Shown: in pieces, positions 1-64,000 of the stretch
How the letters are laid out: the number at the start of each line of letters is the position of its first letter
Numbering within the stretch: position 1 is the stretch's first letter
Source of the DNA: Acidobacteriota bacterium
GTDB taxonomy: Bacteria > Acidobacteriota > Aminicenantia > Aminicenantales > Saccharicenantaceae
Assembly: GCA_028749115.1 (NCBI GenBank)
Contig: JAQURD010000010.1
Location: 7,596-71,595, forward strand
Direction: 5' to 3'
Length of the DNA stretch: 64,000 nucleotides
Notes under the pieces: model-generated
What the model was told of the DNA's origin: nothing
The model's input: the letters and a program-made list of their open reading frames with translations, nothing else
The model's database searches: none
Made by a program: the position numbers and the translations under genes

Positions 1-2129
1 GTTATTCGGTTTTTAAACTAGAGGCTGAGAAGGAAGAGATCACGGTGGTCGGTATCTTCCCGCCCCTGTCTCCTGGTGAACATCTTAAGCTTTCCGGTCA
101 TTTCGAAGTAAATCAGAAATTTGGCCGTCAATTTCAGATGGAGTCCTTCAGCCTGGCTTTACCTCATTCGACGGTTGGACTGGAAAAATTCCTGGCTTCG
201 GGGCTAATTAAAGGGCTGGGCCCGGTTCTGGCTAAAAGAATTGTAAAAAAGTTTGGTGTGGAAACGGCCAGGATTCTGGATGCTCAGCCAGAAAAATTGA
301 CCGGGGTAGAAGGCATCGGTCAGAAAAAACTCGCTGAGATTTTGAAATCCTGGGAAGAGCACCGGGAGATAAGAGATCTGATGATTTTTCTTCAGGAACA
401 CGGGATATCGGCGACCATGGCTTATAAGATTTACCGGACTTATGGCCGGTCTTCTTTTGATATTCTTAAAAAGAATCCTTATCAACTCTGCCTTGATATC
501 TGGGGGATCGGCTTTAAAACGGCCGATCAGATTGCACTTAAACTCGGCCTGCCGCCAGATTCTCAGGACCGGGTGAAGGCTTTTATACTTTATCTTCTCG
601 AAAAGGATAATGATGAAGGCCACGTTTTTTCTCTAAAGACAGAAGTGGTCAGAAGATGTCAGGAAGAACTGGAGACAGCAAGCGAGCTGGCCGAATTGGC
701 TCTATCGGCTCTGGCCCGGGATCAAGCTCTCGTTCAGGAAAAGACAGCTTCTGGCATTTGTCTTTACCGGCCTTTTTTCTATCAGGCTGAAGAAGAAGTA
801 GCCAGAAGAATGGCCGGTCTGGCCAGTCAGGATTGCCCGGTGCCTGACTTTGATGTTGATAGAAAAATTGAAGAGATAGAAAAAAAGTCCGGCCTGGTCT
901 TTTCGGCTCTCCAGAAAAAGGCTATTAAGAGCAGCCTGCAGAAAAAAATTCTGATTATTACCGGCGGCCCGGGGACCGGTAAGACGACCATCATCCGGGC
1001 GGTGGTTGATATTTTTGATAGCTGGCTAAAAAAAGTTCTGCTGGCCGCTCCCACCGGAAGGGCAGCTAAAAGATTATCAGAGGCTACTGGCCGGGAAGCT
1101 AAGACCATTCATCGCCTGCTTGAATATCGGCCAAAAGAAAGCCGGTTCAAAAGGGGGCTCCATCATCCTCTGCGAGCTGATGCCCTGATTGTTGACGAAG
1201 TCTCTATGGTTGATTTGCCTTTAATGTATAATTTGCTGCAGGCGCTGTCGCCTGATATGAGGTTAATCCTGGTCGGAGATCAGGATCAGCTGCCATCAGT
1301 TGGCCCTGGTAATCTTTTGAGGGATCTGATTGGTTCCGGCCTGGTCGAAGTTATCAAGCTCAACGAAATTTTCCGGCAGGCCAAAGAAAGCCTGATTGTG
1401 ATCAATGCTCACCGCATCAACCAGGGGCAGCCTCTTCTGTATCCACCCCGGGGAGACCCCCAGTCTGACTTTTATTTTCTTCATCAGGAAAATGAGGAAA
1501 AAGTCTTGGGTTTAATTTTAAAATTGTGCCGTTACAACCTGCCGCGGCGTCTCGGAATTAGCCCGCTATCCACCCAAATTCAGGTCATCAGTCCCATGTA
1601 CCGTGGCCTGGCTGGCGTTGACCGGTTAAATATTGAGTTGCAGAAGGCTCTAAATGCAAACTCAGCTTCCTTCAGATTAGGGTCGAAAGAATTCCGGACA
1701 GGTGATAAAGTCATGCAGACCAGAAACAATTATGAGAAAGAAATTTTCAACGGGGATGTGGGGACAGTGGCTCAGATTGATCCCCGCCGGCTGAGCCTGC
1801 TGGTTGATTTTGATGGACGAATTCTCTCCTATGAAAAAGATGAATTGTCTGAAATTGTTCTGGCCTATGCTGTTTCTGTCCACAAAGCTCAGGGCAATGA
1901 ATATCAGGCAGTCGTTATGCCGCTTTTGACCCAGCATTATATTATGCTTCAGAGGAATCTCTTTTATACCGCTCTAACCAGAGCCAAAAAATTGAGTATC
2001 ATCATAGGCTCTTACCGGGCCATGCATATAGCGATTAAAAATAACCGTCCGGTAAACAGGAATTGCTGCCTGAAAGAAAAAATGCAGAGCCTGGTCAAAG
2101 CCCCGCCGGCAAATTTTAGTTTGTATTAA
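1..2129 (+). CDS. recD2: ATP-dependent RecD2-like DNA helicase (5' partial; frame open to window start)
   Basis: Walker A GGPGTGKTT; HhH motifs (GIGFKTADQIA); motif-rich C-terminus typical of the RecD/TraA superfamily. No in-frame stop upstream of the GTG at 45, so the gene likely begins before the window. Confidence 0.8.
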   Translation, partial: YSVFKLEAEKEEITVVGIFPPLSPGEHLKLSGHFEVNQKFGRQFQMESFSLALPHSTVGLEKFLASGLIKGLGPVLAKRIVKKFGVETARILDAQPEKLTGVEGIGQKKLAEILKSWEEHREIRDLMIFLQEHGISATMAYKIYRTYGRSSFDILKKNPYQLCLDIWGIGFKTADQIALKLGLPPDSQDRVKAFILYLLEKDNDEGHVFSLKTEVVRRCQEELETASELAELALSALARDQALVQEKTASGICLYRPFFYQAEEEVARRMAGLASQDCPVPDFDVDRKIEEIEKKSGLVFSALQKKAIKSSLQKKILIITGGPGTGKTTIIRAVVDIFDSWLKKVLLAAPTGRAAKRLSEATGREAKTIHRLLEYRPKESRFKRGLHHPLRADALIVDEVSMVDLPLMYNLLQALSPDMRLILVGDQDQLPSVGPGNLLRDLIGSGLVEVIKLNEIFRQAKESLIVINAHRINQGQPLLYPPRGDPQSDFYFLHQENEEKVLGLILKLCRYNLPRRLGISPLSTQIQVISPMYRGLAGVDRLNIELQKALNANSASFRLGSKEFRTGDKVMQTRNNYEKEIFNGDVGTVAQIDPRRLSLLVDFDGRILSYEKDELSEIVLAYAVSVHKAQGNEYQAVVMPLLTQHYIMLQRNLFYTALTRAKKLSIIIGSYRAMHIAIKNNRPVNRNCCLKEKMQSLVKAPPANFSLY

Positions 2130-2149
2130 CGGCTGAGTCCATTATAATA
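2121..2149 (+). promoter_or_regulatory. putative sigma70-type promoter for the rubredoxin gene
   Basis: TTGTAT (2121-2126), 16-nt spacer, TATAAT (2143-2148). Lies ~30 nt upstream of the SD AGGAGAG and ATG at 2178. Confidence 0.3.
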
Positions 2150-2177
2150 ATTAAATAAGGTAGGAAGGAAAGGAGAG

Positions 2178-2345
2178 ATGACTATGGAAAAATGGGAATG
2201 CACGGCTTGTGGCTATATCTATGATCCCGAGGCAGGGGATCCTGAACATGATATTCCGCCAGGCACGCCATTTGAATCTCTACCTGATGATTGGGTTTGC
2301 CCCCAGTGCGGGGTGAGCAAAGAATTCTTTCAAAAGATAGATTGA
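2178..2345 (+). CDS. rub: rubredoxin (55 aa)
   Basis: [55 protein letters not shown]. Two CxxC(G) knuckles and the classic rubredoxin consensus; strong SD. Below the 60-aa cutoff of the ORF track. Confidence 0.85.
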
Positions 2346-2394
2346 GGCTTGAAATCCGAATGCCAGGTGTGTCCGAAAACCAGGAGCAGGAGAA

Positions 2395-3615
2395 ATGAGA
2401 ACTATTATTCTGGGCCATGGCCTGGCTGGAACTATGGCCGGCAAGACATTGAGGGAACTTGGATCTCCGGCTGAAATTATTATTATTGGTGAAGAAAAGT
2501 ATCCCTATTATCCGCGTCCAAATCTAATTGATTTCATAGCTGGTGATTTACCTCTGAACCGGATGTTTGCCTTTCCGCCGGATTGGGCGGAAAAACAGAA
2601 GATTCAGGTAAATTATGGCCGCAGGATTACCGGTCTCGATAAGGAGAAGATGGCAGTCGAGATTGATGGCCAGGAATGGATCAAAGGTGATAATTTAGTT
2701 TTAGCTACCGGGGCGGCTCCTCTTCTTCCGGGCATTCCGGGTGTAGAAAAAAAGGGGGTCTTCAGCCTCAGGACAATTGATGATGCACAATCTCTACTCG
2801 AGTTTCTGACGGCTGGGCCAGAGCCAGAAGTAGTTGTTCTGGGCGGAGGCTTGCTTGGACTGGAAATTGCCAGGGCTATCCTTAAAAGGGGTTTAAAAAC
2901 AGTAACAGTTGTTGAGTATTTTAACCGGCTTCTGCCCAGGCAACTGGATGAAACCGGTGCCCGGCTTCTTCGGGTGCAGCTCGAAAAGATGGGCCTGAAG
3001 TTTCTTCTGGGGAAAGAAGCGGCTGAAATAGAAGGTGAGGGGAAGGTCAGCCAGATAAAGTTTAAAGACGGCAGCCAGTTGCCGGCTGGAGCAATCATCG
3101 TTGCTGCTGGCGTTAAACCCAGGATAGAACTGGCTTTGAAGGCCGGCCTGAGTTGTAATCGCGGCCTTCTGGTTGATGATTACCTGCAAACAAGCCAGGC
3201 GGGGATTTATGCTGCCGGTGATGTGGCTGAACACCGGGGGCGTATTTATGGTCTGATACCGGCTGCTTTTGACCAGGCCAGAACTGTGGCTTATAACCTG
3301 GCCGGACAGGAGAAAAAATATGAGGGCACAGTCCCGGCTAATACGCTTAAAGTGGCAGGTGTTTTCCTGACAACGGCTGGCCTGATTTTACCTGAAGGGG
3401 AAGGCTTTGAGATTCTGTCCAGGCTGGATGAAGAACAGGGCGTTTATAAAAAACTTGTTTTTAAAGACAACCAACTGGTTGGAGCTATCTGGCTGGGCGT
3501 TAAGAAGGGAGGCCAGGAAATCAGCCGTCTGGTTCAAGCCAGGAAAGATCCCGGCCAATATAAATCTAATTTACTGGCTGATAATTTTGATTTTTCCAGA
3601 TTAAACAATTTATAG
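2395..3615 (+). CDS. FAD-dependent pyridine nucleotide-disulfide oxidoreductase, NADH:rubredoxin oxidoreductase-like
   Basis: N-terminal GxGxxG (ILGHGLAGTMAG) and a second dinucleotide fold (VVLGGGLLGLE); lies immediately downstream of rubredoxin. Confidence 0.75.
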   Translation: MRTIILGHGLAGTMAGKTLRELGSPAEIIIIGEEKYPYYPRPNLIDFIAGDLPLNRMFAFPPDWAEKQKIQVNYGRRITGLDKEKMAVEIDGQEWIKGDNLVLATGAAPLLPGIPGVEKKGVFSLRTIDDAQSLLEFLTAGPEPEVVVLGGGLLGLEIARAILKRGLKTVTVVEYFNRLLPRQLDETGARLLRVQLEKMGLKFLLGKEAAEIEGEGKVSQIKFKDGSQLPAGAIIVAAGVKPRIELALKAGLSCNRGLLVDDYLQTSQAGIYAAGDVAEHRGRIYGLIPAAFDQARTVAYNLAGQEKKYEGTVPANTLKVAGVFLTTAGLILPEGEGFEILSRLDEEQGVYKKLVFKDNQLVGAIWLGVKKGGQEISRLVQARKDPGQYKSNLLADNFDFSRLNNL

Positions 3616-3650
3616 TCATTTAAGCTGATTAGAAGTGAAAGGAGATTACT

Positions 3651-4679
3651 ATGAGAGTGCCTAAAACTGTTCTCGTCTTGATGTTTATCTTGTTTCTTGC
3701 CGTTTCTCTGCCAGCCCAGCTTAAGTTTAATGGTTATTTTTCTTATGAATATTTAAAAAGCCAGAAAGATGGCTTCTATCCTACCGGCACTTTTGACAAT
3801 CTTAATGGTGGGATGCTTCTCTCCGGATCAATTTCTGGCCCGCTAACCTTTAAACTGGAAGCCCTTTTTGACCAGGATGAAAAATTTGATCTGCATCAGG
3901 CTTATATAAATCTGCAAGTCAGCGAAGCCTTTATTTTTAAAATCGGCCGGTTTGAAGTGCCTTTCGGCCATTATAACCTTTACGCCCAGCCGGATAAAAA
4001 CGAAACTGTTTTCCGGCCATTGCCTTTTCACTTTTTCCCTTATCGCTGGGCAGATATTGGCTTTGCCTGGGAAGGAAATTACCACCATTCTATCTACTAT
4101 TCAGTTTATGCTATCAACGGACTGTCGGTTGATGATGATGGCTATCTTGAAACCCCGGCTACCGATATTAATAAAAACAAAGGTCTGGGCGGCCGGCTGG
4201 CCCTGAGAGTGGGCGAGGGGTTTGAAGCGGGCGGGTCATTTTATAGTGGAAGATATGACACCTCCAACTCAAAAAATATCAGATTTGAGGGATTCGATCT
4301 CACCTGGGTAACTACTGGCTGGGAAATCAAGGGTGAGTATGTCAGAACAGAAGTGAAGCATCCTTTTTTAAATGAGACACTCGACTTCGACGGTTACTAC
4401 TTTACAGTGGCTATTATTTTTAGAAACTTTAAGCCTTATTTCAGCTATCAATATTCGATGTTGCCCAACTCGCGCCTGGACGATGAACATGCCCCGCCTT
4501 TAAATGTACTGATTGAAACGATGGTCAAGAAGGATAGAAAAGCCATAGGTTGCAAGTTTGATTTTTTAGAAAATTTTTATGCCAAATTCGAATTTGACTG
4601 GAATAAGGAAAAAAGTCTTGATGGCCCATCTCAGTTAAAAGATAATGCCTATTCTATTCAAATCGGATTTGTTTTCTGA
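3651..4679 (+). CDS. secreted protein, probable outer-membrane beta-barrel (porin-like)
   Basis: Signal peptide MRVPKTVLVLMFILFLAVSLPAQ; aromatic-rich alternating pattern; C-terminal ...IQIGFVF ending in Phe. Confidence 0.45.
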   Translation: MRVPKTVLVLMFILFLAVSLPAQLKFNGYFSYEYLKSQKDGFYPTGTFDNLNGGMLLSGSISGPLTFKLEALFDQDEKFDLHQAYINLQVSEAFIFKIGRFEVPFGHYNLYAQPDKNETVFRPLPFHFFPYRWADIGFAWEGNYHHSIYYSVYAINGLSVDDDGYLETPATDINKNKGLGGRLALRVGEGFEAGGSFYSGRYDTSNSKNIRFEGFDLTWVTTGWEIKGEYVRTEVKHPFLNETLDFDGYYFTVAIIFRNFKPYFSYQYSMLPNSRLDDEHAPPLNVLIETMVKKDRKAIGCKFDFLENFYAKFEFDWNKEKSLDGPSQLKDNAYSIQIGFVF

Positions 4680-4773
4680 GCGCTTCAAGGTTGTCTTTAA
4701 ATCTGGTAGAATGCATTTTGTTTAGCTGCCATCCGGCTAAGCGGACAGATCAAACCGAGGACGGTTAATTAAA

Positions 4774-6105
4774 ATGAGTAATCTGCTGGTTATTGGCGCC
4801 CAATGGGGAGACGAAGGGAAAGGAAAGATAGTTGATTTTTTATCTCCAGCCTTTGACATCGTTGCCAGATATCAGGGTGGTCATAATGCCGGCCATACGG
4901 TTTATCTTAAAGGTAAGAAAATTGTTTTGCATTTAATACCATCCGGCATTCTCCATGCTGACAAGATTGGCATTATTGGCAATGGACTGGTGATCGATCC
5001 GGCCGCCTTTTTTAAGGAACTGGAAGATTTAAAATCGATCGGTGTTGAGGTTAATGAAAAAAGGTTGATGGTCAGCCGCTCAGCCCAGGTTATCATGCCT
5101 TATCATCCGCAGATGGAAAGAGTAAGCGAAGCACAACGCGGGAAAAAAATGATTGGCACCACCTGCCGTGGTATTGGCCCTTGCTATGAAGATAAAGCTG
5201 CCCGCTGGGGAATTCGCCTGGCTGATCTTCTGGAACCTGAAATTCTCCGGGAAAAGATTGAAGAGAATCTGGCCATCAAGAACAAAATTCTAGAAGCCTT
5301 CGGACAGCCAGTTTTTCAGGTCGGCCCGATTTTTGAGCAATATCAGAGATTCGGCGAAAAACTGGCCCCGTTTATTAAAGATGTTTCTGCCTATCTTTAT
5401 CAACAGAGCAAAGCTGGAAAATCAATTTTATTTGAAGGGGCTCAGGGCGTTCTGCTTGACCTGGACCACGGCACTTATCCCTATGTTACCTCATCAAGCT
5501 GCACCGCCGGGGGTGTAGCTACCGGCCTGGGCATCAGCCCGAAACAAATAAGCGGGATTCTGGGCATCGCTAAAGCCTATACCACCAGGGTAGGCAGCGG
5601 CCCGTTTCCTACCGAACTTAAGGATGAAACCGGGGAACTCATTGCCAGGAAAGGCGACGAATTTGGAGCGACAACTGGCCGGCCAAGACGGTGCGGCTGG
5701 TTTGACACCGTGGCTGCCCGTTATGCCTGCAGAATTAATGGCATTGACCTGCTGGCTCTGACCAAACCTGATGTTCTGGAAGGGCTAACTGAAATCAAGG
5801 CCTGCTATGCTTATGAATACAAGGGTTCAAAATTGAAGGATTTTCTGTCTGATCCTTATGTTCTGGACAGGGCGCAACCTGTTTACCGGACTTTTCCTGT
5901 CTGGTCAGGTTCGATTCACTGTTTGAGAGATCAGGAGAAGCTGCCTGCCGGGTTTGTTGATTACTTTCACTGGCTGGAAGATGAGCTGGAAACTCCAGTC
6001 GGGATTATTTCCACCGGTGTAGCCAGAGAAGATATTATTTGTTTTAAAGAGAAATGCAGCCGCCTCCTGGGAACTAAGGCTGAACAGTTGTTGGAAGGAC
6101 TTTAG
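4774..6105 (+). CDS. purA: adenylosuccinate synthetase
   Basis: QWGDEGKGK P-loop, GIGP, TTGRPRRCGW motifs. Confidence 0.95.
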   Translation: MSNLLVIGAQWGDEGKGKIVDFLSPAFDIVARYQGGHNAGHTVYLKGKKIVLHLIPSGILHADKIGIIGNGLVIDPAAFFKELEDLKSIGVEVNEKRLMVSRSAQVIMPYHPQMERVSEAQRGKKMIGTTCRGIGPCYEDKAARWGIRLADLLEPEILREKIEENLAIKNKILEAFGQPVFQVGPIFEQYQRFGEKLAPFIKDVSAYLYQQSKAGKSILFEGAQGVLLDLDHGTYPYVTSSSCTAGGVATGLGISPKQISGILGIAKAYTTRVGSGPFPTELKDETGELIARKGDEFGATTGRPRRCGWFDTVAARYACRINGIDLLALTKPDVLEGLTEIKACYAYEYKGSKLKDFLSDPYVLDRAQPVYRTFPVWSGSIHCLRDQEKLPAGFVDYFHWLEDELETPVGIISTGVAREDIICFKEKCSRLLGTKAEQLLEGL

Positions 6106-6153
6106 CCTGACCTGGCTCCAGGCGAGATTCTAAAAAAGAAAGCTGGAAGATAA

Positions 6154-7302
6154 ATGGAAAGTGGCCACAGGATGATTCAATGGGTAGAGATAGACAGAAA
6201 GGCTTTTCTGAACAATGTGGGAGAGTTTAAGAAACGCCTCGGCCGCACAGCTTTGATGGCGGTCATTAAAGCGAATGCCTATGGTCATGGCCTGTTGCCG
6301 ATGGCCCGCCTGGCGCAGGAAGCAGGCCTCGGCTGGCTGGGGGTGAACAACCTGGAAGAAGGACTGGTTCTCAGGCAAGCTGGTTTCAACCAAAAAATCC
6401 TCATTCTCGGTTATACCGGCCTTGATCAAGCAAAAGAAGTTGTCCAGGCTGATCTGAGAAGTGTTGTCTATAATCTGGAAAGTATCAGGGCTTTAGCCAG
6501 AGCCGCCCGCTGCCTGAGAAAGAAGGCCATCGTTCATCTGAAAATAGAAACTGGCACAAACCGGCAGGGAATTCCAGGCAAAAAACTTGGGGAAATTGTC
6601 AGGGAGCTTAAAAAGCTGCCGGAAATAGAAGTTGAGGGGGTAAGCTCTCATTTTGCCAATATTGAAGATACGACTGATGATTTTTATCCTAAACGTCAAC
6701 TGGCCAATTTTTTAGAAGCTGTTAATTTTTTAGAAAAGAATGGACTGGTCATTCCCATCAAGCATTTGGCCTGTTCGGCTGCGGCTATCCTGTTTCCTGA
6801 GACTTATTTTGATCTGGCCAGGGTTGGCCTCGGGCTCTACGGGCTCTGGTCATCAAGAGAAACTTTGATTTCCTGCCAGCAAAGAGGCCAGGAGCCTTTA
6901 AAACTGAAGCCAGTCCTGAGCTGGCGAACAAGAGTGGCTCAGGTTAAGCCAGTTTCCTCTGGCTCTTATGTTGGCTATGGCTGCACCTACCGGACAACCA
7001 GGGCCAGTAAGCTGGCTGTTATCCCGGTTGGCTATTATGATGGTTATGACCGTTCACTCTCCAATACTGCTTATGTCTTGATTAAAGGGCACAGGGCTCA
7101 AATCAGAGGCCGGATTTGTATGGATTTTATTATGGCCGATGTAACTGATATTCCAGGTGTCAAACTTGAAGACCGGGTGACGCTGCTCGGGTCTGATGGC
7201 CAGGAAAAAATTACAGCCGAGCAATTAGCCAGTCTGGCCGGGACAATTAATTATGAAATCATCACCCGGATTAATCCACTGGTTCCCAGAGTTATTGTCT
7301 AA
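6154..7302 (+). CDS. alr: alanine racemase
   Basis: PLP-lysine motif AVIKANAYGHG; overall Alr length and architecture. Confidence 0.9.
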   Translation: MESGHRMIQWVEIDRKAFLNNVGEFKKRLGRTALMAVIKANAYGHGLLPMARLAQEAGLGWLGVNNLEEGLVLRQAGFNQKILILGYTGLDQAKEVVQADLRSVVYNLESIRALARAARCLRKKAIVHLKIETGTNRQGIPGKKLGEIVRELKKLPEIEVEGVSSHFANIEDTTDDFYPKRQLANFLEAVNFLEKNGLVIPIKHLACSAAAILFPETYFDLARVGLGLYGLWSSRETLISCQQRGQEPLKLKPVLSWRTRVAQVKPVSSGSYVGYGCTYRTTRASKLAVIPVGYYDGYDRSLSNTAYVLIKGHRAQIRGRICMDFIMADVTDIPGVKLEDRVTLLGSDGQEKITAEQLASLAGTINYEIITRINPLVPRVIV

Positions 7303-7319
7303 AGGAGGAGGTAAACGGA

Positions 7320-7730
7320 ATGGAAAGTTTATTAAATTTAAAAACGGGCAGGTTGACACCCGGACAGGTTGATCTTATCCTGAGAACCCTGCCAGTAGAT
7401 ATTTCCTTTGTGGATCAGAGCGATACTGTTGTCTATTATTCTGAGAAAAAAAGAATATTTACGCGGGTTCCAGCCGTCATCGGCCGTAAAGTTCAGAACT
7501 GCCATCCGGCCAAAAGTGTCGGGATAGTTGAGAAAATCTTAAAAGCCTTTAAATCGGGAGAAAAAGAGACGGCTGAGTTCTGGCTGGAAACTGAAGGCCG
7601 CTTTATTCATATCAGATATTTTGCTGTTCGTGATGAAGCTGGAAAATATATGGGCTGTCTGGAAGTCAGCCAGGATGTCACAGAAATAAGACAGCTCACG
7701 GGCCAGCACCGCCTGCTTGACTGGGAATAA
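7320..7730 (+). CDS. conserved hypothetical small protein (possible PAS-like/DUF438-type fold)
   Basis: 136-aa ORF with SD AAGGAGGAGG upstream, coupled to alr; motif ISFVDQSDTVVYYS. Confidence 0.5.
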   Translation: MESLLNLKTGRLTPGQVDLILRTLPVDISFVDQSDTVVYYSEKKRIFTRVPAVIGRKVQNCHPAKSVGIVEKILKAFKSGEKETAEFWLETEGRFIHIRYFAVRDEAGKYMGCLEVSQDVTEIRQLTGQHRLLDWE

Positions 7731-7783
7731 GGCGGCAACGATTTAGGTTGCATTAAATTTTAACCTGAGCTTAAAATAAATAC

Positions 7784-10700
7784 ATGGAGCGAGGCAAAGA
7801 GAATGAAAAGAAGGGCAAGCGGCGGCGATGGCTAAGAGTTACTGTCTGGCTGGCAGGCGGGATAGTAGCCTTAATCATACTGCTGACCTTGCTGGCCAGC
7901 ACGCCACCGGGTAGCCGGCTAATTTTAAACCAGACTGGAAAATGGCTGAAAGACAAAACCGGTTACCAGCTGGAAGCCGGCGGCTTGCGTCTAAATCTCT
8001 TCCGCCTTAAGGCCAGCCTGTCTGGCCTTCGCCTTGAGTCGGTTACTCCAGGCCAGTTGCCGTCAGGCTCTTTGACCTGCGATCGCCTCTCTCTTCAAGT
8101 TGCCTGGTCAACCCTGACCGGTGGGTCAATTAGAATAAAAAATCTTGAAATTAAAAAACCCGTAGCTTATTTAAGGCCGGCTGCTAAAAGTTCGGAGGCT
8201 AAATCACCTGAAGAAGCCCCGCTAAGTACTAGCCACGAGGCAGCCAAACCTTTAGCTTTTCGTCTCGATCATTTTCTACTGGAAGACGGAGAGTTTTCCT
8301 ATAAAGACAAGCCCGGCCGGTTGACAATGAGTCTTTCTGATCTGCAAGCAGCTATTAAATTTGATGAAGCAGGTAACTCCCACCTGGCCGAAATTCAAAC
8401 AGGCCAGGGCAGCTTTGTTTTTGGTGGGAGACAGGTTAATCTGGATTCTTTAAAATTAAAAGCCTCACTCACAGACGATAAAATTAAAATAGAAAACTTA
8501 AACATCAAGGCCATTGGCTCAGAATTCTTTATATCAGGTGAAATTAATGATTATCTAAATAAGCCAGATCTGGCACTTTTGAGTTCAGGTAAAATTAATC
8601 TGTCTGAAGTCAGTGCTTTAATTGGTCCGCCTGATTCTTTTTCTGGCCTGGTCGGCTGGAAATTAAAAGCTCATGGGTCAATTGACTGGCCGCTGATTTC
8701 AGGGGAAATAACCGGCCAGAATTTAAAGGTCATGAATTTGACCAGCGTCGAGCTAAAGGCGGACCTCGAACCAGAAAGTGATTCTTCTACCCGGATTAAA
8801 GCCGGAATTAATCTAACACCGGGTTCAATGGCTATTGAGGCGATGATTCCCCGGGCTTTAAAAGGTGATTTTACGGGGAGGGTTGATTTTAGCCAGCTTC
8901 CCCTTAATGATATTTTTGCTTTTCTCCCTGATTTACCTGTAGCATCTGACTCTTTACTTAATGGCTATGTTGAACTGTCTGGACAGAACCTTAACCTTCA
9001 GGAAATTAAGGCACAAAGCCAGTTAAGTCTTCAGGCTGGAAAGGGAGAAAATGAAACTAAGCCAGGAAGTCGGCCTCTTGTCCCTTTATCAGGAAAGGTA
9101 ATAGCTTCCCTGGATAAAGGGGAAATAATCATTTCTGAGTTAAATCTTCAGACGCTGGACACCAGTCTAAGTCTTGAAGGCAGAGCAACGGAAAAGAAAC
9201 ACATTTCAGGCCGGTTGAGGCTTAAAGTTGATGATCTTAACCGGATGATTAATTCTTTAAAGTCTTCAGGCCTGGAACAGAGCCTCCCTGAATTAGGTGC
9301 CAGCTTAAAAAGCCTGCCGGAGCTAAAAGGATCATTGGGCCTCGAAGCCAGGGTGTCAGGTTCTTTTAGCCGGCCTGAACTTGAATTGAATCTGGGAGTA
9401 GAAAATCTATCTTTAAATAATCTGACTGTGCCCGGGATTAAGATAAAAGCTGATGGTAATTTAAATGGTGTTAACCTTCGTCAGTTTGAAGTGGTTTTCA
9501 GGGATGGTCAGATGACTGCCTCAGGGCGGCTGGCCAGGAATTCTGGTCGTTCAGTCTCACCCTTCAGCCTGAATGGCCAGGTTGAACTGAATAAAATTGA
9601 TTTAAGCCAGATAGCCGATTTTCTCGGTGAAAGCTATAAAAACTATATGAATGGCTGGCTGTCTGGCACAGTTTCAGCCTCTGGCCCTGTCAACTTTCTT
9701 CAATCGAATTTTAATTTGACAGTTGATCATCCTCAGATTCAAAATCTGAAAATTGATTTGCTGCAACTCAGGGGTGAATATATCAATGAGGAAATTAAAC
9801 TGGAGGAGATGCTGCTTGTCTGGCCGGGAGGTCAAATTGCTGGCCGTTTAGGCTTCAGACTGGCCACCGGTGAAATTATGGCGGATTTAAGCGGCGAGAA
9901 GTTAAAAGCCAGTTATTTTAGCTCTTTACTGCCTGCTCTTTCGGCTGGAGAGCTTGATTTTAAACTGACTGCTTCCGGTCCCTATCTTGCTCCCATCGCC
10001 GATTTAAAGATTGTCGGTCAGGGTTTTATGATCGGGCAGTTCTGGTTTCCTTATTTCGAGTTAGGAGTTAAATCTGATGGCCAGAAAGCACTGGCCAATT
10101 TCAGTGTTCCCCGCTTTAATCTCAATCTGGCCAGCCAGCTTGAACTGGCTCAGCCTTACCGGTTGACTGGTGAGATGATGATTAAAGATCTGGCGTTGGC
10201 CAATCTGGCCGGTATTCTGCCGACTGTCGAAGAGGAGGTGCCAGAGGTAGCTGTCACCGCCAGGCTGAATTTCTCTCTTCCTCTGACCAGGCCGGAGGAA
10301 GTTCAGGCTGAGTTTAGATTTGAAAATTTTGATTTTGCCGGCCTATCTGCTTTCCTGCCAGCTCTTAAAGATATGAATCCAGGCGGTGGTGCCAATGGCT
10401 CAATAAGATTAAATGGATTTTCACCTGATCTGGCTGCTACCAGCCTTGACCTGGAAATTCCTGAACTTAATCTTACACTTAATAACATTCCGGTCAAAAG
10501 TGATGGGTCATTGAGTCTTCATGTAAAAGACAGAGTCCTGGAAATAGATAGTTTCACCTTGTTAGCCCCTCATTCCCGGATTGAATTATCGGGGCGGTCT
10601 GAAATTAAAGAACTTAATAACCCCGGTCTTGATTTTTCTTTAATTGGCCAGCTTGGTATGGAAGATATCAATCCGCTCCTGTCCGGAATGTCGGCTGGCG

Positions 10701-13700
10701 GGAGAACAGACCTCCGGGTCGGCTTAAAAGGCAGCCTGCAACAGCCGGTGATTGACGGGCAGGTGGAGCTTCAACAGGTATTCTTACGCCTTCAGGATTT
10801 ACCACTGGTGGTCAGCGGAGTTCAAGGCCGGGTGACCATAGACAATTCACAATTAAAAGTTGATAAGCTGACGGGCGAAGCAAATTCAGGCAGGTTTACC
10901 GCTTCGGGCCAGGCGGATATTGGACCGTCTTTTTCTATTCCTGGAGCCAGACTGGACTTTAAGCTGTATGATTTTGATCTTAATTATCCTCCCGGGCTGA
11001 ACAGCCTGTCCAGGGCCAACCTGAGCCTGACTAAAAGGGAGAACCGCTGGCTTGCGTCGGGCAGCCTGACGGTGGTTAATGCCAGTTATCTTCAGGATTT
11101 TTATCCCAGTACTCAGGGATTAAAAATGGTTTTTACTCCGGTTTCACCTGCCGGTAGTGAACTGCCTCCTTTTCTTTATGATCTGGCTCTGGATGTTAAT
11201 CTCAGGACTATTAATAACATCATTGTCAAAAATAACCTGGCGGATCTCGAGCTCAAAGCCAATTTGAATTTAAAAGGAACGGTTCCTGCTCCAGTTCTGT
11301 CTGGCCGGGCTGAGAATGCTTATCCTGGCGAAATTATTATTGGTGATAGAAAATATACGGTCGAAAGGCTGCGGGTTGATTTTCTTGGCCGTGAGGATCT
11401 GGAGCCTAATCTGGACATTCTTCTCAAGAGTACGGTTTATGATCAGCAGGAAGAGCTGGAGGTTAGCCTGGTTCTGGCTGGAACTCCTTCAGATTTAAAA
11501 TTTTCGCTGACTTCCAATCCGTCCAGATCAACTGAAGATTTGGCTTCGCTGCTTCTTACCGGCAAAAGCTTAAAGGAGGTACAGGGCTCAGCTCTCAATA
11601 CCATTAGCGGCCAGCTCGTCCAGTTTTTCTCGAGCCCTCTGACTTCACCTGTAACCAAGACTCTTGAGAAGTGGCTCAAAGCGGAAGATGTTGTTCTGGA
11701 GCCATTGAATATTGCCACTTTGCAGGATCCAGGTGCCCGGCTGACTATCAAGAAAAGAATGACCAGAGAGGCGGCTATAACTTATTCGATCGATCTAACT
11801 AACAGCCAGAATCAAACCTGGATTTTTGATTACCAGTTGAAGCGCAATTTTTCCTTAAGAGGATTTCGCCAGGATAATGGTGTGGTTGGGGCCAACCTCA
11901 GACATAGAATTCCGATTGGAGGTAAATCCGGTAGGAAATCGTCGAGGCCAGCTACTGCCGGGAAAAAGCTGGAAAGAATAGAAATTACTGGTGATACTGC
12001 CTTTCCGCCGGACCACCTGGAAAAAGTGCTTAAATTAAAGGCCGGGAAAAAATATAATTCTTCAGACCGGGCAAAAGCTCTCAGCCGGCTGGATGCTTTC
12101 TACCGGAAAAAAGGCTATGTCAATTATAAAGTAACCACTGAGTCAGAATCTACTGACCAGGAGACTGATATCATCAAATTAAACATTCAGGCCAATCAAC
12201 CAGTTAATTTTAAATTCGGTGGTGATAAAATATCGAGAAAAATTAGAAAGAAGGTTTTAAACTCCTGGGTAAGCCGGCTGCCAGAAGAAGCCAACCTTTA
12301 TCAGCTTCGGTCAAATCTCTTAGGGGAATTAAACCGTCAGGAGTTTTACCGGGCTGAAGTCCAGATCAGCAAAAATCAAAAAATTGACAGCACTGAATAT
12401 GTCATTGATATCAAGAAAAATGGCAGGTGGAAAATAGCCTCATTCGAGCTTGAGGGCCAGCCTGTCTTTGATCCCTCTCTCCTGAAACGGGTCTTTGCTA
12501 ATTATTTTGGAGCTAAAGCTAGAGGCATATGGAACCTGGTTTATGACCGAAGGGTAGCCATTGAGCTTCTTCAGTACTTTTACCTGGAAAACGGCTATTT
12601 GAAGGCCAGGATAGGCAATCCCGTTATCGAAGAAAATGAAGCAAAAAGGCTTTTATCTATTAGATTAAAAATTGAAGCCGGGGCTCAAAGCCGGGTAGCT
12701 TCCCTGGACATGGCCGGCAATAGTTATTTTAAAGAGGACGAGTTACTGCCTGATCTGGAGTTAAAACCAGGCAGTATCTTTAGCTGGCCAGCTTTAAGCC
12801 AGTCCCGGGTGACTATCATTAATAAATACCGCGGAGCTGGTTTCAAAGAGGTCACCGTTGAAGCCAGGGCAGAGGCCAGAAAAGACAGCCCCGATTATGA
12901 AGTAAATTTCGTCATCAATGAAGGCCAGATATATAGAATTTCACAGATTGAAATAGCCGGTTCCAGACGGACAAAGCCAGCTTTCATCTTGAAGGCTGCC
13001 GGTCTTAGAACGGGTGAAGCGCTCAGCCTGGAAAGGCTGGCTGAGGCCCAGAAAAATTTATATGACACCTCTGTCTTCCAGGCAGTTAACGTCAGTTCGA
13101 CACCAGAGGAGGAGAAAAATTATCAAGAAAAAGTGACCCTGAGGCTCAGAGAAGCTCCCTGGCTAAGCTTGACTTATGGCCTTCAATATAATTCTGAAAC
13201 CTATTTTGAGGGCTTTGGCCAGGTTGATATTAATAACCTTTTCGGCCGCGGCTGGAACAGCCTCATTTATTTCAGGGCTAACTCCAGACTGCAGGAAGCC
13301 AGATTTTCTTTGAAGGTGCCCTACACCTTTTCCAGAAAGACTGATTTTCTGCTGTCCACTTATTATTCAAAATATACCAAAGACCTGTATATAACTGAGG
13401 AAATTGGAGCCAGTTTACAGCAGAAAATTATGATGATTAAAGGTTTTGACCTCAGTTGGGTTTACAAATTATCAAAAATACATGATTACGAAAAAGAACC
13501 AAGTTGGCCGTTTCCTTATGATGTGAAAGTGACCAGTTCTGAACTATCTCTTTTGCTTGGCCGGGATACCAGAGATGACCGCTTTGACCCGCACGGTGGC
13601 TCCCTGCTGTCAGTCAGTTTGAGTTATTCCCCCCGGTTTCTTGGCTCGACCCTTTCTTATTTTCGCTCTTTTTCTCAATATACCATGTACAGAGATATCT

Positions 13701-14128
13701 GGCCGGACTTTATCTGGGCTTCCTGCTACCGGCTGGGTTTAGCCAGTGCTTTTGGCGACACCTTGATTCCCAGCAAAAGATTTTTTGCTGGTGGTGGAAC
13801 AAGTATCAGGGGTTTCAAGCTGGATGCCGTTGGGCCACTCGATTTCTGGACAGGCCTGCCAGCTGGCGGGGAAGCTACTATTATCATTAACCAGGAATTG
13901 CGCTTCCCGATTTATAAAATGTTTCGCGGTGTGATTTTTCTTGATGCTGGCAATGTCTATTCAACTCTCCGGGATTTTAATCCACTTCGGCTGAGGACTG
14001 GAGCCGGACTCGGGTTGAGAATAAACACTCCGGTTGGTCTTCTCCGGGTTGATTATGGCTTCAATCTGAAACCGAGATCAGGAGAACCTCGTACTACTAT
14101 CTTCTTCAGTCTGGGGCAGGCTTTTTAA
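7784..14128 (+). CDS. TamB/AsmA-like translocation-assembly protein fused to POTRA plus Omp85 (TamA/BamA-like) beta-barrel, 2114 aa
   Basis: N-terminal signal-anchor helix (WLRVTVWLAGGIVALIILLTLL). Long repetitive beta-rich region with a DUF490-like segment (...GDRKYTVERLRVDFLGREDLEPNLDILLKSTVYDQQEELEVSLVLAGTPSDLKFSLTSNP...). Basic Gly-rich linker. POTRA domains (LERIEITGDTAFPPDHLEKVLKLKAGKKYN...). Omp85 barrel motifs RFFAGGGTSIRGF, FLDAGNVY, GLGLRINTPVGLLRVDYGFNL, with C-terminal ...SLGQAF. Confidence 0.8.
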   Translation: MERGKENEKKGKRRRWLRVTVWLAGGIVALIILLTLLASTPPGSRLILNQTGKWLKDKTGYQLEAGGLRLNLFRLKASLSGLRLESVTPGQLPSGSLTCDRLSLQVAWSTLTGGSIRIKNLEIKKPVAYLRPAAKSSEAKSPEEAPLSTSHEAAKPLAFRLDHFLLEDGEFSYKDKPGRLTMSLSDLQAAIKFDEAGNSHLAEIQTGQGSFVFGGRQVNLDSLKLKASLTDDKIKIENLNIKAIGSEFFISGEINDYLNKPDLALLSSGKINLSEVSALIGPPDSFSGLVGWKLKAHGSIDWPLISGEITGQNLKVMNLTSVELKADLEPESDSSTRIKAGINLTPGSMAIEAMIPRALKGDFTGRVDFSQLPLNDIFAFLPDLPVASDSLLNGYVELSGQNLNLQEIKAQSQLSLQAGKGENETKPGSRPLVPLSGKVIASLDKGEIIISELNLQTLDTSLSLEGRATEKKHISGRLRLKVDDLNRMINSLKSSGLEQSLPELGASLKSLPELKGSLGLEARVSGSFSRPELELNLGVENLSLNNLTVPGIKIKADGNLNGVNLRQFEVVFRDGQMTASGRLARNSGRSVSPFSLNGQVELNKIDLSQIADFLGESYKNYMNGWLSGTVSASGPVNFLQSNFNLTVDHPQIQNLKIDLLQLRGEYINEEIKLEEMLLVWPGGQIAGRLGFRLATGEIMADLSGEKLKASYFSSLLPALSAGELDFKLTASGPYLAPIADLKIVGQGFMIGQFWFPYFELGVKSDGQKALANFSVPRFNLNLASQLELAQPYRLTGEMMIKDLALANLAGILPTVEEEVPEVAVTARLNFSLPLTRPEEVQAEFRFENFDFAGLSAFLPALKDMNPGGGANGSIRLNGFSPDLAATSLDLEIPELNLTLNNIPVKSDGSLSLHVKDRVLEIDSFTLLAPHSRIELSGRSEIKELNNPGLDFSLIGQLGMEDINPLLSGMSAGGRTDLRVGLKGSLQQPVIDGQVELQQVFLRLQDLPLVVSGVQGRVTIDNSQLKVDKLTGEANSGRFTASGQADIGPSFSIPGARLDFKLYDFDLNYPPGLNSLSRANLSLTKRENRWLASGSLTVVNASYLQDFYPSTQGLKMVFTPVSPAGSELPPFLYDLALDVNLRTINNIIVKNNLADLELKANLNLKGTVPAPVLSGRAENAYPGEIIIGDRKYTVERLRVDFLGREDLEPNLDILLKSTVYDQQEELEVSLVLAGTPSDLKFSLTSNPSRSTEDLASLLLTGKSLKEVQGSALNTISGQLVQFFSSPLTSPVTKTLEKWLKAEDVVLEPLNIATLQDPGARLTIKKRMTREAAITYSIDLTNSQNQTWIFDYQLKRNFSLRGFRQDNGVVGANLRHRIPIGGKSGRKSSRPATAGKKLERIEITGDTAFPPDHLEKVLKLKAGKKYNSSDRAKALSRLDAFYRKKGYVNYKVTTESESTDQETDIIKLNIQANQPVNFKFGGDKISRKIRKKVLNSWVSRLPEEANLYQLRSNLLGELNRQEFYRAEVQISKNQKIDSTEYVIDIKKNGRWKIASFELEGQPVFDPSLLKRVFANYFGAKARGIWNLVYDRRVAIELLQYFYLENGYLKARIGNPVIEENEAKRLLSIRLKIEAGAQSRVASLDMAGNSYFKEDELLPDLELKPGSIFSWPALSQSRVTIINKYRGAGFKEVTVEARAEARKDSPDYEVNFVINEGQIYRISQIEIAGSRRTKPAFILKAAGLRTGEALSLERLAEAQKNLYDTSVFQAVNVSSTPEEEKNYQEKVTLRLREAPWLSLTYGLQYNSETYFEGFGQVDINNLFGRGWNSLIYFRANSRLQEARFSLKVPYTFSRKTDFLLSTYYSKYTKDLYITEEIGASLQQKIMMIKGFDLSWVYKLSKIHDYEKEPSWPFPYDVKVTSSELSLLLGRDTRDDRFDPHGGSLLSVSLSYSPRFLGSTLSYFRSFSQYTMYRDIWPDFIWASCYRLGLASAFGDTLIPSKRFFAGGGTSIRGFKLDAVGPLDFWTGLPAGGEATIIINQELRFPIYKMFRGVIFLDAGNVYSTLRDFNPLRLRTGAGLGLRINTPVGLLRVDYGFNLKPRSGEPRTTIFFSLGQAF

Positions 14129-14134
14129 GGTTTT

Positions 14135-14782
14135 TCAACCAATCTTGCTGAGCAGGCTTTTAACCTGAGCTGCTTCGGGTGCATTGGGAGCCAGCTGGAC
14201 AAAGTTGTTGAAGTGGACAATCATCAAGTCCTTCCGGCCTTTCTGGTTATAAGCCAGCGCTAACTGATAATGGCCATAAGCGTGAGTGCCTCTAAGCTGC
14301 AGGCATTTTTCCAGGTCAGCAATGGCCAGGTCAAGTTTCTTCTGGTAGCCGCGGAGGAGCCCCCGGTGAAAATAGGCCTCAGCGCAGTTCGGGTCTTTTT
14401 GAATAGCCAGATTGAGCTGGGTTTCAGCACTGGCATAATTAGACTTTCTTATATAATACTGTCCTTTACCGATATAACCATAGGGAGAATTGGGATCGCT
14501 CTGCACAATCTTATTAAAATAAGTCAGGGCTGCTTCAGGATTGTTCTTCTTGATTAAAACTGAACCGAGATAATAGTAAAGATCGTTATTGACATAATTT
14601 TCGGTAATGAGTTTATCAAAGATAGCCTTTGCCTGATCTGTCTGTCCGCCTTCAAAAAGGGCGATGCCAGATTTTAGCCTGTCTAATTGGCTGGTCTGAG
14701 CAACAGCCATTTGACCCAGGAAGAAAATAGCCAGGATGAAAACAAAAAGTCTTAAATAAGCAGCCTCATTTGTTTTCTTCAT
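14135..14782 (-). CDS. TPR-repeat secreted/lipoprotein-like protein
   Basis: Signal peptide; multiple 34-aa TPR-like repeats (AxxYxxxG patterns). Confidence 0.7.
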   Translation of the reverse strand: MKKTNEAAYLRLFVFILAIFFLGQMAVAQTSQLDRLKSGIALFEGGQTDQAKAIFDKLITENYVNNDLYYYLGSVLIKKNNPEAALTYFNKIVQSDPNSPYGYIGKGQYYIRKSNYASAETQLNLAIQKDPNCAEAYFHRGLLRGYQKKLDLAIADLEKCLQLRGTHAYGHYQLALAYNQKGRKDLMIVHFNNFVQLAPNAPEAAQVKSLLSKIG

Positions 14783-15012
14783 TGATTCCTCCTATTTAAT
14801 CTCTAATCTTAAGATAAGCAGAATTATCTTCAATCAGACTTATATTACTTATATCACAATTGCAATCATTGGAGCAAATCCAGTCAGTCGGCGATTAAAA
14901 AGTAAGCGGTAGCTCAAAATACCTCGTAAGAAGCAGGTCATTGACAGGTTGTCTTTTAAGCATGTAAACTAATTATAGTCAATGAAGACGGGTTAAAATG
15001 AGGAGGGAAAAA

Positions 15013-15219
15013 ATGACCGGAAAAAAGAAAAAGACACCAGCCAGAAATCAGGCAACTGCCAAAAAGTCTGTGACTAAAAAGGCGGCCGCTTATAAAAAGG
15101 GCTTCGAATGCAAAGCCTGTGGCTACCGGCTGGTCATCGACAGAGATTGTAATTGCGGTGAAGAACACGTTATTCTTTGCTGCGGTCAGCCGATGAAAAA
15201 TGTGAAAATCGCCAGGTAA
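15013..15219 (+). CDS. small Lys-rich / Cys-cluster protein (zinc-ribbon-like), likely starts at ATG 15013
   Basis: SD AGGAGGG sits 7 nt upstream of ATG 15013 (the track start 14998 lies inside the SD region). Lys-rich N-terminus MTGKKKKTPARNQATAKKSVTKK; Cys cluster CKACGY...CNCGEEHVILCCGQ. Located upstream of the CDF transporter on the same strand. Confidence 0.5.
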   Translation: MTGKKKKTPARNQATAKKSVTKKAAAYKKGFECKACGYRLVIDRDCNCGEEHVILCCGQPMKNVKIAR

Positions 15220-15298
15220 TTGTTTTATCTGCTAGCAGAAAGCTAGCCTGGTTGGTCAGGTAGCTTTCTTTTCTAAGTAATCTTGTGCGGAGGAAAGG

Positions 15299-16192
15299 GT
15301 GAGTGTAGATGTTTTTCAAAAAAAGAAACTAGGTTACGTCGAAGGCTATATTTCTATTTTCCTTAATATCGCGCTTTTTATTCTAAAATTTATAGTCGGT
15401 CAGAGAGTCGGTTCAGTGGCCATGATGGCTGATGCCTGGCATACGCTGTCAGATACGCTGACCTCAATGGTGGTCATTGTTGGTTTCTGGCTGGCTTCCA
15501 GGCCGGCTGATAAAGAGCATGTTTTTGGCCACGGTAAAGCTGAATCTGTAGCTTCCATTGTTATTGCTACCCTGTTAGGCGTCGTCGGCGGTTATTTCTG
15601 TTACGAATCTGTCTTTAAATTAATTCATCGCCAGGCGATGAGCTTCAGCCTGCTGGCCATTGCAGTCTTTGCTATCTCGGCTGTTCTTAAGGAGGCACTG
15701 GCTCAGTTTGCTTTCTGGGCAGGGAAAAAGGTTGATTCCTCTTCCCTCCGGGCAGACGGCTGGCATCACCGGAGCGATGCCGTGGCTTCTCTTATAATCG
15801 TGGTTGGTGCCCTTTTCGGCCAGAGGTTCTGGTGGCTGGATGGGGTTCTGGGGATAGGGGTTTCCCTTTTGATACTGAATGCGGGCTTTACCATCATCCG
15901 GAATTCAGCCAGCTATTTAATTGGTGAAAGCCCGTCTGATGATGTGGTGAAACGTGTTAAGGCCTTAGTTGAGGCAGAATTTCCTCAACTCGAGGGTATT
16001 CATCATCTCCATGTCCATAGTTACGGTGAACATAGTGAGGTGACGGCTCATCTTAAAGTGCCTGGGGCCATGCGTGTGGATCAGGCTCATGCTATGGCGA
16101 CCAAAGTCGAAGAAATGATGAAAAAAGAATTCGAAGGGGATGTAACCATTCATGTCGAACCAGAAAAACATGGTCAGGACGGAAACGACTGA
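15299..16192 (+). CDS. cation diffusion facilitator (CDF) family metal efflux transporter
   Basis: Six TM helices, HTLSDTL signature, His-rich C-terminal cytoplasmic domain. Confidence 0.85.
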   Translation: MSVDVFQKKKLGYVEGYISIFLNIALFILKFIVGQRVGSVAMMADAWHTLSDTLTSMVVIVGFWLASRPADKEHVFGHGKAESVASIVIATLLGVVGGYFCYESVFKLIHRQAMSFSLLAIAVFAISAVLKEALAQFAFWAGKKVDSSSLRADGWHHRSDAVASLIIVVGALFGQRFWWLDGVLGIGVSLLILNAGFTIIRNSASYLIGESPSDDVVKRVKALVEAEFPQLEGIHHLHVHSYGEHSEVTAHLKVPGAMRVDQAHAMATKVEEMMKKEFEGDVTIHVEPEKHGQDGND

Positions 16193-16982
16193 ACGCCGGA
16201 CTGGTGATTATTTTAAGTTTTTAGGGACAGGCGGTGCGCGGTTTGTTGTGGCCAAACAACTCCGGGCCTCGGGCGGCATTTATCTAAATTTTGCCGGCAA
16301 AAAAATGATATTTGATCCCGGGCCGGGGGCCCTGGTCAGACTGGTTCGCAGCCGTCCGCCGATCGACCCCACTACCCTGGAAGCTCTTTTCCTCACCCAC
16401 AAGCATATTGACCACTCAAATGATGTCAATATACTAATTGAGGCTATAACTTCCGGCGGGCTGAAAAGGAGAGGAGTGCTGTTTGCTCCTGAAGAATGCC
16501 TGGAGGGAAAAGAGGCGGTGATCCTTAATTACCTCAAAGGTTATCTGGAGCGGATTGAAATTCTCCAGGCTGAAAAGGAATACCGGCTGGGAGAGGTTAA
16601 ATTTAAAACGTCAGTGGCACATCATCATGAAGCCGAAACCTATGGCTTAAAATTTTATCTGCCAGCGGGAACAGTTGGATTTTTAACTGATACAAAATTT
16701 TTCCCTGGCTTGATCGAAGCCTATGGCGATGTTGATTTTCTGGTTATTAATCTTGTCAGGATAAAAGCTCAGGAAGATGATCATATCCTGCACATGGGGG
16801 CTGATGAGGCAGCTGAGATTATCAGTGATATAAAGCCCAGGCGAGCTTATTTGACTCACTTCGGGATGACCATGCTCAGGGCTGATCCGGGGAAAGTGGC
16901 TGAAAGGCTGAGTGAGATCACAGGTGTTGAAGTTAGAGCTGCTTATGATGGGCTGACGGTTGAGGTTCAACCGGATCATTAA
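16152..16982 (+). CDS. MBL-fold metallo-hydrolase (true start probably internal, near 16170)
   Basis: FLGTGGA N-terminal motif and HxHxDH motif (THKHIDHSND). Overlaps the 3' end of the CDF gene by 23-41 nt. Confidence 0.8.
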   Translation: MSNQKNMVRTETTERRTGDYFKFLGTGGARFVVAKQLRASGGIYLNFAGKKMIFDPGPGALVRLVRSRPPIDPTTLEALFLTHKHIDHSNDVNILIEAITSGGLKRRGVLFAPEECLEGKEAVILNYLKGYLERIEILQAEKEYRLGEVKFKTSVAHHHEAETYGLKFYLPAGTVGFLTDTKFFPGLIEAYGDVDFLVINLVRIKAQEDDHILHMGADEAAEIISDIKPRRAYLTHFGMTMLRADPGKVAERLSEITGVEVRAAYDGLTVEVQPDH

Positions 16983-17098
16983 AGCTTGCCTAATTCCTAC
17001 TAAAATGGTAGTATATAGATTGAAACTGAAGGCTAAATAGTTTAAACTAATAAAAGCTCAAGGCATAAACACTGCTTTGAGATTAAGGAGAGAGAACG

Positions 17099-17317
17099 AT
17101 GAAAGAAAAAGTTGAGGAAGTACTTAACAAGATAAGACCGTCTCTTCAAGCTGATGGCGGGGATGTTGAACTGGTAGATGTGGTTGATGGCGTAGTCTCT
17201 GTTCGTCTGGTCGGAGTCTGCGGCGGCTGCCCCATGTCCCAGATGACTCTGAAGATGGGTATTGAGCGGTTGCTCAAAAAAGAAATTCCAGAAATTAAGA
17301 GTGTGGTTTCGGTCTAA
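17099..17317 (+). CDS. NifU-like Fe-S cluster assembly domain protein (Nfu)
   Basis: GGDVELVDV...VRLVGVCGGCPMSQMTLKMGIE, a classic NifU C-terminal domain with a CxxC motif. Confidence 0.8.
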   Translation: MKEKVEEVLNKIRPSLQADGGDVELVDVVDGVVSVRLVGVCGGCPMSQMTLKMGIERLLKKEIPEIKSVVSV

Positions 17318-17431
17318 TGGTGGCTGCTTTCTGGCCGTTTGCAGCCTTATTTTTAACAAGGCTGAAAAGAGGAAGAAAGAAGCAGCAGGCTGTTTAAAAG
17401 CCTGTTCTGGCCAGAGGGCAGGAAGATTTTA

Positions 17432-18355
17432 ATGCCGGTAAACCATGTGGGACAAGATCAATTGAAAAAAAAGATTGAAGACCTGAAACAAGCGAAACAG
17501 GCGATTATTTTTGCCCATAATTACCAGCCAGCTGAGATTCAGGACATAGCTGATGTGGTTGGTGATTCCTTAGAGCTAAGCCGCCTGGCGGCTCAGGTCA
17601 AGGCCAGGATGATTATTTTCGCTGGTGTTTATTTTATGGCCGAAACCGCCAAAATTCTCGCTCCTGATAAAAAGGTTATCTTGCCTGAACCAGAAGCTGG
17701 CTGTCCCCTGGCTGACATGGCCAACCGGCCTGACCTGTGTGAGATGAAGAAAAAATTCCCTGGACGGAAAGTGATATCTTATGTCAATACGACAGCCGGA
17801 GTAAAAGCAGAGACAGATATCTGCTGTACATCAGCCAATGCGGTCAAACTGGTTAGTTGTCTGCCTGATGAAGAAATAATATTTGTGCCCGACCGCAACT
17901 TAGCCAGTTATGTCAGATTAAAAACTGGTAAGCGCCTTATCGCCTGGAATGGCTATTGCCCGGTTCATGAAGAGATTAGAGTTACTCATCTTCTGGAAGC
18001 GAAGACGTCTCATCCCGAAGCAGAAATCTGGGCCCATCCTGAATGCCGGCCTGAAGTCCTGGAAAAGGCAGACCGGATTCTGTCCACCGGACAGATGATG
18101 AAAGAAGCCAGGCTAACGGCTGCCCGGGAAATCATTGTGGCTACCGAAACAGGACTTCTACACCGGCTAAGCCAGGAAAATCCCGGCAAAAAATTTTATC
18201 CAGCCAGGGCAGAAGCCATCTGCCAGGAGATGAAAAAAATCAGTCCGGAGAAAGTTTACCGGGCTTTGCTGGAGGAAAAGACAGAAGTTGTAGTTGATGA
18301 AGAGGTGGCAGCTAAAGCCAGGGCGGCCATTAACCGGATGATAGAGTTTGTCTGA
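17432..18355 (+). CDS. nadA: quinolinate synthase
   Basis: NadA-length protein with conserved FVPDRNLA and Cys/His-rich cluster regions. Confidence 0.9.
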   Translation: MPVNHVGQDQLKKKIEDLKQAKQAIIFAHNYQPAEIQDIADVVGDSLELSRLAAQVKARMIIFAGVYFMAETAKILAPDKKVILPEPEAGCPLADMANRPDLCEMKKKFPGRKVISYVNTTAGVKAETDICCTSANAVKLVSCLPDEEIIFVPDRNLASYVRLKTGKRLIAWNGYCPVHEEIRVTHLLEAKTSHPEAEIWAHPECRPEVLEKADRILSTGQMMKEARLTAAREIIVATETGLLHRLSQENPGKKFYPARAEAICQEMKKISPEKVYRALLEEKTEVVVDEEVAAKARAAINRMIEFV

Positions 18356-18441
18356 TGAAGCCAGACCAGGAGTAGCCCGCCATCTGACTAGATTTATCAA
18401 AAATAAACGTATGTAAATCTAAAGGAGGACAAGGAGAAGAA

Positions 18442-18945
18442 ATGAAAAAAATCACTGAAAATACTCTCAAAGAGGCTCTGTCCGGTGAAAGTCAGGCTCA
18501 TCTAAGATATAAGTTCTATGCTGAACAGGCCAGAAAAGAAAACTTGTCAAACATTGCCAGGCTGTTTGAAGCTGCTTCCTGGTCAGAGCAAGTTCATGCC
18601 ACTAACTATTTAAAAGTTCTCGACGGGGAAGGGAAGACGGCAGATAATCTGGATAAAGCTGTGCAGGGGGAAACTTTTGAAGTTGAAGAGATGTATCCGG
18701 CTTACTTAGCAATGGCTAAAGAACAGGGCGAAAATAAGGCGGCTACCTTCTATCAATTTGCCCTGGCAGCGGAGCAAGTTCATGCCAGCCTTTACAGCCG
18801 GGCAAAAGAAGCGGCGGCTCAGGGAAAAGATGTAGAACTTCCAGAGATTTATGTCTGCCCGGTATGTGGTTTTACTATGGAGGGCGAGTCGCCTGAACGC
18901 TGCCCGGTCTGTGGTGCCCCTAAAAATAAATTTGTAGCTTTTTGA
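18442..18945 (+). CDS. rbr: rubrerythrin
   Basis: N-terminal ferritin-like diiron four-helix motifs (E...ExxH twice) plus C-terminal rubredoxin-like CPVCG...CPVCG. Confidence 0.9.
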   Translation: MKKITENTLKEALSGESQAHLRYKFYAEQARKENLSNIARLFEAASWSEQVHATNYLKVLDGEGKTADNLDKAVQGETFEVEEMYPAYLAMAKEQGENKAATFYQFALAAEQVHASLYSRAKEAAAQGKDVELPEIYVCPVCGFTMEGESPERCPVCGAPKNKFVAF

Positions 18946-19246
18946 GAGCCTCTGGCTACAGGGATAGATAATTAACCTGAATTGCTCAAAATAAGATGGG
19001 CCAGTTTGCATTATCAGTCTGGATAAAGAAAACTACAGGACATAAAATCAGCACATAATACGTAATACGATTTTCTTAAATCGCTTATGTCTTACAACTT
19101 ACCCTTTGTCTCCCCTGATTTTTTCTCAATTATGATTAAAAATCCAGAGACAAACTTACCCTTCTTAATAATACAGGTTAAATTTTCTGTCTAAAAAATC
19201 AGGCTAAATCTTTAGAATTTCTTGGTGGTTTGTTCAGGCTTAGAAA

Positions 19247-19417
19247 CTAAAGGCCTTTAATGATTGAGGCTAGGCCCAGGATTATAAAGCCGACTAATAC
19301 CAGCCACCAGGAATTAGGTGTTAGAAAGGGAATGGCAACGAATTTCCCCACAACTCCGAGAAGGCCAATGATAATGGAGATCCACCAGACAAAAGACTTA
19401 GGAGCATTTGTTTTCAT
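19247..19417 (-). CDS. small membrane protein (56 aa, two TM segments), absent from the ORF track
   Basis: Minus-strand ORF MKTNAPKSFVWWISIIIGLLGVVGKFVAIPFLTPNSWWLVLVGFIILGLASIIKGL. Perfect SD AAAGGAGGT 8 nt upstream (revcomp of 19421-19430). Internal two-unit repeat (S-F/W-W then a hydrophobic helix). Confidence 0.5.
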   Translation of the reverse strand: MKTNAPKSFVWWISIIIGLLGVVGKFVAIPFLTPNSWWLVLVGFIILGLASIIKGL

Positions 19418-19780
19418 AGATAAACCTCCTTTAATTTTTTTATATCTACCAAATTATACCCTTCTTCGTTAAAATTCTACCTAATAGCCATCAATGGGTC
19501 AAGTATTTTTTTTAAGCTTGTTGCCGGGCTGTCAGATTAATAAAAATGCCCAATACTAATCCCTGTCCCTGCCAGAAAATCAAATCCTGTTCTTCTCTCC
19601 CTTCCCCCCCTGGGTTACTGCTCTTAAGAAAGTTCTAAAGCCAATGGGTGTAAAATACTGGATATTATATTTCTTCCGGAAGCGACATGACTCTGGCTTC
19701 AGGAACCGGCCAGGTTACATTTGCCTGTTATCTGGCTTTTTTTAGGTGAGAAAAGCTGATAAAATACAAAGGGAGTTAAA

Positions 19781-20896
19781 ATGAAAAACGCTTGGAAAGT
19801 TGGCCGTATCGCTGGCATCGAGATTAAGATTGACTCGAGCTGGATAATTATCTTTCTACTATTTACTTTTTCCTTAGCTGCTTTTTATTTTCCTCATACT
19901 TTCCTGTTGGTTAACCATGGCTATTACTGGCTTCTTGGCCTTGTTACCAGCTTGCTGGTCTTTGCCTCGGTCTTGTTTCATGAATTGGCTCACTCTGTGG
20001 TAGCCCGGAGGCAGGGGGAAAAAGTTGAGGACATTACTCTTTTTATTCTTGGTGGTGTGGCTCGCATAAGCGAGGAGCTCAAAGAGCCAAAAAAGGAATT
20101 TTATTTAGCCTTAGCGGGTCCTGCCTCCAGTTTTGTACTGGGTGGTTTTTTTCTGCTCTTATCATTTGGTTTAAAAAATATTTCCCATCCGCTGCAGATT
20201 GCCTCGGCTTATCTGGCTTACGTTAATCTAGTGCTGGGGGGATTTAATCTGCTGCCTGGTTTCCCGATGGATGGTGGGCGTGTACTTAGGGCTGTCCTTT
20301 GGCGGGCAACCGGCGACTTGAAGAAAGCCACCAGAATAGCTTCCGGCGTCGGGCAGGGCATTGCCTTTTTCCTGATTTTCATTGGCCTGGTGCAGTTTTT
20401 CCGCGGAAACCTGGGTGGGTTATGGATGGTGCTGATTGGCTGGTTCCTCCACAGTGCTTCAGTTCAGGGCTATTCGCAGGTAGTATTAAGATCGGTTCTG
20501 CAGGGTTTTAGAGCCGCTGATTTAATGGAAAGAAACTTTATTTCGGTTAATCCCGAGCTGCCGGTTGAAACCCTTGTTCATGATTACATCCTTAAAAAGC
20601 ATGAAAGGGTATTTCTGGTCACAGATGATGATATCTTTCTCGGTCTGGTCTGTCTGGAAGATGTCAAAAAATTTCCACGCTCGCGCTGGCCGGAACTCAG
20701 GGTCAGCCAGATCATGACACCGGTCGAAAAAATTGTTTCTATCAGGCCGGAAGCTAATGGAGATGAGGTCTTGAACAGCCTGGTTAATAACGAGGTCAAT
20801 CAATTGCCGGTGCTGGAAAACGGCCGGGTGGTGGGAATTATCAGCCGGACTGATTTGCTCCGTATTCTTCAACTCCGGACTGATCTTGGTATCTGA
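19781..20896 (+). CDS. site-2 protease family (M50) zinc metalloprotease with tandem CBS domains
   Basis: TM-embedded HELAH (HExxH), NLLPGFPMDGG motif, C-terminal CBS pair. Confidence 0.85.
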   Translation: MKNAWKVGRIAGIEIKIDSSWIIIFLLFTFSLAAFYFPHTFLLVNHGYYWLLGLVTSLLVFASVLFHELAHSVVARRQGEKVEDITLFILGGVARISEELKEPKKEFYLALAGPASSFVLGGFFLLLSFGLKNISHPLQIASAYLAYVNLVLGGFNLLPGFPMDGGRVLRAVLWRATGDLKKATRIASGVGQGIAFFLIFIGLVQFFRGNLGGLWMVLIGWFLHSASVQGYSQVVLRSVLQGFRAADLMERNFISVNPELPVETLVHDYILKKHERVFLVTDDDIFLGLVCLEDVKKFPRSRWPELRVSQIMTPVEKIVSIRPEANGDEVLNSLVNNEVNQLPVLENGRVVGIISRTDLLRILQLRTDLGI

Positions 20897-20916
20897 TCTT
20901 AGATGTCTAGAATGAG

Positions 20917-21678
20917 GTGAAAAATACCATGGGCGAGGCAGGGAAAAACCAAAAAGGGAGAAAAGAAGCTGGCCTATCACGGAAGATATCAAAAAGTTCT
21001 CCGCATGAGTTTCCCCATACTGAACGGGCAGCCAGAGTTGTAAAAATAATAAAAATTCTCAGGCAGGAATATCCATCACCCCGGACAGCTCTTCACTACC
21101 GGACACCGCTGGAGCTATTAATTGCCACCATTCTGGCTGCTCAGTGCACCGATGAACGGGTCAATAAGATCACACCCGGCCTTTTTAAGAAATATCCGGC
21201 AGTTGAAGATTTTGCCCGGGCAAAACAGGAAGAATTAGAAAATGATATCCGTTCGGCCGGCTTTTTCCGGAATAAGGCCAGGAATATAATTGCCCTATCG
21301 AAAAAGCTGGTAGAGGAATACGGCGGGAAGGTACCAGATTCGATGGAGGAGCTGATAAAACTGCCGGGTGTGGCCAGAAAGACGGCCAATATTGTGCTGG
21401 CTTCAGCTTTTAAAAAGGCTGAAGGCATTGCTGTTGATACTCATGTAAAGAGGCTGGCCGGAAGATTTGAACTCAGTCAGGAGACGCAGCCAGAAAAAAT
21501 AGAAAAGGATCTTATGGCGATTGTGCCGAAGGCCGACTGGCTGGATTTTAATTTTCTGCTGGTCGAGCACGGGCGGAAAGTCTGCCGGGCGAGAAAACCG
21601 CGCTGTCTGGAATGCATACTCCAGGAAATTTGTCCTTCTTTTGAGAAACTGGCTGGGACAGGGAAGAAGGAGAGATAA
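20917..21678 (+). CDS. nth: endonuclease III (HhH-GPD DNA glycosylase) with basic N-terminal extension
   Basis: HhH-GPD motif LPGVARKTANIVL; C-terminal 4Fe-4S loop Cx6CxxCxxxxxC. Confidence 0.85.
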   Translation: MKNTMGEAGKNQKGRKEAGLSRKISKSSPHEFPHTERAARVVKIIKILRQEYPSPRTALHYRTPLELLIATILAAQCTDERVNKITPGLFKKYPAVEDFARAKQEELENDIRSAGFFRNKARNIIALSKKLVEEYGGKVPDSMEELIKLPGVARKTANIVLASAFKKAEGIAVDTHVKRLAGRFELSQETQPEKIEKDLMAIVPKADWLDFNFLLVEHGRKVCRARKPRCLECILQEICPSFEKLAGTGKKER

Positions 21679-22695
21679 ATGCCACGGCGTGAGGCGATGC
21701 TTTATGACCGGCTCGAAGGTCAGCGGGCTGAGTGCCATCTGTGTGCCCACCGCTGCGTGCTTAAGGCTGGTCAGTTTGGTATTTGTGGGGTCAGGCAGAA
21801 TGTGGAAGGTGTGCTTTATACATATGCCTATGAAGAGGTTATTGCTGCCCACATTGATCCGATCGAGAAAAAGCCATTTTTCCACTTTTTGCCCGGAAGC
21901 GAGGCTTTGTCTTTAGCTACCATCGGCTGCAATTTTCAGTGCCCCTTCTGCCAGAACTGGGAAATTTCTCAAGCCAGAACTTCGGATGGAAGAGAGGGGA
22001 CAGGAGGGAGTTATCTGCCGGTTAAGGAAGTAATCAGACGGGCAAAAATTAATCACTGTGCTAGCATTTCTTATACCTATACTGAACCAACTATCTTTTT
22101 CGAATATGCCTTTGATGTGGCCAGACTGGCTAAGGAAGCCGGGATTAGAAATAATTTTGTGACCAACGGTTTTATAACGCCCGAGGCTCTGGAGACCATC
22201 AAGCCTTATTTAGATGCCGCCAATGTTGATTTGAAATTCTTCCGGGAAGAAAAATATCAGAAAATCTGCAAAGCCAGGCTTCAGCCCGTTCTGGACTCAA
22301 TAAAGAAGATGAAAGAATTGAACATCTGGGTGGAGGTCACGACGCTCGTTATCCCCGGGGAAAATGATTCGCGGCAAGAGCTTCAGGATATGGCCAGGTT
22401 TTTAGCCAGTATTGATCCCGATATTCCCTGGCATCTGAGCCGCTTTCATCCTGACTATAAATACCTTGACAACGAGGCTACACCTGTGGAGACGCTGAGG
22501 ATGGCCCGTGACATTGGCCGGGAGGCCGGGCTGAATTATATTTATGTGGGGAATGTCTGGGGCGAGGGAGAAGATACGATTTGTCCGCAATGCGGGGCGC
22601 TGCTCATTGAGAGGGAAGGTTTTGCGGTCAGGGAGAACAGAATTAAGGCCGGTCATTGCCCCGATTGCGGCCGCCGCATCGCCGGTGTTTTCTAA
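21679..22695 (+). CDS. radical SAM enzyme (AmmeMemoRadiSam-system / PFL-activase-like subfamily)
   Basis: CNFQCPFCQN (CxxxCxxC), N-terminal CHLCAHRC Cys cluster, and C-terminal CPQCG...CPDCG zinc-ribbon-like pair. Confidence 0.75.
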   Translation: MPRREAMLYDRLEGQRAECHLCAHRCVLKAGQFGICGVRQNVEGVLYTYAYEEVIAAHIDPIEKKPFFHFLPGSEALSLATIGCNFQCPFCQNWEISQARTSDGREGTGGSYLPVKEVIRRAKINHCASISYTYTEPTIFFEYAFDVARLAKEAGIRNNFVTNGFITPEALETIKPYLDAANVDLKFFREEKYQKICKARLQPVLDSIKKMKELNIWVEVTTLVIPGENDSRQELQDMARFLASIDPDIPWHLSRFHPDYKYLDNEATPVETLRMARDIGREAGLNYIYVGNVWGEGEDTICPQCGALLIEREGFAVRENRIKAGHCPDCGRRIAGVF

Positions 22696-22980
22696 AAACA
22701 GGGGACGCAATCTATATTTCCTATTTTTTATAAGACACCTGAGATGAGCACCAGCGATTCTGGCTTGATTATGTTCATTTCCGGTGAAATAATAAATAAC
22801 AAGAGTGAATTTCTATCGGCTTAATTTGATAATATAAAGAATCAGAGCTCGAAGCCATTACTTTCTAAAAAGGAATCAGAAAAAATGAACGATTACCTCT
22901 CAGCCTTATTGGAGGTGAAGACAGTGACTTCTGCTTTTGCTCCTGGTAAAAGCGAGGCAATTATAAGTTTTTAAAAGCAA

Positions 22981-23454
22981 ATGAACAAAAAAATAGGAAA
23001 TATAAATTGTGTCCCTATTTTAAAGTATGAATTTTTGCCTCATATGGCCGATGCCAAATTCCGTGCCTATGGGCATTCGCTGGAGGAAGTGCTGGCCAAT
23101 GCGGCCGAGGCCATGGTCTCTTTGATGTGGGAGGCAGACAAAATAAGGCCGCTCAGGAGAGAATCAATAAGAGTTGAGGCCTCAAACCTCGAGCAGCTAA
23201 CCGTCAAGTTTTTAACTGAATTCCTCTATCTTTTTGAAGTCAAATCGTTTCTGTTGACGAATGTGGAATCTATAAAAATTGAGGAAGTTAAAAGAGATAC
23301 GGGGGAGCTTTTCCGCCTGGAGGCGGAGGTGGTAGGAGATGACACTCCTCCTGGATATGAAGTTTACGGGCTGGTTAAGGCTGTAACTTATAATGAAATG
23401 AAAATCGAGAAAATTGAAGAAGGCTGGAGGTTAGAAGTCGTCGTTGATATGTGA
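22981..23454 (+). CDS. archease (RtcB activator)
   Basis: YEFLPHMADAKFRAYGHSLEEVLANAAEAM N-terminal archease signature; directly upstream of rtcB. Confidence 0.8.
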   Translation: MNKKIGNINCVPILKYEFLPHMADAKFRAYGHSLEEVLANAAEAMVSLMWEADKIRPLRRESIRVEASNLEQLTVKFLTEFLYLFEVKSFLLTNVESIKIEEVKRDTGELFRLEAEVVGDDTPPGYEVYGLVKAVTYNEMKIEKIEEGWRLEVVVDM

Positions 23455-24883
23455 GGGAAAAATGGATTTAGTTAAAGTGAGCGAGTATGTCTGGGAAATA
23501 CCAAAGTCTGGTCAGATGCGAGTTCCGGCCAGGATTTATGCTTCCCGGCGGCTTATTGACTTAGCCGGGCGGGACCAGACTTTACAGCAGGCTAAGAATG
23601 TAGCCTGTCTCTCAGGCATTCAGACCATGTCCTACGTCATGCCGGATGCCCATCAGGGCTATGGTTTTCCGATTGGCGGGGTGGCGGCTTTTGACCTTGA
23701 TGAAGGAATTATTTCTCCGGGTGGAGTTGGTTATGACATTAACTGTGGGGTCAGGCTGCTGCGAACAGATCTTAAGGAGAGTGACCTTATTGCCAGAAAA
23801 AAAGAGCTGCTGGCCGAAATCTTTAAAGAAGTTCCGGCCGGCGTAGGGAAGGGTGGAGTTACCAGGCTCAACAGCCGTGTCCTCAAAGAAATTTTGATCA
23901 AAGGCGCCAGATGGGCGGTTGAGCAGGGCTATGGCTCGGCCGAAGACCTCGACCGGACAGAAGAAGGCGGGCAGATGAAGGAGGCCTCCTGCGAATTTAT
24001 TTCAGACAGGGCGATGGAGAGAGGCCTTCCACAGCTGGGGACGCTCGGCGCAGGTAATCATTTCCTGGAGGTTCAGAAAGTTGACGAAATTTATGATGAA
24101 AAAGTCGCCAGGGTGTTTGGCATTGAGGATAAGGATCAGATTCTGGTTATGATTCACTGTGGGAGCCGTGGACTCGGCCATCAAATTGCTACCGATTATA
24201 TTGAGCTCATGGAAAACGAGTTTGGTTTTAAAGACCTGCCGGATCGCGAACTGATCAACGCGCCCTTTAAGTCCAGACTCGGCCAGCAGTATTATCGGTC
24301 AATGTGTGCCGCCGTCAATTATGCCTTTGCCAACCGGCAGATGATTGCTCACTGGGTGAGAAATGTCTTTGAGAAGGTGATGGGTGAAGCTAGAGGGATA
24401 CGGCAGATTTATGATGTCTGTCATAATGTGGCTAAGGTTGAAAAGCATACAGTTAGTGGAAAGGAGAAGCTCCTCTGTGTCCACCGCAAAGGTGCCACGC
24501 GGAGTTTTGGTCAGGGGCGGCCGGAGATTCCAGCCGTTTATCGCCAGGTCGGGCAGCCGGTTTTAATCCCGGGAAGTATGGGTACCGCCTCATATGTTCT
24601 GGTTGGGACAGAGGAAGCCGAGGAGAAAAGTTTTAGCTCAACCGCTCACGGAGCAGGTCGGGTGATGAGCCGCAACGAAGCTTTGCGTCGTTTTCGCGGC
24701 GAGCAGATCAGGGATGAACTGGCCAGAAAAGGCATCGAGCTAAAAGCGGCGAGCTGGAAAGGTGTGGCCGAGGAGGCAGCGGCAGCTTACAAGGATGTGG
24801 ACGAAGTGGTCAAAGTCTCGCATGAGACTGGCCTGGGGAAATTAGTCGCGCGTCTCGTCCCGGTCGGCGTGATGAAAGGCTAA
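23444..24883 (+). CDS. rtcB: RNA-splicing ligase RtcB (likely true start ATG 23462 with SD GAGGG)
   Basis: GYDINCG, NHF, HNVA, GAGR motifs of the RtcB family. Confidence 0.9.
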   Translation: MICEGKMDLVKVSEYVWEIPKSGQMRVPARIYASRRLIDLAGRDQTLQQAKNVACLSGIQTMSYVMPDAHQGYGFPIGGVAAFDLDEGIISPGGVGYDINCGVRLLRTDLKESDLIARKKELLAEIFKEVPAGVGKGGVTRLNSRVLKEILIKGARWAVEQGYGSAEDLDRTEEGGQMKEASCEFISDRAMERGLPQLGTLGAGNHFLEVQKVDEIYDEKVARVFGIEDKDQILVMIHCGSRGLGHQIATDYIELMENEFGFKDLPDRELINAPFKSRLGQQYYRSMCAAVNYAFANRQMIAHWVRNVFEKVMGEARGIRQIYDVCHNVAKVEKHTVSGKEKLLCVHRKGATRSFGQGRPEIPAVYRQVGQPVLIPGSMGTASYVLVGTEEAEEKSFSSTAHGAGRVMSRNEALRRFRGEQIRDELARKGIELKAASWKGVAEEAAAAYKDVDEVVKVSHETGLGKLVARLVPVGVMKG

Positions 24884-25478
24884 AGACAGGGGCGCACATA
24901 GTTGTCCCCTGTTTATAGACATCGCTGACTTCAATTGACGGTAGTTCCAGAGGCGCCGTTCGCCACAGCTCAATAGAGGCGGTGGCTTCAACCGGCCTTT
25001 TTCTGTCGATAGCGACATAGACTACCGGATGATTGGCATCCGCCCAAACCCTCGTCACGACTTTACCATCTCCCTCGCCGGCCTGAATTTCGATAGCGGC
25101 CTGGCTTAAGCGGAGAGTCTGACTGAAGGCTTTTGATTGGAGGAGGGGATTGGGATTGAGATGCACTCTTACCCGGCCGAGTTTAAGCAGGCGGCAGTTA
25201 TCATCCCAGGAATCGGTTTTGCCAATATAAAAAAGGAGGTCGCCGCTTTCTTCCACCCAGACGTTGAGACTGATATCTTCATTTCCGGCCGACATTGTTC
25301 CCCAGGTATTCGCGCTGGGGGAAGTCCAGACGATGTTGTATTTATCCAGGCTGCGGACAGGATCATAACCACTTCTTATACAACCATGAATAATTAGTGA
25401 GATTAAAATCAATAATGATGTCCGGGTAAATAAAGCCAGGCTGGATGAGGTTGGCTCTGGGATATGGGATTTTTTCAT
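24810..25478 (-). CDS. hypothetical lipoprotein
   Basis: MKKSH...LILISLIIHGC lipobox-like signal. The 3' end overlaps the rtcB 3' end by ~74 nt, convergently. Confidence 0.45.
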   Translation of the reverse strand: MKKSHIPEPTSSSLALFTRTSLLILISLIIHGCIRSGYDPVRSLDKYNIVWTSPSANTWGTMSAGNEDISLNVWVEESGDLLFYIGKTDSWDDNCRLLKLGRVRVHLNPNPLLQSKAFSQTLRLSQAAIEIQAGEGDGKVVTRVWADANHPVVYVAIDRKRPVEATASIELWRTAPLELPSIEVSDVYKQGTTMCAPVFSLSSRRPGRDARLISPGQSHARL

Positions 25479-25724
25479 CGCAGTTAGCATGGATCTTTCC
25501 TTTTTCCTTTTTTACATCAACCGCTGCTGATTATCAACGGGGATCAGCTGTGCCAGATAAGGCTGTTATGTCTCCGCAGTGTCAATTACCAGGGTAAACA
25601 AAACGAAAAAAATATATTTTTAAATTAGTACTTGACAAATAGTAACGAATACATTACATTATGAGTCGTATGGGTAACATTTTGATACCCGTAGGTAATT
25701 AGGTAATAATGAAAGGAAAAAAAC

Positions 25725-26174
25725 ATGAACGAAAGCATTGAACGCCTTGATCAGAAACGGAAAGGAGCTCTGAAGACCTACGTGCTTGGTGGCTTGCTTT
25801 TCTATGGCGCCTGGATTTTCAGGTTTATATTACGGGAAACAGGACATCTAACCGACGCTCTCGATTATGCCATTGCTGTGCCCTTTGCCATTGGCGTGAT
25901 TATCTTGCTTTATTCATTTGTCAGGGTGCTTCAGGTTCGACGGGCAATGGAGAAAAATCCTGAGTTCATGGAAGCTCTGGATGACGAGCGGGTCAGGATA
26001 AACATTCTTCTGGCCTTTAAGTTCGGTTTTTTTGCCATCCTGGCCGGGTTGATCTTTTTTGCTGTTTTTAACTTCTTTTCTCCCATCAAGGACGTTAACG
26101 CCATTTTCATAGGGCTTCTGTTGTTAGGGGCTTTTGCTTACGTGTTGAAATTCTACATTCTGGAAAGGGATTAA
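25725..26174 (+). CDS. membrane protein (4 TM), partner of the downstream HTH regulator
   Basis: Four hydrophobic helices; a 3-nt gap to the next gene suggests an operon. Confidence 0.5.
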   Translation: MNESIERLDQKRKGALKTYVLGGLLFYGAWIFRFILRETGHLTDALDYAIAVPFAIGVIILLYSFVRVLQVRRAMEKNPEFMEALDDERVRINILLAFKFGFFAILAGLIFFAVFNFFSPIKDVNAIFIGLLLLGAFAYVLKFYILERD

Positions 26175-26176
26175 CC

Positions 26177-26419
26177 ATGCCAGGGGATAAACTCCACAAT
26201 ACCCTGAAAGTCCATCGTGCCCGGCTGGACTGGACACAGGAAGAACTGGCGAGCCGGGTAGGCGTTACTCGCAAGACCATTAACACTATCGAAAACTGCG
26301 TCTTTGTGCCCTCCACTGTGCTGGCTCTCAAGCTGGCCAGGGTTTTCGGCGTCAAGGTCGAAGACCTCTTCCAGCTGGCAGATGAGGACAGCTCGGGAAT
26401 AATGGAGAAAACGGACTGA
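26177..26419 (+). CDS. XRE-family (Cro/C1-type) helix-turn-helix transcriptional regulator
   Basis: QEELASRVGVTRKTINTIENCVFVPSTVLALKLARVFGVKVEDLF, a canonical short XRE HTH. Confidence 0.8.
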   Translation: MPGDKLHNTLKVHRARLDWTQEELASRVGVTRKTINTIENCVFVPSTVLALKLARVFGVKVEDLFQLADEDSSGIMEKTD

Positions 26420-26449
26420 TTCGACAACCGGGAAAACGGGCGACAATTA

Positions 26450-28159
26450 TCATAAGAGTGACAGAAGCCTGTTAAGAGGCAGGGTGTTGACAACATCCTG
26501 CCTGGTCAGCCAGGCCCGGCGGGCAATCCCCAGCCCATAGCGCATCATGCCAAATCCATGGGCATAGTGAGTATCGGTGCCAATCGAAATCAAAACGCCC
26601 TTCTCTTTAGCTTTTTTCAAATTAAATTCATCCAGGTCCAGGCGATCATAATAGGCATTAAGTTCAAGGATTTTCTTATGTTCAGCTGCCGCTTCGATAA
26701 TTTTATCCACATCAACATCGTAGCCCTCTCGCCCGGAAATAAGTCTGCCCGTCGGATGACCGATGATATTGACTGACGGATGCTTTACGGCAGCGATAAT
26801 TCTTTCGGTAACATTTTTCTTAAAGCCAGAATGAATGGAAGCCACCACGATATCGAGCTTCTTCAGCAGTTCTTCCGGGCAGTTAATTGTGCCATCGCCC
26901 AGAATGTCCACTTCTATTCCTTTGAGGAGTTTAATTCCTTTAAGCTGGCTATTGAGCTTATCTATCTCTTCGATTTGCTCGGCCAGGCGGTCCGGGCTCA
27001 AACCGTGGGCATATCTCGCTGCCTGAGAATGATCACAGATGGCGATATAGCTATAACCCAGCTTTTTCCCGTGCTCGGCCACCTCTTCGAGGCTCATCAT
27101 TCCGTCGCTCCAGTTGCTGTGAACATGGAGATCGCCTTTGATGTCTGCTGCCTCGACAATGACCGGCAGCTTTCCCTCGATGGCCAGTTCTATTTCTCCA
27201 CGATCCTCACGCATCTCCGGGGGGAAAACCGGCAGGCCAAAAACTCCATAAACTTCCTCTTCGCTTTTCCCGGCGATTTTTTTCTCTCCGCGAAAAACTC
27301 CATATTCTGAAATTTTGAGTCCCTTATCCTTAGCCAGTCCGCGCAGCTTGATGTTATGAGCCTTGGAGCCGGTAAAATACTGCAGAGCGGCCCCGTATTC
27401 ATCCTGTTCGACAATTCTTAAATCTACCTGACGCTCTCCCAGCTCAGTTTGAATTAAAATTGAACCCTTGGTTTCACCTTCAGCCAGAACCCTGATCGTC
27501 TTCGGAAACGCCACAAAGTGCTTTATAATTTTTTGCCCATCGCGGCCAGTAGCCAGAATATCAATATCGCCAACTGTTTCTTTCATTCGCCGCAGCGAGC
27601 CGGCCGTCGAGATATGGCTCAAGCCTTCAAACTTTTTTAGGTATTCGATAACTTCCTCGGCAATGGTCATAGCCTCATAAATCGGCATTCTTTCCTGGGC
27701 ATGCTCAAAAAGCTCGATGCCCTTTTTAATATTTTCAACTTTCTTTTCTCCCATCCCGTAAAGTTTTTCCAGGCTGCCATCATCAATTATGCGCTTTAAG
27801 TCATCCAGGTTGTTAACCTTTAGTTCCTGGTGCATCAGGTGGATAGTTCTGCCACCCAGGCCTGGAATTTCCAGAAGCCGCAGCAAGCTTTCAGGCACCT
27901 CTTTCATCACTTCTTCATACCTGGTCATTTTGCCCGTCTGGAGATACTCTTCGATTTTCTCAGCCATGCCCTTGCCGATGCCAGAAATCTCCGACAGTTT
28001 CCCCTGGGCTACCAGCTCGGCCACATCTGCGGTCAAGTCCTCGAGAACCCTGGCCGCCTTCTGGTATGCTACCACCTTAAAGCCTGTTTCTCCCTTGATT
28101 TCCAGGGCGTCAGCAATACGGTAAAAAAGATTGGCAATTTCTTTATTTTTGTTCTCCAT
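26450..28159 (-). CDS. polX: DNA polymerase X family protein with C-terminal PHP phosphoesterase domain
   Basis: N-terminal HhH (GIGKGMAEKI), a Pol beta-like nucleotidyltransferase core, and PHP motifs HVHSNWSDG. Confidence 0.9.
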   Translation of the reverse strand: MENKNKEIANLFYRIADALEIKGETGFKVVAYQKAARVLEDLTADVAELVAQGKLSEISGIGKGMAEKIEEYLQTGKMTRYEEVMKEVPESLLRLLEIPGLGGRTIHLMHQELKVNNLDDLKRIIDDGSLEKLYGMGEKKVENIKKGIELFEHAQERMPIYEAMTIAEEVIEYLKKFEGLSHISTAGSLRRMKETVGDIDILATGRDGQKIIKHFVAFPKTIRVLAEGETKGSILIQTELGERQVDLRIVEQDEYGAALQYFTGSKAHNIKLRGLAKDKGLKISEYGVFRGEKKIAGKSEEEVYGVFGLPVFPPEMREDRGEIELAIEGKLPVIVEAADIKGDLHVHSNWSDGMMSLEEVAEHGKKLGYSYIAICDHSQAARYAHGLSPDRLAEQIEEIDKLNSQLKGIKLLKGIEVDILGDGTINCPEELLKKLDIVVASIHSGFKKNVTERIIAAVKHPSVNIIGHPTGRLISGREGYDVDVDKIIEAAAEHKKILELNAYYDRLDLDEFNLKKAKEKGVLISIGTDTHYAHGFGMMRYGLGIARRAWLTRQDVVNTLPLNRLLSLL

Positions 28160-28316
28160 CCTGACCTCTTTGATATGATTTTATATTACATTCCCGATTT
28201 AAACAAATCCCTGTCTCAGGTTATATTCTTAATTTCCACTTTCTGCGCCCTGATTTTTCTTTATTTACAGAGACTAGCTGGCCTGGTTTTAATTGTTGGT
28301 GAGTAATCGAGGCCAA

Positions 28317-29597
28317 TCAGCCGCTTTTTCCCTCCAGCCTGATCTTAATTGAATTAGCGTGGCCTTCTAAGCCTTCTGCCTGAGCTAAGTGCCGGGCAGC
28401 CGGGCCTATTTCCATTAACCCCTTTTTTGAAACCCTAAGCGCTGTCTGGACTTTTAAAAAATCCCTGACGCTCAACCCGCCGGTGTAACGCGAAGCAGAA
28501 TTGGTAGGCAAAATGTGATTTAACCCCGAGCTATAATCCCCGAGAACCTCAGAAGCATATTCGCCAACAAACAGTGAACCGTAATTTTGCAGTCTGTCTA
28601 TAATTCGCTCCGGTCTTTCCATGAAAACAGCCAGATGTTCTGGTGCCATTCTGTTAGCCAGAGTAACCGCCTCTTCCACATTTTTGACAATAATTATCAG
28701 GCCATTTTTCGTCAGTGATGTTCTTACCGTCTCTCGAGTTGAGATTTTTTCGACCTCTTTCTCAATTTTCTTGTTGACTTTTCTGGCCAGCACTAAATCT
28801 GTTGTAATTAAAACCGGCCTGGCCCGGAAGTCATGCTCAGCCTGAGCGATAAGGTCAGCAGCGATAAAAGCAGGATTGGCTTTTTCATCAGCGATGATTA
28901 GCAGCTCTGTTGGGCCGGCAATAAAATCTATTCCCACCTGGCCAAAAAGTTCTTTTTTAGCTGCGGTGACATAAAGATTTCCCGGGCCGACGATTTTATC
29001 AACTTTTTTAATTGATTCTGTTCCCAGAGCCATGGCGGCTATAGCTTGAGCTCCGCCCAGTCTGTAAACCTCATCTACCTGGCTGAGCCGGGCAGCATAA
29101 AGAAGAGCCGGGTGGAGACTGCCTTCAAACGATGGGGGAGAGCAGACTATGATTTTTTTCACCCCGGCCAACCTGGCTGGAATGGCAGCCATTAATAGTG
29201 ATGAAAACAGCGGGTATCTTCCGCCGGGGACATAAATCCCGACCCGGTTAACAGGAATAATCTTTTGCTCGGCTGTGACTCCAGGCTTGATTTTAACGTT
29301 CAGGCTTTTCAGACTGGACAGTTGCGACCGGCTCATAACTTTTAGATTTTTGGCCGCTTGAGCCATAGCTTTTTTCAGGCTGCTCCCCACTTTTTTTCCT
29401 GCACTTTTTATTTCCTGCTGGCTTAGCCTAAAATCGTTAAGGTTTACGCCATCATACAAAAGAGTAAATTTTTTCAGAGCCTCATCGCCTTTCTGTCTTA
29501 CTTCCTCAATTATCTGGCGGACATCTACCAGGCACTCTGGCTCAGCATAATCAAAAAAAGTTTTTTGAATTTCTTTCCCCCGGCAAATTTTAAGCAT
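28317..29597 (-). CDS. hisD: histidinol dehydrogenase
   Basis: HisD length and motifs (GPGNLYV, AGPTE, QAEHD). Confidence 0.9.
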   Translation of the reverse strand: MLKICRGKEIQKTFFDYAEPECLVDVRQIIEEVRQKGDEALKKFTLLYDGVNLNDFRLSQQEIKSAGKKVGSSLKKAMAQAAKNLKVMSRSQLSSLKSLNVKIKPGVTAEQKIIPVNRVGIYVPGGRYPLFSSLLMAAIPARLAGVKKIIVCSPPSFEGSLHPALLYAARLSQVDEVYRLGGAQAIAAMALGTESIKKVDKIVGPGNLYVTAAKKELFGQVGIDFIAGPTELLIIADEKANPAFIAADLIAQAEHDFRARPVLITTDLVLARKVNKKIEKEVEKISTRETVRTSLTKNGLIIIVKNVEEAVTLANRMAPEHLAVFMERPERIIDRLQNYGSLFVGEYASEVLGDYSSGLNHILPTNSASRYTGGLSVRDFLKVQTALRVSKKGLMEIGPAARHLAQAEGLEGHANSIKIRLEGKSG

Positions 29598-30861
29598 CCT
29601 GGCCTCCTTTTGATTTCTTTCTTCTGCGTCTGGCCAGCTCTCCGCTTACAGCTTTAAGATCGATTTTTTCTTTAGCCAGAAGAACAGTTATAAAATAAAT
29701 AAGATCAGCCGCTTCCCAGATAACTTCCGGACGGCTTCCGGCCGTAATCAATTCCTGTGCTTCTTCGAGAATTTTTTCTCTAACTTTCCGCTCATCAAGC
29801 TGAGCTGTGTAAGAGCCGGCTCGGGGGCTTTGCAGCCTGTCTTTCACTACCTGATAAAGATCTTCCAGCCTGAATTCCCGGTCGCCAAAGCAAGAGTAGC
29901 TACCGCGGTGACAGGCACCACTTCCGGTCTGTTTGACAGTCAATTTAACCGTGTCTCCATCACAATCGCTGCGGACGCTTCTTAATAGTTGCTTATTTCC
30001 TGACGATTCGCCTTTTCGCCACAGGCGGTTTCGAGACCTGGAAAAATACCAGGCTTCGCCTGTCTGCAGGGTTTTCCTTAATGATTCCTTAGAGCTCCAG
30101 GCCAGCATCAAAGTTCGTCCTTCCTCATCTGAGACGATGGTCGGCAGGAGATCACTCTTCCAGTTAAGTCCGGCGACGAAGGCTTCTTCCAGCCTGATTT
30201 TTCCTGAATAAACGGCCAGTCCTATCTGAACATTAAAATCCAGGCGGCTCAGGTTTTCGATATCAGTCAGAGTAGTAACACCGCCCGAAGCGGTTATTGG
30301 CCGGGCTGTTTCTTTTCTGATCTTCTGAAAGAAATCAAGGTCGATTCCCTGAAGGCAGCCTTCTTTATCTATGCAGGTAATCAGTAATTCAGAGCCATAT
30401 TCTTCTACCTGTTTTATAGCTTCGACGAGTCCAATACCGGCCGCCTTTTTCCAGCCATTAATCATGACCTGACCGTCGAGGCAATCAAGGGCCAAAATAA
30501 TTTTTTCCCGCCCGGCCACGGCTTGAAGCTGCTGCAAAAAATTATGATTTATCTGGCTGTTTTCCCAGAGGCCTGTCCCGACTATTATCTGGCTGGCTCC
30601 AAGCTCAATAATTTTTTGAGCTTTGTCTATACTTCTGATGCCGCCGCCAACCCGGCATTCGGCTAAGGCACAGATTTCAGTTATGATCTGACTGTTATTT
30701 CCTGTCCCCTTGGCGGCGTCAAGGTCAATAACGGCTAAAGGACCGAAGCGGGAGAACTCTTCAGCTATTTTGACAGGTGAGTCAACTTCTAATACTCTGT
30801 CTTTACCCTGCCTGAGCTGAACAGCTCGGCCCTCTGATAAATCTACGGAGGAAATAATCAT
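29590..30861 (-). CDS. hisA-hisIE: trifunctional HisA-HisI-HisE fusion (ProFAR isomerase + PR-AMP cyclohydrolase + PR-ATP pyrophosphatase)
   Basis: N-terminal HisA (IISSVDLSEGRAVQLRQG ... GLAVYSGK), then HisI (EGRTLMLAWSSKESLRKTLQTGEAWYFSRSRNRLWRKGESSGNKQ...CDGD...CH), then HisE (SYTAQL...ILEEAQEL), all in one 423-aa ORF. Confidence 0.8.
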   Translation of the reverse strand: MIISSVDLSEGRAVQLRQGKDRVLEVDSPVKIAEEFSRFGPLAVIDLDAAKGTGNNSQIITEICALAECRVGGGIRSIDKAQKIIELGASQIIVGTGLWENSQINHNFLQQLQAVAGREKIILALDCLDGQVMINGWKKAAGIGLVEAIKQVEEYGSELLITCIDKEGCLQGIDLDFFQKIRKETARPITASGGVTTLTDIENLSRLDFNVQIGLAVYSGKIRLEEAFVAGLNWKSDLLPTIVSDEEGRTLMLAWSSKESLRKTLQTGEAWYFSRSRNRLWRKGESSGNKQLLRSVRSDCDGDTVKLTVKQTGSGACHRGSYSCFGDREFRLEDLYQVVKDRLQSPRAGSYTAQLDERKVREKILEEAQELITAGSRPEVIWEAADLIYFITVLLAKEKIDLKAVSGELARRRRKKSKGGQDA

Positions 30862-31622
30862 CGGACTTTTACTCCTTTACTTTTTAGATAGTTTTTTATT
30901 TTCGAGATAGTTAACTGGCCGAAGTGGAGGAGGCTGGCCAGGAGGACAGCATCAGCCTTACCGGTATTTATGGCCTCATAAATATCTTCAAGACGGCCTG
31001 CTCCTCCCGAAGCAATGACCGGCACGCTGACTTTGTCTGAAATGATGCGGAGAAGTTCAAGGTCGTAGCCTTCTTTAGTGCCGTCACGGTCAATAGAATT
31101 AAGGAGGATTTCACCAGCCCCGAGTTCTATTCCTTTTCTGGCCCAGTCAACAGCCTCAAGGCCCGAATCAATTCTTCCCCCCTTCATAAAGGCATGCCAG
31201 CCCTGACCAGTGCGGCCAGCATCAATGGAGAGAACAACAGATTGCGAGCCAAAAGCTAAAGAGGCCTCTCTTAACAGGGATGGATTCTCCAGGGCGGCTG
31301 TGCAGATAGAAACTTTATCAGCTCCGGCTCTTAAGAGTTCTTTAATATCGGAAAGACTTTTGACCCCGCCCCCAGCACAAAGTGGAATAAAGATAACTCT
31401 GGAGACTTTTTCCACGATTTCAATTAATGTCTTACGGCTTTTCCAGGAAGCACCAATATCGAGAAAAGTTAATTCATCTGCTCCCTCCTCATAGTAGCGT
31501 TGAGCCAATCTTACGGGGTCGCCGGCCGGAACCAGATTCTTAAACCTGATACCCTTAAAAACTCCTCCCTCATCTACATCAAGACAGGGAATGATTCTGG
31601 TGGCTAACATTTTGCACTCCAA
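30858..31622 (-). CDS. hisF: imidazole glycerol phosphate synthase cyclase subunit
   Basis: RIIPCLDV..., an (ba)8 HisF signature. Confidence 0.9.
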   Translation of the reverse strand: MECKMLATRIIPCLDVDEGGVFKGIRFKNLVPAGDPVRLAQRYYEEGADELTFLDIGASWKSRKTLIEIVEKVSRVIFIPLCAGGGVKSLSDIKELLRAGADKVSICTAALENPSLLREASLAFGSQSVVLSIDAGRTGQGWHAFMKGGRIDSGLEAVDWARKGIELGAGEILLNSIDRDGTKEGYDLELLRIISDKVSVPVIASGGAGRLEDIYEAINTGKADAVLLASLLHFGQLTISKIKNYLKSKGVKVR

Positions 31623-32209
31623 TTTAACAGCAGTTTGAGACCAGCCGGGCCGCTTTTTTCGGGATGAAATTGCACACCGTAGATATTGCCTTGCTTGATG
31701 GCTGAGATAAAATTTCCACCGTAAGAGGTTAAAGCCAGCACTTTATCGTTATCGCTTTTATCCAGAACGGCGTAGCTGTGAACAAAATAAAAATATTCGC
31801 GGTTTTTTATCCCCTCAAACAAAGAATCGCTCTGGCTAAGCTCAATTTCATTCCAGCCGGTATGAGGCACTTTAACAGAGGGTAATTTAAGGCATTTCCC
31901 TATGAAAAATCCCAGGCCAGGTTCTTCAGGCGATTCTTCACTTCCTTCGAAAAGAAGCTGAAGCCCCAGGCAGATACCCAGAAATGGCCGGTTTTCTTTC
32001 AGCCAGTTTTTGATAGCCGGCCACAGTCCTCTTCTTTTAAGCTCACGAACAGCATAACCAAAAGCACCGACACCCGGGACCACCAGCTTATCCAGGCTAT
32101 TGTCCATCTGTTCCTCACTTGTAATAAGCCTGTTTTTGAAACCTAAGGTTTCAAAGGCTCTCCGGACAGAATTTAAGTTGCCTGCTCCATAATCAATGAG
32201 GCCGATCAT
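31604..32209 (-). CDS. hisH: imidazole glycerol phosphate synthase glutamine amidotransferase subunit
   Basis: IGLIDYGAGNLNSV, GICLGLQLL (catalytic Cys), HPEKS. Confidence 0.9.
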   Translation of the reverse strand: MIGLIDYGAGNLNSVRRAFETLGFKNRLITSEEQMDNSLDKLVVPGVGAFGYAVRELKRRGLWPAIKNWLKENRPFLGICLGLQLLFEGSEESPEEPGLGFFIGKCLKLPSVKVPHTGWNEIELSQSDSLFEGIKNREYFYFVHSYAVLDKSDNDKVLALTSYGGNFISAIKQGNIYGVQFHPEKSGPAGLKLLLNWSAKC

Positions 32210-32799
32210 CGGTCAATTACTCCTTTGAGACTGGGTATAACCTCTTTGTTCCAGGTAATGGAACAGGCCATGTGGAGTGCCCGGCCAAAGGCTTTAAATA
32301 TAGCTTCAGCCTGGTGATGATTGCTCCGGGCAGATGGAGCGACAATGGCAACATTAGCCATAAGCCCGGTGGAAAAAGCCTGGAAAAAATCCTCAAGCAA
32401 ATTAAAGTCGAAACCTCCACCCCAGCCTTTTCTAAAAGTTGTCCGGTATTGAAGATATGGCCGGCCCCCCAGGTCCACCGCTACCATAGCCAGAGCCTCA
32501 TCCATAGGAATTATGGCCTGGCCAGCGCGGTTTATTCCTTTGGCCTCTCCCAGAGCCTGAAGAAAAATTTTCCCCAGCACCAGTCCGGTATCCTCAACCA
32601 GATGGTGCTCGTCAACTTTGACATCTCCCCGGGCAGAAAGTGTCAGGTCGAACCGGCCATGAAATGACATCGTCTCAAGCATATGAGTGAGAAAACCAAC
32701 CGGTGTCACGATGTCATGTTTACCCGATCCATCAATGAGGAGAGAAGCCTTAATTTCAGTTTCAGAAGTCTTTCTGGCTAAGTCTGCCAAGCGGTTCAT
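32206..32799 (-). CDS. hisB: imidazoleglycerol-phosphate dehydratase (monofunctional)
   Basis: IGPD motifs (RxTxETxI, HHLVED, and similar). Confidence 0.9.
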   Translation of the reverse strand: MNRLADLARKTSETEIKASLLIDGSGKHDIVTPVGFLTHMLETMSFHGRFDLTLSARGDVKVDEHHLVEDTGLVLGKIFLQALGEAKGINRAGQAIIPMDEALAMVAVDLGGRPYLQYRTTFRKGWGGGFDFNLLEDFFQAFSTGLMANVAIVAPSARSNHHQAEAIFKAFGRALHMACSITWNKEVIPSLKGVIDR

Positions 32800-32845
32800 T
32801 TCAAACCTCCTTAAAATATATCCTTAAAATGTAAAATGTCTCTGG

Positions 32846-33913
32846 TTACCGACAGCCAGTAACCTCTTTTTCGATGTCCCTCAATTTGTTGATTAAAAAG
32901 TCATTCTCGGCGGGACTGCCAACAGTTACCCGGACCTTATTTTGAAATTCTGGCAGGTCAAACCAGCGGACAAGAACATCTCGTTCAAGAAGCCTATTAA
33001 AGACTTCACGGGCATTTAAAGTGGAAGATTCGAGGAGAAAAAAATTGGCAGAGGAGGGAAGAGCTTTAAATACCTTAAAGCTCAGGAGCTCCTCGTAAAT
33101 CCTTTTTCTTTCTGCTTTGATTTTTTCAACCAGATCGGTGACTAATTCATTTTCAGCGAGGAGAATTTCGGCCGCAGTCTGTTGAAAAAGTCCAACAGAA
33201 AAAGGCAGCCTGGCTTTTTTCAGCTGATTAACTACCGATGGTGCTCCCAGAAGGTAACCAAGACGGGCTCCGGCCAGGCCAAAAGCTTTGGAAAAGGTGC
33301 GTAGAATTATTAGATTCTCATAGTTTTTAAGTAATGGCTGGCCGGTAATTCCGGAGAATTCAACATAAGCTTCATCCAGAATGACTGGCAAGTCCACTTT
33401 CTGCAAAAGATAGTCAATATCTTCAAGGCCCATCATCGAGCCGGTGGGATTATTAGGAGAAGTGAGAAAAATGAGGCCGGCGGCCTGTGCCTGCTCGATG
33501 ATTTTCTGAAGGTCGAAACTGAAGTCGGGCTTAAGGTTTATTTCTATTATTTCTATATCAAGAATTGTGGCTACTCTTTTATAAATAGAAAAGCCTGGCC
33601 TGACGGTTAAAATCCTGTCTCCCTTGCTGGCGAAGCTGCAGATGATGGTCTGGATTAATTCATTTGAGCCGTTCCCCAGAAGAATGCCCTCTGAAGAGTG
33701 GCCGGCATAATCGGCCAGCCTGGTAAGAAGCTCGGTATTTTCTTCCCGTGGATAGCGGTTCCAGTTAGTCCTGTCTAATTTTTTAAAAATCTTTTCTTTA
33801 ATGGCCGGCGGCCAATCAAAAGGGGATTCATTCTGATTGAGCTTAACGGCGGCGGGCCGGCCTGGAACAGAATATGGTTCAAGTTTCAGGATGCTGTTTT
33901 TGATGTAGCTCAT
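32846..33913 (-). CDS. hisC: histidinol-phosphate aminotransferase
   Basis: Class II aminotransferase; PLP lysine region FSKAFGLAGARLGY. Confidence 0.85.
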   Translation of the reverse strand: MSYIKNSILKLEPYSVPGRPAAVKLNQNESPFDWPPAIKEKIFKKLDRTNWNRYPREENTELLTRLADYAGHSSEGILLGNGSNELIQTIICSFASKGDRILTVRPGFSIYKRVATILDIEIIEINLKPDFSFDLQKIIEQAQAAGLIFLTSPNNPTGSMMGLEDIDYLLQKVDLPVILDEAYVEFSGITGQPLLKNYENLIILRTFSKAFGLAGARLGYLLGAPSVVNQLKKARLPFSVGLFQQTAAEILLAENELVTDLVEKIKAERKRIYEELLSFKVFKALPSSANFFLLESSTLNAREVFNRLLERDVLVRWFDLPEFQNKVRVTVGSPAENDFLINKLRDIEKEVTGCR

Positions 33914-34779
33914 ATGATCACCTTTTTAATTTCATATTCGAGAATATCTGTGGCTCCCATTTTTTTGAGGAGAGGAATCAATTTTGTCGCCTCTTTTTTG
34001 CGGACAGCAACCTTGACGGCATAGCCTTTTTCGTCATAGAGAAGGGAAACGGTTGGAGCTCTCATGCAGGGTAAGACAGGAACAATTTCCTCCAGTTTAT
34101 CTTTGGGAAGATTCATCTCCAGCATGACCCGTTCCCGGGCATTAAGAACAGATTCAAAAAGCATGTTAAGCTCCCCGATTTTTTCTTTTTTCCAGGTGTC
34201 CTGAAGCGACACCGGATTGGCAATAAAGCGGGTCGAAGAGGAAAGAATTCTATCTATTATCTTGAGCCCGTTTTCTTTAAGAGTTTTGCCGGTAGAGGTA
34301 TTATCAATAATCAGATCAGCATCCTGAGGCGGGAAAGCTTCAGTCGCACCATAGGTTCTGATGAAGACATAGTCAAAAGTTTCCTTCTCTAAATATTTTC
34401 TCGAAATGTTTTCATATTCGGAAGCGACGATGAGGCGCCTGGTTCTTAGCTGTTGTTTGGTAATGGCCGTTTGAGCCGCCGAGACAATTTCCACCGGGTC
34501 AAAACCGGTGTCCAGGATTTCTTCGACGCGGCTGCCCGTTTCTACTATCCAGTCATAGCCGGTAAAACCAGCGTCATGAGAGCCTATCTCCACCAGTTGA
34601 GCAATATTCTGCGGTTTCATCAACTTGGCTTCAATTTGCGGGTCGCCTGTGCGAGGATAATAAGCACGGTCATCTACTTCGAGAAAGAGGCCAGCTTCAA
34701 GAAGAAGATTGGCCACGGCCGGGAAAATCTTACCCTTGGGTATTAATAGTTTTAATTTTTGATTAACCCTATCTGCCAA
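33910..34779 (-). CDS. hisG: ATP phosphoribosyltransferase, long form; probable TTG start at 34779
   Basis: LKLLIPKGK... HisG N-terminus. SD AGGAGG lies 5 nt upstream of TTG 34779. The track's GTG 34854 would add a non-conserved 25-aa extension. Confidence 0.8.
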   Translation of the reverse strand: MADRVNQKLKLLIPKGKIFPAVANLLLEAGLFLEVDDRAYYPRTGDPQIEAKLMKPQNIAQLVEIGSHDAGFTGYDWIVETGSRVEEILDTGFDPVEIVSAAQTAITKQQLRTRRLIVASEYENISRKYLEKETFDYVFIRTYGATEAFPPQDADLIIDNTSTGKTLKENGLKIIDRILSSSTRFIANPVSLQDTWKKEKIGELNMLFESVLNARERVMLEMNLPKDKLEEIVPVLPCMRAPTVSLLYDEKGYAVKVAVRKKEATKLIPLLKKMGATDILEYEIKKVII

Positions 34780-35589
34780 CTTAACCTCCTTTTTCGTCTC
34801 CTGATAAGGACAAAAAGACAGAAAGACAGGAATATTTAAATCCGGATTTTCCACTCATCGAATTCCAGGGCTGAAATTAAGGTGAGGCCGGACAAAAACG
34901 AGCGGCAGAATTATTCACTCATCCTTAAATCGTCCAGGAAAGAGATGAGGGAAAAAGGAAGGTTAGGTTCAATGCAGACAGGTATTGGTGAGACAATACT
35001 TGATGTAATATTTATTTTTGGTCTGCATAGCAGGATGATATTAGCAGCCTTTGATAGTGCTGTCAAGCTTTCGACGGCTCTTTGTTATTTACAGTTGAAA
35101 AGTGAACTGTTAATGGAGCATTCCATCTATAGGAGTAATAAATGGAAAGGACACACGAGCATGTTGGCCCAGAAATCTCTTTTGCCTTAGTGAAAGAAGA
35201 ACTGTCAATTTTTACCGGCGTATAGAGTTCTACAACCATCAAATTCCTCTCCTGAAGTCCCCATCGTGAGCAAGTGGATATCCATTTAGTCTCTGACCTT
35301 AAATGTGGCTTACTTGAACTTCTGCCTCTGGTGGAATAACCAGTTCATTAACCCTGTTACCTGACCTTATCAGACTTTCCGAGAGTCCACTTTTCAACTA
35401 TTGCTAACAATCCTGTACATACTATTGACAAGCTTGATAGAATAAATTATAAGAAAATCGGAACATGAGGGGAAAAGCAAAGAAATGCAGTTATCAGAGA
35501 GGCCAAAGGAAACTGCAAACACAGAGCCTTAATTTGTTTGGTAGTATTAAAATTCTATATAGAAATAACAAAGATTAAAGGGGGGTAAA

Positions 35590-36723
35590 ATGAAAAAATT
35601 TGTGTTGAGACTCTTCTTGGTTGAGTCGGCTGTTATTTTTTTGATTTTTTCTTCAGTTTTGCTAAAAGCTGATGATATAAAGATCAGGATCGAAAACGGC
35701 ATAGAGGTTATTTATAACCCAGAAAAGCCCGTTCCTCCCAAGGGCTCAGCGGCCAAGATTGTACTTAGACAGGAATTCTCAATTGGAGTGGGAAGGTTTG
35801 ATGAGGATAGGTTTGGAGAGTTGACCTCTATGGATGTAGATAGTGATGGAAACATATATATTCTGGACGGCAAGGAGAAAAGGATAAAGGTCTTTGACAG
35901 TGCCGGGAAGATTATAAATAAATTTGGGAAGGAAGGCCAGGGGCCAGGTGAGCTGAACTTACCTGTGTCTCTTCAAATAACTCCTGCCAGAGAAATAGTC
36001 ATTGGTGATGCCTCAAACCAGAAATTGATGTTTTTTTCTCTTGAGGGGAAGTTCTTGAGAGAAATGTCTACGGCTACAAAGGCTCGGGGTCTGGTTCTCC
36101 CTTTATTTGATTCTCAGGGAAATATCATTGGACAGCAGATTGTGCAAGCTGAGGGAAAGATTATCCGTGAAGTCAGAAAATATGACCACGAGTTGAATTC
36201 GCTCTTTACCATGGCTTCGGTGGATATTACAGGTGTTATACAGGGGAAAATCGATCCTTTCCGCATGGTATTTTCTTATCAGTTTGGAAAGGATAATATC
36301 ATCTATTGCAGTGACTTGGATAAATATGAAATTGAGATCTTCAGTCCAGAAGGGAAACTGATCAAAAGAATATTGAAAGACTATGTTCCCGTTAAACTAA
36401 GGGAAAAAGATAAAGAAGAATTTTTTGGCCGAATGCCGGAAATAGACCCTCAAGCTAAAGGGAGAATAAAGTTTTCAGAATATTTTCCTGCTTATCAGAA
36501 TTTTACCATGGACGAGCAGTGGAGGTTATTTGTCAGGACATTCGAGAAAGGAAAAAACAAAGGAGAGTACTACCTGGATGTGTTCGATGAAGAAGGAAAG
36601 TACATAGCGAAATTCTCCTTCAAAGGAGAGCCCCGGGCCTGGAGAGGAAACAAACTATATGCTATGGAGGAAGATGAGAGCGGATTTCAAACATTAAAGA
36701 TCTACAGTGTCTGCTGGGAATGA
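35590..36723 (+). CDS. secreted NHL-repeat / 6-bladed beta-propeller-like protein
   Basis: Signal peptide; repeated ...DxDGNIYIxD... blades. Confidence 0.55.
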   Translation: MKKFVLRLFLVESAVIFLIFSSVLLKADDIKIRIENGIEVIYNPEKPVPPKGSAAKIVLRQEFSIGVGRFDEDRFGELTSMDVDSDGNIYILDGKEKRIKVFDSAGKIINKFGKEGQGPGELNLPVSLQITPAREIVIGDASNQKLMFFSLEGKFLREMSTATKARGLVLPLFDSQGNIIGQQIVQAEGKIIREVRKYDHELNSLFTMASVDITGVIQGKIDPFRMVFSYQFGKDNIIYCSDLDKYEIEIFSPEGKLIKRILKDYVPVKLREKDKEEFFGRMPEIDPQAKGRIKFSEYFPAYQNFTMDEQWRLFVRTFEKGKNKGEYYLDVFDEEGKYIAKFSFKGEPRAWRGNKLYAMEEDESGFQTLKIYSVCWE

Positions 36724-36964
36724 TGGCTATGTCTTGGAATCTATTCATGCTGATTGTTATTCTTTAGATTGAGACGGCAAGGTGCATCCTTCTATTCTGG
36801 GTCATGGGTTATTGAGGGTATCTAATTAGCTAAGTAAGAAAGGGATACTAGTTTCAGGGGGGAGGAGTATGCTCAATTCGGCAGAGGCGTAATCTGGAAA
36901 CAGTTAAGAAGAGGTTGAAGGTACTAAAGGAGAAAGCAGCGAAAGGAGGCCTAGTCCATATACT

Positions 36965-37495
36965 GAGAGGCAGCTTCAGTCCTTAGAGAATTTGAGAGGG
37001 AGCGAGAGGAAAGTCTGGAAGAGATTGAGACTTACCATCCTGGGTATCTAATAGCCCAGGACACTTACTTTGTGGACTAGATATTAAGAGTGCGTGGCGA
37101 ATTTATCAGCAGACTGTTCTTGATACTTACTCCAGTGTAGCTTTCGCTAAGGTTTACACAGCTAAGGTGCCATTGACGGCGGCTGATCTGTTGAATGACC
37201 GCGTTCTTTTGTTTTTTAGAGATCAGGATTTGACGGTGCTGTGCGTCCTGACTGACAGAGAGACAGAATACTGCGGGGTAGCAGATAAACATCCTTTTGA
37301 AAGAGTTTTATAAAGTTGTCTTTCACTAGAAGATCTATACTATGCTGGATGAGTTACAGAAGGACCTTGACGCCAGCTTGAAGATATATAATAATCAGCG
37401 CACGCATCAAGGGAAACGGTGCCAGAGTCGGACACCGATGGAAACGTTTATTGCTGGAATAGAGCTCGATAGACAAATAATTTAGCCCGGGAATT
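36965..37495 (+). pseudogene. degraded DDE (rve-core) transposase remnant, IS481-like
   Basis: Recognisable ...IETYHPGYLIAQDTYFVD then a frameshift, ...RIYQQTVLDTYSSVAFAKVYTAKVPLTAADLLNDRV...LTDRETEYCG then a deletion of the DDE core, then ...KIYTMLDELQKDLDASLKIYNNQRTHQGKRCQSRTPMETF with an internal TAG. Multiple frames and stops show it is non-functional. Confidence 0.6.
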
Positions 37496-37628
37496 TAATG
37501 GAGGCCCCGACACTCGTCAACTTTAGTGTTGTTTGAACTAATTTTAAGACTCAAGATACTATGATGTATTCTACTCAGACTAAAAAAATTATAAACTTAA
37601 TCTATTAGCACAAGAAGGAGAAAAAGCT

Positions 37629-38660
37629 ATGAACAAAATATTTCCAATAAATGTTAATCTCGTATTTCAGCCTCTTAAGGTTATGTTTACAACATTTAAG
37701 ATAGTTTTTACTTGGTTATTGTGGCAATTGATGTGTATGTTTTGTTTTTTTTTCATACTGGTGTCATATAAGACATCTCTTTTGATGGCAAGCATATTAG
37801 CGTTTATTTTAACTCTGATTGTTTTAATTAAGATAGCAATTCACGAATACGGACATCTAGCCGTTGCGATTAGTGAAAATAAAGGATTGGTTTCATTAAA
37901 CCTCAGAAGAGGAGGGCCTTTAGGTTTCACTGTTTGCTATTCATATTGTCCACCCTTAAATCTTTCCAGCCGGGCGGCATTCTATATGAGCGGTCCGGCT
38001 CTTTCTCTTATTTTTGATCCGGTACTATTTTGCTTGGGAGCGCTTCTTTTAAGCGAGACTATGCTTAGGCCAGGATTGTTGACGTGGAGCAATAAGTTAA
38101 TTATATTAGGTATAATTTTTGTTGTGCCGATTTTTCAAATCATACTGTCTTATGTGATATCAAAGCCATCACAGGAGGGAGGAGACTACAGCAGGTTAAA
38201 AATGCTTAATCTTATGGGTTTACCGCCAGTAAAATTTAACGATTTAATCTCGGTTTTAATAAGCATTATCAATTATACGAGAGGGAAAGGAACAATCAAT
38301 ATAAAAAAGTTGTTAGAATTGAAACCTGTTTTTAATTTTCCTTATAATATCGAAGATCAAAAAACCATAAAAATTAATTTAGATAGTACAAATCATTTTT
38401 ATATTAGGGGAAAGGAAGCGGAAGTTGGAAGGAAAATAACTGGTACACATTCTATAAGCGAAATAATAAAAGACAGCGGTAGTGACAATGAAATATTAGA
38501 AATAATAATAAAATTTTATATGTGTTATATTGTGTCAATACCGCCTATATATTCAAAAATATCACCAGAGGATTTAATTCCATTCAAGATTGACTTTATT
38601 GAATTCTATAAGAAAATGATAGCAAAATATTTTAGTTCGAGTTTCTATTTTTCTGGATGA
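37629..38660 (+). CDS. polytopic membrane protein with TM-embedded HExxH, a putative intramembrane zinc metalloprotease (S2P/M50-like)
   Basis: LIKIAIHEYGHLAVAIS inside a hydrophobic helix; many TM segments; AT-rich codon usage like the rest of the island. Confidence 0.4.
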   Translation: MNKIFPINVNLVFQPLKVMFTTFKIVFTWLLWQLMCMFCFFFILVSYKTSLLMASILAFILTLIVLIKIAIHEYGHLAVAISENKGLVSLNLRRGGPLGFTVCYSYCPPLNLSSRAAFYMSGPALSLIFDPVLFCLGALLLSETMLRPGLLTWSNKLIILGIIFVVPIFQIILSYVISKPSQEGGDYSRLKMLNLMGLPPVKFNDLISVLISIINYTRGKGTINIKKLLELKPVFNFPYNIEDQKTIKINLDSTNHFYIRGKEAEVGRKITGTHSISEIIKDSGSDNEILEIIIKFYMCYIVSIPPIYSKISPEDLIPFKIDFIEFYKKMIAKYFSSSFYFSG

Positions 38661-39006
38661 CAATAAAGTTGCTAGCTGTTAAGCTTTCTGTTAATTTCCG
38701 GAGCCAAATTATTTTGTCTGGCCAAGTACTGAGATACCCTATGAAAACATTTATGTTGTTTTCTAACGAGAATTTGCTGAGCTGGTGTATAAGAAATAGT
38801 CAGCAGACTTTCCACCTTTACAGAGTGATAATAATTATCGGATGGCCTTTTTATATTGTTTGGGGCTAAAGAGATGGTTTATGCGAAGTTTGATTTTTAA
38901 GAAAGGAAAAACCGTATTAAAACAAAAAAAAAGAGATATCAATTCAATTGACAATAAACCGTAGGAATATTAATTTTATTATCTTAATGCAAAGAAGGAG
39001 GCTGAT

Positions 39007-39201
39007 ATGGACGAAAGAGAAGAGCTAATATATGAATCACCTTTAGCAATTACAGCAAATGATGTGTTTCTATTTTCAGTCGAAGCGGGAAGTGAGGCTG
39101 CGGCAGTGGCCGTTGTGGCTGTCGTGGCGGTAGTGGCTGTTGTTGCTGTTGTTGCCGTTGTGGCTGTTGTTGCCACTGTTGCAGTACCGGCGGCATACTA
39201 G
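39007..39201 (+). CDS. candidate RiPP precursor peptide: 33-aa leader plus (V-V-A)n hydrophobic repeat core
   Basis: MDEREELIYESPLAITANDVFLFSVEAGSEAAA | VAVVAVVAVVAVVAVVAVVAVVATVAVPAAY. SD AAGGAGG 5 nt upstream. Immediately upstream of an RRE-rSAM gene on the same strand; hairpin terminator just downstream. Confidence 0.7.
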   Translation: MDEREELIYESPLAITANDVFLFSVEAGSEAAAVAVVAVVAVVAVVAVVAVVAVVATVAVPAAY

Positions 39202-39216
39202 AAAAAATCTTTTTTT

Positions 39217-39240
39217 CTGCACTCAGCAGAGTGCAGTTTA
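39217..39240 (+). terminator. putative intrinsic terminator/attenuator hairpin after the precursor gene
   Basis: CTGCACTC-agca-GAGTGCAG 8-bp stem followed by TTTA. The T-tail is weak, suggesting a partial terminator. Confidence 0.4.
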
Positions 39241-39364
39241 GCTGGGCTAAGATAAGCCTCGCCTTTTTAGGAAATATGTCGGAGATCATGTGCATTAGAA
39301 CGTGTCTGGAATTTTTAGAGTAAATAGAAGGAAGGGCAGTTTCTTTTTGAATAAGAAGTAAAAA

Positions 39365-41107
39365 ATGTTTGATGACACGAAATTGGGTTTGGGCAATAAT
39401 GTCAGTGGCAATTTTTTGGCATTAACTCCAGTTCCCTTACGAGAAGCATCTTGGTATTTTGATGAAAAAACAGGTCGTGTTGTTATTTTAGTTTACCCTA
39501 AAAGGCTAATATTAGGAAAAGCTCAGTCTATGATTTGGAAACATGTTGATGGATTCAATACTGTTAATGATATAGCCAGTATTTTACATCATGATATGGA
39601 TATTAATGTTATCAGGGCAGCATTTAAAGAATTTGAATACAAAAACATAGCAAGAATGAAAGATATTAAAAATTCTTTTTGGGGTGATATCTCCGATAAT
39701 AATAAAAAGATAGACATAATTGAAGATCCAATGGGTTCTGATACTGGTGCTGATTTGATTTTGATAGTGCCTCCACAGTCTATAAGGTGTTTTTCGCTTG
39801 GAGCGATCAGCCTAGCACCTCCATTAGGATTGATGTATATCGCTTCAAATTTAATTTTAAATGGATATAAGGTTAAGATATTAGATCTAAGTGACAAGAC
39901 AAAACTTTCAAAAGATAGTTTTCATGATTATCTTGACAAAAACAGGCCAAAAGCTGTTGGAATTACTTGTTGGTCTGAATTTATGGAAAATGCTTTAGAA
40001 TTAGCCAAAACAACCAAAGAATATAATCCTGAAATAGCTGTCATCTTAGGCGGTCCACATGTTACCTTCATGGCTGACGAATGTTTTAAAGAAAATGATT
40101 ATGTTGACGTAGTTTGCCGGCATGAAGGTGAATACAGTATGATAGAGTTAATGGATTTCTATAAATGGAAAAAGGGTTCTTTGCAAGATATTTTAGGCAT
40201 AACATATCGTGAGCAGAAAACAGGTTCTGTCGTACGTAATCGAAGTAGAGCCTTTATAAAAGAATTAGATGAATTACCATTTCCAGCCCGCCATCTGATA
40301 GATTTCTCAAAGTATACAAAGCCTATGTTTATGATCACTAGCAGAGGCTGCACAGGTAAATGTAAATTTTGTGCAGGGACTACAATGGGGAGACGATATA
40401 GATTTAGACATCCTGATAAGGTTGCACAAGAAATAGAAGAGATAATTAGAGATTATAAACCAGAGGAGATTTATATTGTAGATGATGCCTTTACTATTAT
40501 TCCTGATCGTGCAAAAGAGATCTGCGCTTACTTAAAAAACTCGGATATAAGATGGTTCTGTGAATCACGAGTTGATGCTGTAAACGAAGAATTACTAAGG
40601 ATATTTTATGAATCTGGCTGTAGATATATTCAATTCGGAATAGAATCTGGCTCTCAACAGATTTTAGATGCTATCAAAAAGGAAACGACTTTAACAGAGG
40701 TCGAAAATGCCGTTAAATGTGCAACTGAAGCTGGCATCAAAGTAGCTTGTTCTTTCATAATAGGACACTTCGATGATACAGATGAAACAATTCAAGAAAC
40801 AATTGCACTAATGAAATATTTAAAAGACAAATATAATGTGGCTTTATTTTGTGGCCCGAATGTCATATTTCCTGGCACGTATCAGTATGCACATAGAGAG
40901 TCTTTAGGATTAGACTTTCAACTAAAATCTTGGAGTGCCAATATAATGGGGCATACAGTTACGCCAACTAAGTACCTTTCATATGAAAAACTTAGACGTT
41001 ATGTATTTGAAGCAATTGAATTATGTATGCCGACAGTCATTGATCTTGCTAAAGAGAAGAATCGTGAATTATATGGTAGTGAATGGCCAGATCGATTGGG
41101 TAGGTAA
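39365..41107 (+). CDS. B12-binding-domain radical SAM enzyme with N-terminal PqqD-like RiPP recognition element (RRE)
   Basis: N-terminal ~100 aa PqqD-like (IWKHVDGFNTVNDIASIL); cobalamin-binding-type Rossmann domain; radical SAM CTGKCKFC (CxxxCxxC) within ITSRGCTGKCKFCAG. Confidence 0.85.
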   Translation: MFDDTKLGLGNNVSGNFLALTPVPLREASWYFDEKTGRVVILVYPKRLILGKAQSMIWKHVDGFNTVNDIASILHHDMDINVIRAAFKEFEYKNIARMKDIKNSFWGDISDNNKKIDIIEDPMGSDTGADLILIVPPQSIRCFSLGAISLAPPLGLMYIASNLILNGYKVKILDLSDKTKLSKDSFHDYLDKNRPKAVGITCWSEFMENALELAKTTKEYNPEIAVILGGPHVTFMADECFKENDYVDVVCRHEGEYSMIELMDFYKWKKGSLQDILGITYREQKTGSVVRNRSRAFIKELDELPFPARHLIDFSKYTKPMFMITSRGCTGKCKFCAGTTMGRRYRFRHPDKVAQEIEEIIRDYKPEEIYIVDDAFTIIPDRAKEICAYLKNSDIRWFCESRVDAVNEELLRIFYESGCRYIQFGIESGSQQILDAIKKETTLTEVENAVKCATEAGIKVACSFIIGHFDDTDETIQETIALMKYLKDKYNVALFCGPNVIFPGTYQYAHRESLGLDFQLKSWSANIMGHTVTPTKYLSYEKLRRYVFEAIELCMPTVIDLAKEKNRELYGSEWPDRLGR

Positions 41108-41113
41108 GACGGT

Positions 41114-42035
41114 TTATGCTAATCCCCTGAGGATGGATAAGGCTCCTGGCAAGAGTGTCAGACGAAGATGTATTTTATAAATTTCAAAAAATGACAGAGA
41201 GAAGGAATAGTTTATAGACGGGAGCGTTTCCCATGTGCTGGGCAGCGCGATAAGACTCAAAATGACCTGATTAGGTTGGTCTACGTTCACCCCCTCCAGT
41301 AGATAAGGGTAAAGCTTATGACCAGGAGAGGAAAAACCTATCCTCCTATGGGGATAGATGGCCTGAAGTCCTAAACGTCTGAAAAGCTTCCTCACCCGCT
41401 TGGCATTTACCCCATAGCCCTGAGCCCTTAACCAGGCGGTCATCCTCCTTACCCCATAAAACGGTGTTCTGGTAAACTCTTCATCTATGAGCCTCATCAA
41501 CTCAAGATTACAGTCATCATTGACCACTGAGCTGTAATAGTATGAGGACCTCAGAAGATTTAATAGCTCACACTGCCGGACCACCGCTATCTCCTCGTTA
41601 TTCCTCTCCACCAACTGCCTCTTCTCCTCTACTGAAGCTGCCGAAATTTTTTTTTAAGCCAATCGTTCTCTACCTTGAGCTGCCCTATCTGCTGGTAAAG
41701 CTCCGCCTCCTTCTGGTCTCGTTCCTCATCTGTTCTCTTCCTCCGGTCCGAAAACAACTCAGGTAATGCATTCAGCAGATGTTCCTTCCATTGACTAACC
41801 TGGTTAGGATGAACCCCATACTCACTGGCTACCTGGGCAACAGTCTTCTCCCCTTTGACCGCCTCCAGCGCCACCCTGGCCTTAAAGGCCGCTTCATACT
41901 GTCGTCTTTTCATACTGGCCATTTTACCATACCTCCTCCAGAGTTATGGCAGGTCATTTCCCACCTTATTGCCCTGTCCAGTTTTTGGGGAGAACCTCAC
42001 CTAGTAGATCCTTGACAACTGTTCATTTGCTCATA
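41114..42035 (-). mobile_element. truncated IS3-family element (orfA intact, orfB 3'-truncated)
   Basis: orfA 41629..41922 (HTH, MASMKRRQYEAAFKARVALEAV...). A10 slippery run at ~41646-41656 typical of an IS3 -1 frameshift. orfB' 41114..41614 (...RRMTAWLRAQGYGVNAKRVRKLFRRLGL...) lacks the DDE integrase core. Putative left end TGAGCAAATGAAC (revcomp of 42021-42033). Confidence 0.65.
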
Positions 42036-42100
42036 CCTGCTTCTTCTAATGGCAAATTAGTGCTCTCTAATGAGACCAAAAGGTGCAGTCAAATATCAAC

Positions 42101-44224
42101 CTATAGAACTTTTTCACCTCTCTCTAATTTAAAGAAAACAAACCATACAAAAATTGCTACTATTGCCAATATTAGATCTAACGAGACAAGCCTCTTTAGC
42201 CATACTAAGGTTTCAGTTGAGTCAATAAGTTGTGCCAGAATACCCCTCTGAGCAATGCAGGCTGGGTTTAGCTTGAACAATATAGATGTATCAGGAATAT
42301 TTACCGCTCCTGAAATAGCCACAGGTAAGATTAGAAATAACTCTAGAACTGCTAATGTTATGCTTACTCCGGATGTTATGGAAGGGAAAATAATAATCGA
42401 TAGACAGCTAATAGATAATCCTAAAAGAACACATATTAATAAAAGTTTGCAGATCAGAAATATACTTATTTCAAAGCCACTAATAAAACTTATACCTATC
42501 ATCAGGGAGGCAACTACTATAGAGGCAAAAATAGCTGTTAACATGATACTTGTTAGAAAATCGAAATGGCTTAATGGAGTCAATCGTAAGGCATCTAATG
42601 TTTCCATCTGTTTCTCTTTAGCCATAACAGAAGATAGGCCCATACTGATAACCACTATTTGTATGACAATAAAAATCGTGAATAGAAAAAAACTTAAATT
42701 CATTCCTTTTATTTTCTTAAATATTAATGAGTATTTTCCTTTTTCTCCAGCTTCTTCTAAGATTATTCTTCTTATTATATTAGCTACAATAAAAGACTGT
42801 GGTTGCCTGGCGTCGTCCATAATTATTTCGATAAAGGGACTATTATCCCGGGAAGATATTAAGATTGCACTTAAGACTAGTTTTTTCTGAATCAGGGCTC
42901 TGGCCTCATTAACACTTTTCACCTGATGATAAGAATAAGGAGTTTTTTTAGTTAAGTTTATTAACACCTGGTTTGATAACTCATCATTAGTAGAATATAA
43001 TGCAACTTTGCTTCTCTCAAGATAAGGTAACTGCATATTTATTAATAAAACTATAGTTATAAATAGGAAAAAGAGCACAAGCACTAATATTATCTTAAAA
43101 CTTAGTAATTCCTTTATATTCTTCGAAACCATAGTTAGAACTCTATTTCTATATTTGAAATTTAACCTAACTGTTGGTATCCGGTGAAATTTTGGAATGA
43201 TCCTTTTGCTTGTAGCTGAGAAGGCACCTAAAATAAATTTAAATAGAAAGGCAGTGACTATTGTTCCAAAAAAGAAAAAAAACACAATATTCCAGCTCAG
43301 GCTTGATACATTTAAGAGTATTTGCTGAGATGCAGAAGATGGAAGGATGTAATTATATTTTGCAATCAATTCTAAACGATCAACAAACACGGAAGGTGTA
43401 ATAAAAATAATTGCTGCTATCGATGAATAAGTATATACAGAAATTGCAGTTCTGGCCGACATAGCAATTTCTAATCCTAGGTAAGCATAAAATATACTTA
43501 AGATTAAGAAAATCACTAAAGCTTTTAATTTATAGCTGAATGGTTCTTGTAAAAAGGATAATGATATAGAGATAACAGGTAATATTATTAATGCATAAAA
43601 TATCAATTTAGAGATTATTATTTGGATTTTCCTAGCACCACTCATGTTTATAGCATCCAGTAGTCCCTTATCTTTCTCGTAGATAATATTGTGAACAAAC
43701 ATATTCAGGCCTAAAAGTGGCAGCATGACCTGCAATAAGATTAGAAAAATACGTGTTGGGATTCTTACGCTCCTTAGGTTACTGATATAAATATTTATCG
43801 CTTTGCTTTTATCTTTAGAAATAGCCTCTGATATCAATGCCGATGATAGTTCTTGAACTATAGGATTATTATCACTGATAATTATTTGAAGGGCTGGTAA
43901 TCCGGATTCTCCTTTAATAAAATCTATTGCTGCTATTACTTGCCCTTTCATTATTAATTGTTCTGCTTTTGAAAAATCGCTTATTTCTATTATTTTAAAG
44001 GCGGGATATCGTTCTATTTCCTCAGCTATGGTCTTATGGACAGCTTGTTTAGATTGAACAATGGCTAGTGGGAATTTGTTTCCCTTAACATTGCCAAAAT
44101 AACTAAAAATTAAAAGGATAGATAAAGGAGACAATATTATAATAAAATTAAACTTATTTTTTAAAAATAATTTAATTTCTTTTTGTATTAAGAACAAAAT
44201 ATTCTTCATTATGTCTTTCACCAA
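42101..44224 (-). CDS. ABC-2 type transporter permease (large, two-module)
   Basis: Two blocks of ~6 TM helices separated by extracytoplasmic segments; the 53-nt overlap with the upstream ATPase gene suggests translational coupling. Confidence 0.7.
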   Translation of the reverse strand: MVKDIMKNILFLIQKEIKLFLKNKFNFIIILSPLSILLIFSYFGNVKGNKFPLAIVQSKQAVHKTIAEEIERYPAFKIIEISDFSKAEQLIMKGQVIAAIDFIKGESGLPALQIIISDNNPIVQELSSALISEAISKDKSKAINIYISNLRSVRIPTRIFLILLQVMLPLLGLNMFVHNIIYEKDKGLLDAINMSGARKIQIIISKLIFYALIILPVISISLSFLQEPFSYKLKALVIFLILSIFYAYLGLEIAMSARTAISVYTYSSIAAIIFITPSVFVDRLELIAKYNYILPSSASQQILLNVSSLSWNIVFFFFFGTIVTAFLFKFILGAFSATSKRIIPKFHRIPTVRLNFKYRNRVLTMVSKNIKELLSFKIILVLVLFFLFITIVLLINMQLPYLERSKVALYSTNDELSNQVLINLTKKTPYSYHQVKSVNEARALIQKKLVLSAILISSRDNSPFIEIIMDDARQPQSFIVANIIRRIILEEAGEKGKYSLIFKKIKGMNLSFFLFTIFIVIQIVVISMGLSSVMAKEKQMETLDALRLTPLSHFDFLTSIMLTAIFASIVVASLMIGISFISGFEISIFLICKLLLICVLLGLSISCLSIIIFPSITSGVSITLAVLELFLILPVAISGAVNIPDTSILFKLNPACIAQRGILAQLIDSTETLVWLKRLVSLDLILAIVAIFVWFVFFKLERGEKVL

Positions 44225-45128
44225 TTATCTTCATAAAAGCTTCTTGTAGAGAAGGTCTGACTTTTTCAATTGTTTTAATCTCGACGCCACTTTCCTTTAT
44301 GATGTCATTTAAAGACCCAATAAAAGAGACAATATCTGTCGAGACTTTATTAAAGGTTAAGACATCGCAGCTCTCATTTTCTAAAACACTAAATGAGCTA
44401 AACTGTTTAGGATTGATCCTGGCACTAAAACATACTCTATATAAGTTTTCAAGTGAAGCTTCAGAACATAATTGTTCAGTAGATCCACTAGCGGTTATTT
44501 TCCCATGATGAAGGATGGCTATCCTATTACACAATATTTCTGCCTCGTCAAGATAATGGGTGGTAATAAATATAGTTTTGCCCCGGTTATTCAAATTTGA
44601 TATCAATCTTCTTACAAATTGATCAGTTTGAGGATCTAGGCCAACCGTCGGTTCATCGAGGAAAAGAACTTCAGGATCGTGGATCAACGCTCTTCCTATA
44701 AGAAGTTTTTGTTTCATTCCTTTTGAATATTTATATACGTTTTCGTTTGCTCTGTCTTCCAATTTCATCAGTTTAAGCATATTTTCAGCAGATTGTTTGG
44801 GCTGAGGCAATCCATATAGCTGCGCAAACAAATATAGATTATAAAAACCTGAAAGGTTTTCATAAAGATTCTGATTTTCGAAAACTACACCGATAATTCT
44901 TTTTATACGTTTCTGGTATTTTTTTAGGTCAAGATTTCTAATCAGAATTTGCCCACTACTTGGCTCAATTAATCCACATAGCATTTTTAATATTGTGCTC
45001 TTACCTGCTCCATTTGGACCAAGCAACCCAAAAATTTCTCCTTCTTTCACACTTATACTTATATTGTCTACTGCTATCAATTCCCCATATTTCTTAGTGA
45101 TAGCCTTCATTTCAATTGCAGATTGCAT
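44172..45128 (-). CDS. ABC transporter ATP-binding protein
   Basis: Walker A GPNGAGKST, signature LSGGMKQK-like (YSKGMKQKLLIGRAL), Walker B LFLDEPT, H-loop. Confidence 0.9.
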   Translation of the reverse strand: MQSAIEMKAITKKYGELIAVDNISISVKEGEIFGLLGPNGAGKSTILKMLCGLIEPSSGQILIRNLDLKKYQKRIKRIIGVVFENQNLYENLSGFYNLYLFAQLYGLPQPKQSAENMLKLMKLEDRANENVYKYSKGMKQKLLIGRALIHDPEVLFLDEPTVGLDPQTDQFVRRLISNLNNRGKTIFITTHYLDEAEILCNRIAILHHGKITASGSTEQLCSEASLENLYRVCFSARINPKQFSSFSVLENESCDVLTFNKVSTDIVSFIGSLNDIIKESGVEIKTIEKVRPSLQEAFMKIIGERHNEEYFVLNTKRN

Positions 45129-45145
45129 TGATTATCCTCGCCTGC

Positions 45146-46492
45146 CTACTTACCTAGAGTCCACATTACTTCTTCTATAACATTCTTGTAACAGTCACAA
45201 CAAGGGTTATTTTCTGTCAATGAACCAAACTCCAGAGCCAAAACTCTACATCCGCCGCCGCAATAATATCTATACTCACAAGCTGAACAGTTCTTAAATT
45301 TATCAACTGTAACCTCTTGATAAATCTCAGAAGCTTTTTTATTTATTTCTGAAAAGTCTTCAACGTAAGTATTTCCAATTTTATATTTATGATCGTGTAA
45401 TAAAGGACATGGATATACTGAACCGTCTGGACTTATACTCAATGTATTTATGCCTAATCCGCAGTTTAGGTATTTATGAGTATTAAATGGAGAATACACC
45501 ATATCGCCAGCAGTCTTAAGCGTAATTTGAACTTTCTTTTTCTTTAGAAGAAATGAATAGAATAGTTCCCTGCTTTGTTGAAAAACGGAAATGAAATTAC
45601 ATCTTTTTGAAAAATCATTTGTTTCAGTTTCAATAGCCGGTATCAAGCACTTTATTTCTAAAGTACATTTACTATCATTTATAGGTTCAAGTATATTTGA
45701 GAGCTTAGATATATTTTGCTCATTTACCAGGGCGGAAATCAATATGCTTTTTAATCCAGCCTTCTTGAGCATTTTGACATTTTCGATAGCCAAATCCACT
45801 GATGAAGAATTTTCTATTTCAATATTGATTTGAATACTTTTAAAACAAGATACTAATATGTTGGCCATATCAATCCCAATAGGAGCTGAGTCTAAAATAA
45901 GATTTAGAGGATTGGTGGCTATTTTCATACAGTCAATTAAATGTTCTTTTTGTAATGTTTCTAAATCGGAGGATATTAATAACTGGGTTAATTGATAATT
46001 ATTTAACTGGTGAAATAGCCTAGCTAACTCGTCAGATGTCATAATATGTTCTGATTCTTCCGAATCGTTGCATGCATAGCCATATTGACATTGACGATAT
46101 GATAATTTTTTTAAATGGATCCATACAAATTTCAAATCAACAATACCTGGCATCGGCGCTGTTTTATCGCCAATTATTCGAGCGTCTTTTGCCTTTTCTA
46201 AAAATGTTCTTACATCTTCTTCAATCAATCGTGCAGGAACATCCCAGCACTTAGCTATTTTATCAACTATTTCTGTAAATAGAGGATTTTCAAAATAAGA
46301 TTTGATTATGTCCATTCCAACACGGTTAGATCTCATCCAACCCATATGCTTCCCGTTAACTATTAGGTACTCATTTCCTTTCTTTTTAATATTGAGGTCA
46401 GAAGATAAATTAAAATTAAGTTTTTCAATTTTAGGTTTACCTTTTAATTGGTTAGGACTCTCCATATGCTTATTCTCCTTCTCTTGAATCAA
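45146..46492 (-). CDS. RRE-containing SPASM-domain radical-SAM-like peptide maturase (non-canonical cluster motif)
   Basis: N-terminal PqqD-like RRE (YLIVNGKHMGWMRSNRVGMDIIKSYFENPLF...). C-terminal SPASM Cys array (CGLGINTLSISPDGSVYPC ... CSACEYRYYCGGGC ... CC). Where CxxxCxxC is expected, the sequence reads SYRQCQYGYACNDS (Cx5C only). Confidence 0.7.
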   Translation of the reverse strand: MIQEKENKHMESPNQLKGKPKIEKLNFNLSSDLNIKKKGNEYLIVNGKHMGWMRSNRVGMDIIKSYFENPLFTEIVDKIAKCWDVPARLIEEDVRTFLEKAKDARIIGDKTAPMPGIVDLKFVWIHLKKLSYRQCQYGYACNDSEESEHIMTSDELARLFHQLNNYQLTQLLISSDLETLQKEHLIDCMKIATNPLNLILDSAPIGIDMANILVSCFKSIQINIEIENSSSVDLAIENVKMLKKAGLKSILISALVNEQNISKLSNILEPINDSKCTLEIKCLIPAIETETNDFSKRCNFISVFQQSRELFYSFLLKKKKVQITLKTAGDMVYSPFNTHKYLNCGLGINTLSISPDGSVYPCPLLHDHKYKIGNTYVEDFSEINKKASEIYQEVTVDKFKNCSACEYRYYCGGGCRVLALEFGSLTENNPCCDCYKNVIEEVMWTLGK

Positions 46493-47342
46493 AACACGTT
46501 TCCCGTTATAAAATAGGGAATTTAACTACACAAAGTTTTTATTCAACATTTACATGAAGAGCAATGGTATCGATTGCTCGATATTTCATCATCATTTGGA
46601 AAAATTCCTACGATTAGCATTATTCTGCATACTTTTCAAATTTTTTTCTGCTTGAAGAAGCATGAAACTAGATAGAGGATATATTGCCTTACAGCTCAGC
46701 ACCTGGCCTTCTATCTTAAATGCCGTTATAGCCTCCTGCCTAAAATACATAACTATCCTTGCTACCGCCTCTACTTTGTTTGTCCCAACATCCATTTTTT
46801 ATAGTTCATGCTTAGCCATTATGCTAAGGACCCTCAGCTTGGCGGCCTCTATAGCTATGAATGCAAAGCCTATATATTCCTCTTATACCTTGACTTACAA
46901 CAAAGCCACACCATTGGCTATAATTTCTTCTAATAGTGATTTATATATTAGTTCTTCTTTTTTGCCCGTAGTTACCTCCTTATTTTAGCTGCAAGAGTCA
47001 AGCTAATATTCATGAGACTTAATGTCAATCAAATTGATATCTTTTTTTTTTCGTTTTGGTATGGTTTTTTTCGTTTCTTATAAATTCAGATTCGGCATAA
47101 ATCCATGTCTTTAGCGCAAAATAATAATAAAAAGACTATTTTCCCCCCACCCTTACTATTCGGAAGATTCCACTGCAAATTAGCTAGCCATTCTGAGGGG
47201 AAGGCAGCAGCTTTTAGCGCAGTGATTGGAATAAGTGGCCAGGATGGGTTAGAAGCATAGCGGTGTGTTGGGTAATCTCAGATGGAAGGGGTATTTTAAA
47301 CCTCTGAGGAATAGAAATTATACTGAATAAGGAGGCGTCAGG

Positions 47343-47621
47343 ATGAAGCTAAGGAAATGGAGTTCAGAGGAGAAGATGGCGATTGTGCTGGAGGGGTTAA
47401 AGGGGAAAAAATCGGTGGCTGAGATATGTCGGGAACATCAGATAAGCCAGGCATTGTATTATCGGTGGCGGGACAGGTTTTTGGAGGCTGGTCAGAAGGG
47501 GTTAAGCAATGGGGGCAGTGAGGATGAGACGAAGGCGCTTCAAACCCAGATAGAGAAACTGGAGAAGATAATAGGGCGACAGACGATTGCCATCGAGGCT
47601 TTAAAAAAACTCAAGAGTTAA
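47343..47621 (+). CDS. IS3-family transposase OrfA (second, unrelated copy); downstream orfB reduced to a ~100-nt fragment
   Basis: MKLRKWSSEEKMAIVLEGLKGKKSVAEICREHQISQALYYRWRDRF... (HTH_Tnp_1-like). 47640-47710 encodes an OrfB N-terminal fragment (...LREEGMSLKSACEALKISLSW) and then decays. Confidence 0.7.
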   Translation: MKLRKWSSEEKMAIVLEGLKGKKSVAEICREHQISQALYYRWRDRFLEAGQKGLSNGGSEDETKALQTQIEKLEKIIGRQTIAIEALKKLKS

Positions 47622-47918
47622 TCTCGGAGAAGAAGACGAAGCTGATGAGGGAGGAAGGGATGAGCCTGAAATCAGCTTGTGAAGCTCTGAAGATAAGTCT
47701 GAGCTGGCGGTAAGGGAGTTCAAGCATGAGCTGGGTCGAGACAAAAGTCGGTAAGTCAAACCAGATAGACGACTCATTTGAAAAGAACTCTATCTCTCAA
47801 TGTGAGAAAAAGTGTGTTGCTTTTCGGGGTGAAGTGCAATTTTGCCACTTGATTTATTAGTTCGAATGATAATAATATTTTATTCGAAGATTTTTTTCCT
47901 GAAAGAAAGGGGGAATAA

Positions 47919-48632
47919 GTGGCTAGCCAAATTTCTATTATATCTGAAGATAAAAGTTTCCTTAGTTGGATATCAAAAGCTGTTAATGGGTCAAATTTAA
48001 ATCTTAAGATCAATGAAGGCATTAATAACGGCAATGCCAAGCCCGCGCTGATTCTTCTATCTTGTAACTATCTTTGCCAATATGGGAAATGTTCAAATAA
48101 ATTCTTTACCGCTGCTCAGTTTCCTGAGATTCCTCTTGCTGTAGCCCGACCAATTCATTTGAAAAACTTTAAAGAAGGACAGAGTGATTTTTTGATTTCG
48201 TTTTTAAGAGGCGAGAATGTGACACATATAAAAACACTATCGGAAAAATTAGCAACATGTGCCTATTCAAGTAATCCATCAATTTCTAAAATCGAAACTC
48301 TCTTTAAAATCATTCAGGTTCAGAAACAAATTGTCGAATCTAAAGGTAAGGTTTTTGAAGTCTCGGAGCTATCGAGAAATGTGGGTCTTTCGGTTTCTTG
48401 GTTTTCAACGAAATTTAAAGAAATGTCGGGGATTCCGTTGAAAACATATGCAAACAAGATAAGGCTTTGTCATTCCCTTTGGGAACTTATCTCCACTTAT
48501 AGTCCTATCAAATCAATTGCTATTGATTTCGGATATAAACCACTATCTTTTAGCATGAGATTTCATGAAAAAATAGGAATATGGCCTTCTGAGGTGAGAA
48601 GAAGAAGACGAAGTGGTCAACACCGTGTCTAG
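47919..48632 (+). CDS. AraC-family transcriptional regulator (GTG start)
   Basis: C-terminal AraC-type dual HTH (ELSRNVGLSVSWFSTKFKEMSGIPLKTYANKIRLCHSLWEL...IAIDFGYKPLSFSMRFHEKIG). SD AAGGGGG upstream. AT-rich like the island. Confidence 0.7.
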   Translation: MASQISIISEDKSFLSWISKAVNGSNLNLKINEGINNGNAKPALILLSCNYLCQYGKCSNKFFTAAQFPEIPLAVARPIHLKNFKEGQSDFLISFLRGENVTHIKTLSEKLATCAYSSNPSISKIETLFKIIQVQKQIVESKGKVFEVSELSRNVGLSVSWFSTKFKEMSGIPLKTYANKIRLCHSLWELISTYSPIKSIAIDFGYKPLSFSMRFHEKIGIWPSEVRRRRRSGQHRV

Positions 48633-48740
48633 CCCAGTTTTAAGGTGTATTTTTATCATTATACGGCTGCATATATAGACAAGTCGGTATACAGCAATCA
48701 GCTAATTGACAATCAGGAGGGTTCCTTTTATCTTAAAGGC

Positions 48741-50258
48741 ATGAAAATTATTCTGGCTGGATATAACTTTGATTCGGAAGTCATCGAGGAACTCAAGAAA
48801 AATTCACCGGAGAGGCAGGATATCACACCTGAAACCGTCTCGGCTGCCTATGCCCGCATTTCGCGCGACCCACGACCGGTTAATGAACTCAGAGCTGTAG
48901 CCAGAGCCGAGGTGGAGAGGGCCCGCCGCTCGAATCAAAATATCATCTTCAAAATGGGCCATCATTCGGTGGCCGAGCATGCTGTCTTCAATTTTGACCT
49001 CATTGGATTGAGCCGCCTGGCCATCGAGGAGGTCGAGCATTTCCGCCTCTGTTCCTACACCGAAAAATCCCAGCGCTACATCACCCTTGACGGCGATTAT
49101 GTTTTACCGGAGGAAATAAAACAGGCCGGGCCAGAATTGGAGGAACTTTTTGTCGAGACAATTGAAGCCCAGAATGAAGCCTATCGCTATTTTTATAGAC
49201 GGCTGCGGGAGCATTTTTTTAAAAAATACGAGAAGCAGGCTGCTAATCCTAAAAACGAGCCAATTCTTGATGGCTGGGCTAAAGAAGATGCCCGTTATGT
49301 GGTAGGTCTGGCGACCAAAGGGCAGCTGGGACTGACGGCCAATGCTCGCAATCTGGAACTGATCATCAGGCGTCTCGCTGCTAAGAAAAATGCCGAGCTG
49401 CAAGAGCTAAGACGCCAGCTCTATGAACTGGCCAAGAAAGTGGCGCCATCCATTATTCTTTTTACCGAGGCTTCACCTTATGAAGCCGAAATGATGGCCA
49501 GTGTTGGCCGGGAAGCTCAGTGTCTTCTGGCTAAAGAAAAAAGTGCTCGGAAACAGGCAGCTAGATCAGCCTTAAAAGAGATTGAACTGGCAGAATATTC
49601 TGAAAATGGCGATGAACTCATTCTGGCCGGATTGCTCTTTTCGACGGCTGGTTTGTCCTACAAAGAAGCTCTAAAGAAAGTTAGCCGCTTCAGCCAGCAG
49701 CAAAAGCTTGAGCTGGTGAAGCGCGTCTTTGAGAATATGGAATTTTATGATGTTCCCCCACGGGAATTCGAGCTGGCCGGGCTGACCTATGATCTGATCG
49801 TTTCCGCTTCCTGCTTTGCCCAGCTTAAACGTCATAGAATGATGACGCTGCTGGCTCAGCCTTATGACCCGGCTCTGAGTGTGACGGTTCCGCCTTCCAT
49901 CAAAGAAATAAAAGAACAGAAAAAATTTATGGAAATAATCAGAAAAACAGATAAAACCTGGCAGATTCTTAAGAAGGGAGTCGGACCGGCCGCTGATTAT
50001 ATTCTGACCAATGCTCATCGCCGGCGGGTAACCGTCAAAGCCTGCGTCAGAGAGCTTTATCATCTGTCGAGGCTGCGGGAAGATGCCACGGCTCAGTGGG
50101 AGATAAGGCAAGTCTCGGCCGGGATGTCAGCACTGGCAAAAAAAGTTTTCCCGGTGACGGCCAGGCTGCTGGGTGGCAAAGACAGTTATCCCCGGCTTTA
50201 CAAAAAGCTATTTGACCGACTGCCTAAAATGCAACCTCCGCCTTTATTCTTTGACTGA
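48741..50258 (+). CDS. tandem ThyX-like (flavin-dependent thymidylate synthase fold) protein with divergent active-site motifs; alternative start 48645
   Basis: First half carries ...HFRLCSYTEKSQRYI (ThyX RHR...SxRY region, but RHR reads HFR). Second half carries KRHRMMT without a following S..RY. About twice the normal ThyX length. Confidence 0.5.
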   Translation: MKIILAGYNFDSEVIEELKKNSPERQDITPETVSAAYARISRDPRPVNELRAVARAEVERARRSNQNIIFKMGHHSVAEHAVFNFDLIGLSRLAIEEVEHFRLCSYTEKSQRYITLDGDYVLPEEIKQAGPELEELFVETIEAQNEAYRYFYRRLREHFFKKYEKQAANPKNEPILDGWAKEDARYVVGLATKGQLGLTANARNLELIIRRLAAKKNAELQELRRQLYELAKKVAPSIILFTEASPYEAEMMASVGREAQCLLAKEKSARKQAARSALKEIELAEYSENGDELILAGLLFSTAGLSYKEALKKVSRFSQQQKLELVKRVFENMEFYDVPPREFELAGLTYDLIVSASCFAQLKRHRMMTLLAQPYDPALSVTVPPSIKEIKEQKKFMEIIRKTDKTWQILKKGVGPAADYILTNAHRRRVTVKACVRELYHLSRLREDATAQWEIRQVSAGMSALAKKVFPVTARLLGGKDSYPRLYKKLFDRLPKMQPPPLFFD

Positions 50259-50344
50259 ACCACTAATTTTAGTTGGGATTAGAATCCCGCCTTTTACTTT
50301 TGTCCTGCAGTCCTGGCCATTTGATTAAGGACTGACAGCCTCTT

Positions 50345-50989
50345 TTAAACTGAAGTCACTTTTCTCTTTCTGGTAAAGCCAATGATAGCCAGAATTACGG
50401 CAATGGCCAGCAGAATGGCCAGAATGGTTATAGTGCTGTTCTTGGAAGCCAGCCCCTCATTCATCCTGGTATTCAGTTCTTCTATTTCCTTATTCAGTGA
50501 GGCGATTTTAGATTTATTCTCCTCATCCGTCTTTTTAAGGGCTTCTTCGCTCTCCTTCAGGTTGTTGATTTCAGAGTTCTTAGCCTCAATTTCAGCTTCC
50601 TTCTCTTTTACTTCATTCCGTAGTCTGGCAATAGTGTTGTTAAGGGCCCTCACCCTTTTGGATGAATCAGCCTGGGATTTATCACTGGCGGTGATGAGAT
50701 CAGCTTTTTCTTTTTCCAGGTCATTTATCTTTGCCTTTAAAGAGTCCAGGCTGGCATTTAGTTTGGCATTCTCAGCTTTAGCCTCTTCCAGAGCCTTTTG
50801 AGCTTCGGCCAGAGATTGTTCCAGCTCAGCTTTCTGGGCTTCCAGTGTTGACAGGCGGGCGTTCGCTTCTCCTAGCTGTTCTTCTGTAGTTACCAGCTGT
50901 TTCTTAGATGTAGAAGCACAACCTGTCATCATTAGAATAACGGCCAGAAAAGCTGTCAGGACAAAAAATAATGAATATTTCCGCTTCAT
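50345..50989 (-). CDS. coiled-coil lipoprotein with C-terminal TM anchor
   Basis: True start ATG 50989 with SD AAGGAGGAGC. Lipobox LMMTGC; long heptad-like E/K/A/L-rich region; C-terminal ITILAILLAIAVILAIIGF. Confidence 0.6.
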   Translation of the reverse strand: MKRKYSLFFVLTAFLAVILMMTGCASTSKKQLVTTEEQLGEANARLSTLEAQKAELEQSLAEAQKALEEAKAENAKLNASLDSLKAKINDLEKEKADLITASDKSQADSSKRVRALNNTIARLRNEVKEKEAEIEAKNSEINNLKESEEALKKTDEENKSKIASLNKEIEELNTRMNEGLASKNSTITILAILLAIAVILAIIGFTRKRKVTSV

Positions 50990-51230
50990 TGCTCCTCCTT
51001 TAATTGTTTTTATTTTTGCTATCGGAACTGCCTTTATGGCAGCAACTTCGCAAACTCTGTCTATATTATTTCTTAAAAGGATAGCTTGAGTCAAAGGGAA
51101 AATAGACTTTTTTAGCAAAAAGAGGCAAATGATCAAAAAACGAACCGGCAAGTAGCCCTGAAGTCTTGAGCAGGCAAAAAAAACAGTTTGTTTTCTATGT
51201 CTGCTGTTTTTATAATATAGACAGTGAGTC

Positions 51231-51569
51231 ATGACTATTGACAGTTATTCATTTGGCCGGATGGTCATAGACGGCCGGGCTTATACCTCTGACCTTATTA
51301 TCGTCGGCGGCGAGGTTTTTCCCAACTGGTGGAGAAAAGAGGGGCATCATCTCCAGCCAGATGATTTAAAGACCGTCATCGACAAGAAGCCCGATGTCCT
51401 GGTCATTGGAACCGGTGCTTATGGCGTGATGACTGTACCGGCTGAGACTCTAAATTATTTAGAAGAGGCCGGCATCGAAGTCATTTCACAGCCGACAGGT
51501 GAGGCCGCGGAGACCTTCAATCAAATCACCGACAGAAAAAAGGCCGCCGCCTTCCATCTGACTTGCTGA
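51231..51569 (+). CDS. Mth938-like (DUF498) domain protein, copy 1
   Basis: IDSYSFGRMVIDGRAYTSDLIIVGGEVFPNWWRKEGHHL...AAFHLTC; matches the MTH938-family pattern (VIDG..Y..D.II...WWRKEGH.L..EDL...AAFHLTC). Confidence 0.6.
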   Translation: MTIDSYSFGRMVIDGRAYTSDLIIVGGEVFPNWWRKEGHHLQPDDLKTVIDKKPDVLVIGTGAYGVMTVPAETLNYLEEAGIEVISQPTGEAAETFNQITDRKKAAAFHLTC

Positions 51570-51599
51570 AGTCTGCTAATCATGAGCTTTGCCCAATGG

Positions 51600-51760
51600 A
51601 AAAGAGTTATTCTGGGATGCTCTTATAAAGTGCCAGAATCTCAGAAAAATGGCGGTCAATTACTGATGTTTGGTGCTGAGACTTGATCGGGAAAAGACTG
51701 CACCTTTTAAAAACATCTCCATCATCTGGTTGCCATTCAGATAATCGCTAGGAAAATCTT
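51600..51760 (+). pseudogene. frameshifted remnant of the 85-87-aa family seen at 54550 and 57668
   Basis: DNA nearly identical to 57830-57930 (aatctcagaaaaatggcggtcaattactg...), but with an indel that breaks the frame. Confidence 0.4.
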
Positions 51761-51809
51761 GCGAGTATATGCTATATGGCTTAACTGTCTTCCTATTAAA
51801 TATTCAGGC

Positions 51810-52940
51810 TTAGTTTTTCCCTTCGGGAATCTTAACATACCTGCATTTCTCAATTCGTATCCTGTCTCCATAGTCTACCACTATATATTTGGCGGCATGA
51901 ACCTCAGGTTTAATAACTTTGCCATTAATATTGATTTCTTTAGTTTGTTCAGGATTTATTCTAAATTTGACGGCATGATTATGGCCCCATCCCTTTTTCT
52001 GACCTGAAAGCCGGGGAAAACAAATAAGATTTTCAGGATCCTTGCCCAGCATCAGATCGCCATTACTAATGGAAATGCTCATGGAATTCAACAAAGCATA
52101 CCACTCATCCTGACGGCCGTTGACCTGGAAACCTCTTTTGTTAAACAAAATATTTCCACTTTTCCACTCGACGACAGCTACACCAGCCATAAACTTGTGT
52201 TCTTTAAAATCATCTAAACGATAGCCAACTGCTATATACTGGTCATCCTGATCGTCCAGGAAAAAACTTTTGTCAATGTTTCCGCCTATGTCTTGTATTT
52301 GCCAGTAAGTTTTATTGGGCTCAGAGTAGCTTTTCAGGCAAAGAGTAGCACCAATTCCGATGACATATAAACCACCTTCGCCCAATGGCAACAGCGTGCC
52401 AATCTTGACGCTTTTGTCTTTCATAGCTGGCAGGTCAATGATTGCTTTTTCCCGGCCGGTATGACTATCGATAATGGAGACGGGACCGATCTGTGAAGGA
52501 CCCGGGATCAAGGCAATATCTTTGCCATCCGGTGACGGGCAAGGCCATCTTCCCTCAGTATCCACTACATAAAGTTCCTTTCCCGAGATGTCCAGGGCTT
52601 TGAGGCGATAACAATCACCTCCATCTGAGTCGACAAGAATAACCTTATTATCTTTTGTCATATGGCCAAGGTAATAATTGTCTTCAAGGAAAAAGTCGGC
52701 TGTCAGGGTATTGTCAGAGCTAAAGAACTGGAATCTTCGGGGTAAGTGCTGGGTAAGCAGCACGAGATCTGGCACATCCTGTAAAAAGGAGAGAGCTTTA
52801 GCCTTCGATGACGAGATCGAAAAAGCTTTATATTTCCATCCCGGCGGTACCGGCTTTTCTAAAACGGTTTCAACCTGAGCCAGAGAATAGCTTAGCATGA
52901 TGCCCAAAAATAAAACTGCAAAAGGAATAATTTTTTTCAT
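51810..52940 (-). CDS. secreted beta-propeller-like protein (true start MKKIIP at 52940)
   Basis: SD GGAGG 6 nt upstream of ATG 52940; signal peptide MKKIIPFAVLFLGIMLSYSLAQ; repeated D/G-rich blade-like segments. Confidence 0.5.
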   Translation of the reverse strand: MKKIIPFAVLFLGIMLSYSLAQVETVLEKPVPPGWKYKAFSISSSKAKALSFLQDVPDLVLLTQHLPRRFQFFSSDNTLTADFFLEDNYYLGHMTKDNKVILVDSDGGDCYRLKALDISGKELYVVDTEGRWPCPSPDGKDIALIPGPSQIGPVSIIDSHTGREKAIIDLPAMKDKSVKIGTLLPLGEGGLYVIGIGATLCLKSYSEPNKTYWQIQDIGGNIDKSFFLDDQDDQYIAVGYRLDDFKEHKFMAGVAVVEWKSGNILFNKRGFQVNGRQDEWYALLNSMSISISNGDLMLGKDPENLICFPRLSGQKKGWGHNHAVKFRINPEQTKEININGKVIKPEVHAAKYIVVDYGDRIRIEKCRYVKIPEGKN

Positions 52941-52954
52941 CTGATTCCTCCAAA

Positions 52955-53737
52955 TTAACATTCATTTAGCTTGTTGGTAGGACATGTCTTTATACCATTG
53001 ACGCTATATTCTAGATGAAGATGAGCTCCGGTTGAGGTGCCAGAATTATCACATTTGCCGACTTCGGTCAGACCGCCAGTAACCTTAGTCCCTACAGTCA
53101 ATCCAACCCCTGAAGGATCATCGGCAGATCCTTTTAAGTGGGCATATACCCAGTAATTACCTTCAGGGTCTCTTATTTTGACGTAATAACCATATCCCGT
53201 TAATTTTCCTGTACTATCGACTTGACTCCCAACATAGACTACCTCTCCATCGCAAACCGAATACGCTTCTTTACCATCAATTCCTTCGATCCAGAGATCC
53301 AATGCATCATGGGTTCCGGTCTTACTGGAAGAACGGGGATCATTGCAGTCGGCAGTGATTGTCAGCCCTGATGTATGGAAGATAGACTGCTCATAGCAAT
53401 CGACAAATCCATCAGAATTGTTGTCGTAGGAATTATGGGGATTAACTGTTACATCGCTGCTGCCACCACCTCCTCCAGGTGGCCAATCAGCATCAGTTTC
53501 ACTGCCGCCATATCCATAATCTTCCCAGTAATAATAGGTTACATAGTAGCAATCGGTATAAGGAGTGTATGTGGTAACAGAATTTCCACCTACAGATGTA
53601 GTTATAACGGCTATAGTGGTGTAACAAACAAAATCAGTGTCAGCCCGCATGTTTGGCCATAACACATAAACTAACCCTATAAAAAAAGAGAGAAAAATGA
53701 AGAAGGCAAGCCAGCTTTTTTCTCTTATTTTGGACAA
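52955..53737 (-). CDS. M23 family (LytM-type) metallopeptidase, membrane anchored; TTG start
   Basis: HDALDL (HxxxD) and HLHLE (HxH) zinc ligands; N-terminal TM helix; Gly-rich linker. SD AAGGGAGG 7 nt upstream of TTG 53737. Confidence 0.75.
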   Translation of the reverse strand: MSKIREKSWLAFFIFLSFFIGLVYVLWPNMRADTDFVCYTTIAVITTSVGGNSVTTYTPYTDCYYVTYYYWEDYGYGGSETDADWPPGGGGGSSDVTVNPHNSYDNNSDGFVDCYEQSIFHTSGLTITADCNDPRSSSKTGTHDALDLWIEGIDGKEAYSVCDGEVVYVGSQVDSTGKLTGYGYYVKIRDPEGNYWVYAHLKGSADDPSGVGLTVGTKVTGGLTEVGKCDNSGTSTGAHLHLEYSVNGIKTCPTNKLNEC

Positions 53738-54001
53738 TATTACCTCCCTTCTGTCTTCCTATAAAAAAAATATATAGTACAAGGTAATTTTTTGTCAAGA
53801 TTTGAAGGGTCTTTTAGCCAAAACTGTCGGGCAAAAATAATGTGGCGAGAATTCCTTGAAAGATAACAATTTAGAAAGTGGATTTGGAATTTTCGACCAT
53901 TCTGTTTAAAATAAACTTGCCTTTAATTCAGGGCAGAGCGAAGTAAGAATCTTTCCTTTGAGGAGGGGTAGATAAAGATTGAAAGCTATTCATTTGGCCG
54001 G

Positions 54002-54310
54002 ATGGTTATTGACGGCCGGGCTTATACCTCTGACCTTATTATCGTCGGCGGCGAGGTTTTTCCCAACTGGTGGAGAAAAGAGGGACACCGCCTGCAGCCT
54101 GAGGACCTAAAGACTATCACCGAAAGGCAGCCTGAGGTTCTGGTGATAGGGACAGGCGCTCATGGCATTATGTCCGTGCCGGCCGAAACCCTAAAGTATT
54201 TAGAAGAGGCCGGCATCGAAGTCATTTCACAGCCGACAGGTGAGGCCGCGGAGACCTTCAATCAAATCACCGACAGAAAAAAGGCCGCCGCCTTCCACCT
54301 GACCTGCTGA
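54002..54310 (+). CDS. Mth938-like (DUF498) domain protein, copy 2 (canonical ATG of copy 1 mutated to ATA; ATG 54002 internal)
   Basis: Paralogue of 51231..51569; 5' ~90 nt and 3' ~110 nt are near-identical, the middle ~70% identical. Confidence 0.55.
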   Translation: MVIDGRAYTSDLIIVGGEVFPNWWRKEGHRLQPEDLKTITERQPEVLVIGTGAHGIMSVPAETLKYLEEAGIEVISQPTGEAAETFNQITDRKKAAAFHLTC

Positions 54311-54549
54311 GGTTGGTAAAAAAGGGGATAAAATAGGCAATATAATCTATATTTCCTATTTTTTGCATGAGGAGAAAAGGTCATTTTAAATTTTATAGGG
54401 GACGGGAAACTTCTTTAATTGTAAGCTTACTTACCGGCAGCAATTGTCTTGTCTCTCTAGGCAAACTGAGCTGAAGCGTCGGAGAACATTATAAATTTAG
54501 ATATACCATGACAAATTTGATTTATTTCCTAGACTCATGAGATCAGCGC

Positions 54550-54807
54550 TTGAGAAAGGAATCATTACCGGCCAGTTTTGAGGAAAAGCTCCCGTCCGAG
54601 ATCGAAATTGAAAGAGCCATAAACTTTGGCGGTTTTGATTATATTAAAGAAGTCCAGGGAAAATACGGAATGGAGAAGTTTATAGATGTTCTTATGACTC
54701 GGCAGAATCTCAGGAAAATGCCGGTCAATTACTGGTGTTTGGTGCTTGGTCTTGAGTGGAAAAAGCCGTCGCTTTCAAAAACATTTCTACTGTTTGATCA
54801 CCATTAA
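54550..54807 (+). CDS. small conserved hypothetical protein (85 aa), paralogue of 57668..57931
   Basis: Shared core EIEIERAINFGGFDYIKEVQ.KYG..KF..VLMTR.NLRKM.VNYWCLVLGL. Confidence 0.5.
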   Translation: MRKESLPASFEEKLPSEIEIERAINFGGFDYIKEVQGKYGMEKFIDVLMTRQNLRKMPVNYWCLVLGLEWKKPSLSKTFLLFDHH

Positions 54808-54997
54808 GATAGTCCCGGAAAAAGTCGGCTACCATGGTATTATCAGGGCTAAGGAACTGAAATATTCGGGGTAAAGGCTGGGTATGAAGCACAAGATCAC
54901 GTATTTCCTGTAAAAATGGGAAAACCTTAGTCTTCGATGGCGAGATTGAAAAATAAGAAATATAGATTATGCCCACTGTTTCTCCCTTGTTTCTCAT
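54725..54997 (-). pseudogene. truncated paralogue of the N-terminal region of the 51810..52940 beta-propeller gene
   Basis: FSISPSKTKVFPFLQEIRDLVLHTQPLPRIFQFLSPDNTMVADFF aligns to FSISSSKAKALSFLQDVPDLVLLTQHLPRRFQFFSSDNTLTADFF and then terminates. Confidence 0.4.
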
Positions 54998-55165
54998 AGG
55001 AAAGGCCTCAGTCCCGTTGACTTTCGTTTTGTGGCTAATTTATAATTTCTCACACAGGCAGGTATTGATGATAGTGTTGATGCTTTTATCGTCGTAAGAA
55101 GAGTTTTTTATGCCATTTGAGGTGTAGCCAAGAGGCCTGAATAAGTTTTAAGAAGGAGGAAAGAA

Positions 55166-57247
55166 ATGAAAAGAAGCTTTGTCCCAAAGGCCTGTTTGTG
55201 TTTATTTCTGGCTATAGTCATAGTCTTGCCATTAGCAGCTGAAAAAAAATATAAAGAAGGTCTTGATGCTTTAAATGCCGGTAAATACAATGAAGCCATT
55301 GCCTTTTTCCAGAAACAGGTTGAAAAGGAGAAAGATTCAGGCGAGTTAGCTTCCCATAGTTCGTTTTTACTTGGACTCTCATATTATAATAATCGACAAT
55401 ATCCGGAAGCTATTAAGTATTTGGACCGCGCCATAAAAATATATAGAGAGGGCATGCATGCTTACATCCTCGGTGATGCCTGGTATTTCTGGCTGGGTAA
55501 AGCTTACTATGACAATGGGCAATATAAAGAGGCCATCCCTTGTTTTAGGAAAGCCAGTGACGTAGCGTTCCTTATGCCTGCTAAAAAATACGATGACGCA
55601 CCAAATATCCCGGAAGTCCGGTTCGGGAAGGAATATTATATTCCTTTATCCCCTCCAAAGTATGCTTGCTATTTATGGCTCGGGAATGCTTTGTATTCCG
55701 ATGGTCAATATGAAGAAGCTATAGGCGCATTAAATAAAGCCATTGAATTAAATCCAAAAGGCTCAGGCTATTGCCGCACCATGGTGGCTGCTTCTTTTCG
55801 TGAATTAAAAAAATATGAAGAAGCTATTAAAACCGCTCAAGATGCGATCAACCTCCAACCTGATGACTTTACATATATGGTTCTGGCCTCAATTTATCGT
55901 GACCAGGGAGAAAATCAAGCTGCAATTTCTACTTATCAAAAGGCAATTGGGCTCAAGCCAGATAACGTTGATGCCTATGTCAACATAGCCAGTCTCTACA
56001 TGTCAGATGAGAAATACAGTGAGGCAGCAGATATTTTGAAGAAAGCTCCATCTTCTCCTAAGGTCGGTCTTAACCTGTGCTTAAGCCTGATGGGCGCTGG
56101 GAAATATGATGAAGCCATTTCAGCTTGCGGCGATGAAATCAAAAAATGGACGATGACAGGCGTCGGAATCGAGATAGCCCTGGTTGATAAATATCCAGTA
56201 GTGACAGCAGTCATGCCGTCCTTTGCTGCAGAGAGGGCGAAAATTCAAGCTGGAGATAAGATAGTTAGTATCAATGGGATATCCGCTCGTGGTCTGGAAG
56301 TAGAGAAAATTAAACAACTTTTGGGTCCTGAGGAAGGTACCCAGGTGACCTTAGTTATCGAAAGAAAAAGTGAGAAAACACCGCTAAATGTTATTCTGAC
56401 CAGTGAATTTAGGATTAACACTAATGCTGCCACCAGTTTCGGGATGAGGAGTATGCTCGAATTCATAACTGGCAGGGTGGAGGAAGCTGATAAGGATGCT
56501 AAAAACGCCTTTGGTCTTGATCCAAACAATCTTTGGACAAAAAGAGCGATAAGTCTTACTCAGATTGGCTGGAACAGCCAGAAAACTGGAGGCGAGAATC
56601 TGGCCGAAACAATAAAAATGCTGTCTGGAATGGCTGAAGATTTTGACCATTTATTGCTGGCCCTGGCTTATTGCCGAACAGGGAACTTTAGCCAGGCAGC
56701 CGAAACTTATGCTTCGGTTCCCGGAGAGTATATCGAGTCAATAAATGTCTTTCGCCATGAGTTTGTTGCTGCTGTTTTAGAAGCCTTAGAGCCATACACC
56801 GAGAAGGAAAAAGAATTGATTAAAACTCTTGAAGAAAAGGGTCGGTATAAAGAAGCTTTGAATGAATATGCGCAGTTAGTCAAGATTTCTTCAGATAAGG
56901 AGGCGAGCCAGATAAGAAAACATGTAGGCCAATTAATGAAAACCACACCCGATCTGGTCAGTCTGCCCGAGGAGGCCAGGAAACACATTTTACGGGCTGA
57001 GGTTCTAAATGGTGATAAGAATTTTACCCGGGCGGTAGCTGAGTATAATGAAGCTCTGAAAATTGCTCCATTCTATTCCGAAACTTATAGAGCAATAGCT
57101 CTTACCTATGAAGAGCTTAAGGCTTACAATCAGGCGATAAAAAGCTTGAACGCCTACCTAGAGCTATGTCCTGATGCCCCTGATGCCAGGGCCTTAATGG
57201 ATAAAATAATAAAGTGGGAATTTCTTCTGGAAGAGCAAAAGAAATAG
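55166..57247 (+). CDS. secreted TPR-repeat protein with internal PDZ domain
   Basis: Signal peptide; multiple TPR units (YNEAIxxxxKA patterns); PDZ segment IALVDKYPVVTAVMPSFAAERAKIQAGDKIVSINGISARGLEVEKIKQLL. Confidence 0.7.
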   Translation: MKRSFVPKACLCLFLAIVIVLPLAAEKKYKEGLDALNAGKYNEAIAFFQKQVEKEKDSGELASHSSFLLGLSYYNNRQYPEAIKYLDRAIKIYREGMHAYILGDAWYFWLGKAYYDNGQYKEAIPCFRKASDVAFLMPAKKYDDAPNIPEVRFGKEYYIPLSPPKYACYLWLGNALYSDGQYEEAIGALNKAIELNPKGSGYCRTMVAASFRELKKYEEAIKTAQDAINLQPDDFTYMVLASIYRDQGENQAAISTYQKAIGLKPDNVDAYVNIASLYMSDEKYSEAADILKKAPSSPKVGLNLCLSLMGAGKYDEAISACGDEIKKWTMTGVGIEIALVDKYPVVTAVMPSFAAERAKIQAGDKIVSINGISARGLEVEKIKQLLGPEEGTQVTLVIERKSEKTPLNVILTSEFRINTNAATSFGMRSMLEFITGRVEEADKDAKNAFGLDPNNLWTKRAISLTQIGWNSQKTGGENLAETIKMLSGMAEDFDHLLLALAYCRTGNFSQAAETYASVPGEYIESINVFRHEFVAAVLEALEPYTEKEKELIKTLEEKGRYKEALNEYAQLVKISSDKEASQIRKHVGQLMKTTPDLVSLPEEARKHILRAEVLNGDKNFTRAVAEYNEALKIAPFYSETYRAIALTYEELKAYNQAIKSLNAYLELCPDAPDARALMDKIIKWEFLLEEQKK

Positions 57248-57374
57248 CTAAAAATAGAGGACACAGGAAATAGAGAACACAAGTTAGTCTTCCCAATTTT
57301 ATTGTCGATTTCATGATACATGATATAGGGTATAAGACGTAGGAGAGAAATTTGAACACCTTGGTATCGAGCTT

Positions 57375-57671
57375 ATGGAAAAAGATACAATAACTCTTTT
57401 CCCTTCATCCGAAAAGCTGAAGTTTTCTCTCTTTTATTTCCCATATAAACTCTTGCTTCCAGCCTTTGGCGACTTATCGCGTCTGGTGCGGCTCAAGTTC
57501 GGGGTCGATGAAAAGTACGATTATAATTTAAAGATATCGATGGTTTACTTTGATGACGCAGAGCCAGAGCTTGAGTCGATTATTATGATTGATAAATCGG
57601 GAGAATTTCGACCGATTAAGGATAAAGAATGGCAAGACATCAAGGATTTTTTTATAGAGTTTAACCGGTGA
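57375..57671 (+). CDS. hypothetical protein, translationally coupled (ATGA overlap) to the 57668 gene
   Basis: 98-aa ORF ending 4 nt into the start of the next gene. Confidence 0.4.
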   Translation: MEKDTITLFPSSEKLKFSLFYFPYKLLLPAFGDLSRLVRLKFGVDEKYDYNLKISMVYFDDAEPELESIIMIDKSGEFRPIKDKEWQDIKDFFIEFNR

Positions 57672-57931
57672 GAAAAGAGTTATTCTGGGACAGATTTGAA
57701 GAAAAAATCACGCTGGAGATTGAGATTGAAAGGGCTATAAACTTTGGTGGCTTTGATTATATTAAAGAAGTTCAAGAAAAATACGGACTGCAGAAATTTG
57801 TAGCTGTTCTAATGACTCGGCGAAATCTCAGAAAAATGGCGGTCAATTACTGGTGTTTAGTGCTTGGACTTGACCGGGCCGAAACCGCCGCCTTTAAAAA
57901 CCCTCCCATCATTTGGTCGCCGTACAGATAA
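57668..57931 (+). CDS. small conserved hypothetical protein (87 aa), paralogue of 54550..54807
   Basis: See 54550; about 65% aa identity over the core. Confidence 0.5.
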   Translation: MRKELFWDRFEEKITLEIEIERAINFGGFDYIKEVQEKYGLQKFVAVLMTRRNLRKMAVNYWCLVLGLDRAETAAFKNPPIIWSPYR

Positions 57932-58194
57932 TTCATAGCGATCAGAACTGAAAAAAAGAAAATATAGAATGTGTCTACTGTTTTTCTTTTTTAGGGCTGA
58001 AGCACGAAGCTGCATTTAAAGCTGCCATAAATTGCAATAGATTATTTGCTTTGACTAATTTCCTGGCTGAGTTTTATAATGGAGGGGCCAGGCAGAAGGC
58101 GGAGTTGATATCCTAACAGAAAGCCTGTAAAGACTTAGACTTTAGAATCTGAGAACCAGCGGGGCTTTTTAAAATCTCAAGGCAAGAGGTTGTG

Positions 58195-61100
58195 ATGTTT
58201 GTCCAGCGTCATCATAGAGATTTGAACAGGTGGAAATCCAGAAAGAGGAGCGGGCTGACTGTTCGGCTGGCAACTTTTCTAGGCGTTTTCTTTTTGGTTT
58301 TATTATTTCTTGCTGCAACAGCCGACGAACATTTTTCTTCCAGCCTGAAATATAAAGGTCAGAATTCTGCTGGCCAGGAACATAACGTATTTACTTCTCC
58401 AGGCCAATCATTTGGAGCAGAATGTTCTCATAGTTTTCTAATCAAGCAGCTCAGCTATCTCAGCCGTCAAACAAAGGAAAGCGGCTTTCCCGGGTATGAT
58501 GTCCTAACGCCAGATTTCCTGGCAGTAGATTTTGGTTCTTCTTTAAGTTCCAGTATAAATAATGAGACAACATCTTCAGCTTATACCTTGGTTGAGAAGA
58601 GTTCGGAAGATTCTTTCCGGACAACCTCGTCAGGCGTCAACACTAAACCAGATTCCAGCCAGGAACTTACCGGCCGGAAGAAAATTGAGCAACTCATAGC
58701 TGAAGAAAAATTACAATCTGCAGCCGGGGAGTGTGCCGCTCTTCGCCAGGAAGCTCAAAAGGCCAACGACCCTTCACTCTGGACGTGGGCGCTTATAACT
58801 GAAGCTCAGCTCCGGGCCGCAGTGGGCGAGATAGAAAAAGCAGTTGACCTCCTGATGACCGAGCCCTGGCCCGCATCTCCTCTTGAACGCGATCTGCTCA
58901 GCCTGTTTTACGGCAAAGCTCTGGCTGACTATTATCACGCCAATGACTGGGAGATAAACCGGCGAGAGCGGCTTGGCGGCATTAACCGTCATTCTACAGA
59001 CCTGAGCACCTGGACTAAGGATGAATTCTCAGCTGAAATCTGGCAGGCCTTTCTTAGAGCCTGGAAGGATCGTAACCGGCTGGCCCCGGCCCAGGTCTCG
59101 GATTTTCCTGATTTCTGGGAAGCTGGCAATTACCCGTCAGGCGTCCGCGATACCCTGCAGGATGACCTTGTTTACGAGTTAAATGATTTCCTGATTAACT
59201 CTCGTTTCTGGACACCAGGCCAGGCAAATGGCATCTGGTGCCTTGATCTCAATCGGCTACTTTCCTCGGCCGGGAAAACCAGTGGCAAGGAAGCTCTCAG
59301 AATTATTACTTCTTCCGCCAGTCACCCCATCGAGAAGGCTGTGGCTATTCTCAGCGAGCATGAGAACTGGTGCCGGCGCTCGGGGCGCCTGGAAGCTTCT
59401 CTAGAAGCTCGCTTTGAACTTGTCCAGTCTCTTTATATATTTTTTGAAGGAGAGGAACATCAGGCTGCCATCAGGCGTCACCTTGAAAATTATCTGGCAT
59501 CCCCGGCCAATTCCCGCTTACCCTGGTGGGCGATGGGGCAAGCTAAGCTAGCTCAGTGGGTTATGAATGAAGACTTACCGGATGCTCGCTTCAGAGCCAG
59601 GGAAATAGCTCTTAAGGGGGCGAAACGTTTCCCACTTTCCTGGGGTGGCAACTCTTGCCTCCAGCTGGTCAAAAGCATCGAGCGACCGGAATTCTGGATT
59701 GAAACCATGCGGACAGACCTGCCCGGACGTCGTTCGATCCGTATTACCCACTGCAATCTTGAACATCTTTACTTCCGGGCCTTCGCCATCGACCGGGAGA
59801 GTGTACTTCAGAAGTTTATGAACAGTGTCCCCTGGGATTTTTCTTCACGGATAAAAGGCAAGGAGAGAGCCAAAATACTGGCTGCTCGCCGTCCCGATGC
59901 TTCCTGGGTGGTTAACCTTGAAAAGCGGGGTGATTACAGAAACCACACTACTTACTCAGGCTTGCCCGCCGATCTTAAAACAGGCTTTTACCTCATAGTG
60001 GCCTCAGCCAGAGAAGACTTTGCTCTTGACACCAACAATATAATCGGCTTTTTAGTCAGTTTGAGCAACCTGGCAGTTCTGGCGCGCCTTAATGAGGAAG
60101 CCAGAGTAGAAGAGGTAATGGTTCTTTCTGGAGAAACGGGCCAACCAGTTTCTGGAGCCACAGTTGAACTTTATGGCTCCGATTGGAACCTGGGTGAAGA
60201 GTCAAACTTTAAAAAGTTAGATTCCAGGACGACTGATAACAGCGGGCTGGCCCGCTTCGAACTTAAAGAAGGAACAAGATTGGTTTACATCCAGACGGTA
60301 AAAAAAGATGAGGACTTTAGCCTTTCCTCCCGCCAGACATTTACTATCTGGGAAAGTGATGACCGGGAGACAAGGTCATCACTTATTTATACTGACCGTT
60401 CAGTCTATCGTCCCGGCCAGAAAATCCTGTGGAAAGTTCTCGGCTATAAAGGCAAAACAGAATCAGGTCGAATATCTTCTGAGGCCAGAGCTAACATCAC
60501 TGTCTGGCTTGAGGATGAGAACCGGGAGAAAGTGGCCCAGAAAACAGTTGTCACCAATAGTTTTGGTACGGCCAGCGGCGAATTCATCATTCCGGCAGCC
60601 GGGCGGCCGCTCGGTATCTGGCAACTGCGTTCTTCACTCGATGGCGCCGCCTATATCCAGGTCGAGGAATATAAGCGGCCGACTTTCGAGGTCAGTATTA
60701 ATGACCCCGAAAAACCACTCCGCCTTAAACGTCCCGCTAAGCTCAAGCTCAACGCCCGCTATTATTTTGGGCTGCCTGTGTCCGGAGGAAAAGTTATCTG
60801 GAAAGTAGAACGCCAGCCGGTTTATCTGGTGCGATCCTGGTCTTCAATCAGAGGCCGCCTCGAGATCGAGACCATAGCTGGAGGTGAAGGCCATCTGGCT
60901 AACGATGGAACTTTTGAACTTGAGTTCACGCCTGAAGCCAAAGAATCAGAAGAAGCTAAAGAGAGCGGTCTGTTCTATTCATATAGATTATCAGCGGATA
61001 TTACAGACGAGGGCGGCGAAACTCGTTCGGCTGAGCGTAGCTTCAATCTTGGTTTCATAGATGTTGAAGCCAGAGTTAAAGCTGCTAACGGCTTCTATCT

Positions 61101-64000
61101 GACCGGTGAGAAAGCGTCTTTCTCTATCAGCCGGACTGACCTAAATGGGATTCCGAAGCCTGGCCGGGGGACCTGGCGGGTTGTTGAGCTTGTTCAGCCC
61201 GAAAAAACACTTCTGCCAGCTGAGCAGCCTTTGTCTCCGGAACCTGGTACCGTTGACCCGGATTTCCCACCAACTACCGGAGATCTTCAACGGCCGCGCT
61301 GGGAAAAAATCAGCCCGGAAGAGGTTCTGGAACAGTGGGCTGAAGGGAAGGAAGTAGCGGGCGGGACGGCAGAGCATGACGCTAAAGGGCAGGCTATGGC
61401 CGAGGTCCCGGGCCTTTCCTCTGGAGCCTATAAATTCATCTACGAAACCAAAGACGATTTTGGGGTGACTGTGCGGGATGATATCTGCTTTTTGGTAGCC
61501 GGTGGGGACTCAGGCCCGCAACTTAAACTCCCCTTGGTGGTAAAGGCTGAAAAACCAAGCATTCGGGTTGGCGAGACAGCTCATTTTTTAGTTTCGAGTG
61601 GTATTGAGGGCCAACCTATCCGGTTTGAATTCTGGAGTGGCAATCGCCTCAAAGAAAGCCGTTGGCTGACCGCCGGTAAGGATAAAATAATTATCGAGGT
61701 ACCTGTCACCGAGGAGCTCAGGGGCGGATTCAGTGTTCGGGCTACGGCTCTCTGCGATTTTCAATTTATGAGTGAAGAGGCCTCGGTCTTTGTGCCCTGG
61801 GATAACAAGCAGTTGAAGCTGTCTTTCGCCACTTTCCGGGACAAACTCAAACCAGGTGAAGCCGAAACCTGGAAGGTGAAGGTGGAAAGTGCAGACAACA
61901 GGCCAGCGGAAAAGGGGGCAGCTGAAGTTCTGGCTTATATGTATGACAAAAGCCTTGACCTCCTGGCCGCGCACCATTCGCCTTCGGTTTTAGCTCTTTA
62001 TCCAGAGCTGACCGCCTCCAATTCCTGGAAGATAGAGCTGGAAAATCCAGACAGAGTGCTCGAAGTGTCATCAGCAGACTGGGGATTTAGGCCCGATTCT
62101 GAACATTTAAAAGAGGACAAATTCTTTTCTCTCTTCCGCTATGGATATCCGTTCAGAGGTTTTGGTGCTTTAAAAAAAGCAGGCGGGAGAGGAGTGGCCA
62201 CCAGCCGTGGAAACGAGGTGATAGTCGAGGCTGAGGCCCCAATCTTTGATGCTAAAAGCACAATAATGGCCCAGGCCCGGGTCAGTGAGAATTTTGATGA
62301 GAAAAAATACAAAATGAAGACTGAAGCTGAAAAGGCTGTGGAGCTCAGGTCGGATTTTTCAGAAACGGCCTTCTGGCAGCCGCATCTTCTCACGGGAAGC
62401 GACGGTTCGGTCACTATCGAATTTACCGTGCCCGATTCGGTCACTGCCTGGAAGGTGTTGGTCGAAGCTGTGACCCGCGAGCTGGCGGCTGGTTCGCTCG
62501 AGGCTGAAGCCCGGTCAGTCAAGGAACTCATGGTGAGGCCATACCTGCCGCGCTTCTTACGTGAAGGTGATGTGGCGGCGCTTCAGGTCATGGTCCAGAA
62601 CTCTTCCAGGGGCGAGCTTTCAGGACAGGTCACACTCGAAGTCACCGATCCTCAAACGGACGAAAATCTGCTGACGGCTTTTGGACTTGCGCCCGGAAGC
62701 GACAGAAAACCCTTTACGGTTAAACCAGGGCAGGGGAGCGTTGTTACTTTTCCACTCAAGACGCCGGCCCGCCCGGGCACGGTGGCTTTTAAGGTTGTGG
62801 CGACTGCCGGTAATCTGTCTGATGGCGAGCTGCGTCCTTTGCCCATACTTCCTGGCAGGATGCATCTTTCGCAATCACGCTTTGTCGCTCTTAAGGATGA
62901 GAAGCCGCGTCAGGTGGCTTTTGAGGAGATGGCTTCCGACAGCGACACGACGCGTCTCAATGAACAGCTGGTTATAACCGTTGATGGGCAGCTCTTTTAT
63001 AGCCTGCTTGAGTCTTTGCCTTACCTCATTAATTATCCTTATGAGTGTACCGAACAAACCCTTAACCGCTTCCTGGCAACGGGCATCCTGACCAGCCTCT
63101 ACGGTCAGTATCCGGGAGTGGTGCGTCTGGCCAAAGAGTTGAGCAAAAGAGAAACGGCTTATGAGGCTTTTGACCGGAGCGATCCAAACCGTAAGATGGT
63201 GCTCGAGGAAACTCCCTGGCTGGAAGAGGCGCGGGGTGGCGTCAGGGATAAGGCAGGAGCCGGTGATCAGGCTGGCCCGGATCCAGAGCTGGCCAGGGTT
63301 CTTAACCCGCAGGTAGCTGAGGCCGAGCGGAAAGCCAATCTTAAAAAGCTTCTCGATGCACAGCTCGCCTCTGGTGCCTTCCCGTGGTGGCCGGGCGGCC
63401 CGGAATCACCCTATATGACTCTATATATTGTCAACGGCTTGTCGAGGGCAATAGAGTTTGGAGTGGAGGTGCCCAAAGAGCCTGTCTCTAAGGCTATAGA
63501 GTATTTGCATAAACACTATATAGAGAGACTCTCCTTAGAGATGAAAGAAGATAAAAAAGACGGCGAGAGCCCGGGGCTAATCGTTTTCCTTAATTATGTT
63601 CTGACCAATTTCCCCGATAAAAGCTGGACGGGCGAGGCTTTCAATCAGGACGAAAGATCCCGGATGCTTGACTATTCCTTTAAGCACTGGCGCGAGTGTT
63701 CACTCTATCTTAGAGGGCTTCAGGCTCTAACTCTAAAGAGGGCTGGCCGGGTGGGCGACGCTACTCTTGTCTGGGAAAGCGTTATGGATAGAGCCCGCAC
63801 CACCGAAGAGGAGGGGACAAGCTGGATGCCTGAGGAGAGAAGCTGGCTCTGGTATAACGATACCGTTGAGAGCCAGGCTTTTGCCCTGCGCACCTTACTC
63901 GAGCTTAACCCGGCCGATAGCCGGGCGGCGGGAATTGTCCAGTGGCTTTTCCTTAATAAAAAGCTAAACCACTGGAAGTCAACCCGGGCGACAGCTGAGG
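58195..64000 (+). CDS. alpha-2-macroglobulin family protein with thioester site (3' partial, >1930 aa)
   Basis: Frame 1 is open from ATG 58195 to the window end (all track ORFs here are in another frame). Signal peptide; thioester motif PYECTEQTLNRF at ~63037-63072, in frame with the start; A2M-type ...WLFLNKKLNHWKSTRATAE near the end. Confidence 0.8.
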   Translation, partial: MFVQRHHRDLNRWKSRKRSGLTVRLATFLGVFFLVLLFLAATADEHFSSSLKYKGQNSAGQEHNVFTSPGQSFGAECSHSFLIKQLSYLSRQTKESGFPGYDVLTPDFLAVDFGSSLSSSINNETTSSAYTLVEKSSEDSFRTTSSGVNTKPDSSQELTGRKKIEQLIAEEKLQSAAGECAALRQEAQKANDPSLWTWALITEAQLRAAVGEIEKAVDLLMTEPWPASPLERDLLSLFYGKALADYYHANDWEINRRERLGGINRHSTDLSTWTKDEFSAEIWQAFLRAWKDRNRLAPAQVSDFPDFWEAGNYPSGVRDTLQDDLVYELNDFLINSRFWTPGQANGIWCLDLNRLLSSAGKTSGKEALRIITSSASHPIEKAVAILSEHENWCRRSGRLEASLEARFELVQSLYIFFEGEEHQAAIRRHLENYLASPANSRLPWWAMGQAKLAQWVMNEDLPDARFRAREIALKGAKRFPLSWGGNSCLQLVKSIERPEFWIETMRTDLPGRRSIRITHCNLEHLYFRAFAIDRESVLQKFMNSVPWDFSSRIKGKERAKILAARRPDASWVVNLEKRGDYRNHTTYSGLPADLKTGFYLIVASAREDFALDTNNIIGFLVSLSNLAVLARLNEEARVEEVMVLSGETGQPVSGATVELYGSDWNLGEESNFKKLDSRTTDNSGLARFELKEGTRLVYIQTVKKDEDFSLSSRQTFTIWESDDRETRSSLIYTDRSVYRPGQKILWKVLGYKGKTESGRISSEARANITVWLEDENREKVAQKTVVTNSFGTASGEFIIPAAGRPLGIWQLRSSLDGAAYIQVEEYKRPTFEVSINDPEKPLRLKRPAKLKLNARYYFGLPVSGGKVIWKVERQPVYLVRSWSSIRGRLEIETIAGGEGHLANDGTFELEFTPEAKESEEAKESGLFYSYRLSADITDEGGETRSAERSFNLGFIDVEARVKAANGFYLTGEKASFSISRTDLNGIPKPGRGTWRVVELVQPEKTLLPAEQPLSPEPGTVDPDFPPTTGDLQRPRWEKISPEEVLEQWAEGKEVAGGTAEHDAKGQAMAEVPGLSSGAYKFIYETKDDFGVTVRDDICFLVAGGDSGPQLKLPLVVKAEKPSIRVGETAHFLVSSGIEGQPIRFEFWSGNRLKESRWLTAGKDKIIIEVPVTEELRGGFSVRATALCDFQFMSEEASVFVPWDNKQLKLSFATFRDKLKPGEAETWKVKVESADNRPAEKGAAEVLAYMYDKSLDLLAAHHSPSVLALYPELTASNSWKIELENPDRVLEVSSADWGFRPDSEHLKEDKFFSLFRYGYPFRGFGALKKAGGRGVATSRGNEVIVEAEAPIFDAKSTIMAQARVSENFDEKKYKMKTEAEKAVELRSDFSETAFWQPHLLTGSDGSVTIEFTVPDSVTAWKVLVEAVTRELAAGSLEAEARSVKELMVRPYLPRFLREGDVAALQVMVQNSSRGELSGQVTLEVTDPQTDENLLTAFGLAPGSDRKPFTVKPGQGSVVTFPLKTPARPGTVAFKVVATAGNLSDGELRPLPILPGRMHLSQSRFVALKDEKPRQVAFEEMASDSDTTRLNEQLVITVDGQLFYSLLESLPYLINYPYECTEQTLNRFLATGILTSLYGQYPGVVRLAKELSKRETAYEAFDRSDPNRKMVLEETPWLEEARGGVRDKAGAGDQAGPDPELARVLNPQVAEAERKANLKKLLDAQLASGAFPWWPGGPESPYMTLYIVNGLSRAIEFGVEVPKEPVSKAIEYLHKHYIERLSLEMKEDKKDGESPGLIVFLNYVLTNFPDKSWTGEAFNQDERSRMLDYSFKHWRECSLYLRGLQALTLKRAGRVGDATLVWESVMDRARTTEEEGTSWMPEERSWLWYNDTVESQAFALRTLLELNPADSRAAGIVQWLFLNKKLNHWKSTRATAE

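What the first reader, a model, noticed from the sequence alone, without database searches (positions are those of the whole stretch)
7784..14128. Single-polypeptide TamB-like plus Omp85 (TamA/BamA-like) fusion, 2114 aa
TamB (an inner-membrane anchored, periplasm-spanning AsmA-family protein) normally works with a separate Omp85 partner through its DUF490 end and the partner's POTRA domains. Here an N-terminal signal anchor, a TamB-like repetitive region with a DUF490-like segment, a basic linker, POTRA domains and a complete Omp85 barrel (RFFAGGGTSIRGF ... terminal Phe) are in one continuous frame. The order (TamB part first) is also the reverse of the usual tamA-tamB operon order, which argues against simple read-through of two genes.
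Basis: partly seen in the sequence, partly recalled or inferred. Interest (0 to 1): 0.65.

Follow-up and report, generated by a model that had tools for sequence, protein, structure and literature searches.

The report
Natural single-chain TamB–Omp85 fusion protein
This gene really does encode one 2114-residue protein that joins an inner-membrane-anchored, periplasm-spanning TamB lipid bridge to a complete BamA-like outer-membrane barrel; it is conserved across many Acidobacteriota/Aminicenantes genomes, so these bacteria build as one chain what other bacteria assemble from two proteins.

Summary
Window 7784-14128 (+) is one 2114-codon ORF encoding, in order:
- an N-terminal signal anchor
- a TamB beta-groove and DUF490 domain, including the terminal six-strand 'pseudosubstrate' segment
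- a short flexible basic linker (16-17 residues)
- five POTRA domains
- a 16-strand Omp85 barrel ending in Phe

It is not an assembly artefact. All 29 GTDB species-representative loci that reach the junction read through it in one frame. 145 of the 150 best 50%-identity cluster representatives in an exhaustive search carry both halves.

Unfused TamBs end exactly where the linker begins. Related Acidobacteriota have tamB followed by an omp85 gene with a 1-nt stop/start overlap, which is the likely precursor.

The Omp85 half groups with these TamB-partnered paralogues, not with housekeeping BamAs in bamA-skp-lpxD clusters.

Across 166 fused sequences, linker length is tightly constrained (median 17, 10th-90th percentile 15-19) but its sequence is not. 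The preceding strand keeps a beta-signal-like motif.

Best reading: a covalent, single-chain TAM spanning both membranes.

No paper in the searchable library describes it; databases label it only 'TamB domain-containing protein'.

This is a new variant of a known system, of moderate-to-high interest. Intramolecular docking into the barrel and the presence of a separate BamA remain untested.

The parts
7784..14128 (+). Whole gene: 2114-aa TamB-Omp85 fusion protein, coordinates including the stop codon
   Evidence: ORF; identical to NCBI MAG protein P0001, named 'translocation/assembly module TamB domain-containing protein [Acidobacteriota bacterium]'.
7829..7900 (+). N-terminal signal anchor (residues 16-39, WLRVTVWLAGGIVALIILLTLLAS), preceded by a Lys/Arg-rich N-terminus
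   Evidence: the only 19-mer windows with Kyte-Doolittle hydropathy above 1.6 in the whole protein. 128 of 145 long family members have the same feature; the AF2 model has a helix at residues 13-59. That the segment stays uncleaved is inferred from TamB homology.
7961..11530 (+). TamB-like repeating beta-groove ('taco') bridge, about residues 60-1249. Includes the DUF748 hit at 10-243 and the start of the DUF490 hit.
   Evidence: DUF748, TamB. (TamB NF047952, 5 stretches). (profile against E. coli TamB 9xdc_B, E = 1e-44, chain residues 126-1223). (AF2 pLDDT 82.7, about 65 consecutive strands). (weak fold hits to ApoB100 beta-belt, LptD and TamB).
10868..11881 (+). Pfam TamB/DUF490 domain hit (residues 1029-1366)
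   Evidence: E = 2.1e-31, 110 bits, profile positions 3-371 of 381.
11531..11917 (+). TamB C-terminal module (residues 1250-1378): three helices, including the conserved EDLASLLLTGK, followed by six beta strands (the 'pseudosubstrate' segment)
   Evidence: DSSP helices at model 301-349 and strands at model 353-429 (add 949 for protein numbering); nearly invariant S1255, L1256, L1257, T1259, G1260, P1316, R1319. The same layout is described for E. coli and Borrelia TamB.
11885..11917 (+). Last TamB strand (residues 1368-1378, VGANLRHRIPI). It is beta-signal-like. Unfused TamBs terminate exactly here.
   Evidence: alignment with unfused TamBs ending ...RKRHLF*...RWEKRF*...RRRKK*. (family consensus Y-R-F-E-F-R-H-D-L-R-F; final residue F in 107, L in 31 and I in 15 of 166; the next residue is G in 142 of 166).
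11918..11968 (+). Linker GGKSGRKSSRPATAGKK (residues 1379-1395): flexible, basic, conserved in length but not in sequence
   Evidence: across 166 fused proteins, median 17 aa, range 12-25, 10th-90th percentile 15-19. Rich in G/R/A/P/K/S/E, mean hydropathy -1.2, mean net charge +1.9; pLDDT about 35.
11963..13153 (+). Five POTRA domains: about residues 1394-1469, 1474-1544, 1550-1631, 1637-1712 and 1718-1790
   Evidence: five beta-alpha-alpha-beta-beta units in the AF2 model. (POTRA PF07244, 4 stretches). (Foldseek: full-length E. coli BamA, about 800 aligned columns, E = 1e-44). (Omp85-half length 716-745 aa in 90% of 166 fused proteins).
13163..14125 (+). 16-strand Omp85 barrel (residues 1794-2114), with the L6 motif RFFAGGGTSIRGF (nt 13778-13816) and C-terminal ...FFSLGQAF
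   Evidence: PF01103, E = 1.2e-42, full profile 1-325. (16 strands). (C-terminal residue F in 163 and Y in 3 of 166). (L6 is the most conserved element).
14135..14782 (-). Possible associated gene (uncertain): a secreted 215-aa TPR protein, convergent, 6 nt from the fusion gene's stop codon
   Evidence: a homologue sits in the same position in 25 of 30 loci. These include distant loci (L023, L024, L026, L028) where the other neighbours are not conserved; only generic TPR hits, with no BamD-specific match.

Best explanation

**Proposed biogenesis and layout.** The Sec system exports the chain. The N-terminal helix (residues 16-39) stays in the inner membrane. About 1200 residues fold into a TamB-type hydrophobic beta-groove that spans the periplasm. 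The TamB C-terminal module (helices plus six strands) is kept complete. A 16-17-residue flexible linker then runs into POTRA1 of a five-POTRA, 16-strand Omp85 barrel. The housekeeping BAM machine inserts that barrel into the outer membrane through its C-terminal Phe beta-signal.

**Proposed function.** It would do what TamA and TamB do together in Proteobacteria: conduct phospholipid from the inner to the outer membrane along the groove, and possibly assist assembly of some outer-membrane proteins. By analogy with E. coli, the last TamB strand would pair with barrel strand beta1. Here that pairing would be within one molecule.

**Proposed origin.** An in-frame join of a tamB-omp85 gene pair, which removed the omp85 signal peptide and its first two POTRA domains.

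**What is shown.** The architecture, its conservation, the exact junction position, the linker statistics, the precursor-like operons, and the paralogue affinity of the Omp85 half.

**What is inferred.** Topology in the two membranes, lipid transport, docking in cis, absence of cleavage, and the deletion scenario.
For: 1. The ORF is real and conserved.
- Of 30 GTDB species-representative loci, 29 reach the junction. All 29 read through it in one frame, and 23 are full length at 2106-2430 aa.
- 20 of the 57 clusters returned (identity down to 22%) proved fused when checked for both halves.
- In the exhaustive search, 145 of the 150 best 50%-identity representatives contain both the TamB C-terminal domain and the barrel, mostly as one alignment stretch across the junction.

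2. Both halves are complete.

3. Unfused TamBs stop exactly at the residue before the linker.

4. The last strand keeps an alternating, Phe-terminated motif in 166 fused proteins, and the linker length is narrowly distributed. This fits a fixed geometry rather than a random join.

5. Same-order tamB-omp85 operons with a 1-nt overlap exist in Vicinamibacterales (L035, L036) and Thermoanaerobaculia (L038). Their Omp85 proteins have about 7 POTRA domains and a signal peptide. Fused POTRA1 aligns near their residue 200.

6. A neighbour-joining tree of the last 400 residues with 200 bootstraps gave these results:
- The group {fused plus three TamB-adjacent Omp85s} separates from the two canonical BamAs specified in that test (P0284, P0294; bamA-skp-lpxD context) in 100% of replicates.
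- It separates from 20 free BamA-like proteins in 93%. That set includes P0301, also in a bamA-skp-lpxD cluster, and P0292, followed by an unannotated gene on a short contig.
- The fused proteins are never separated from the TamB-adjacent ones.

7. Published E. coli work supports feasibility.
- TamB's last strand pairs antiparallel with TamA beta1 to form a hybrid barrel (PMC12800296).
- TamB carrying a C-terminal tag is functional. TAM locked by a beta1-betaS disulfide still works, so a stable or covalent link is compatible with function (PMC13119328).

8. Heinz et al. 2015 (PMC4494059) report that Acidobacteria carry a second, TamB-linked BamA copy in addition to the canonical one.
Against: - No coordinates or PAE were available from the AF2 models, so docking of the six strands into the barrel in cis is not shown. 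pTM is only 0.49, and the six strands have pLDDT of about 60-74.
- If the last strand pairs with beta1 as in E. coli, a roughly 17-residue linker (at most about 60 Å) must reach POTRA1. That requires a curled five-POTRA arm, which is plausible but untested.
- I could not check whether the same genomes also encode a separate housekeeping BamA or an unfused TamB.
- The Omp85 half scores only just below the BamA equivalog cutoff (291.8 against 297.15 bits). Its best structural matches are BamA.
- The tree is a simple neighbour-joining tree on very divergent sequences.
- There are no expression, localisation or processing data. The unstructured basic linker could be a protease site.
Confidence: 0.7

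Rival explanations
1. The Omp85 half is the organism's housekeeping, and possibly only, BamA. In this lineage it has become covalently tethered to TamB. That would be a fused version of the ancestral BamA-TamB partnership seen in Borrelia, and would make the essential BAM core an inner-membrane-anchored protein.
For: - Five POTRA domains and a 16-strand barrel.
- The BamA equivalog TIGR03303 scores 291.8 bits, just under its 297.15 cutoff. TamA NF047950 scores only 97 against a cutoff of 625.
- The best Foldseek hits are full-length BamA.
- No other Omp85 gene lies in the 64-kb window or in the ±8 kb flanks of 30 related loci.
- BamA-TamB partnerships are documented in spirochaetes.
Against: - The barrel plus POTRA5 region groups with TamB-adjacent Omp85 paralogues and away from context-verified canonical BamAs (100% and 93% bootstrap).
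- The gene is not in a bamA-skp-lpxD cluster, unlike the canonical BamAs examined.
- Cultured Acidobacteria have a canonical BamA plus a second TamB-linked copy (PMC4494059).
- Absence from an 8-kb flank says nothing about the rest of the genome.
Confidence: 0.15
2. The product is a polyprotein. It is translated and exported as one chain, which would guarantee 1:1 stoichiometry and co-delivery. It is then cut in the flexible linker, so the mature machine is an ordinary two-chain TamB plus Omp85 complex.
For: - The linker is unstructured (pLDDT about 35).
- It is basic, rich in Gly/Pro/Ser and not conserved in sequence, so it would be accessible to proteases.
- A conserved Phe-Gly-Gly sits at the TamB end and could mark a processing point.
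- Cleavage would restore the free C-terminal Phe found on unfused TamBs.
Against: - No conserved cleavage motif exists beyond the Gly-Gly.
- Linker length is tightly constrained (15-19 aa in 80% of 166 sequences). This is expected for a structural tether and not needed for a cleavage site.
- E. coli TamB tolerates C-terminal extensions, and covalent locking to TamA, so cleavage is not required.
- I know of no such periplasmic processing for Omp85 or TamB proteins (own knowledge).
Confidence: 0.12
3. The fusion is an assembly, binning or gene-calling artefact: a missed stop or frameshift between adjacent tamB and omp85 genes.
For: - Adjacent tamB-omp85 genes with a 1-nt overlap exist in relatives, so a single-base error could in principle merge two genes.
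- Some MAGs do carry frameshifts elsewhere in this gene (L009, L019, L029 N-terminal parts; P0025 C-terminus).
Against: - 29 of 29 independent species-level genomes are in frame across the junction.
- 145 distinct 50%-identity clusters from different projects and assemblers are fused.
- The fused forms lack the omp85 signal peptide and two POTRA domains that a simple read-through would retain.
- Linker length and the FGG motif are conserved.
Confidence: 0.01

Closest known systems
E. coli TAM (TamA plus TamB); cryo-EM structures 9xdc/9xdd and nanodisc structures (PMC12800296, PMC13119328)
   Same: - N-terminal inner-membrane anchor, long hydrophobic beta-groove and DUF490.
- A C-terminal helix plus six strands whose last strand pairs with barrel beta1.
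- An Omp85 partner with POTRA domains and a 16-strand barrel.
- The profile of the TamB part hits E. coli TamB at E = 1e-44.
   Different: - One polypeptide instead of two.
- The TamB C-terminus is not free.
- Five POTRA domains instead of three.
- The Omp85 signal peptide is absent.
- Both the TamA and TamB equivalog HMMs fall far below cutoff (97 of 625 and 90.5 of 825 bits).
- Gene order is TamB first.
Acidobacterial TamB-linked 'second BamA' (Heinz et al. 2015, PMC4494059), and the tamB-omp85 operons found here (L035, L036, L038) and omp85-surA_N-tamB (L037)
   Same: - Same phylum.
- The Omp85 halves group together in the tree.
- TamB ends at the same strand.
- In L035 and L038 the gene order is the same as in the fusion, and the stop and start codons overlap by 1 nt.
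   Different: - They are separate genes.
- Their Omp85 proteins have a signal peptide and about 7 POTRA domains (939-1026 aa), against 5 POTRA domains in the fusion.
- Heinz et al. describe the BamA-TamB order and mention no fusion.
Borrelia burgdorferi BamA-TamB hybrid BAM-TAM (PMC5582053, PMC11361582, PMC13382580)
   Same: - TamB works with a five-POTRA BamA-type Omp85.
- Gene order is tamB-bamA.
- The model has the TamB C-terminal strands completing the BamA barrel, with POTRA1 close to POTRA5.
   Different: - The partner there is the sole housekeeping BamA.
- The two proteins are separate chains.
LptD (LPS translocon): a beta-jellyroll bridge end covalently joined to an outer-membrane barrel
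   Same: - The design logic is shared: the last segment of a periplasmic lipid bridge and the outer-membrane barrel that receives the lipid are one polypeptide (for the Lpt description).
- LptD appears among weak fold hits to the TamB part.
   Different: - Both the bridge and the barrel are unrelated folds and families.
- LptD covers only the outer-membrane end of the bridge, whereas this protein runs from inner membrane to outer membrane in one chain.
Other N-terminally extended Omp85 proteins (PlpD patatin-Omp85; WD40/BamB-like-Omp85) in Heinz & Lithgow 2014, PMC4104836
   Same: An Omp85 barrel fused to a functional partner domain at its N-terminus. The authors read the WD40 case as a BamA-BamB-like fusion.
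   Different: Their ten subfamilies include no TamB/DUF490-Omp85 class. The added part here is about 1380 residues long and anchored in the inner membrane.
Chloroplast TIC236-TOC75
   Same: A TamB homologue anchored in the inner envelope membrane, partnered with an Omp85 protein in the outer envelope membrane (abstracts listed).
   Different: Two separate proteins, eukaryotic organelle, acting in protein import.

Membership tests
TamB / AsmA-like bridge proteins (Pfam PF04357 DUF490; NCBIfam NF047952) | DUF490/TamB domain above the Pfam gathering score | tested here: met
   110 bits against a cutoff of 22.4; residues 1029-1366 cover profile positions 3-371 of 381.
TamB / AsmA-like bridge proteins (Pfam PF04357 DUF490; NCBIfam NF047952) | Single N-terminal signal-anchor helix | tested here: met
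   the only hydrophobic segment is at residues 16-39, after a Lys/Arg-rich N-terminus; 128 of 145 long family members share it; helix at 13-59. Whether it is left uncleaved was not tested.
TamB / AsmA-like bridge proteins (Pfam PF04357 DUF490; NCBIfam NF047952) | Long continuous beta-rich groove homologous to TamB along most of its length | tested here: met
   profile against E. coli TamB 9xdc_B, E = 1e-44, chain residues 126-1223; about 65 strands plus further strands, pLDDT 82.7 and 75.8. A hydrophobic groove interior could not be inspected because no coordinates were returned.
TamB / AsmA-like bridge proteins (Pfam PF04357 DUF490; NCBIfam NF047952) | C-terminal helix plus six beta strands, ending in a beta-signal-like strand | tested here: met
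   (helices, then six strands at residues 1302-1378). (last strand aligned with the termini of unfused TamBs; Phe, Leu or Ile at the end in 153 of 166).
TamB / AsmA-like bridge proteins (Pfam PF04357 DUF490; NCBIfam NF047952) | Free C-terminus, with the partner Omp85 as a separate protein | tested here: not met
   the chain continues through the linker into POTRA1.
TamB / AsmA-like bridge proteins (Pfam PF04357 DUF490; NCBIfam NF047952) | NCBIfam TamB equivalog score of at least 825 bits | tested here: not met
   90.5 bits. It is a family-level relative, not the proteobacterial equivalog.
TamB / AsmA-like bridge proteins (Pfam PF04357 DUF490; NCBIfam NF047952) | [quoted passage not shown] | not testable with these tools
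   Inferred from E. coli work.
BamA (housekeeping Omp85; TIGR03303) | Five POTRA domains plus a 16-strand barrel with the L6 (V/I)RG(F/Y) motif and a C-terminal aromatic residue | tested here: met
   (IRGF at 2008-2011; terminal F).
BamA (housekeeping Omp85; TIGR03303) | Equivalog HMM score at or above the cutoff | tested here: not met
   291.8 against 297.15 bits, a narrow miss. The model match starts at position 82.
BamA (housekeeping Omp85; TIGR03303) | Own cleavable signal peptide | tested here: not met
   a hydrophilic linker (mean hydropathy -1.2) occupies that position.
BamA (housekeeping Omp85; TIGR03303) | Groups with canonical BamAs; bamA-skp-lpxD genomic context | tested here: not met
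   (separated from canonical BamAs in 100% and 93% of bootstraps). (the neighbours are purA, alr, a PAS protein, a TPR protein and a CDF transporter). Compare.
BamA (housekeeping Omp85; TIGR03303) | Sole or essential Omp85 of the genome | not testable with these tools
   Only ±8 kb flanks of related genomes and this 64-kb window could be read.
TamA (NF047950) | Three POTRA domains; equivalog HMM at or above 625 bits | tested here: not met
   97 bits; five POTRA domains throughout the fused family.
TamA (NF047950) | Dedicated Omp85 partner of TamB | tested here: met
   It is physically fused to TamB. It clusters with Omp85 genes adjacent to tamB.
TamA (NF047950) | Hybrid barrel: TamB's last strand paired with barrel beta1 | tested here: inconclusive
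   Both strands are present and conserved. The AF2 output gave no coordinates or contacts, and pTM was 0.49.

The most novel reading that the evidence does not exclude
The mature protein stays uncut. If so, it is a single polypeptide integral to both membranes: an alpha-helical anchor in the inner membrane and a 16-strand beta-barrel in the outer membrane.

Its own internal 'pseudosubstrate' strand would be paired with barrel beta1. The chain would then form a closed lasso running betaS, a roughly 17-residue tether, POTRA1 to POTRA5, and beta1.

That would be natural proof that TAM works as a permanently engaged 1:1 hybrid barrel. It would mean that neither a free TamB C-terminus nor dissociation is needed. 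It would also mean the five-POTRA arm must be ring-closed.
Probability: 0.45. Interest if true: 0.75.

Novelty: new variant of a known kind. Interest (0 to 1): 0.6.

Why it matters
How TamA and TamB cooperate is an active question. The options are a stable lipid-conducting hybrid barrel, or a dynamic machine whose pseudosubstrate strand must leave the gate so that client proteins can be inserted.

A large natural family in which the two partners are one chain bears on this in several ways.
- It is 'Rosetta-stone' evidence that they act as an obligate 1:1 unit.
- The tether is short and constrained in length, which places a hard geometric limit on how far the TamB terminus can move from POTRA1.
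- It offers a single-gene, fixed-stoichiometry construct for structural and reconstitution work.
- It documents intermediate states in one phylum: omp85-surA_N-tamB, tamB-omp85 with overlapping codons, and the fusion. This is the phylum that Heinz et al. proposed as the cradle of TAM.
- It adds a class that is missing from the published Omp85 subfamily catalogue.

A polypeptide embedded in both bacterial membranes is also rare. VirB10 of type IV secretion is the example I know of (own knowledge).

Tried and rejected
- **Artefact hypothesis.** Rejected on the basis of 29 of 29 in-frame junctions and 145 fused clusters.
- **The search for related loci with broad alignments (A1, A3).** A narrower alignment (A4) worked, but it is biased towards Aminicenantes. 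The taxonomic spread seen is therefore a lower bound.
- **Second word-indexed search with the family profile.** Added no new fused members. The exhaustive search was needed to see the size of the family.
- **Separate BamA in the same genomes.**
  - None lies in the window or the flanks.
  - Four free BamA-like hits were traced to their contigs. Three sit in bamA-skp-lpxD clusters. None comes from a MAG that carries the fusion.
  - Cluster look-ups gave no organism names.
  - The question stays open.
- **Docking of the six strands in cis.** The AF2 output has no coordinates or PAE, and /data holds no model files. Foldseek is chain-wise. I considered a DCA or mutual-information test between betaS and beta1 and dropped it: 166 sequences and highly conserved strands give too little signal. 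Per-strand entropy showed that beta1 is no more conserved than in free BamAs.
- **TPR neighbour as BamD.** Only generic TPR matches were found. BamD TIGR03302 scored 20.7 bits against a cutoff of 81.4, and only in the L028 homologue.
- **Promoter and terminator scan.** Nothing convincing was found around the gene.
- **Literature.** Eight full-text searches and eight papers were read or searched for fusion, fused or Acidobacteria. No description of a natural TamB-Omp85 fusion turned up. Subscription-only papers are not covered.

Full report
**Observation**

Window 7784-14128 (+) is a single ATG-initiated ORF of 2114 codons, by far the longest in the region.

Pfam places these domains:
- DUF748 at residues 10-243.
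- TamB/DUF490 at 1029-1366 (110 bits against a cutoff of 22.4).
- POTRA repeats from residue 1396.
- A full-length Omp85 barrel at 1818-2114 (147 bits).

NCBIfam scores BamA (TIGR03303) at 291.8 bits, just under its 297.15 cutoff. The proteobacterial TamA and TamB equivalogs fall far below theirs.

The only TM-like hydrophobic segment is residues 16-39, after a Lys/Arg-rich N-terminus.

**Anatomy**

AF2 models were built with fused homologues as the alignment.

Residues 1-1050 (pLDDT 82.7) show a helix at 13-59 followed by about 65 consecutive beta strands.

Residues 950-2114 (pLDDT 75.8, pTM 0.49) show, in order:
- More groove strands.
- Three helices, including the near-invariant EDLASLLLTGK.
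- Six beta strands (residues 1302-1378).
- A low-confidence linker.
- Five beta-alpha-alpha-beta-beta POTRA units.
- Sixteen barrel strands.

Further support:
- A profile of the TamB part plus unfused TamBs hits the E. coli TamB cryo-EM chain 9xdc_B at E = 1e-44 over its residues 126-1223.
- Foldseek aligns the C-terminal model to full-length E. coli BamA over about 800 columns (E = 1e-44), ahead of TamA.
- The helix-plus-six-strand ending is the 'pseudosubstrate' module described for E. coli and Borrelia TamB.

**Is it real?**

The protein is identical to an NCBI MAG protein annotated only as 'TamB domain-containing protein [Acidobacteriota bacterium]'.

Evidence from related sequences:
- A scan of GTDB species representatives returned 30 loci. 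Nearly all are Aminicenantes/Ca. Saccharicenans MAGs; one is Ca. Marinacidobacterales, which belongs to Vicinamibacteria.
- All 29 loci that reach the junction cross it in one frame. 23 are full length, and the rest are cut by contig ends or carry N-terminal frameshifts.
- Word-indexed searches returned 57 clusters, 20 of which (identity down to 22%) proved fused when checked for both halves; one is from Vicinamibacterales. A partial Polarisedimenticolia protein with TamB and POTRA domains also appeared.
- An exhaustive phmmer search of 1.84 billion representatives with residues 950-2114 gave 150 listed hits, all at E ≤ 2.4e-124. Of these, 145 contain both the TamB C-terminal domain and the barrel, and 123 are at least 1900 aa. 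The other five are fragments.
- The list was truncated at 150, so the family is larger.

The artefact explanation is rejected.

**The junction**

I aligned 166 fused proteins with 15 unfused acidobacterial TamBs. The unfused proteins terminate exactly at the end of the sixth strand (...RKRHLF*...RWEKRF*...RIRRRKK*). That position aligns with ...NLRHRIPI in the window protein.

In the fused family:
- The strand has the consensus Y-R-F-E-F-R-H-D-L-R-F.
- Its last residue is F in 107, L in 31 and I in 15 of 166.
- The next residue is Gly in 142 of 166.
- The linker that follows has no conserved sequence. It is rich in G/R/A/P/K/S/E, hydrophilic (mean hydropathy -1.2) and slightly basic.
- Linker length is narrowly distributed: median 17, range 12-25, 10th-90th percentile 15-19.

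The Omp85 half is also uniform in length (median 729 aa, 5th-95th percentile 716-745). This means five POTRA domains throughout the family. The TamB part varies from 1162 to 1937 aa. The C-terminal residue is Phe in 163 of 166.

**Origin**

Three gene arrangements were found in the phylum:
- In a Vicinamibacterales MAG (L035, and the Logan contig L036), an unfused tamB of 1364 aa is followed by an omp85 gene of 1001 aa. The stop and start codons overlap by one base (TAATG).
- The closest truly free relative of the fused Omp85 half is P0280 from Thermoanaerobaculia. It sits in the same arrangement behind a 1309-aa tamB (L038).
- In Ca. Sulfotelmatobacter the order is omp85, surA_N-like, tamB (L037). 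This is the BamA-TamB order that Heinz et al. 2015 described for Acidobacteria.

These unfused partners carry a signal peptide and about seven POTRA domains. Fused POTRA1 aligns near their residue 200.

My inference is that one in-frame deletion could have produced the fusion. It would have removed the tamB stop codon, the omp85 signal peptide and POTRA1-2. The shared five-POTRA layout, the FGG motif and the linker length favour a single origin. The tree is too weak to prove it.

**Which Omp85?**

I built a neighbour-joining tree of the last 400 residues (POTRA5 plus barrel) with 200 bootstraps. It contained 44 fused proteins, 3 TamB-adjacent Omp85s and 26 free Omp85s.

- The group {fused plus TamB-adjacent} separates from the two canonical BamAs specified in that test (P0284, P0294; bamA-skp-lpxD-fabZ-lpxA context) in 100% of replicates.
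- It separates from 20 free BamA-like proteins in 93%. That set includes P0301, also in such a cluster, and P0292, followed by an unannotated gene on a short contig.
- Fused proteins never separate from the TamB-adjacent ones.

The fusion gene's own neighbours are purA, alr, a PAS protein, a convergent TPR protein, a CDF transporter, an MBL-fold protein and nadA. There is no skp or lpxD.

Heinz et al. report two BamA copies in Acidobacteria. Taken together, the Omp85 half is best read as the TamB-dedicated paralogue: functionally TamA-like, architecturally BamA-like. It is probably not the housekeeping BamA.

I could not confirm that a separate BamA exists in Aminicenantes genomes. None lies in the window or the ±8 kb flanks, and no other part of those genomes was accessible.

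**Mechanism (inferred)**

The proposed sequence of events:
1. The Sec system exports the chain.
2. The N-terminal helix anchors it in the inner membrane.
3. The groove spans the periplasm.
4. The C-terminal barrel is inserted by BAM through its Phe-terminated beta-signal.

In E. coli, TamB's last strand pairs antiparallel with TamA beta1. Register pairs are T267-E1258, E269-Q1256, G271-L1254 and G273-D1252. The TamB C-terminus therefore lies at the periplasmic rim, next to the junction between the last POTRA domain and the barrel.

Two further E. coli results bear on the fusion. TamB with a C-terminal tag is functional. TAM locked by a beta1-betaS disulfide still complements.

A covalent continuation after betaS is therefore compatible with the known mechanism.

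If the same pairing occurs here, I1378 would lie near L1794. The roughly 17-residue tether (at most about 60 Å) must then reach POTRA1, which requires a curled, ring-like five-POTRA arm. The Borrelia BamA-TamB model places POTRA1 near POTRA5.

The tight constraint on linker length fits such a fixed geometry. However, cis docking is not demonstrated, because the model output contained no coordinates.

**Rival explanations**

- Housekeeping BamA tethered to TamB: about 0.15.
- Polyprotein cleaved in the linker: about 0.12.
- Artefact: about 0.01.

**Comparison with what is known, and novelty**

The system works like TAM, and each half is a family-level member of TamB or Omp85. It fails the defining features 'separate partner / free C-terminus' for TamB, 'own signal peptide / canonical context and clade / equivalog score' for BamA, and 'three POTRA domains / equivalog score' for TamA.

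I searched the following and found no natural fusion described:
- Reviews and primary papers on TAM, TamL, AsmA-like proteins and Omp85 diversity.
- Heinz & Lithgow's ten Omp85 subfamilies.
- Heinz et al.'s TAM evolution paper.

The architecture is present in public databases under generic names (TamB domain-containing protein; JGI 'YaeT').

I rate it a new variant of a known kind, with interest of about 0.6. It is a natural single-chain TAM that bears directly on the current debate over the stable hybrid barrel.

Noticed in passing
window 14135-14782 (-); homologues e.g. L028:14645-15475 (-), L023:14797-15495 (-): A 215-aa secreted TPR protein (signal peptide, no lipobox Cys) lies convergent to the fusion gene, 6 nt from its stop codon. 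A homologue keeps this position in 25 of 30 related loci. These include distant loci where all other neighbours differ. It could be an accessory factor of the fused machine. Only generic TPR matches were found, with no BamD-specific hit.
   Followed up: partly
window ~36000-47000: A low-GC island (GC 0.32-0.40 against about 0.46 elsewhere) carries a RiPP-like cluster:
- B12-binding radical SAM protein (39365-41107, +)
- PqqD plus SPASM-type protein (45146-46492, -)
- ABC-2 permease and ATPase (42101-45128, -)
- HTH_21 transposase fragment (41114-41614, -)

It was possibly acquired horizontally.
   Followed up: partly
L035:8001-15100, L036:2477-9576, L038:4072-10820, L037:4214-12116: Unfused relatives show two operon types in Acidobacteriota. 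One is tamB-omp85 with a 1-nt stop/start overlap (Vicinamibacterales, Thermoanaerobaculia). The other is omp85, a 236-aa SurA_N_3 protein, then tamB (Ca. Sulfotelmatobacter). Their Omp85 proteins are 939-1026 aa with about 7 POTRA domains.
   Followed up: partly
L009:7945-8514/8460-14306, L019:3378-4121/4009-9747, L029:7845-10190/9782-14461; protein P0025: Several MAG copies of the fusion gene are split by apparent frameshifts in the TamB part. P0025 has an Arg/Pro-rich nonsense C-terminus in place of the barrel. These are probably assembly errors or pseudogenes, and none affects the junction.
   Followed up: partly
L015, L019, L023, L025, L029, L030 (record titles): Six loci carry this Aminicenantes/Acidobacteriota-type fusion gene, and L015 and L019 also share the purA-alr neighbours. 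Their source records are nevertheless titled 'uncultured Eubacteriales bacterium'. This looks like a taxonomic mislabel in the records.
   Followed up: no
window 3651-4679 (+): A 342-aa protein with a signal peptide and C-terminal Phe, and weak hits to Porin_O_P and a siderophore porin. It is a probable small outer-membrane beta-barrel, conserved upstream (before purA) in about 19 Aminicenantes loci.
   Followed up: partly
window 48645-50258 (+): An unusually long ThyX-type thymidylate synthase (537 aa) with two Thy1 stretches, which may be a tandem duplication or fusion.
   Followed up: no
window 1-64000: No tRNA genes and no Rfam family at gathering threshold were found anywhere in the 64-kb window.
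   Followed up: yes

What the first reader, a model, noticed from the sequence alone, without database searches (positions are those of the whole stretch)
36965..48640. AT-rich genomic island bounded and interrupted by dead IS elements carries the whole RiPP locus
From about 37.5 to 48.6 kb the sequence is visibly much more AT-rich than the ~50% GC backbone (not computed). The island begins after an IS481-like transposase pseudogene. A 3'-truncated IS3 element sits exactly between the B12-rSAM stop (41107) and the permease stop (42101). A second, unrelated IS3 orfA with a decayed orfB lies at 47343-47710, before the AraC regulator. This points to horizontal acquisition followed by IS decay, and the internal IS3 may separate or affect expression of the two halves of the cluster.
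Basis: partly seen in the sequence, partly recalled or inferred. Interest (0 to 1): 0.65.

Follow-up and report, generated by a model that had tools for sequence, protein, structure and literature searches.

The report
Foreign AT-rich island carrying RiPP genes
An 11.9-kb stretch of foreign, AT-rich DNA carrying a peptide-antibiotic-type (RiPP) gene cluster and three dead insertion sequences was inserted just upstream of thyX in one Aminicenantes (Saccharicenans-like) genome; a related genome preserves the empty site, so this is a well-documented but ordinary genomic island.

Summary
Window 37.5-48.65 kb is 33-35% GC against a 46% backbone. Island genes have GC3 of 0.25-0.34 against 0.35-0.57 (p=4e-6). 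The three IS remnants are GC-richer (GC3 0.52-0.59).

A related contig (L075, about 85-90% identical) reads polX-his operon-NHL-thyX and joins window 36784 directly to 48642. It is flanked by a 6-bp direct repeat, AAGGTG, and has no terminal inverted repeats, tRNA or integrase.

- The IS481 pseudogene lies inside the insert, cut at about codon 80 by the left edge.
- The right edge is the AraC gene's 3' end, not an IS.
- The internal IS3 probably keeps both termini after an internal deletion. It sits between convergent stop codons, so it is unlikely to split an operon.

The cargo is partly decayed. A second promoter and leader copy has lost its start codon, and the PqqD/SPASM protein has lost the CxxxCxxC motif. 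The nearest homolog of the B12-rSAM enzyme is 45% identical, so the donor is unknown.

The site is a hotspot. Thirty Aminicenantia loci have polX directly next to thyX. Verdict: a real, horizontally acquired island of a known kind.

The parts
36779..36784 (+). Left copy of the 6-bp direct repeat AAGGTG at the island junction.
   Evidence: It is present once in the empty site of L075 and at both junctions in the window. Chance of 6 bp or more of junction microhomology is about 0.002.
36785..37523 (+). IS481-family transposase pseudogene. It is 5'-truncated at about codon 80 by the island edge, has several frameshifts and stops, and carries a 29-codon internal deletion.
   Evidence: NF033577, E 6.5e-24; homology to residues 85-356 of the 356-aa protein P0242.
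37629..38660 (+). Polytopic membrane protein with an HEYGH (HExxH) motif and weak similarity to M50 peptidases. It is a candidate leader peptidase.
   Evidence: PF02163, E 0.003, below the cut-off. GC3 is 0.30. No NCBIfam hit.
38847..39066 (+). Copy A of the duplicated promoter, RBS and leader segment.
   Evidence: (74% identity over 230 nt to 47134-46907, inverted).
39007..39201 (+). Precursor peptide A. The leader is MDEREELIYESPLAITANDVFLFSVEAGSEAA and the core is a Val/Ala repeat (AVAVVAVV...VATVAVPAAY), encoded by a 9-nt periodic repeat.
39365..41107 (+). B12-binding radical SAM enzyme with an intact CxxxCxxC motif and an N-terminal extension of about 145 aa.
   Evidence: PF02310 and PF04055. 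In one search all NCBIfam families score below their cut-offs. In one search the nearest homolog is 45% identical.
41220..42000 (-). IS3-family remnant 'IS3a'. It has an intact orfA (41629-41922) and only the N-terminal HTH_21 part of orfB, with no DDE domain. Both termini are probably retained after an internal deletion between CAGGTC repeats.
   Evidence: 88-91% nt identity to full-length copies over 41264-41992/42001; resemblance to the right end of full-length copies.
42101..44224 (-). ABC-2 type permease of 707 aa, with two ABC-2 halves.
   Evidence: PF12698, two stretches. GC3 is 0.27.
44172..45128 (-). ABC transporter ATPase.
   Evidence: PF00005, E 6.6e-34.
45146..46492 (-). PqqD(RRE)-degenerate radical SAM core-SPASM protein. 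The ORF is intact, but CxxxCxxC has become SYRQCQYG and GGEP has become SDLE.
   Evidence: PqqD and SPASM only, no PF04055 hit. One search aligns it to the L071 homolog, which has CNLKCVHC..
46907..47134 (-). Copy B of the promoter, RBS and leader segment. The ATG has become ACG and a stop follows about 23 codons later, so this is a decayed second precursor.
47194..47800 (+). IS3-family remnant 'IS3b'. It has a probable left end (TGAGGGG...), orfA at 47343-47621, an A7 slippery site at 47604-47610, and an orfB that decays after about 47710. It is 3'-truncated.
   Evidence: 31% identity to the IS3a orfA.
47919..48632 (+). AraC-family regulator with island-like composition. Its stop codon is 9 bp from the right junction.
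   Evidence: (GC3 0.29).
48642..48647 (+). Right copy of the AAGGTG direct repeat. Backbone homology resumes here, and the thyX promoter-like TTGACA-17-TATCTT at 48706-48734 is retained.
28206..36784 (-). Context: older layers of the same hotspot. They comprise the his operon hisG-C-B-H-F-A/IE-D (34854 to 28317, minus strand, native-like composition) and an NHL/DUF5128 gene (35590-36723, plus strand). In most relatives they are absent from between polX and thyX.

Best explanation
Window 36785-48647 is an 11.86-kb horizontally acquired genomic island.

How it arrived. It was inserted about 60 bp upstream of the thyX promoter in a Saccharicenans-like (Aminicenantia) genome, at a site that has repeatedly accepted DNA in this lineage. 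The incoming segment already ended inside a dead IS481 copy on its left and just after an AraC gene on its right. It most likely integrated by recombination through a 6-bp identity (AAGGTG): either microhomology-mediated illegitimate recombination or integration of a circular intermediate by a recombinase acting in trans. Canonical IS or composite-transposon transposition is unlikely. This step is inferred.

What it carries. The cargo is a two-module RiPP cluster:
- Plus-strand module: an HExxH membrane protease candidate, a precursor with a Val/Ala-repeat core, and a B12-radical-SAM enzyme (probably a C-methyltransferase; inferred).
- Minus-strand module: a second promoter and leader copy, a PqqD-SPASM protein, and an ABC exporter.
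- An AraC regulator.

What happened afterwards. Two different IS3 elements landed in non-coding spacers and were then crippled, one by internal deletion and one by 3' truncation. For IS3a, a source in the resident or habitat IS pool is supported by its GC3 of 0.52-0.58, its 88-91% identity to copies in digester and sludge metagenomes, and a fragment in Aminicenantes MAG L008. For IS3b, only its backbone-like GC3 of 0.59 supports that origin.

The minus-strand module shows decay. The second precursor has lost its start codon, and the rSAM core has lost two of its three cluster cysteines. The cluster may therefore be only partly functional.
For: Shown:
- Foreign composition: GC 33-35% against 46%, GC3 0.285 against 0.476 (p=4e-6), and tetranucleotide correlation 0.66-0.74 across the island.
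- An exact empty site in L075, with a single AAGGTG there and a flanking duplicate in the window. Chance of 6 bp or more of junction identity is about 0.002.
- A second, closer relative (L074, HisG 96% identical) joins hisG directly to thyX.
- Thirty Aminicenantia loci have polX within 900 bp of thyX, and no retrieved thyX locus carries island genes.
- The island genes are orphans: the best B12-rSAM homolog is 45% identical.
- IS481 homology runs to within 18 nt of the left junction and starts at reference residue 85.
- There are no terminal inverted repeats, no tRNA and no Rfam hit.
- IS3a is 88-91% identical to many full-length copies. An 81-bp end fragment of it lies upstream of thyX in L008.
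- The IS remnants are compositionally unlike the island.
- The promoter and leader region is duplicated in inverted orientation, and copy B is decayed.
- The rSAM motifs are lost compared with the L071 homolog.
- Three Logan contigs from run SRR22315506, produced by a separate assembly, cover both outer junctions and all junctions between unique DNA and IS ends at 100% identity.
Against: - No donor or near-identical copy of the island was found, so the direction of transfer and the source are inferred only from composition and absence in relatives.
- The 6-bp repeat would also be left by a precise deletion between short repeats in the L075 lineage.
- There is no integrase, tRNA or terminal inverted repeat, so the insertion mechanism is not demonstrated.
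- The interior of IS3a (41337-41962) and of IS3b (47348-47652) is not bridged by the Logan contigs. The order and orientation of the middle segment therefore rest on the MAG assembly plus the shared promoter repeat.
- The intact 448-aa ORF of the 'dead' rSAM protein, in 32% GC DNA, argues that it may still be under selection rather than decaying.
- The right-terminus assignment for IS3a rests on a short, roughly 65-70% similar match.
Confidence: 0.8

Rival explanations
1. The block is ancestral to this clade and was precisely deleted in the L075 and L074 lineages by recombination between the two AAGGTG repeats. Its AT-richness would then reflect its gene content rather than foreign origin.
For: Deletion between short direct repeats leaves exactly one copy, as seen in L075. 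The hotspot is clearly rearrangement-prone.
Against: - No island gene was found in any of the 66 other thyX loci, nor in L074 or L075.
- L074 and L075 have different junctions, so two independent losses would be needed.
- GC3 is 0.285 and the tetranucleotide signature is foreign.
- Nothing above 45% identity to the B12-rSAM enzyme exists anywhere, including other Aminicenantes.
Confidence: 0.06
2. The AT-rich DNA is an assembly or binning chimera. It would come from another, low-GC organism in the metagenome and be joined to the Aminicenantes contig through shared IS repeats.
For: - The source is a MAG contig ('MAG: radical SAM protein [Acidobacteriota bacterium]', 73,568-bp contig).
- The Logan contigs break inside IS3a and IS3b, so those IS interiors are repeated in the sample.
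Against: - Logan contigs from run SRR22315506 cross both outer junctions, covering the NHL 3' end into the island (36682 onwards) and AraC into the thyX upstream region (to 48726), at 100% identity.
- They also cross every junction between unique DNA and an IS end.
- The junctions carry a clean 6-bp duplication of the empty-site sequence.
- The left and middle segments share a diverged promoter and leader repeat.
Confidence: 0.04
3. The island moved as an IS-driven unit, either a composite transposon or a one-ended or IS481-mediated transposition, and AAGGTG is a true target-site duplication made by a DDE transposase.
For: - A 6-bp flanking duplication fits a transposase-made target-site duplication. 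From my own knowledge, not tested here, the IS481 family duplicates 4-15 bp and IS481 itself duplicates 6 bp.
- An IS481 remnant sits exactly at the left edge.
- Related B12-rSAM/SPASM clusters (L071-L073) also sit next to a transposase.
Against: - The IS481 copy lacks its own left end and its first 80 or so codons at the junction.
- The right edge is not an IS.
- There are no terminal inverted repeats.
- The two IS3 remnants are unrelated to each other and are internal.
Confidence: 0.12

Closest known systems
Classical genomic islands (horizontally acquired, strain-specific chromosomal blocks)
   Same: - Atypical GC and codon usage.
- Presence or absence among close relatives, with an identifiable empty site.
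- Short flanking direct repeat.
- IS remnants and accessory cargo (a secondary-metabolite cluster).
- Location in a recurrent insertion hotspot.
   Different: - No tRNA or tmRNA target and no integrase or recombinase gene.
- A very short (6-bp) repeat.
- Small size (11.9 kb).
- One edge lies inside a truncated IS.
Proteusin/polytheonamide-type and other RiPP clusters using B12-dependent radical SAM C-methyltransferases (PoyB/PoyC; NCBIfam TIGR03975 'RiPP maturation radical SAM C-methyltransferase')
   Same: A small precursor with a core rich in Val and Ala, next to a B12-binding rSAM enzyme, a second rSAM-type protein, a protease candidate and an ABC exporter.
   Different: - The precursor has a short 32-aa leader, not a nitrile-hydratase-like or Nif11 leader.
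- The B12-rSAM enzyme scores below every NCBIfam cut-off (TIGR03975: 123 bits against 282; ApyD: 178 against 750).
- The partner rSAM/SPASM protein lacks the SAM-cluster cysteines.
- No chemistry has been demonstrated.
IS3-family insertion sequences and their internally deleted, non-autonomous derivatives
   Same: - orfA/orfB organisation and HTH_Tnp_1 plus HTH_21 domains.
- An A7 slippery site in IS3b.
- A TGA... terminus.
- Close full-length relatives (88-91% nt identity) in metagenomes. Other deletion variants of the same IS occur in L099 and L100.
   Different: - Both copies lack the DDE (rve) catalytic domain.
- No clear target-site duplication was recognised.
- No second copy occurs within the window.
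IS481-family insertion sequences
   Same: A single transposase ORF homologous to NF033577. It is 59-61% identical to intact transposases of about 356 aa.
   Different: It is a fragment. The left end, the HTH region and 29 internal codons are missing, and it carries frameshifts and stops.

Membership tests
Genomic island (horizontally acquired) | Base composition and codon usage differ from the host backbone. | tested here: met
   GC 33-35% against 46%. GC3 0.285 against 0.476, p=4e-6. Tetranucleotide correlation 0.66-0.74 across the island.
Genomic island (horizontally acquired) | Absent from the same site in close relatives (an empty site exists). | tested here: met
   L075 joins window 36784 to 48642. 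L074 joins hisG to thyX. No island gene was found in 66 further thyX loci.
Genomic island (horizontally acquired) | Flanking direct repeats. | tested here: met
   AAGGTG at 36779-36784 and 48642-48647, and a single copy in L075. Chance is about 0.002.
Genomic island (horizontally acquired) | Insertion next to a tRNA or tmRNA gene. | tested here: not met
   No tRNA or tmRNA in the 64-kb window. No Rfam hit in 26-52 kb.
Genomic island (horizontally acquired) | Carries an integrase or other mobility gene. | tested here: inconclusive
   Only three dead transposase remnants (IS481 and two IS3) are present. No integrase domain appears in any island ORF.
Composite transposon | Two copies of the same IS at the two ends. 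| tested here: not met
   The left edge is a truncated IS481 and the right edge is the AraC 3' end. The two IS3 remnants are internal and only 31% identical in orfA. There are no terminal inverted repeats.
IS481 family | Transposase matches the family model over its full length, above the cut-off. | tested here: not met
   NF033577 scores 84.9 bits against a cut-off of 224, covering profile positions 84-213 plus a C-terminal piece. It is a family fragment, not an intact member. Homology to residues 85-356 of a 356-aa transposase.
IS3 family | orfA/orfB with a programmed -1 frameshift and a DDE (rve) catalytic domain. | tested here: not met
   orfA and the orfB N-terminus match NF033516 (47, 68 and 46 bits against a cut-off of 160). 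An A7 site is present in IS3b. Neither remnant has an rve domain. They are derivatives of family members, not functional ones.
IS3 family | Terminal inverted repeats beginning with TG. | tested here: inconclusive
   The IS3a left terminus, TGAGGTTCTCCCC, aligns with TGAAATGCTCCCC of full-length copies. The right-terminus match at 41220-41270 is short and about 65-70% similar.
RiPP B12-rSAM C-methyltransferase (TIGR03975) / ApyD (NF050148) | Score above the curated family cut-off. | tested here: not met
   TIGR03975 scores 123.5 bits against 281.9. ApyD scores 178.5 against 750. HpnJ scores 189 against 578. Only the superfamily domains PF02310 and PF04055 pass.
Radical SAM/SPASM peptide maturase | CxxxCxxC radical-SAM cluster motif plus a SPASM domain. 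| tested here: not met
   The SPASM and PqqD domains are present. There is no PF04055 hit, and the motif reads S...C..G where the homolog has C...C..C.

The most novel reading that the evidence does not exclude
The cargo may be a functional, new type of RiPP system rather than a decaying one. In this reading, a B12-radical-SAM enzyme modifies (for example C-methylates) a (VAV)n repeat core. The PqqD-SPASM protein has lost its SAM cluster but is retained as a non-catalytic partner that binds the leader or carries an auxiliary cluster. The duplicated promoter and leader segment serves as a shared AraC-controlled switch for the two convergent operons.

The points in favour are the intact 448-aa ORF in 32% GC DNA and the better conservation of the promoter than of the coding part of copy B. 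Loose precedents are distantly related clusters with hydrophobic, beta-branched repeat cores (L070, L071) and the NCBIfam model for a SPASM-domain-only protein (GeoRSP system, TIGR04304).
Probability: 0.15. Interest if true: 0.6.

Novelty: new member of a known kind. Interest (0 to 1): 0.3.

Why it matters
This gives a clean, base-pair-resolved example of horizontal gene transfer into an uncultured phylum (Aminicenantes/Acidobacteriota), with the empty site preserved in a relative. The thyX upstream spacer emerges as a recurrent insertion hotspot, with a nested series of states: polX|thyX, then the his operon, then the NHL gene, then the RiPP island. An unrelated AT-rich RHS cassette occupies the same site in another genome.

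For natural-product mining, the result flags that this orphan B12-rSAM/(VAV)n cluster is accessory, of unknown donor and partly decayed. That should temper expectations that the host makes the product. Conceptually it is an ordinary genomic island.

Tried and rejected
- Terminal inverted repeats or longer direct repeats at the island ends: local alignment scored below shuffles.
- A repeat flanking the older NHL layer (35.1 kb against 48.67 kb): not significant.
- A tRNA, tmRNA or other RNA target: none found.
- The promoter and terminator scan: counts equalled shuffles, so it was uninformative.
- Other copies of the IS fragments within the window: none.
- Donor search through the B12-rSAM enzyme: nothing above 45% identity. 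Through IS481: the best hit is 61% identical, and the only named hit is Planctomycetota, which is uninformative.
- Exact-protein look-ups for HisG, the coiled-coil protein, NHL and the SPASM ORF failed, probably because of different start calls.
- My early idea that AAACAAAT/AGACAAGT motifs at 28.2 and 48.68 kb were a duplication flanking the whole 20.5-kb block was dropped once L074 and L075 showed the block is layered.
- A target-site duplication for IS3a could not be identified.
- A literature search for Aminicenantes plus RiPP or radical SAM found nothing specific.

Full report
**1. Observation**

The compositional step is real and sharp.
- The backbone on both sides is 46.3% GC, not about 50%.
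- 37501-41110 is 34.5% GC, 42101-47200 is 32.6%, and the AraC segment 47801-48690 is 35.2%.
- Third-position GC separates three classes of gene. Eighteen backbone genes average 0.476 (range 0.35-0.57). The seven island genes average 0.285 (Mann-Whitney p=4e-6). The three IS-derived ORFs average 0.565.
- The composition-normalised tetranucleotide correlation to the backbone drops to 0.66-0.74 across 34-46 kb. Most backbone windows score 0.86 or higher. The exception is the separate variable region at 51-54 kb, which dips to about 0.81.

- an HExxH membrane protein (37629-38660);
- a 64-aa precursor with a Val/Ala repeat core (39007-39201);
- a B12-binding radical SAM enzyme (39365-41107);
- an IS3 remnant on the minus strand;
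- an ABC-2 permease and an ABC ATPase;
- a PqqD/SPASM protein (45146-46492);
- a second IS3 orfA (47343-47621);
- an AraC regulator (47919-48632).

The IS481-like pseudogene is also real. A conceptual translation across three frames matches NF033577 (E 6.5e-24) and is 61% identical to intact 356-aa transposases. It contains frameshifts, stops and a 29-codon internal deletion.

**2. Organism and synteny**

ThyX, just right of the island, places the window in Candidatus Saccharicenans/Aminicenantia. It is 91-89% identical at the protein level to DAOLNQ010000007, UBA1061 and UBA6228.

In 30 retrieved Aminicenantia loci, polX (window 26450-28159, minus strand) lies within 900 bp of thyX, usually 100-350 bp away. 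The upstream block g17432-...-archease-rtcB-polX is conserved. In the window, 20.5 kb separates the two genes.

This block is layered.
- The his operon (34854 to 28317) has backbone-like GC3 (0.453, not significantly different) and tetranucleotide correlations of 0.89-0.95, lowest at the hisG end.
- L074, a Logan contig with HisG 96% identical, has thyX directly beside hisG. Window 35156-48696 is absent from it.
- L075 (NCBI contig JAHZTK010019096.1 of GCA_020047475.1), about 85-90% identical at the nucleotide level, reads polX-hisD...hisG-NHL-thyX.

The inferred series is therefore polX|thyX, then the his operon, then the NHL gene, then the AT-rich island. Each addition abuts the thyX promoter region.

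A different relative, L008, carries an unrelated 4.1-kb AT-rich insert at the same spacer (31-37% GC). That insert has an RHS-core-like ORF and an 81-bp end fragment of the same IS3. L002 has tandem 255-bp repeats at this spacer. The site is a hotspot.

**3. Exact boundaries**

Aligning L075 with the two window junctions gives these sequences:
- L075: ...GAGACGGT AAGGTG TATTTTTATC...
- window left: ...GAGACGGC AAGGTG CATCCTTC...
- window right: ...CCCAGTTTT AAGGTG TATTTTTATC...

AAGGTG therefore occurs once at the empty site and at both junctions (36779-36784 and 48642-48647). The inserted segment is 11,863 bp. In random position pairs from the window, junction identity of 6 bp or more occurs with probability about 0.002.

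Other features of the ends:
- There are no terminal inverted repeats, no tRNA, no Rfam hit and no integrase.
- The AraC stop codon is 9 bp from the right junction.
- The thyX promoter-like TTGACA-17-TATCTT (48706-48734) lies in retained backbone.
- On the left, IS481 homology begins at reference residue 85, at window 36803. That is 18 nt inside the junction, and the homology runs to the transposase C-terminus at 37523.

The island's left edge is therefore a break inside an IS481 gene. The IS left end and the HTH region are missing. This argues against IS481 or composite-transposon transposition. It favours recombination through a 6-bp identity, either illegitimate or microhomology-mediated or catalysed in trans on a circular intermediate. 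That step is inference.

**4. The internal IS elements**

IS3a is 88-91% identical at the nucleotide level to many full-length IS3 copies in digester and activated-sludge metagenome contigs. The homology runs from window 41992-42001 down to 41264. Its left terminus, TGAGGTTCTCCCC, aligns with their TGAAATGCTCCCC.

Homology to orfB stops at 41264. However, 41220-41270 resembles the right terminus of the full-length copies: CAGGTCA...CTTA...TGCCCA...ATGGGAAACG against CAGGTCA...CTTA...TGTCCA...ATGGGGAGCA. The breakpoint coincides with a CAGGTC repeat. I therefore read IS3a as an internal-deletion derivative of about 780 bp that keeps both ends. My confidence in this is moderate. Other deletion variants of the same IS exist in L099 and L100.

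IS3a occupies the spacer between two convergent stop codons (41107 and 42101) and interrupts no gene.

IS3b has a probable left end near 47194, an intact orfA, an A7 slippery site and an orfB that decays after about 47710. Its orfA is 31% identical to that of IS3a, so the two are different elements. It lies between the AraC gene and the minus-strand promoter copy, where a regulatory effect is more plausible than at IS3a.

For IS3a, three observations indicate an origin in the resident or habitat IS pool after the AT-rich DNA arrived: its backbone-like or higher GC3, its close relatives in the metagenomes, and the IS3a fragment in an Aminicenantes MAG. For IS3b only the GC3 evidence is available. 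By contrast, IS481 was already truncated at the time of integration.

**5. State of the cargo**

A self-comparison found an inverted duplication, 38847-39066 against 47134-46907, with 74% identity over 230 nt. It covers an upstream region containing a conserved ATTGACA, the RBS and the leader codons of the precursor.
- In copy B the ATG has become ACG.
- A stop codon follows about 23 codons later (GKKEELIYKSLLEEIIANGVALL*).
- No canonical ORF of 20 aa or more starts there.

Downstream of copy B, the PqqD/SPASM protein aligns with a PqqD-rSAM-SPASM homolog from L071 (E 6e-47). It has SYRQCQYG where the homolog has CNLKCVHC, and SDLE where the homolog has GGEP. It also gives no Radical_SAM Pfam hit. 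As a radical SAM enzyme it is therefore dead, although the 448-codon ORF is intact.

The plus-strand module looks intact, with CTGKCKFC in the B12-rSAM enzyme and HEYGH in the membrane protein.

The B12-rSAM enzyme has no homolog above 45% identity in 5.8 billion proteins and falls below every NCBIfam family cut-off. Distantly related clusters exist, with short peptides whose cores are rich in hydrophobic, beta-branched residues:
- L071: ...TITITITIV..., beside two B12-rSAM genes, a PqqD-rSAM-SPASM gene and a transposase;
- L070 (Zixibacteria)...ILGIIILAIIIV....

**6. Assembly check**

Three Logan contigs from run SRR22315506 match the window at 100% identity over 36682-41336, 41963-47347 and 47653-48726.
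- They cross both outer junctions and every junction between unique DNA and an IS end.
- They break only inside IS3a and IS3b, as expected for repeated IS sequence.
- The order of the middle segment is not independently bridged. It shares the promoter repeat with the left segment.

**7. Verdict**

The finding is correct in substance. This is a horizontally acquired, AT-rich, 11.9-kb island that carries the entire RiPP locus, with one dead IS at its left edge and two inside.

Four refinements apply:
- IS481 belongs to the insert and is cut by its boundary.
- The right boundary is the AraC gene's 3' end.
- IS3a probably retains both termini and lies between convergent genes, so it does not split an operon.
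- The island is the newest layer at a recurrent hotspot upstream of thyX, and its minus-strand module is degenerate.

The donor and the integration mechanism remain unknown. As a class this is a known kind of feature, so the interest is modest. It rests mainly on the base-pair-resolved empty site in an uncultured phylum and on the orphan cargo.

Noticed in passing
window 51231-58216: A second variable region lies downstream of thyX. A DUF498 gene module is repeated (51237-51572 against 53978-54313 at 88%; 54551-54782 against 57669-57901 at 80%). M23 peptidase and TPR-PDZ genes lie between the copies. Relatives L004 and L074 lack parts of the region.
   Followed up: partly
L008:5896-10000: Another Aminicenantes MAG has a 4.1-kb insert at the same polX-thyX spacer. 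It is AT-rich (31-37% GC), has an RHS-core-like ORF and small ORFs, and carries an 81-bp end fragment of the same IS3 as IS3a. Its his operon lies on the other side of polX, and its His proteins are only 43-64% identical to the window's.
   Followed up: partly
L002:9260-9990: Three tandem copies of a GC-rich repeat of about 255 bp fill the polX-thyX spacer in the closest genome-collection relative.
   Followed up: no
window 35082-35410: A 27-nt inverted repeat (35082-35108 / 35384-35410, 81% complementary) brackets about 275 bp upstream of hisG. That stretch cannot be aligned with the corresponding stretch of L075. It may be a small MITE-like insertion or a variable leader.
   Followed up: no
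window 46592-46795 (-): A 67-aa ORF lies between the decayed leader copy and the SPASM gene. Its N-terminus, DVGTNKVEAVA, aligns in frame with the C-terminal VVATVAVPAAY of precursor A. It may be a rearranged remnant of a second precursor core.
   Followed up: partly
L074:6759-9687 versus window 48693-51617: The closest his-operon relative (92-93% nt identity in his and in 58.6-63.3 kb) is only 80.6% identical across thyX and the coiled-coil gene. This suggests recombination or a mosaic structure next to the hotspot.
   Followed up: no
window 48645-48740: Because of the insertion, the longest thyX ORF starts at a GTG (48645) within the junction repeat. The conserved start is the ATG at 48741 (MKIILAGYN...).
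   Followed up: yes
window 19001-19780: A non-coding gap of about 0.8 kb between g18442 and g19781 has low GC (38%) and reversed GC skew. It is shortened in relative L002, where the gap between the two genes is about 330 bp.
   Followed up: no

What the first reader, a model, noticed from the sequence alone, without database searches (positions are those of the whole stretch)
39007..39201. Candidate precursor peptide with a (Val-Val-Ala)n repeat core: possible new RiPP family
The 64-aa ORF has a strong SD, an acidic 33-aa leader, and a 31-aa core made almost entirely of VVA triplets (eight VVA/TVA units), ending VPAAY. It sits directly upstream of an RRE-fused B12-radical SAM gene and is followed by a hairpin. 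The core has no Cys, Trp or Lys, so the usual SPASM crosslink chemistries do not obviously apply. B12-rSAM C-methylation of Val/Ala (as in proteusin/polytheonamide maturation) would give a tert-Leu-rich, extremely hydrophobic peptide. I know of no characterised RiPP with this core.
Basis: partly seen in the sequence, partly recalled or inferred. Interest (0 to 1): 0.9.

Follow-up and report, generated by a model that had tools for sequence, protein, structure and literature searches.

The report
Valine-repeat precursor peptide beside B12 enzyme
A real 64-residue gene encodes a peptide whose tail is almost pure Val-Val-Ala repeats; it is the most extreme member of an uncurated, widespread family of small greasy peptides that sit beside vitamin-B12 radical enzymes, which probably add methyl groups to them.

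Summary
ORF 39007-39201(+) has a strong SD, an acidic 33-aa leader and a core of seven VVA units plus one TVA. It lies 163 nt upstream of a 580-aa B12-binding radical SAM enzyme. That enzyme's N-terminus is a PqqD-type RRE (hhalign 97%; independent HMM E 6e-8).

All variation between repeat units is at wobble positions, so this is a coding repeat under selection.

The peptide does fit an uncurated family found here. Its members are small same-strand ORFs with an N-terminal YxxPxΦ motif (the lasso-type RRE recognition motif) and an Ile/Val/Ala-rich core. They sit next to RRE-plus-B12-rSAM genes in Zixibacteria, WOR-3, Ignavibacteria, Chloroflexota, Clostridia and Theionarchaea. RRE presence predicts such an ORF (13/21 versus 1/70 loci, p = 1e-9).

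The most likely function is leader-guided, iterative C-methylation of Val. Characterised analogues are clavusporin MpcBC, PoyC and the RRE-containing ApyD, but the window system fails every membership test for those families. Site and type of chemistry are untested.

Verdict: a new variant of a known kind.

The parts
38995..39001 (+). Shine-Dalgarno AAGGAGG, 5 nt before the ATG
   Evidence: Read directly. The antisense ORF 38979-39176 starts at a GTG with no SD-like sequence.
39007..39201 (+). Precursor peptide gene (64 aa plus stop)
   Evidence: It is the only ORF in the 64-kb window that combines YxxP in the first 16 residues with a 12/12 aliphatic segment. This exact sequence is not in the 15-billion-protein collection, so no gene with this product is on record.
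39031..39042 (+). Leader motif Y9-E-S-P12 (followed by L-A-I): putative RRE recognition sequence
   Evidence: Y and P are the only invariant columns across 14 precursors from independent loci. YxxP is the characterised lasso-type RRE recognition motif (PMC12710340). Background in window small ORFs: Y..P 1.3%, Y..P.Phi 0.5%.
39106..39198 (+). Core, residues 34-64: VA-(VVA)7-TVA-VPAAY. The seven VVA units are 39112-39174.
   Evidence: All variation between units is at wobble positions (0/0/37).
39217..39270 (+). Two hairpins after the stop codon, the second followed by a U-run: possible attenuator between precursor and enzyme genes
   Evidence: MFE -22.2 kcal/mol, z = -1.95: modest.
39365..41107 (+). 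RRE-fused class-B (B12-binding) radical SAM enzyme, 580 aa. RRE about residues 22-100 (39428-39664), B12-binding 151-261, rSAM 323-482, CxxxCxxC at 40349-40372.
   Evidence: No NCBIfam model reaches its cut-off (best HpnJ 189, ApyD 178.5, BchE 171 bits). Nearest structures by Foldseek are AprD4, MgmA/QCMT, TsrM, CysS, OxsB and TokK.
37629..38660 (+). Polytopic membrane protein with HExxH (IHEYGH): candidate leader peptidase (weak)
   Evidence: Pfam Peptidase_M50 E = 0.003, 17 bits, below the 27.2 cut-off, covering the HExxH helix only. No homologue in related loci. A suspected C-terminal RRE was not supported (hhalign 2.5%).
41114..41922 (-). IS3-family remnant (OrfA plus truncated OrfB) splitting the cluster
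   Evidence: Pfam HTH_Tnp_1 and HTH_21.
42101..44224 (-). ABC-2 type permease (707 aa): probable exporter
   Evidence: Pfam ABC2_membrane_3, 4e-18.
44172..45128 (-). ABC transporter ATPase (DrrA-like)
   Evidence: Its best match among related loci is in L207 (47% identity), the locus with one of the nearest rSAM homologues.
45146..46492 (-). PqqD(RRE)-SPASM protein with a degenerate radical-SAM core
   Evidence: Pfam PqqD plus SPASM but no Radical_SAM hit. Alignment A5 shows CNL[KR]CxYC replaced by SYRQCQYGY and GGEPL replaced by SSDLET, while the SPASM cysteines are invariant. Best matches are the SPASM maturases of L004 and L207.
47919..48632 (+). AraC-type regulator (membership in the cluster uncertain)
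   Evidence: Pfam HTH_18. L212 also has an HTH_18 gene upstream of its precursor.

Best explanation
The ORF is the precursor of a ribosomally made, post-translationally modified peptide. Its acidic leader carries a Y9-x-x-P12-L motif that is bound by the PqqD-like RRE at the N-terminus of the adjacent class-B (B12-binding) radical SAM enzyme. Tethered in this way, the enzyme works along the (VVA)n core and repeatedly transfers methyl groups from methylcobalamin to unactivated side-chain carbons. The most likely site is C-beta of Val, giving tert-leucine, possibly also Thr57 or Ala, which would produce a +14 Da ladder of up to about 17 or more steps. The leader is then removed, perhaps by the upstream HExxH membrane protein, and the very hydrophobic product of about 30 residues is exported by the ABC-2 transporter. 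There it would act in or on membranes or as a surfactant. Shown: the gene, the SD, selection on the coding repeat, the RRE, the B12-rSAM domains, and the family-wide co-occurrence of YxxP/aliphatic peptides with RRE plus B12-rSAM. Inferred: leader-RRE binding, methylation as the chemistry, its site, the protease, the export and the role of the product.
For: (1) ORF anatomy and SD. (2) All 37 inter-unit differences are at wobble positions. (3) RRE: hhalign 97.2%, E 4e-11; window-independent RRE HMM E 5.8e-8. (4) Intact B12-binding and rSAM domains with CxxxCxxC; class-B fold. (5) Both nearest RiPP-context rSAM homologues carry YxxP/aliphatic precursors: L004 MYIVPTVL...TITITITIVG and L207 (CTG start with AGGAGG) YKKPEF...VVIVGAVIVSAV. 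More distant RRE-fused homologues do too: L001, L002, L003, L012, L041, L062; and with discrete RREs L019, L020, L023, L037, L211, L212. (6) Y and P of YxxP are the only invariant columns in 14 precursors that were picked by core composition, not by leader. (7) Association across 91 loci: RRE+ 13/21 with such an ORF versus RRE- 1/70, Fisher p = 1.3e-9. (8) YxxP is a validated RRE recognition sequence (PMC12710340). (9) Chemistry precedents: MpcBC beta-methylates Val/Ile/Thr/Pro in hydrophobic cores (PMC10849626); PoyC C-beta-methylates Val/Ile (PMC11285071); ApyD is an RRE-containing B12-rSAM C-beta-methylase and the top RiPP-type NCBIfam hit. (10) L211 has at least 7 tandem B12-rSAM paralogues for a core of about 20 aa, which fits multiple site-specific alkylations. 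(11) The ABC ATPase and SPASM genes are syntenic with L207/L004.
Against: The peptide has no detectable sequence homologue. A family HMM built without it scores it at -3.7 bits under default composition correction. It ranks at the top of 1,611 window ORFs, second only to its own nested start, only with the correction off (13.1 bits), and that score comes mainly from core composition. So the family link rests on synteny, a 4-residue motif and composition. Its leader is 6-8 residues longer at the N-terminus than most members and lacks the Pro that usually precedes the core. The two characterised Val/Ile C-beta-methylases (PoyC, MpcB) have Cx7Cx2C; this enzyme has Cx3Cx2C and reaches no curated family cut-off. 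The nearest solved peptide-modifying relative, MgmA/QCMT, methylates C-alpha, and the top structural hit, AprD4, is annotated as a radical SAM 1,2-diol dehydratase rather than a methyltransferase. Homologues at 40-43% identity sit in non-RiPP contexts. The cluster is broken by IS remnants and holds a degenerate SPASM gene. The N-terminal domain is modelled at low confidence.
Confidence: 0.58

Rival explanations
1. Same precursor-enzyme pair, different chemistry. The B12-rSAM abstracts the C-alpha hydrogen, as MCR glutamine methylase does. It would then install alpha-methyl residues (alpha-methyl-Val, or Aib from Ala), giving a ribosomal peptaibol-like helix, or it would epimerise residues to D-forms, or catalyse some other class-B reaction.
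For: The nearest solved peptide-modifying relative by sequence and fold is MgmA/QCMT (9ccb, E 3e-14). QCMT abstracts C-alpha-H, makes (S)-2-methylglutamine, is promiscuous across residue classes and epimerises when alkylation fails (PMC13469106). The enzyme shares the canonical Cx3Cx2C rather than the Cx7Cx2C of PoyC/MpcB. Class-B rSAMs also perform non-methylation reactions (Discussion of PMC11117315).
Against: NCBIfam scores rank the QCMT model (101 bits) below ApyD (178.5) and the PoyB/C-type rSAM_ocin_1 model (123.5). Family cores are enriched in beta-branched residues (Ile, Val, Thr), which are the substrates of known C-beta-methylases. No direct evidence favours either site.
Confidence: 0.2
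2. Relic cluster. The peptide and enzyme once formed a RiPP pathway, but the locus is decaying and no mature product is made. The long perfect repeat would be a slippage-expanded remnant.
For: IS remnants lie at about 36.9-37.5 kb, 41.1-41.9 kb and 47.3-47.6 kb. The PqqD-SPASM gene has lost its radical-SAM cysteines and SAM motif. The transporter genes are separated from the rSAM and inverted relative to the L207 arrangement. The peptide is a singleton.
Against: The rSAM, ABC permease and ATPase ORFs are full length with all motifs. The repeat shows 8 synonymous departures and none at codon positions 1-2, which argues for continued purifying selection rather than recent slippage or neutral decay. 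SD and hairpins are intact. Loss of the SPASM catalytic site fits a Cys-free core that no longer needs it.
Confidence: 0.12
3. Not a precursor at all: a small single-pass membrane protein, a spurious ORF, or the antisense (TTA)n ORF 38979-39176 is the real product, and the rSAM acts on another substrate.
For: The core could form a transmembrane helix. The antisense frame is preserved equally well by the wobble pattern. The family HMM does not recognise the peptide under default scoring. Close rSAM homologues exist in non-RiPP contexts.
Against: The antisense ORF has a GTG start and no SD, and it scores no better against the family HMM (rank 203 or 174). The + ORF has a strong SD, the YxxP motif (0.5-1.3% background), the same strand as the RRE-bearing enzyme and a position directly upstream of it. 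RRE domains exist to bind precursor peptides, and RRE presence predicts such ORFs (p = 1e-9).
Confidence: 0.08

Closest known systems
Clavusporins (Mpc system: MpcA precursor, B12-rSAM MpcB plus DUF5825 MpcC; Streptomyces)
   Same: A ribosomal peptide with a hydrophobic Val/Ile/Thr-rich core that is iteratively C-beta-methylated by a B12-rSAM in a leader-dependent way. 'Short' Mpc precursors have runs or alternations of Val/Ile. The product is an extremely hydrophobic surfactant (PMC10849626).
   Different: MpcB has CX7CX2C and needs a DUF5825 partner. Its cluster has an MFS transporter and an S9 peptidase, and all members are Actinobacteria. Here the enzyme has CX3CX2C and a fused PqqD-type RRE. 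There is no DUF5825, S9 or MFS gene, the transporter is ABC-2 type, the leader carries YxxP, and the record is labelled Acidobacteriota.
Polytheonamide/proteusin C-methyltransferases PoyB and PoyC
   Same: B12-rSAMs that methylate C-beta of Val and Ile many times in one long hydrophobic ribosomal peptide, giving tert-leucine-type residues (PMC11285071).
   Different: PoyC has Cx7Cx2C. Proteusins use long NHLP/Nif11-type leaders and rSAM epimerases. The window peptide hits no leader family, the enzyme scores 123.5 bits against TIGR03975 (cut-off 281.85), and no epimerase is present.
ApyD (aminopyruvatide pathway)
   Same: An RRE-containing cobalamin-dependent rSAM that C-beta-methylates a RiPP precursor. 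It is the best-scoring RiPP-type NCBIfam model for the window enzyme.
   Different: ApyD performs a single methylation of one Tyr and works with MNIO, P450 and methyltransferase partners. The score is 178.5 bits against a cut-off of 750, and the precursor is unrelated.
Cyclopropylglycine synthases TvgB/TigE with TVGG/TIGSVS repeat precursors
   Same: The precursor core is a tandem repeat of a short Val/Ile-containing motif that is modified repeatedly by a radical SAM enzyme (PMC10878394).
   Different: Those enzymes are rSAM-SPASM proteins with a strictly conserved GYW motif, not B12 enzymes. The window's only SPASM protein lacks GYW and lacks the radical-SAM cysteine triad.
Lasso peptide leader/RRE recognition (YxxP)
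   Same: A YxxP motif near the leader N-terminus together with a PqqD-like RRE (PMC12710340).
   Different: No lasso cyclase or leader protease domains were found in the cluster proteins scanned. The core is incompatible with a lasso fold: there is no Gly/Ala/Ser/Cys-1 to Asp/Glu-7..9 ring pair.

Membership tests
YxxP-leader / aliphatic-core peptides next to RRE plus B12-rSAM (uncurated family delineated here) | Small (38-64 aa) same-strand ORF next to a B12-binding rSAM gene | tested here: met
   The gene ends 163 nt upstream of the rSAM on the same strand. Family members lie 250-600 nt upstream.
YxxP-leader / aliphatic-core peptides next to RRE plus B12-rSAM (uncurated family delineated here) | Y-x-x-P-x-hydrophobic motif near the N-terminus | tested here: met
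   Y9-E-S-P12-L-A-I. Y and P are invariant in 14 precursors. Background is 0.5-1.3%. The motif sits 6-8 residues further from Met1 than in most members.
YxxP-leader / aliphatic-core peptides next to RRE plus B12-rSAM (uncurated family delineated here) | Ile/Val/Ala-rich core | tested here: met
   The core is 12/12 aliphatic in every window of residues 31-60. It is the only tandem-repeat core in the family.
YxxP-leader / aliphatic-core peptides next to RRE plus B12-rSAM (uncurated family delineated here) | PqqD-type RRE, fused to the rSAM or encoded separately | tested here: met
   hhalign 97.2%, E 4e-11. RRE HMM built without the window sequence: E 5.8e-8, residues 30-89. Pfam PqqD alone is sub-threshold (E 0.23).
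YxxP-leader / aliphatic-core peptides next to RRE plus B12-rSAM (uncurated family delineated here) | Significant match to a profile built from the other members | tested here: inconclusive
   Default HMMER gives -3.7 bits (bias 16.8) and does not recognise it. With --nonull2 it ranks 2 of 1,611 window ORFs, behind only its own nested start (13.1 bits, E 0.006), and the score comes mostly from core composition.
Clavusporin (Mpc) family | B12-rSAM with CX7CX2C cluster motif | tested here: not met
   The window enzyme has C329-x3-C333-x2-C336. MpcB motif from PMC10849626.
Clavusporin (Mpc) family | DUF5825 partner protein, S9 peptidase and MFS transporter in the cluster | tested here: not met
   Pfam scans of the larger ORFs from 35.5 to 50 kb show none of these. 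The transporter is ABC-2 type.
Clavusporin (Mpc) family | Hydrophobic Val/Ile/Thr/Pro-rich core with leader-dependent modification | tested here: inconclusive
   The core composition is met. Leader dependence and modification cannot be tested in silico.
Proteusins (PoyB/PoyC type) | NHLP/Nif11-type leader; rSAM matching TIGR03975 | tested here: not met
   No Pfam or NCBIfam hit for the peptide, even at E <= 10 for NCBIfam. TIGR03975 scores 123.5 bits against a cut-off of 281.85.
ApyD family (NF050148) | Score above the equivalog cut-off; MNIO/P450 partners | tested here: not met
   178.5 bits against a cut-off of 750. No MNIO or P450 in the scanned ORFs. Only the shared architecture (RRE plus B12-rSAM) is met.
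Radical SAM cyclopropyl synthases (TvgB/TigE) | rSAM-SPASM enzyme with a conserved GYW motif | tested here: not met
   The window SPASM protein has no GYW (sequence), lacks the CxxxCxxC triad, and its best PDB match is CteB, not TigE.
Class-B (cobalamin-dependent) radical SAM methyltransferases | N-terminal B12-binding domain plus rSAM domain with CxxxCxxC | tested here: met
   Pfam PF02310 2e-21 and PF04055 2e-26. Foldseek hits TsrM, CysS, TokK, OxsB and MgmA at E about 1e-18 to 1e-22.
Class-B (cobalamin-dependent) radical SAM methyltransferases | Actual cobalamin binding and methyl transfer | not testable with these tools
   The top structural hit, AprD4, is annotated as a radical SAM 1,2-diol dehydratase, not a methyltransferase. 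Biochemistry is required.
Lasso peptides | Lasso cyclase and leader peptidase (B2) genes | tested here: not met
   No such domains in the cluster ORFs scanned. Only the YxxP/RRE recognition logic is shared.

The most novel reading that the evidence does not exclude
The YxxP-leader/aliphatic-core peptides with RRE plus B12-rSAM form a new, phylogenetically very broad RiPP class, found in anaerobic bacteria and in Theionarchaea, with up to at least 7 B12-rSAM paralogues per cluster. Its chemistry would differ from known C-beta-methylation. For example, processive C-alpha-methylation or epimerisation would turn (VVA)n into a ribosomal, peptaibol-like alpha,alpha-dialkyl helix. The window peptide would then be a natural homopolymer-like substrate for a processive alkylase.
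Probability: 0.15. Interest if true: 0.9.

Novelty: new variant of a known kind. Interest (0 to 1): 0.62.

Why it matters
If the inference holds, this enzyme would convert a near-homopolymeric Val-Val-Ala tract into a chain rich in quaternary carbons (poly-tert-leucine-like). That would be one of the most hydrophobic genetically encoded peptides known, and a simple repetitive substrate for studying how a leader-tethered B12 radical enzyme moves along a peptide.

The peptide also led to an unannotated precursor family. All 21 protein clusters are labelled 'hypothetical', with no Pfam or NCBIfam model. The family links a lasso-type YxxP/RRE recognition system to B12-rSAM enzymes across at least six bacterial phyla and an archaeal lineage. 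This extends clavusporin- and polytheonamide-like chemistry well beyond Actinobacteria and sponge symbionts.

The family gives genome miners a simple search rule: RRE + B12-rSAM + YxxP + aliphatic core.

Tried and rejected
(1) My recollection that TvgB/TigE are B12 enzymes was wrong. They are rSAM-SPASM enzymes with a GYW motif, and the window SPASM protein fails that test.
(2) My recollection that ApyD methylates Asp was wrong. It makes beta-methyl-Tyr.
(3) Direct homology searches with the peptide found nothing: the word-indexed search, exhaustive phmmer, and Pfam/NCBIfam.
All are generic GTN-rich microsatellite-like tracts, none has a YxxP leader, and none has a tblastn hit to the window rSAM or SPASM protein. 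The scan is not exhaustive.
(5) The codon-position test was meant to separate the strands. It excludes four frames and a non-coding repeat, but it cannot separate + (VVA)n from - (TTA)n, because both share wobble positions.
(6) A family HMM built without the window peptide gave no significant hit under default scoring. One search returned nothing for technical reasons and was re-run.
(7) The idea that the HExxH membrane protein carries a C-terminal RRE was rejected (hhalign 2.5% probability). No PDB or Pfam support beyond a weak M50 hit.
(8) The AlphaFold model is low-confidence over the N-terminal domain (pLDDT 32-71), so it was not used as RRE evidence.
(9) Rfam gave no RNA family in the window, and the repeat RNA fold is not unusual (z = -1.17).
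(10) The nearest rSAM homologue, P0002, and also P0008 and P0013, lie in non-RiPP or uninformative contexts.
(11) Eight literature searches found no description of this family. The library lacks most subscription-journal papers, so prior description cannot be excluded.
Full report
**1. Observation**

The ORF at 39007-39201(+) is exactly as described. It is 64 aa long, with AAGGAGG 5 nt before the ATG. The leader of 33 residues has 8 acidic and 1 basic residue. The core reads VA-(VVA)7-TVA-VPAAY, and the peptide has no Cys, Trp or Lys.

Tandem Repeats Finder reports a 9-nt unit with 7.2 copies at 82% identity. The units differ only at codon position 3: the pairwise differences by codon position are 0/0/37, which is 8 departures from the consensus, all at wobble positions. 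A non-coding microsatellite would not behave like this, so the repeat is coding and under purifying selection.

There is one caveat. The reverse complement of GTN-GTN-GCN, read one base out of register, is GCN-ACN-ACN. The antisense (TTA)n ORF (38979-39176) therefore shares the same wobble positions and is equally preserved. The wobble test cannot choose between the strands.

Other evidence does choose. The antisense ORF starts at a GTG with no SD. It runs antisense to a leader that carries a family-conserved motif (see section 3). It is also on the opposite strand to the enzyme gene.

Two hairpins follow the stop codon, and the second is followed by a U-run. They are only modestly better than shuffled sequence (z = -1.95). 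Rfam finds no RNA family anywhere in the window.

**2. Neighbourhood**

The downstream gene (39365-41107) has Pfam B12-binding and Radical_SAM domains and a canonical CxxxCxxC motif. No NCBIfam model reaches its cut-off. The best are HpnJ at 189 bits, ApyD at 178.5 and BchE at 171. An AlphaFold model is confident over the catalytic part. Its nearest PDB folds are class-B rSAM enzymes: AprD4, MgmA/QCMT, TsrM, CysS, OxsB and TokK.

The N-terminal ~100 residues are not recognised by Pfam alone (PqqD E = 0.23). More sensitive tests do recognise them:
- A profile of this domain plus the discrete ORFs of L207 and L004 matches a profile of PqqD-positive RREs at 97.2% probability, E = 4e-11.
- An RRE HMM built without the window sequence hits residues 30-89 at E = 5.8e-8. 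The only other hit among 260 window segments is the N-terminus of the PqqD-SPASM protein.

So 'RRE-fused B12-rSAM' is correct.

The identical rSAM protein is labelled as coming from an Acidobacteriota MAG.

Other genes in the cluster:
- a unique HExxH membrane protein (weak M50 hit)
- an ABC-2 permease and an ABC ATPase
- a PqqD-SPASM protein
- an AraC-type regulator
- three IS remnants

The ATPase and the SPASM protein find their best matches in L207 and L004, the loci that hold the nearest RiPP-context rSAM homologues. The minus-strand genes therefore belong to the same ancestral cluster, now split by an IS3 remnant.

**3. Comparative evidence**

The peptide itself has no homologue. The word-indexed search, exhaustive phmmer against 1.84 billion representatives, Pfam and NCBIfam all returned nothing. 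This exact sequence is also absent from the 15-billion-protein collection.

All are generic GTN-rich tracts, and none is near a relative of the window's rSAM or SPASM protein.

The contexts of rSAM homologues tell a different story. Small same-strand ORFs with aliphatic cores recur upstream of RRE-fused or RRE-accompanied B12-rSAMs:

| Locus | Source | Precursor |
|---|---|---|
| L001 | Zixibacteria | MSYKKPAYHQVEDEVTSFEAPILGIIILAIIIVTL... |
| L012 | WOR-3 | MAYKAPDY...IIVAIAIIAIAG... |
| L019/L020 | Ignavibacteria | MKYESPGMNY...PIAIAAVILIAAITAA |
| L023 | Chloroflexota | ...KVYESPTIEI...VVIGAVITGGAIVIAAVID |
| L037 | unclassified bacterial MAG | MAYEKPNYEK...AVAVVALIAAGA... |
| L041 | Alkalibaculum | MSYKKPCYEQVDNDKSANYITPNVVLVMVIALVPIVSRGCQVNG |
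| L062 | Clostridium sp. KNHs205 | MEYNKPIYVEVNDGDDNVSTNGIPVVLILAAIIAGGVSGCTKD |
| L004 | metagenome | MYIVPTVL...TITITITIVG... |
| L207 | metagenome | YKKPEF...VVIVGAVIVSAV (CTG start, AGGAGG SD) |
| L211 | GCA_015665585.1; a near-identical precursor (P0137) is labelled Theionarchaea | three copies of MRYEKPRFVV...; at least 7 B12-rSAM paralogues |
| L212 | metagenome | MDYVSPSYIEE...GVLAIIAIIVVVAEVIANVG... |

These ORFs were picked by core composition. Even so, the only invariant columns in their alignment are the Y and P of an N-terminal YxxP motif. The window peptide has it as Y9-E-S-P12-L.

YxxP is the validated lasso-type recognition sequence for PqqD-like RREs (PMC12710340).

Across 91 non-redundant rSAM-homologue loci, 13 of 21 RRE-positive loci have a YxxP/aliphatic ORF, against 1 of 70 RRE-negative loci (Fisher p = 1.3e-9). 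Several of the 'negatives' are truncated contigs, and L207 was missed only because of its CTG start.

A profile search with the precursor alignment found 21 protein clusters. All are named 'hypothetical' and none has a Pfam domain.

**4. Limits of the family assignment**

An HMM built from 18 other members does not recognise the window peptide under default composition correction (-3.7 bits). With the correction off, the peptide ranks at the top of 1,611 window ORFs, second only to its own nested start (13.1 bits, E = 0.006), and the score comes mostly from core composition.

The link therefore rests on three things: synteny with an RRE-B12-rSAM, the YxxPxΦ motif (0.5-1.3% background), and the aliphatic core.

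The window peptide is also the outlier of the family. It is the longest member, it has an N-terminal extension of 6-8 residues, it lacks the Pro that usually precedes the core, and it is the only member with a tandem-repeat core.

**5. Mechanism**

The best-supported reading is this. The RRE binds the YxxP leader, and the class-B rSAM iteratively methylates unactivated carbons of the core. The most likely site is Val C-beta, which would give tert-leucine.

Three characterised precedents support this:
- MpcBC beta-methylates Val, Ile, Thr and Pro in hydrophobic clavusporin cores, and those products are surfactants (PMC10849626).
- PoyC C-beta-methylates Val and Ile in polytheonamides (PMC11285071).
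- ApyD is an RRE-containing B12-rSAM that C-beta-methylates Tyr (PMC11117315).

The family's enrichment in beta-branched residues, and the clusters with several B12-rSAM paralogues (L004, L211, L212), fit multiple site-specific alkylations.

The regiochemistry is not settled. PoyC and MpcB both have Cx7Cx2C, whereas this enzyme has Cx3Cx2C. Its nearest solved peptide-modifying relative, MgmA/QCMT, abstracts C-alpha-H, makes 2-methylglutamine, is promiscuous and can epimerise (PMC13469106).

Leader removal by the HExxH protein and export by the ABC-2 system are inferences from position only.

**6. Comparison and membership**

The system works like clavusporin, polytheonamide and ApyD maturation, but it fails the defining tests of each family:
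- It has no Cx7Cx2C motif, DUF5825 partner, S9 peptidase or MFS transporter.
- It has no NHLP/Nif11 leader and does not reach the TIGR03975 cut-off.
- It scores far below the ApyD cut-off and has no MNIO or P450 partner.
- It is not a TvgB/TigE cyclopropyl system. Those are rSAM-SPASM enzymes with a GYW motif, and the window's SPASM protein lacks both GYW and the radical-SAM cysteine triad.

It is best filed as the most extreme member of an uncurated YxxP/aliphatic precursor family served by RRE plus B12-rSAM enzymes.

**7. Novelty and score**

RiPPs matured by B12-rSAM C-methyltransferases are a known kind, so this is not categorically new. However, I found no curated model or paper covering this precursor family (8 searches, with the caveat that the library lacks most subscription journals). 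The (VVA)7 core is unique.

I rate it a new variant of a known kind, with interest 0.62.

Noticed in passing
window 45146-46492 (-): The PqqD-plus-SPASM protein keeps all SPASM cysteines but has lost two of the three radical-SAM cluster cysteines (CNL[KR]CxYC becomes SYRQCQYGY) and the GGEPL SAM motif (becomes SSDLET), relative to its counterparts in L207, L004, L211, L003 and L002. It may be a pseudo-enzyme, an RRE scaffold or a decaying gene. This coincides with a Cys-free core in the window, whereas most relatives with an intact SPASM enzyme have Cys in their precursor.
   Followed up: partly
window ~36880-37490, 41114-41922 (-), 47343-47621 (+): Three IS/transposase remnants flank and split the cluster: integrase-like fragments, an IS3 OrfA plus truncated OrfB, and another IS3-type OrfA. 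The transporter and SPASM genes are inverted relative to the collinear L207 arrangement.
   Followed up: partly
L211 57-11302 (GCA_015665585.1, JADDYB010000005.1): A cluster with three tandem precursors (MRYEKPRFVV...YCVVFTGGATIVAAVFGKYC), a PqqD-rSAM-SPASM gene, a discrete PqqD gene and at least seven consecutive B12-rSAM paralogues that run off the end of the locus. A near-identical precursor (P0137) is labelled Theionarchaea archaeon.
   Followed up: partly
L002 5755-5886 and 3449-3994; L062 4733-4864: Two family precursors end in a lipobox-like ...GVSGC(S/T)K sequence, and the L002 cluster encodes a signal peptidase II (Peptidase_A8). L003 has an Rce1-like CPBP protease and the window has an HExxH membrane protein. 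Different intramembrane-type proteases seem to accompany these hydrophobic peptides.
   Followed up: no
L207 1822-1953: The precursor of one of the nearest rSAM homologues appears to start at a CTG codon directly after a stop codon, with AGGAGG 8 nt upstream. Standard ORF callers, including my first scan, missed it.
   Followed up: yes
window 7784-14128 (+): A single 2,114-aa ORF, by far the largest in the window. It was not examined.
   Followed up: no
window 48645-50258 (+): A 537-aa protein with two matched stretches of the ThyX (Thy1) domain, about twice the length of the 191-position Thy1 domain model. It may be an internally duplicated or fused flavin-dependent thymidylate synthase.
   Followed up: no
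window 28317-34854 (-): A histidine-biosynthesis block, from histidinol dehydrogenase and a hisF/hisIE fusion through hisH-, hisB-, hisC- and hisG-like ORFs, lies directly upstream of the RiPP-like island. It marks the island's left boundary near 35 kb.
   Followed up: partly
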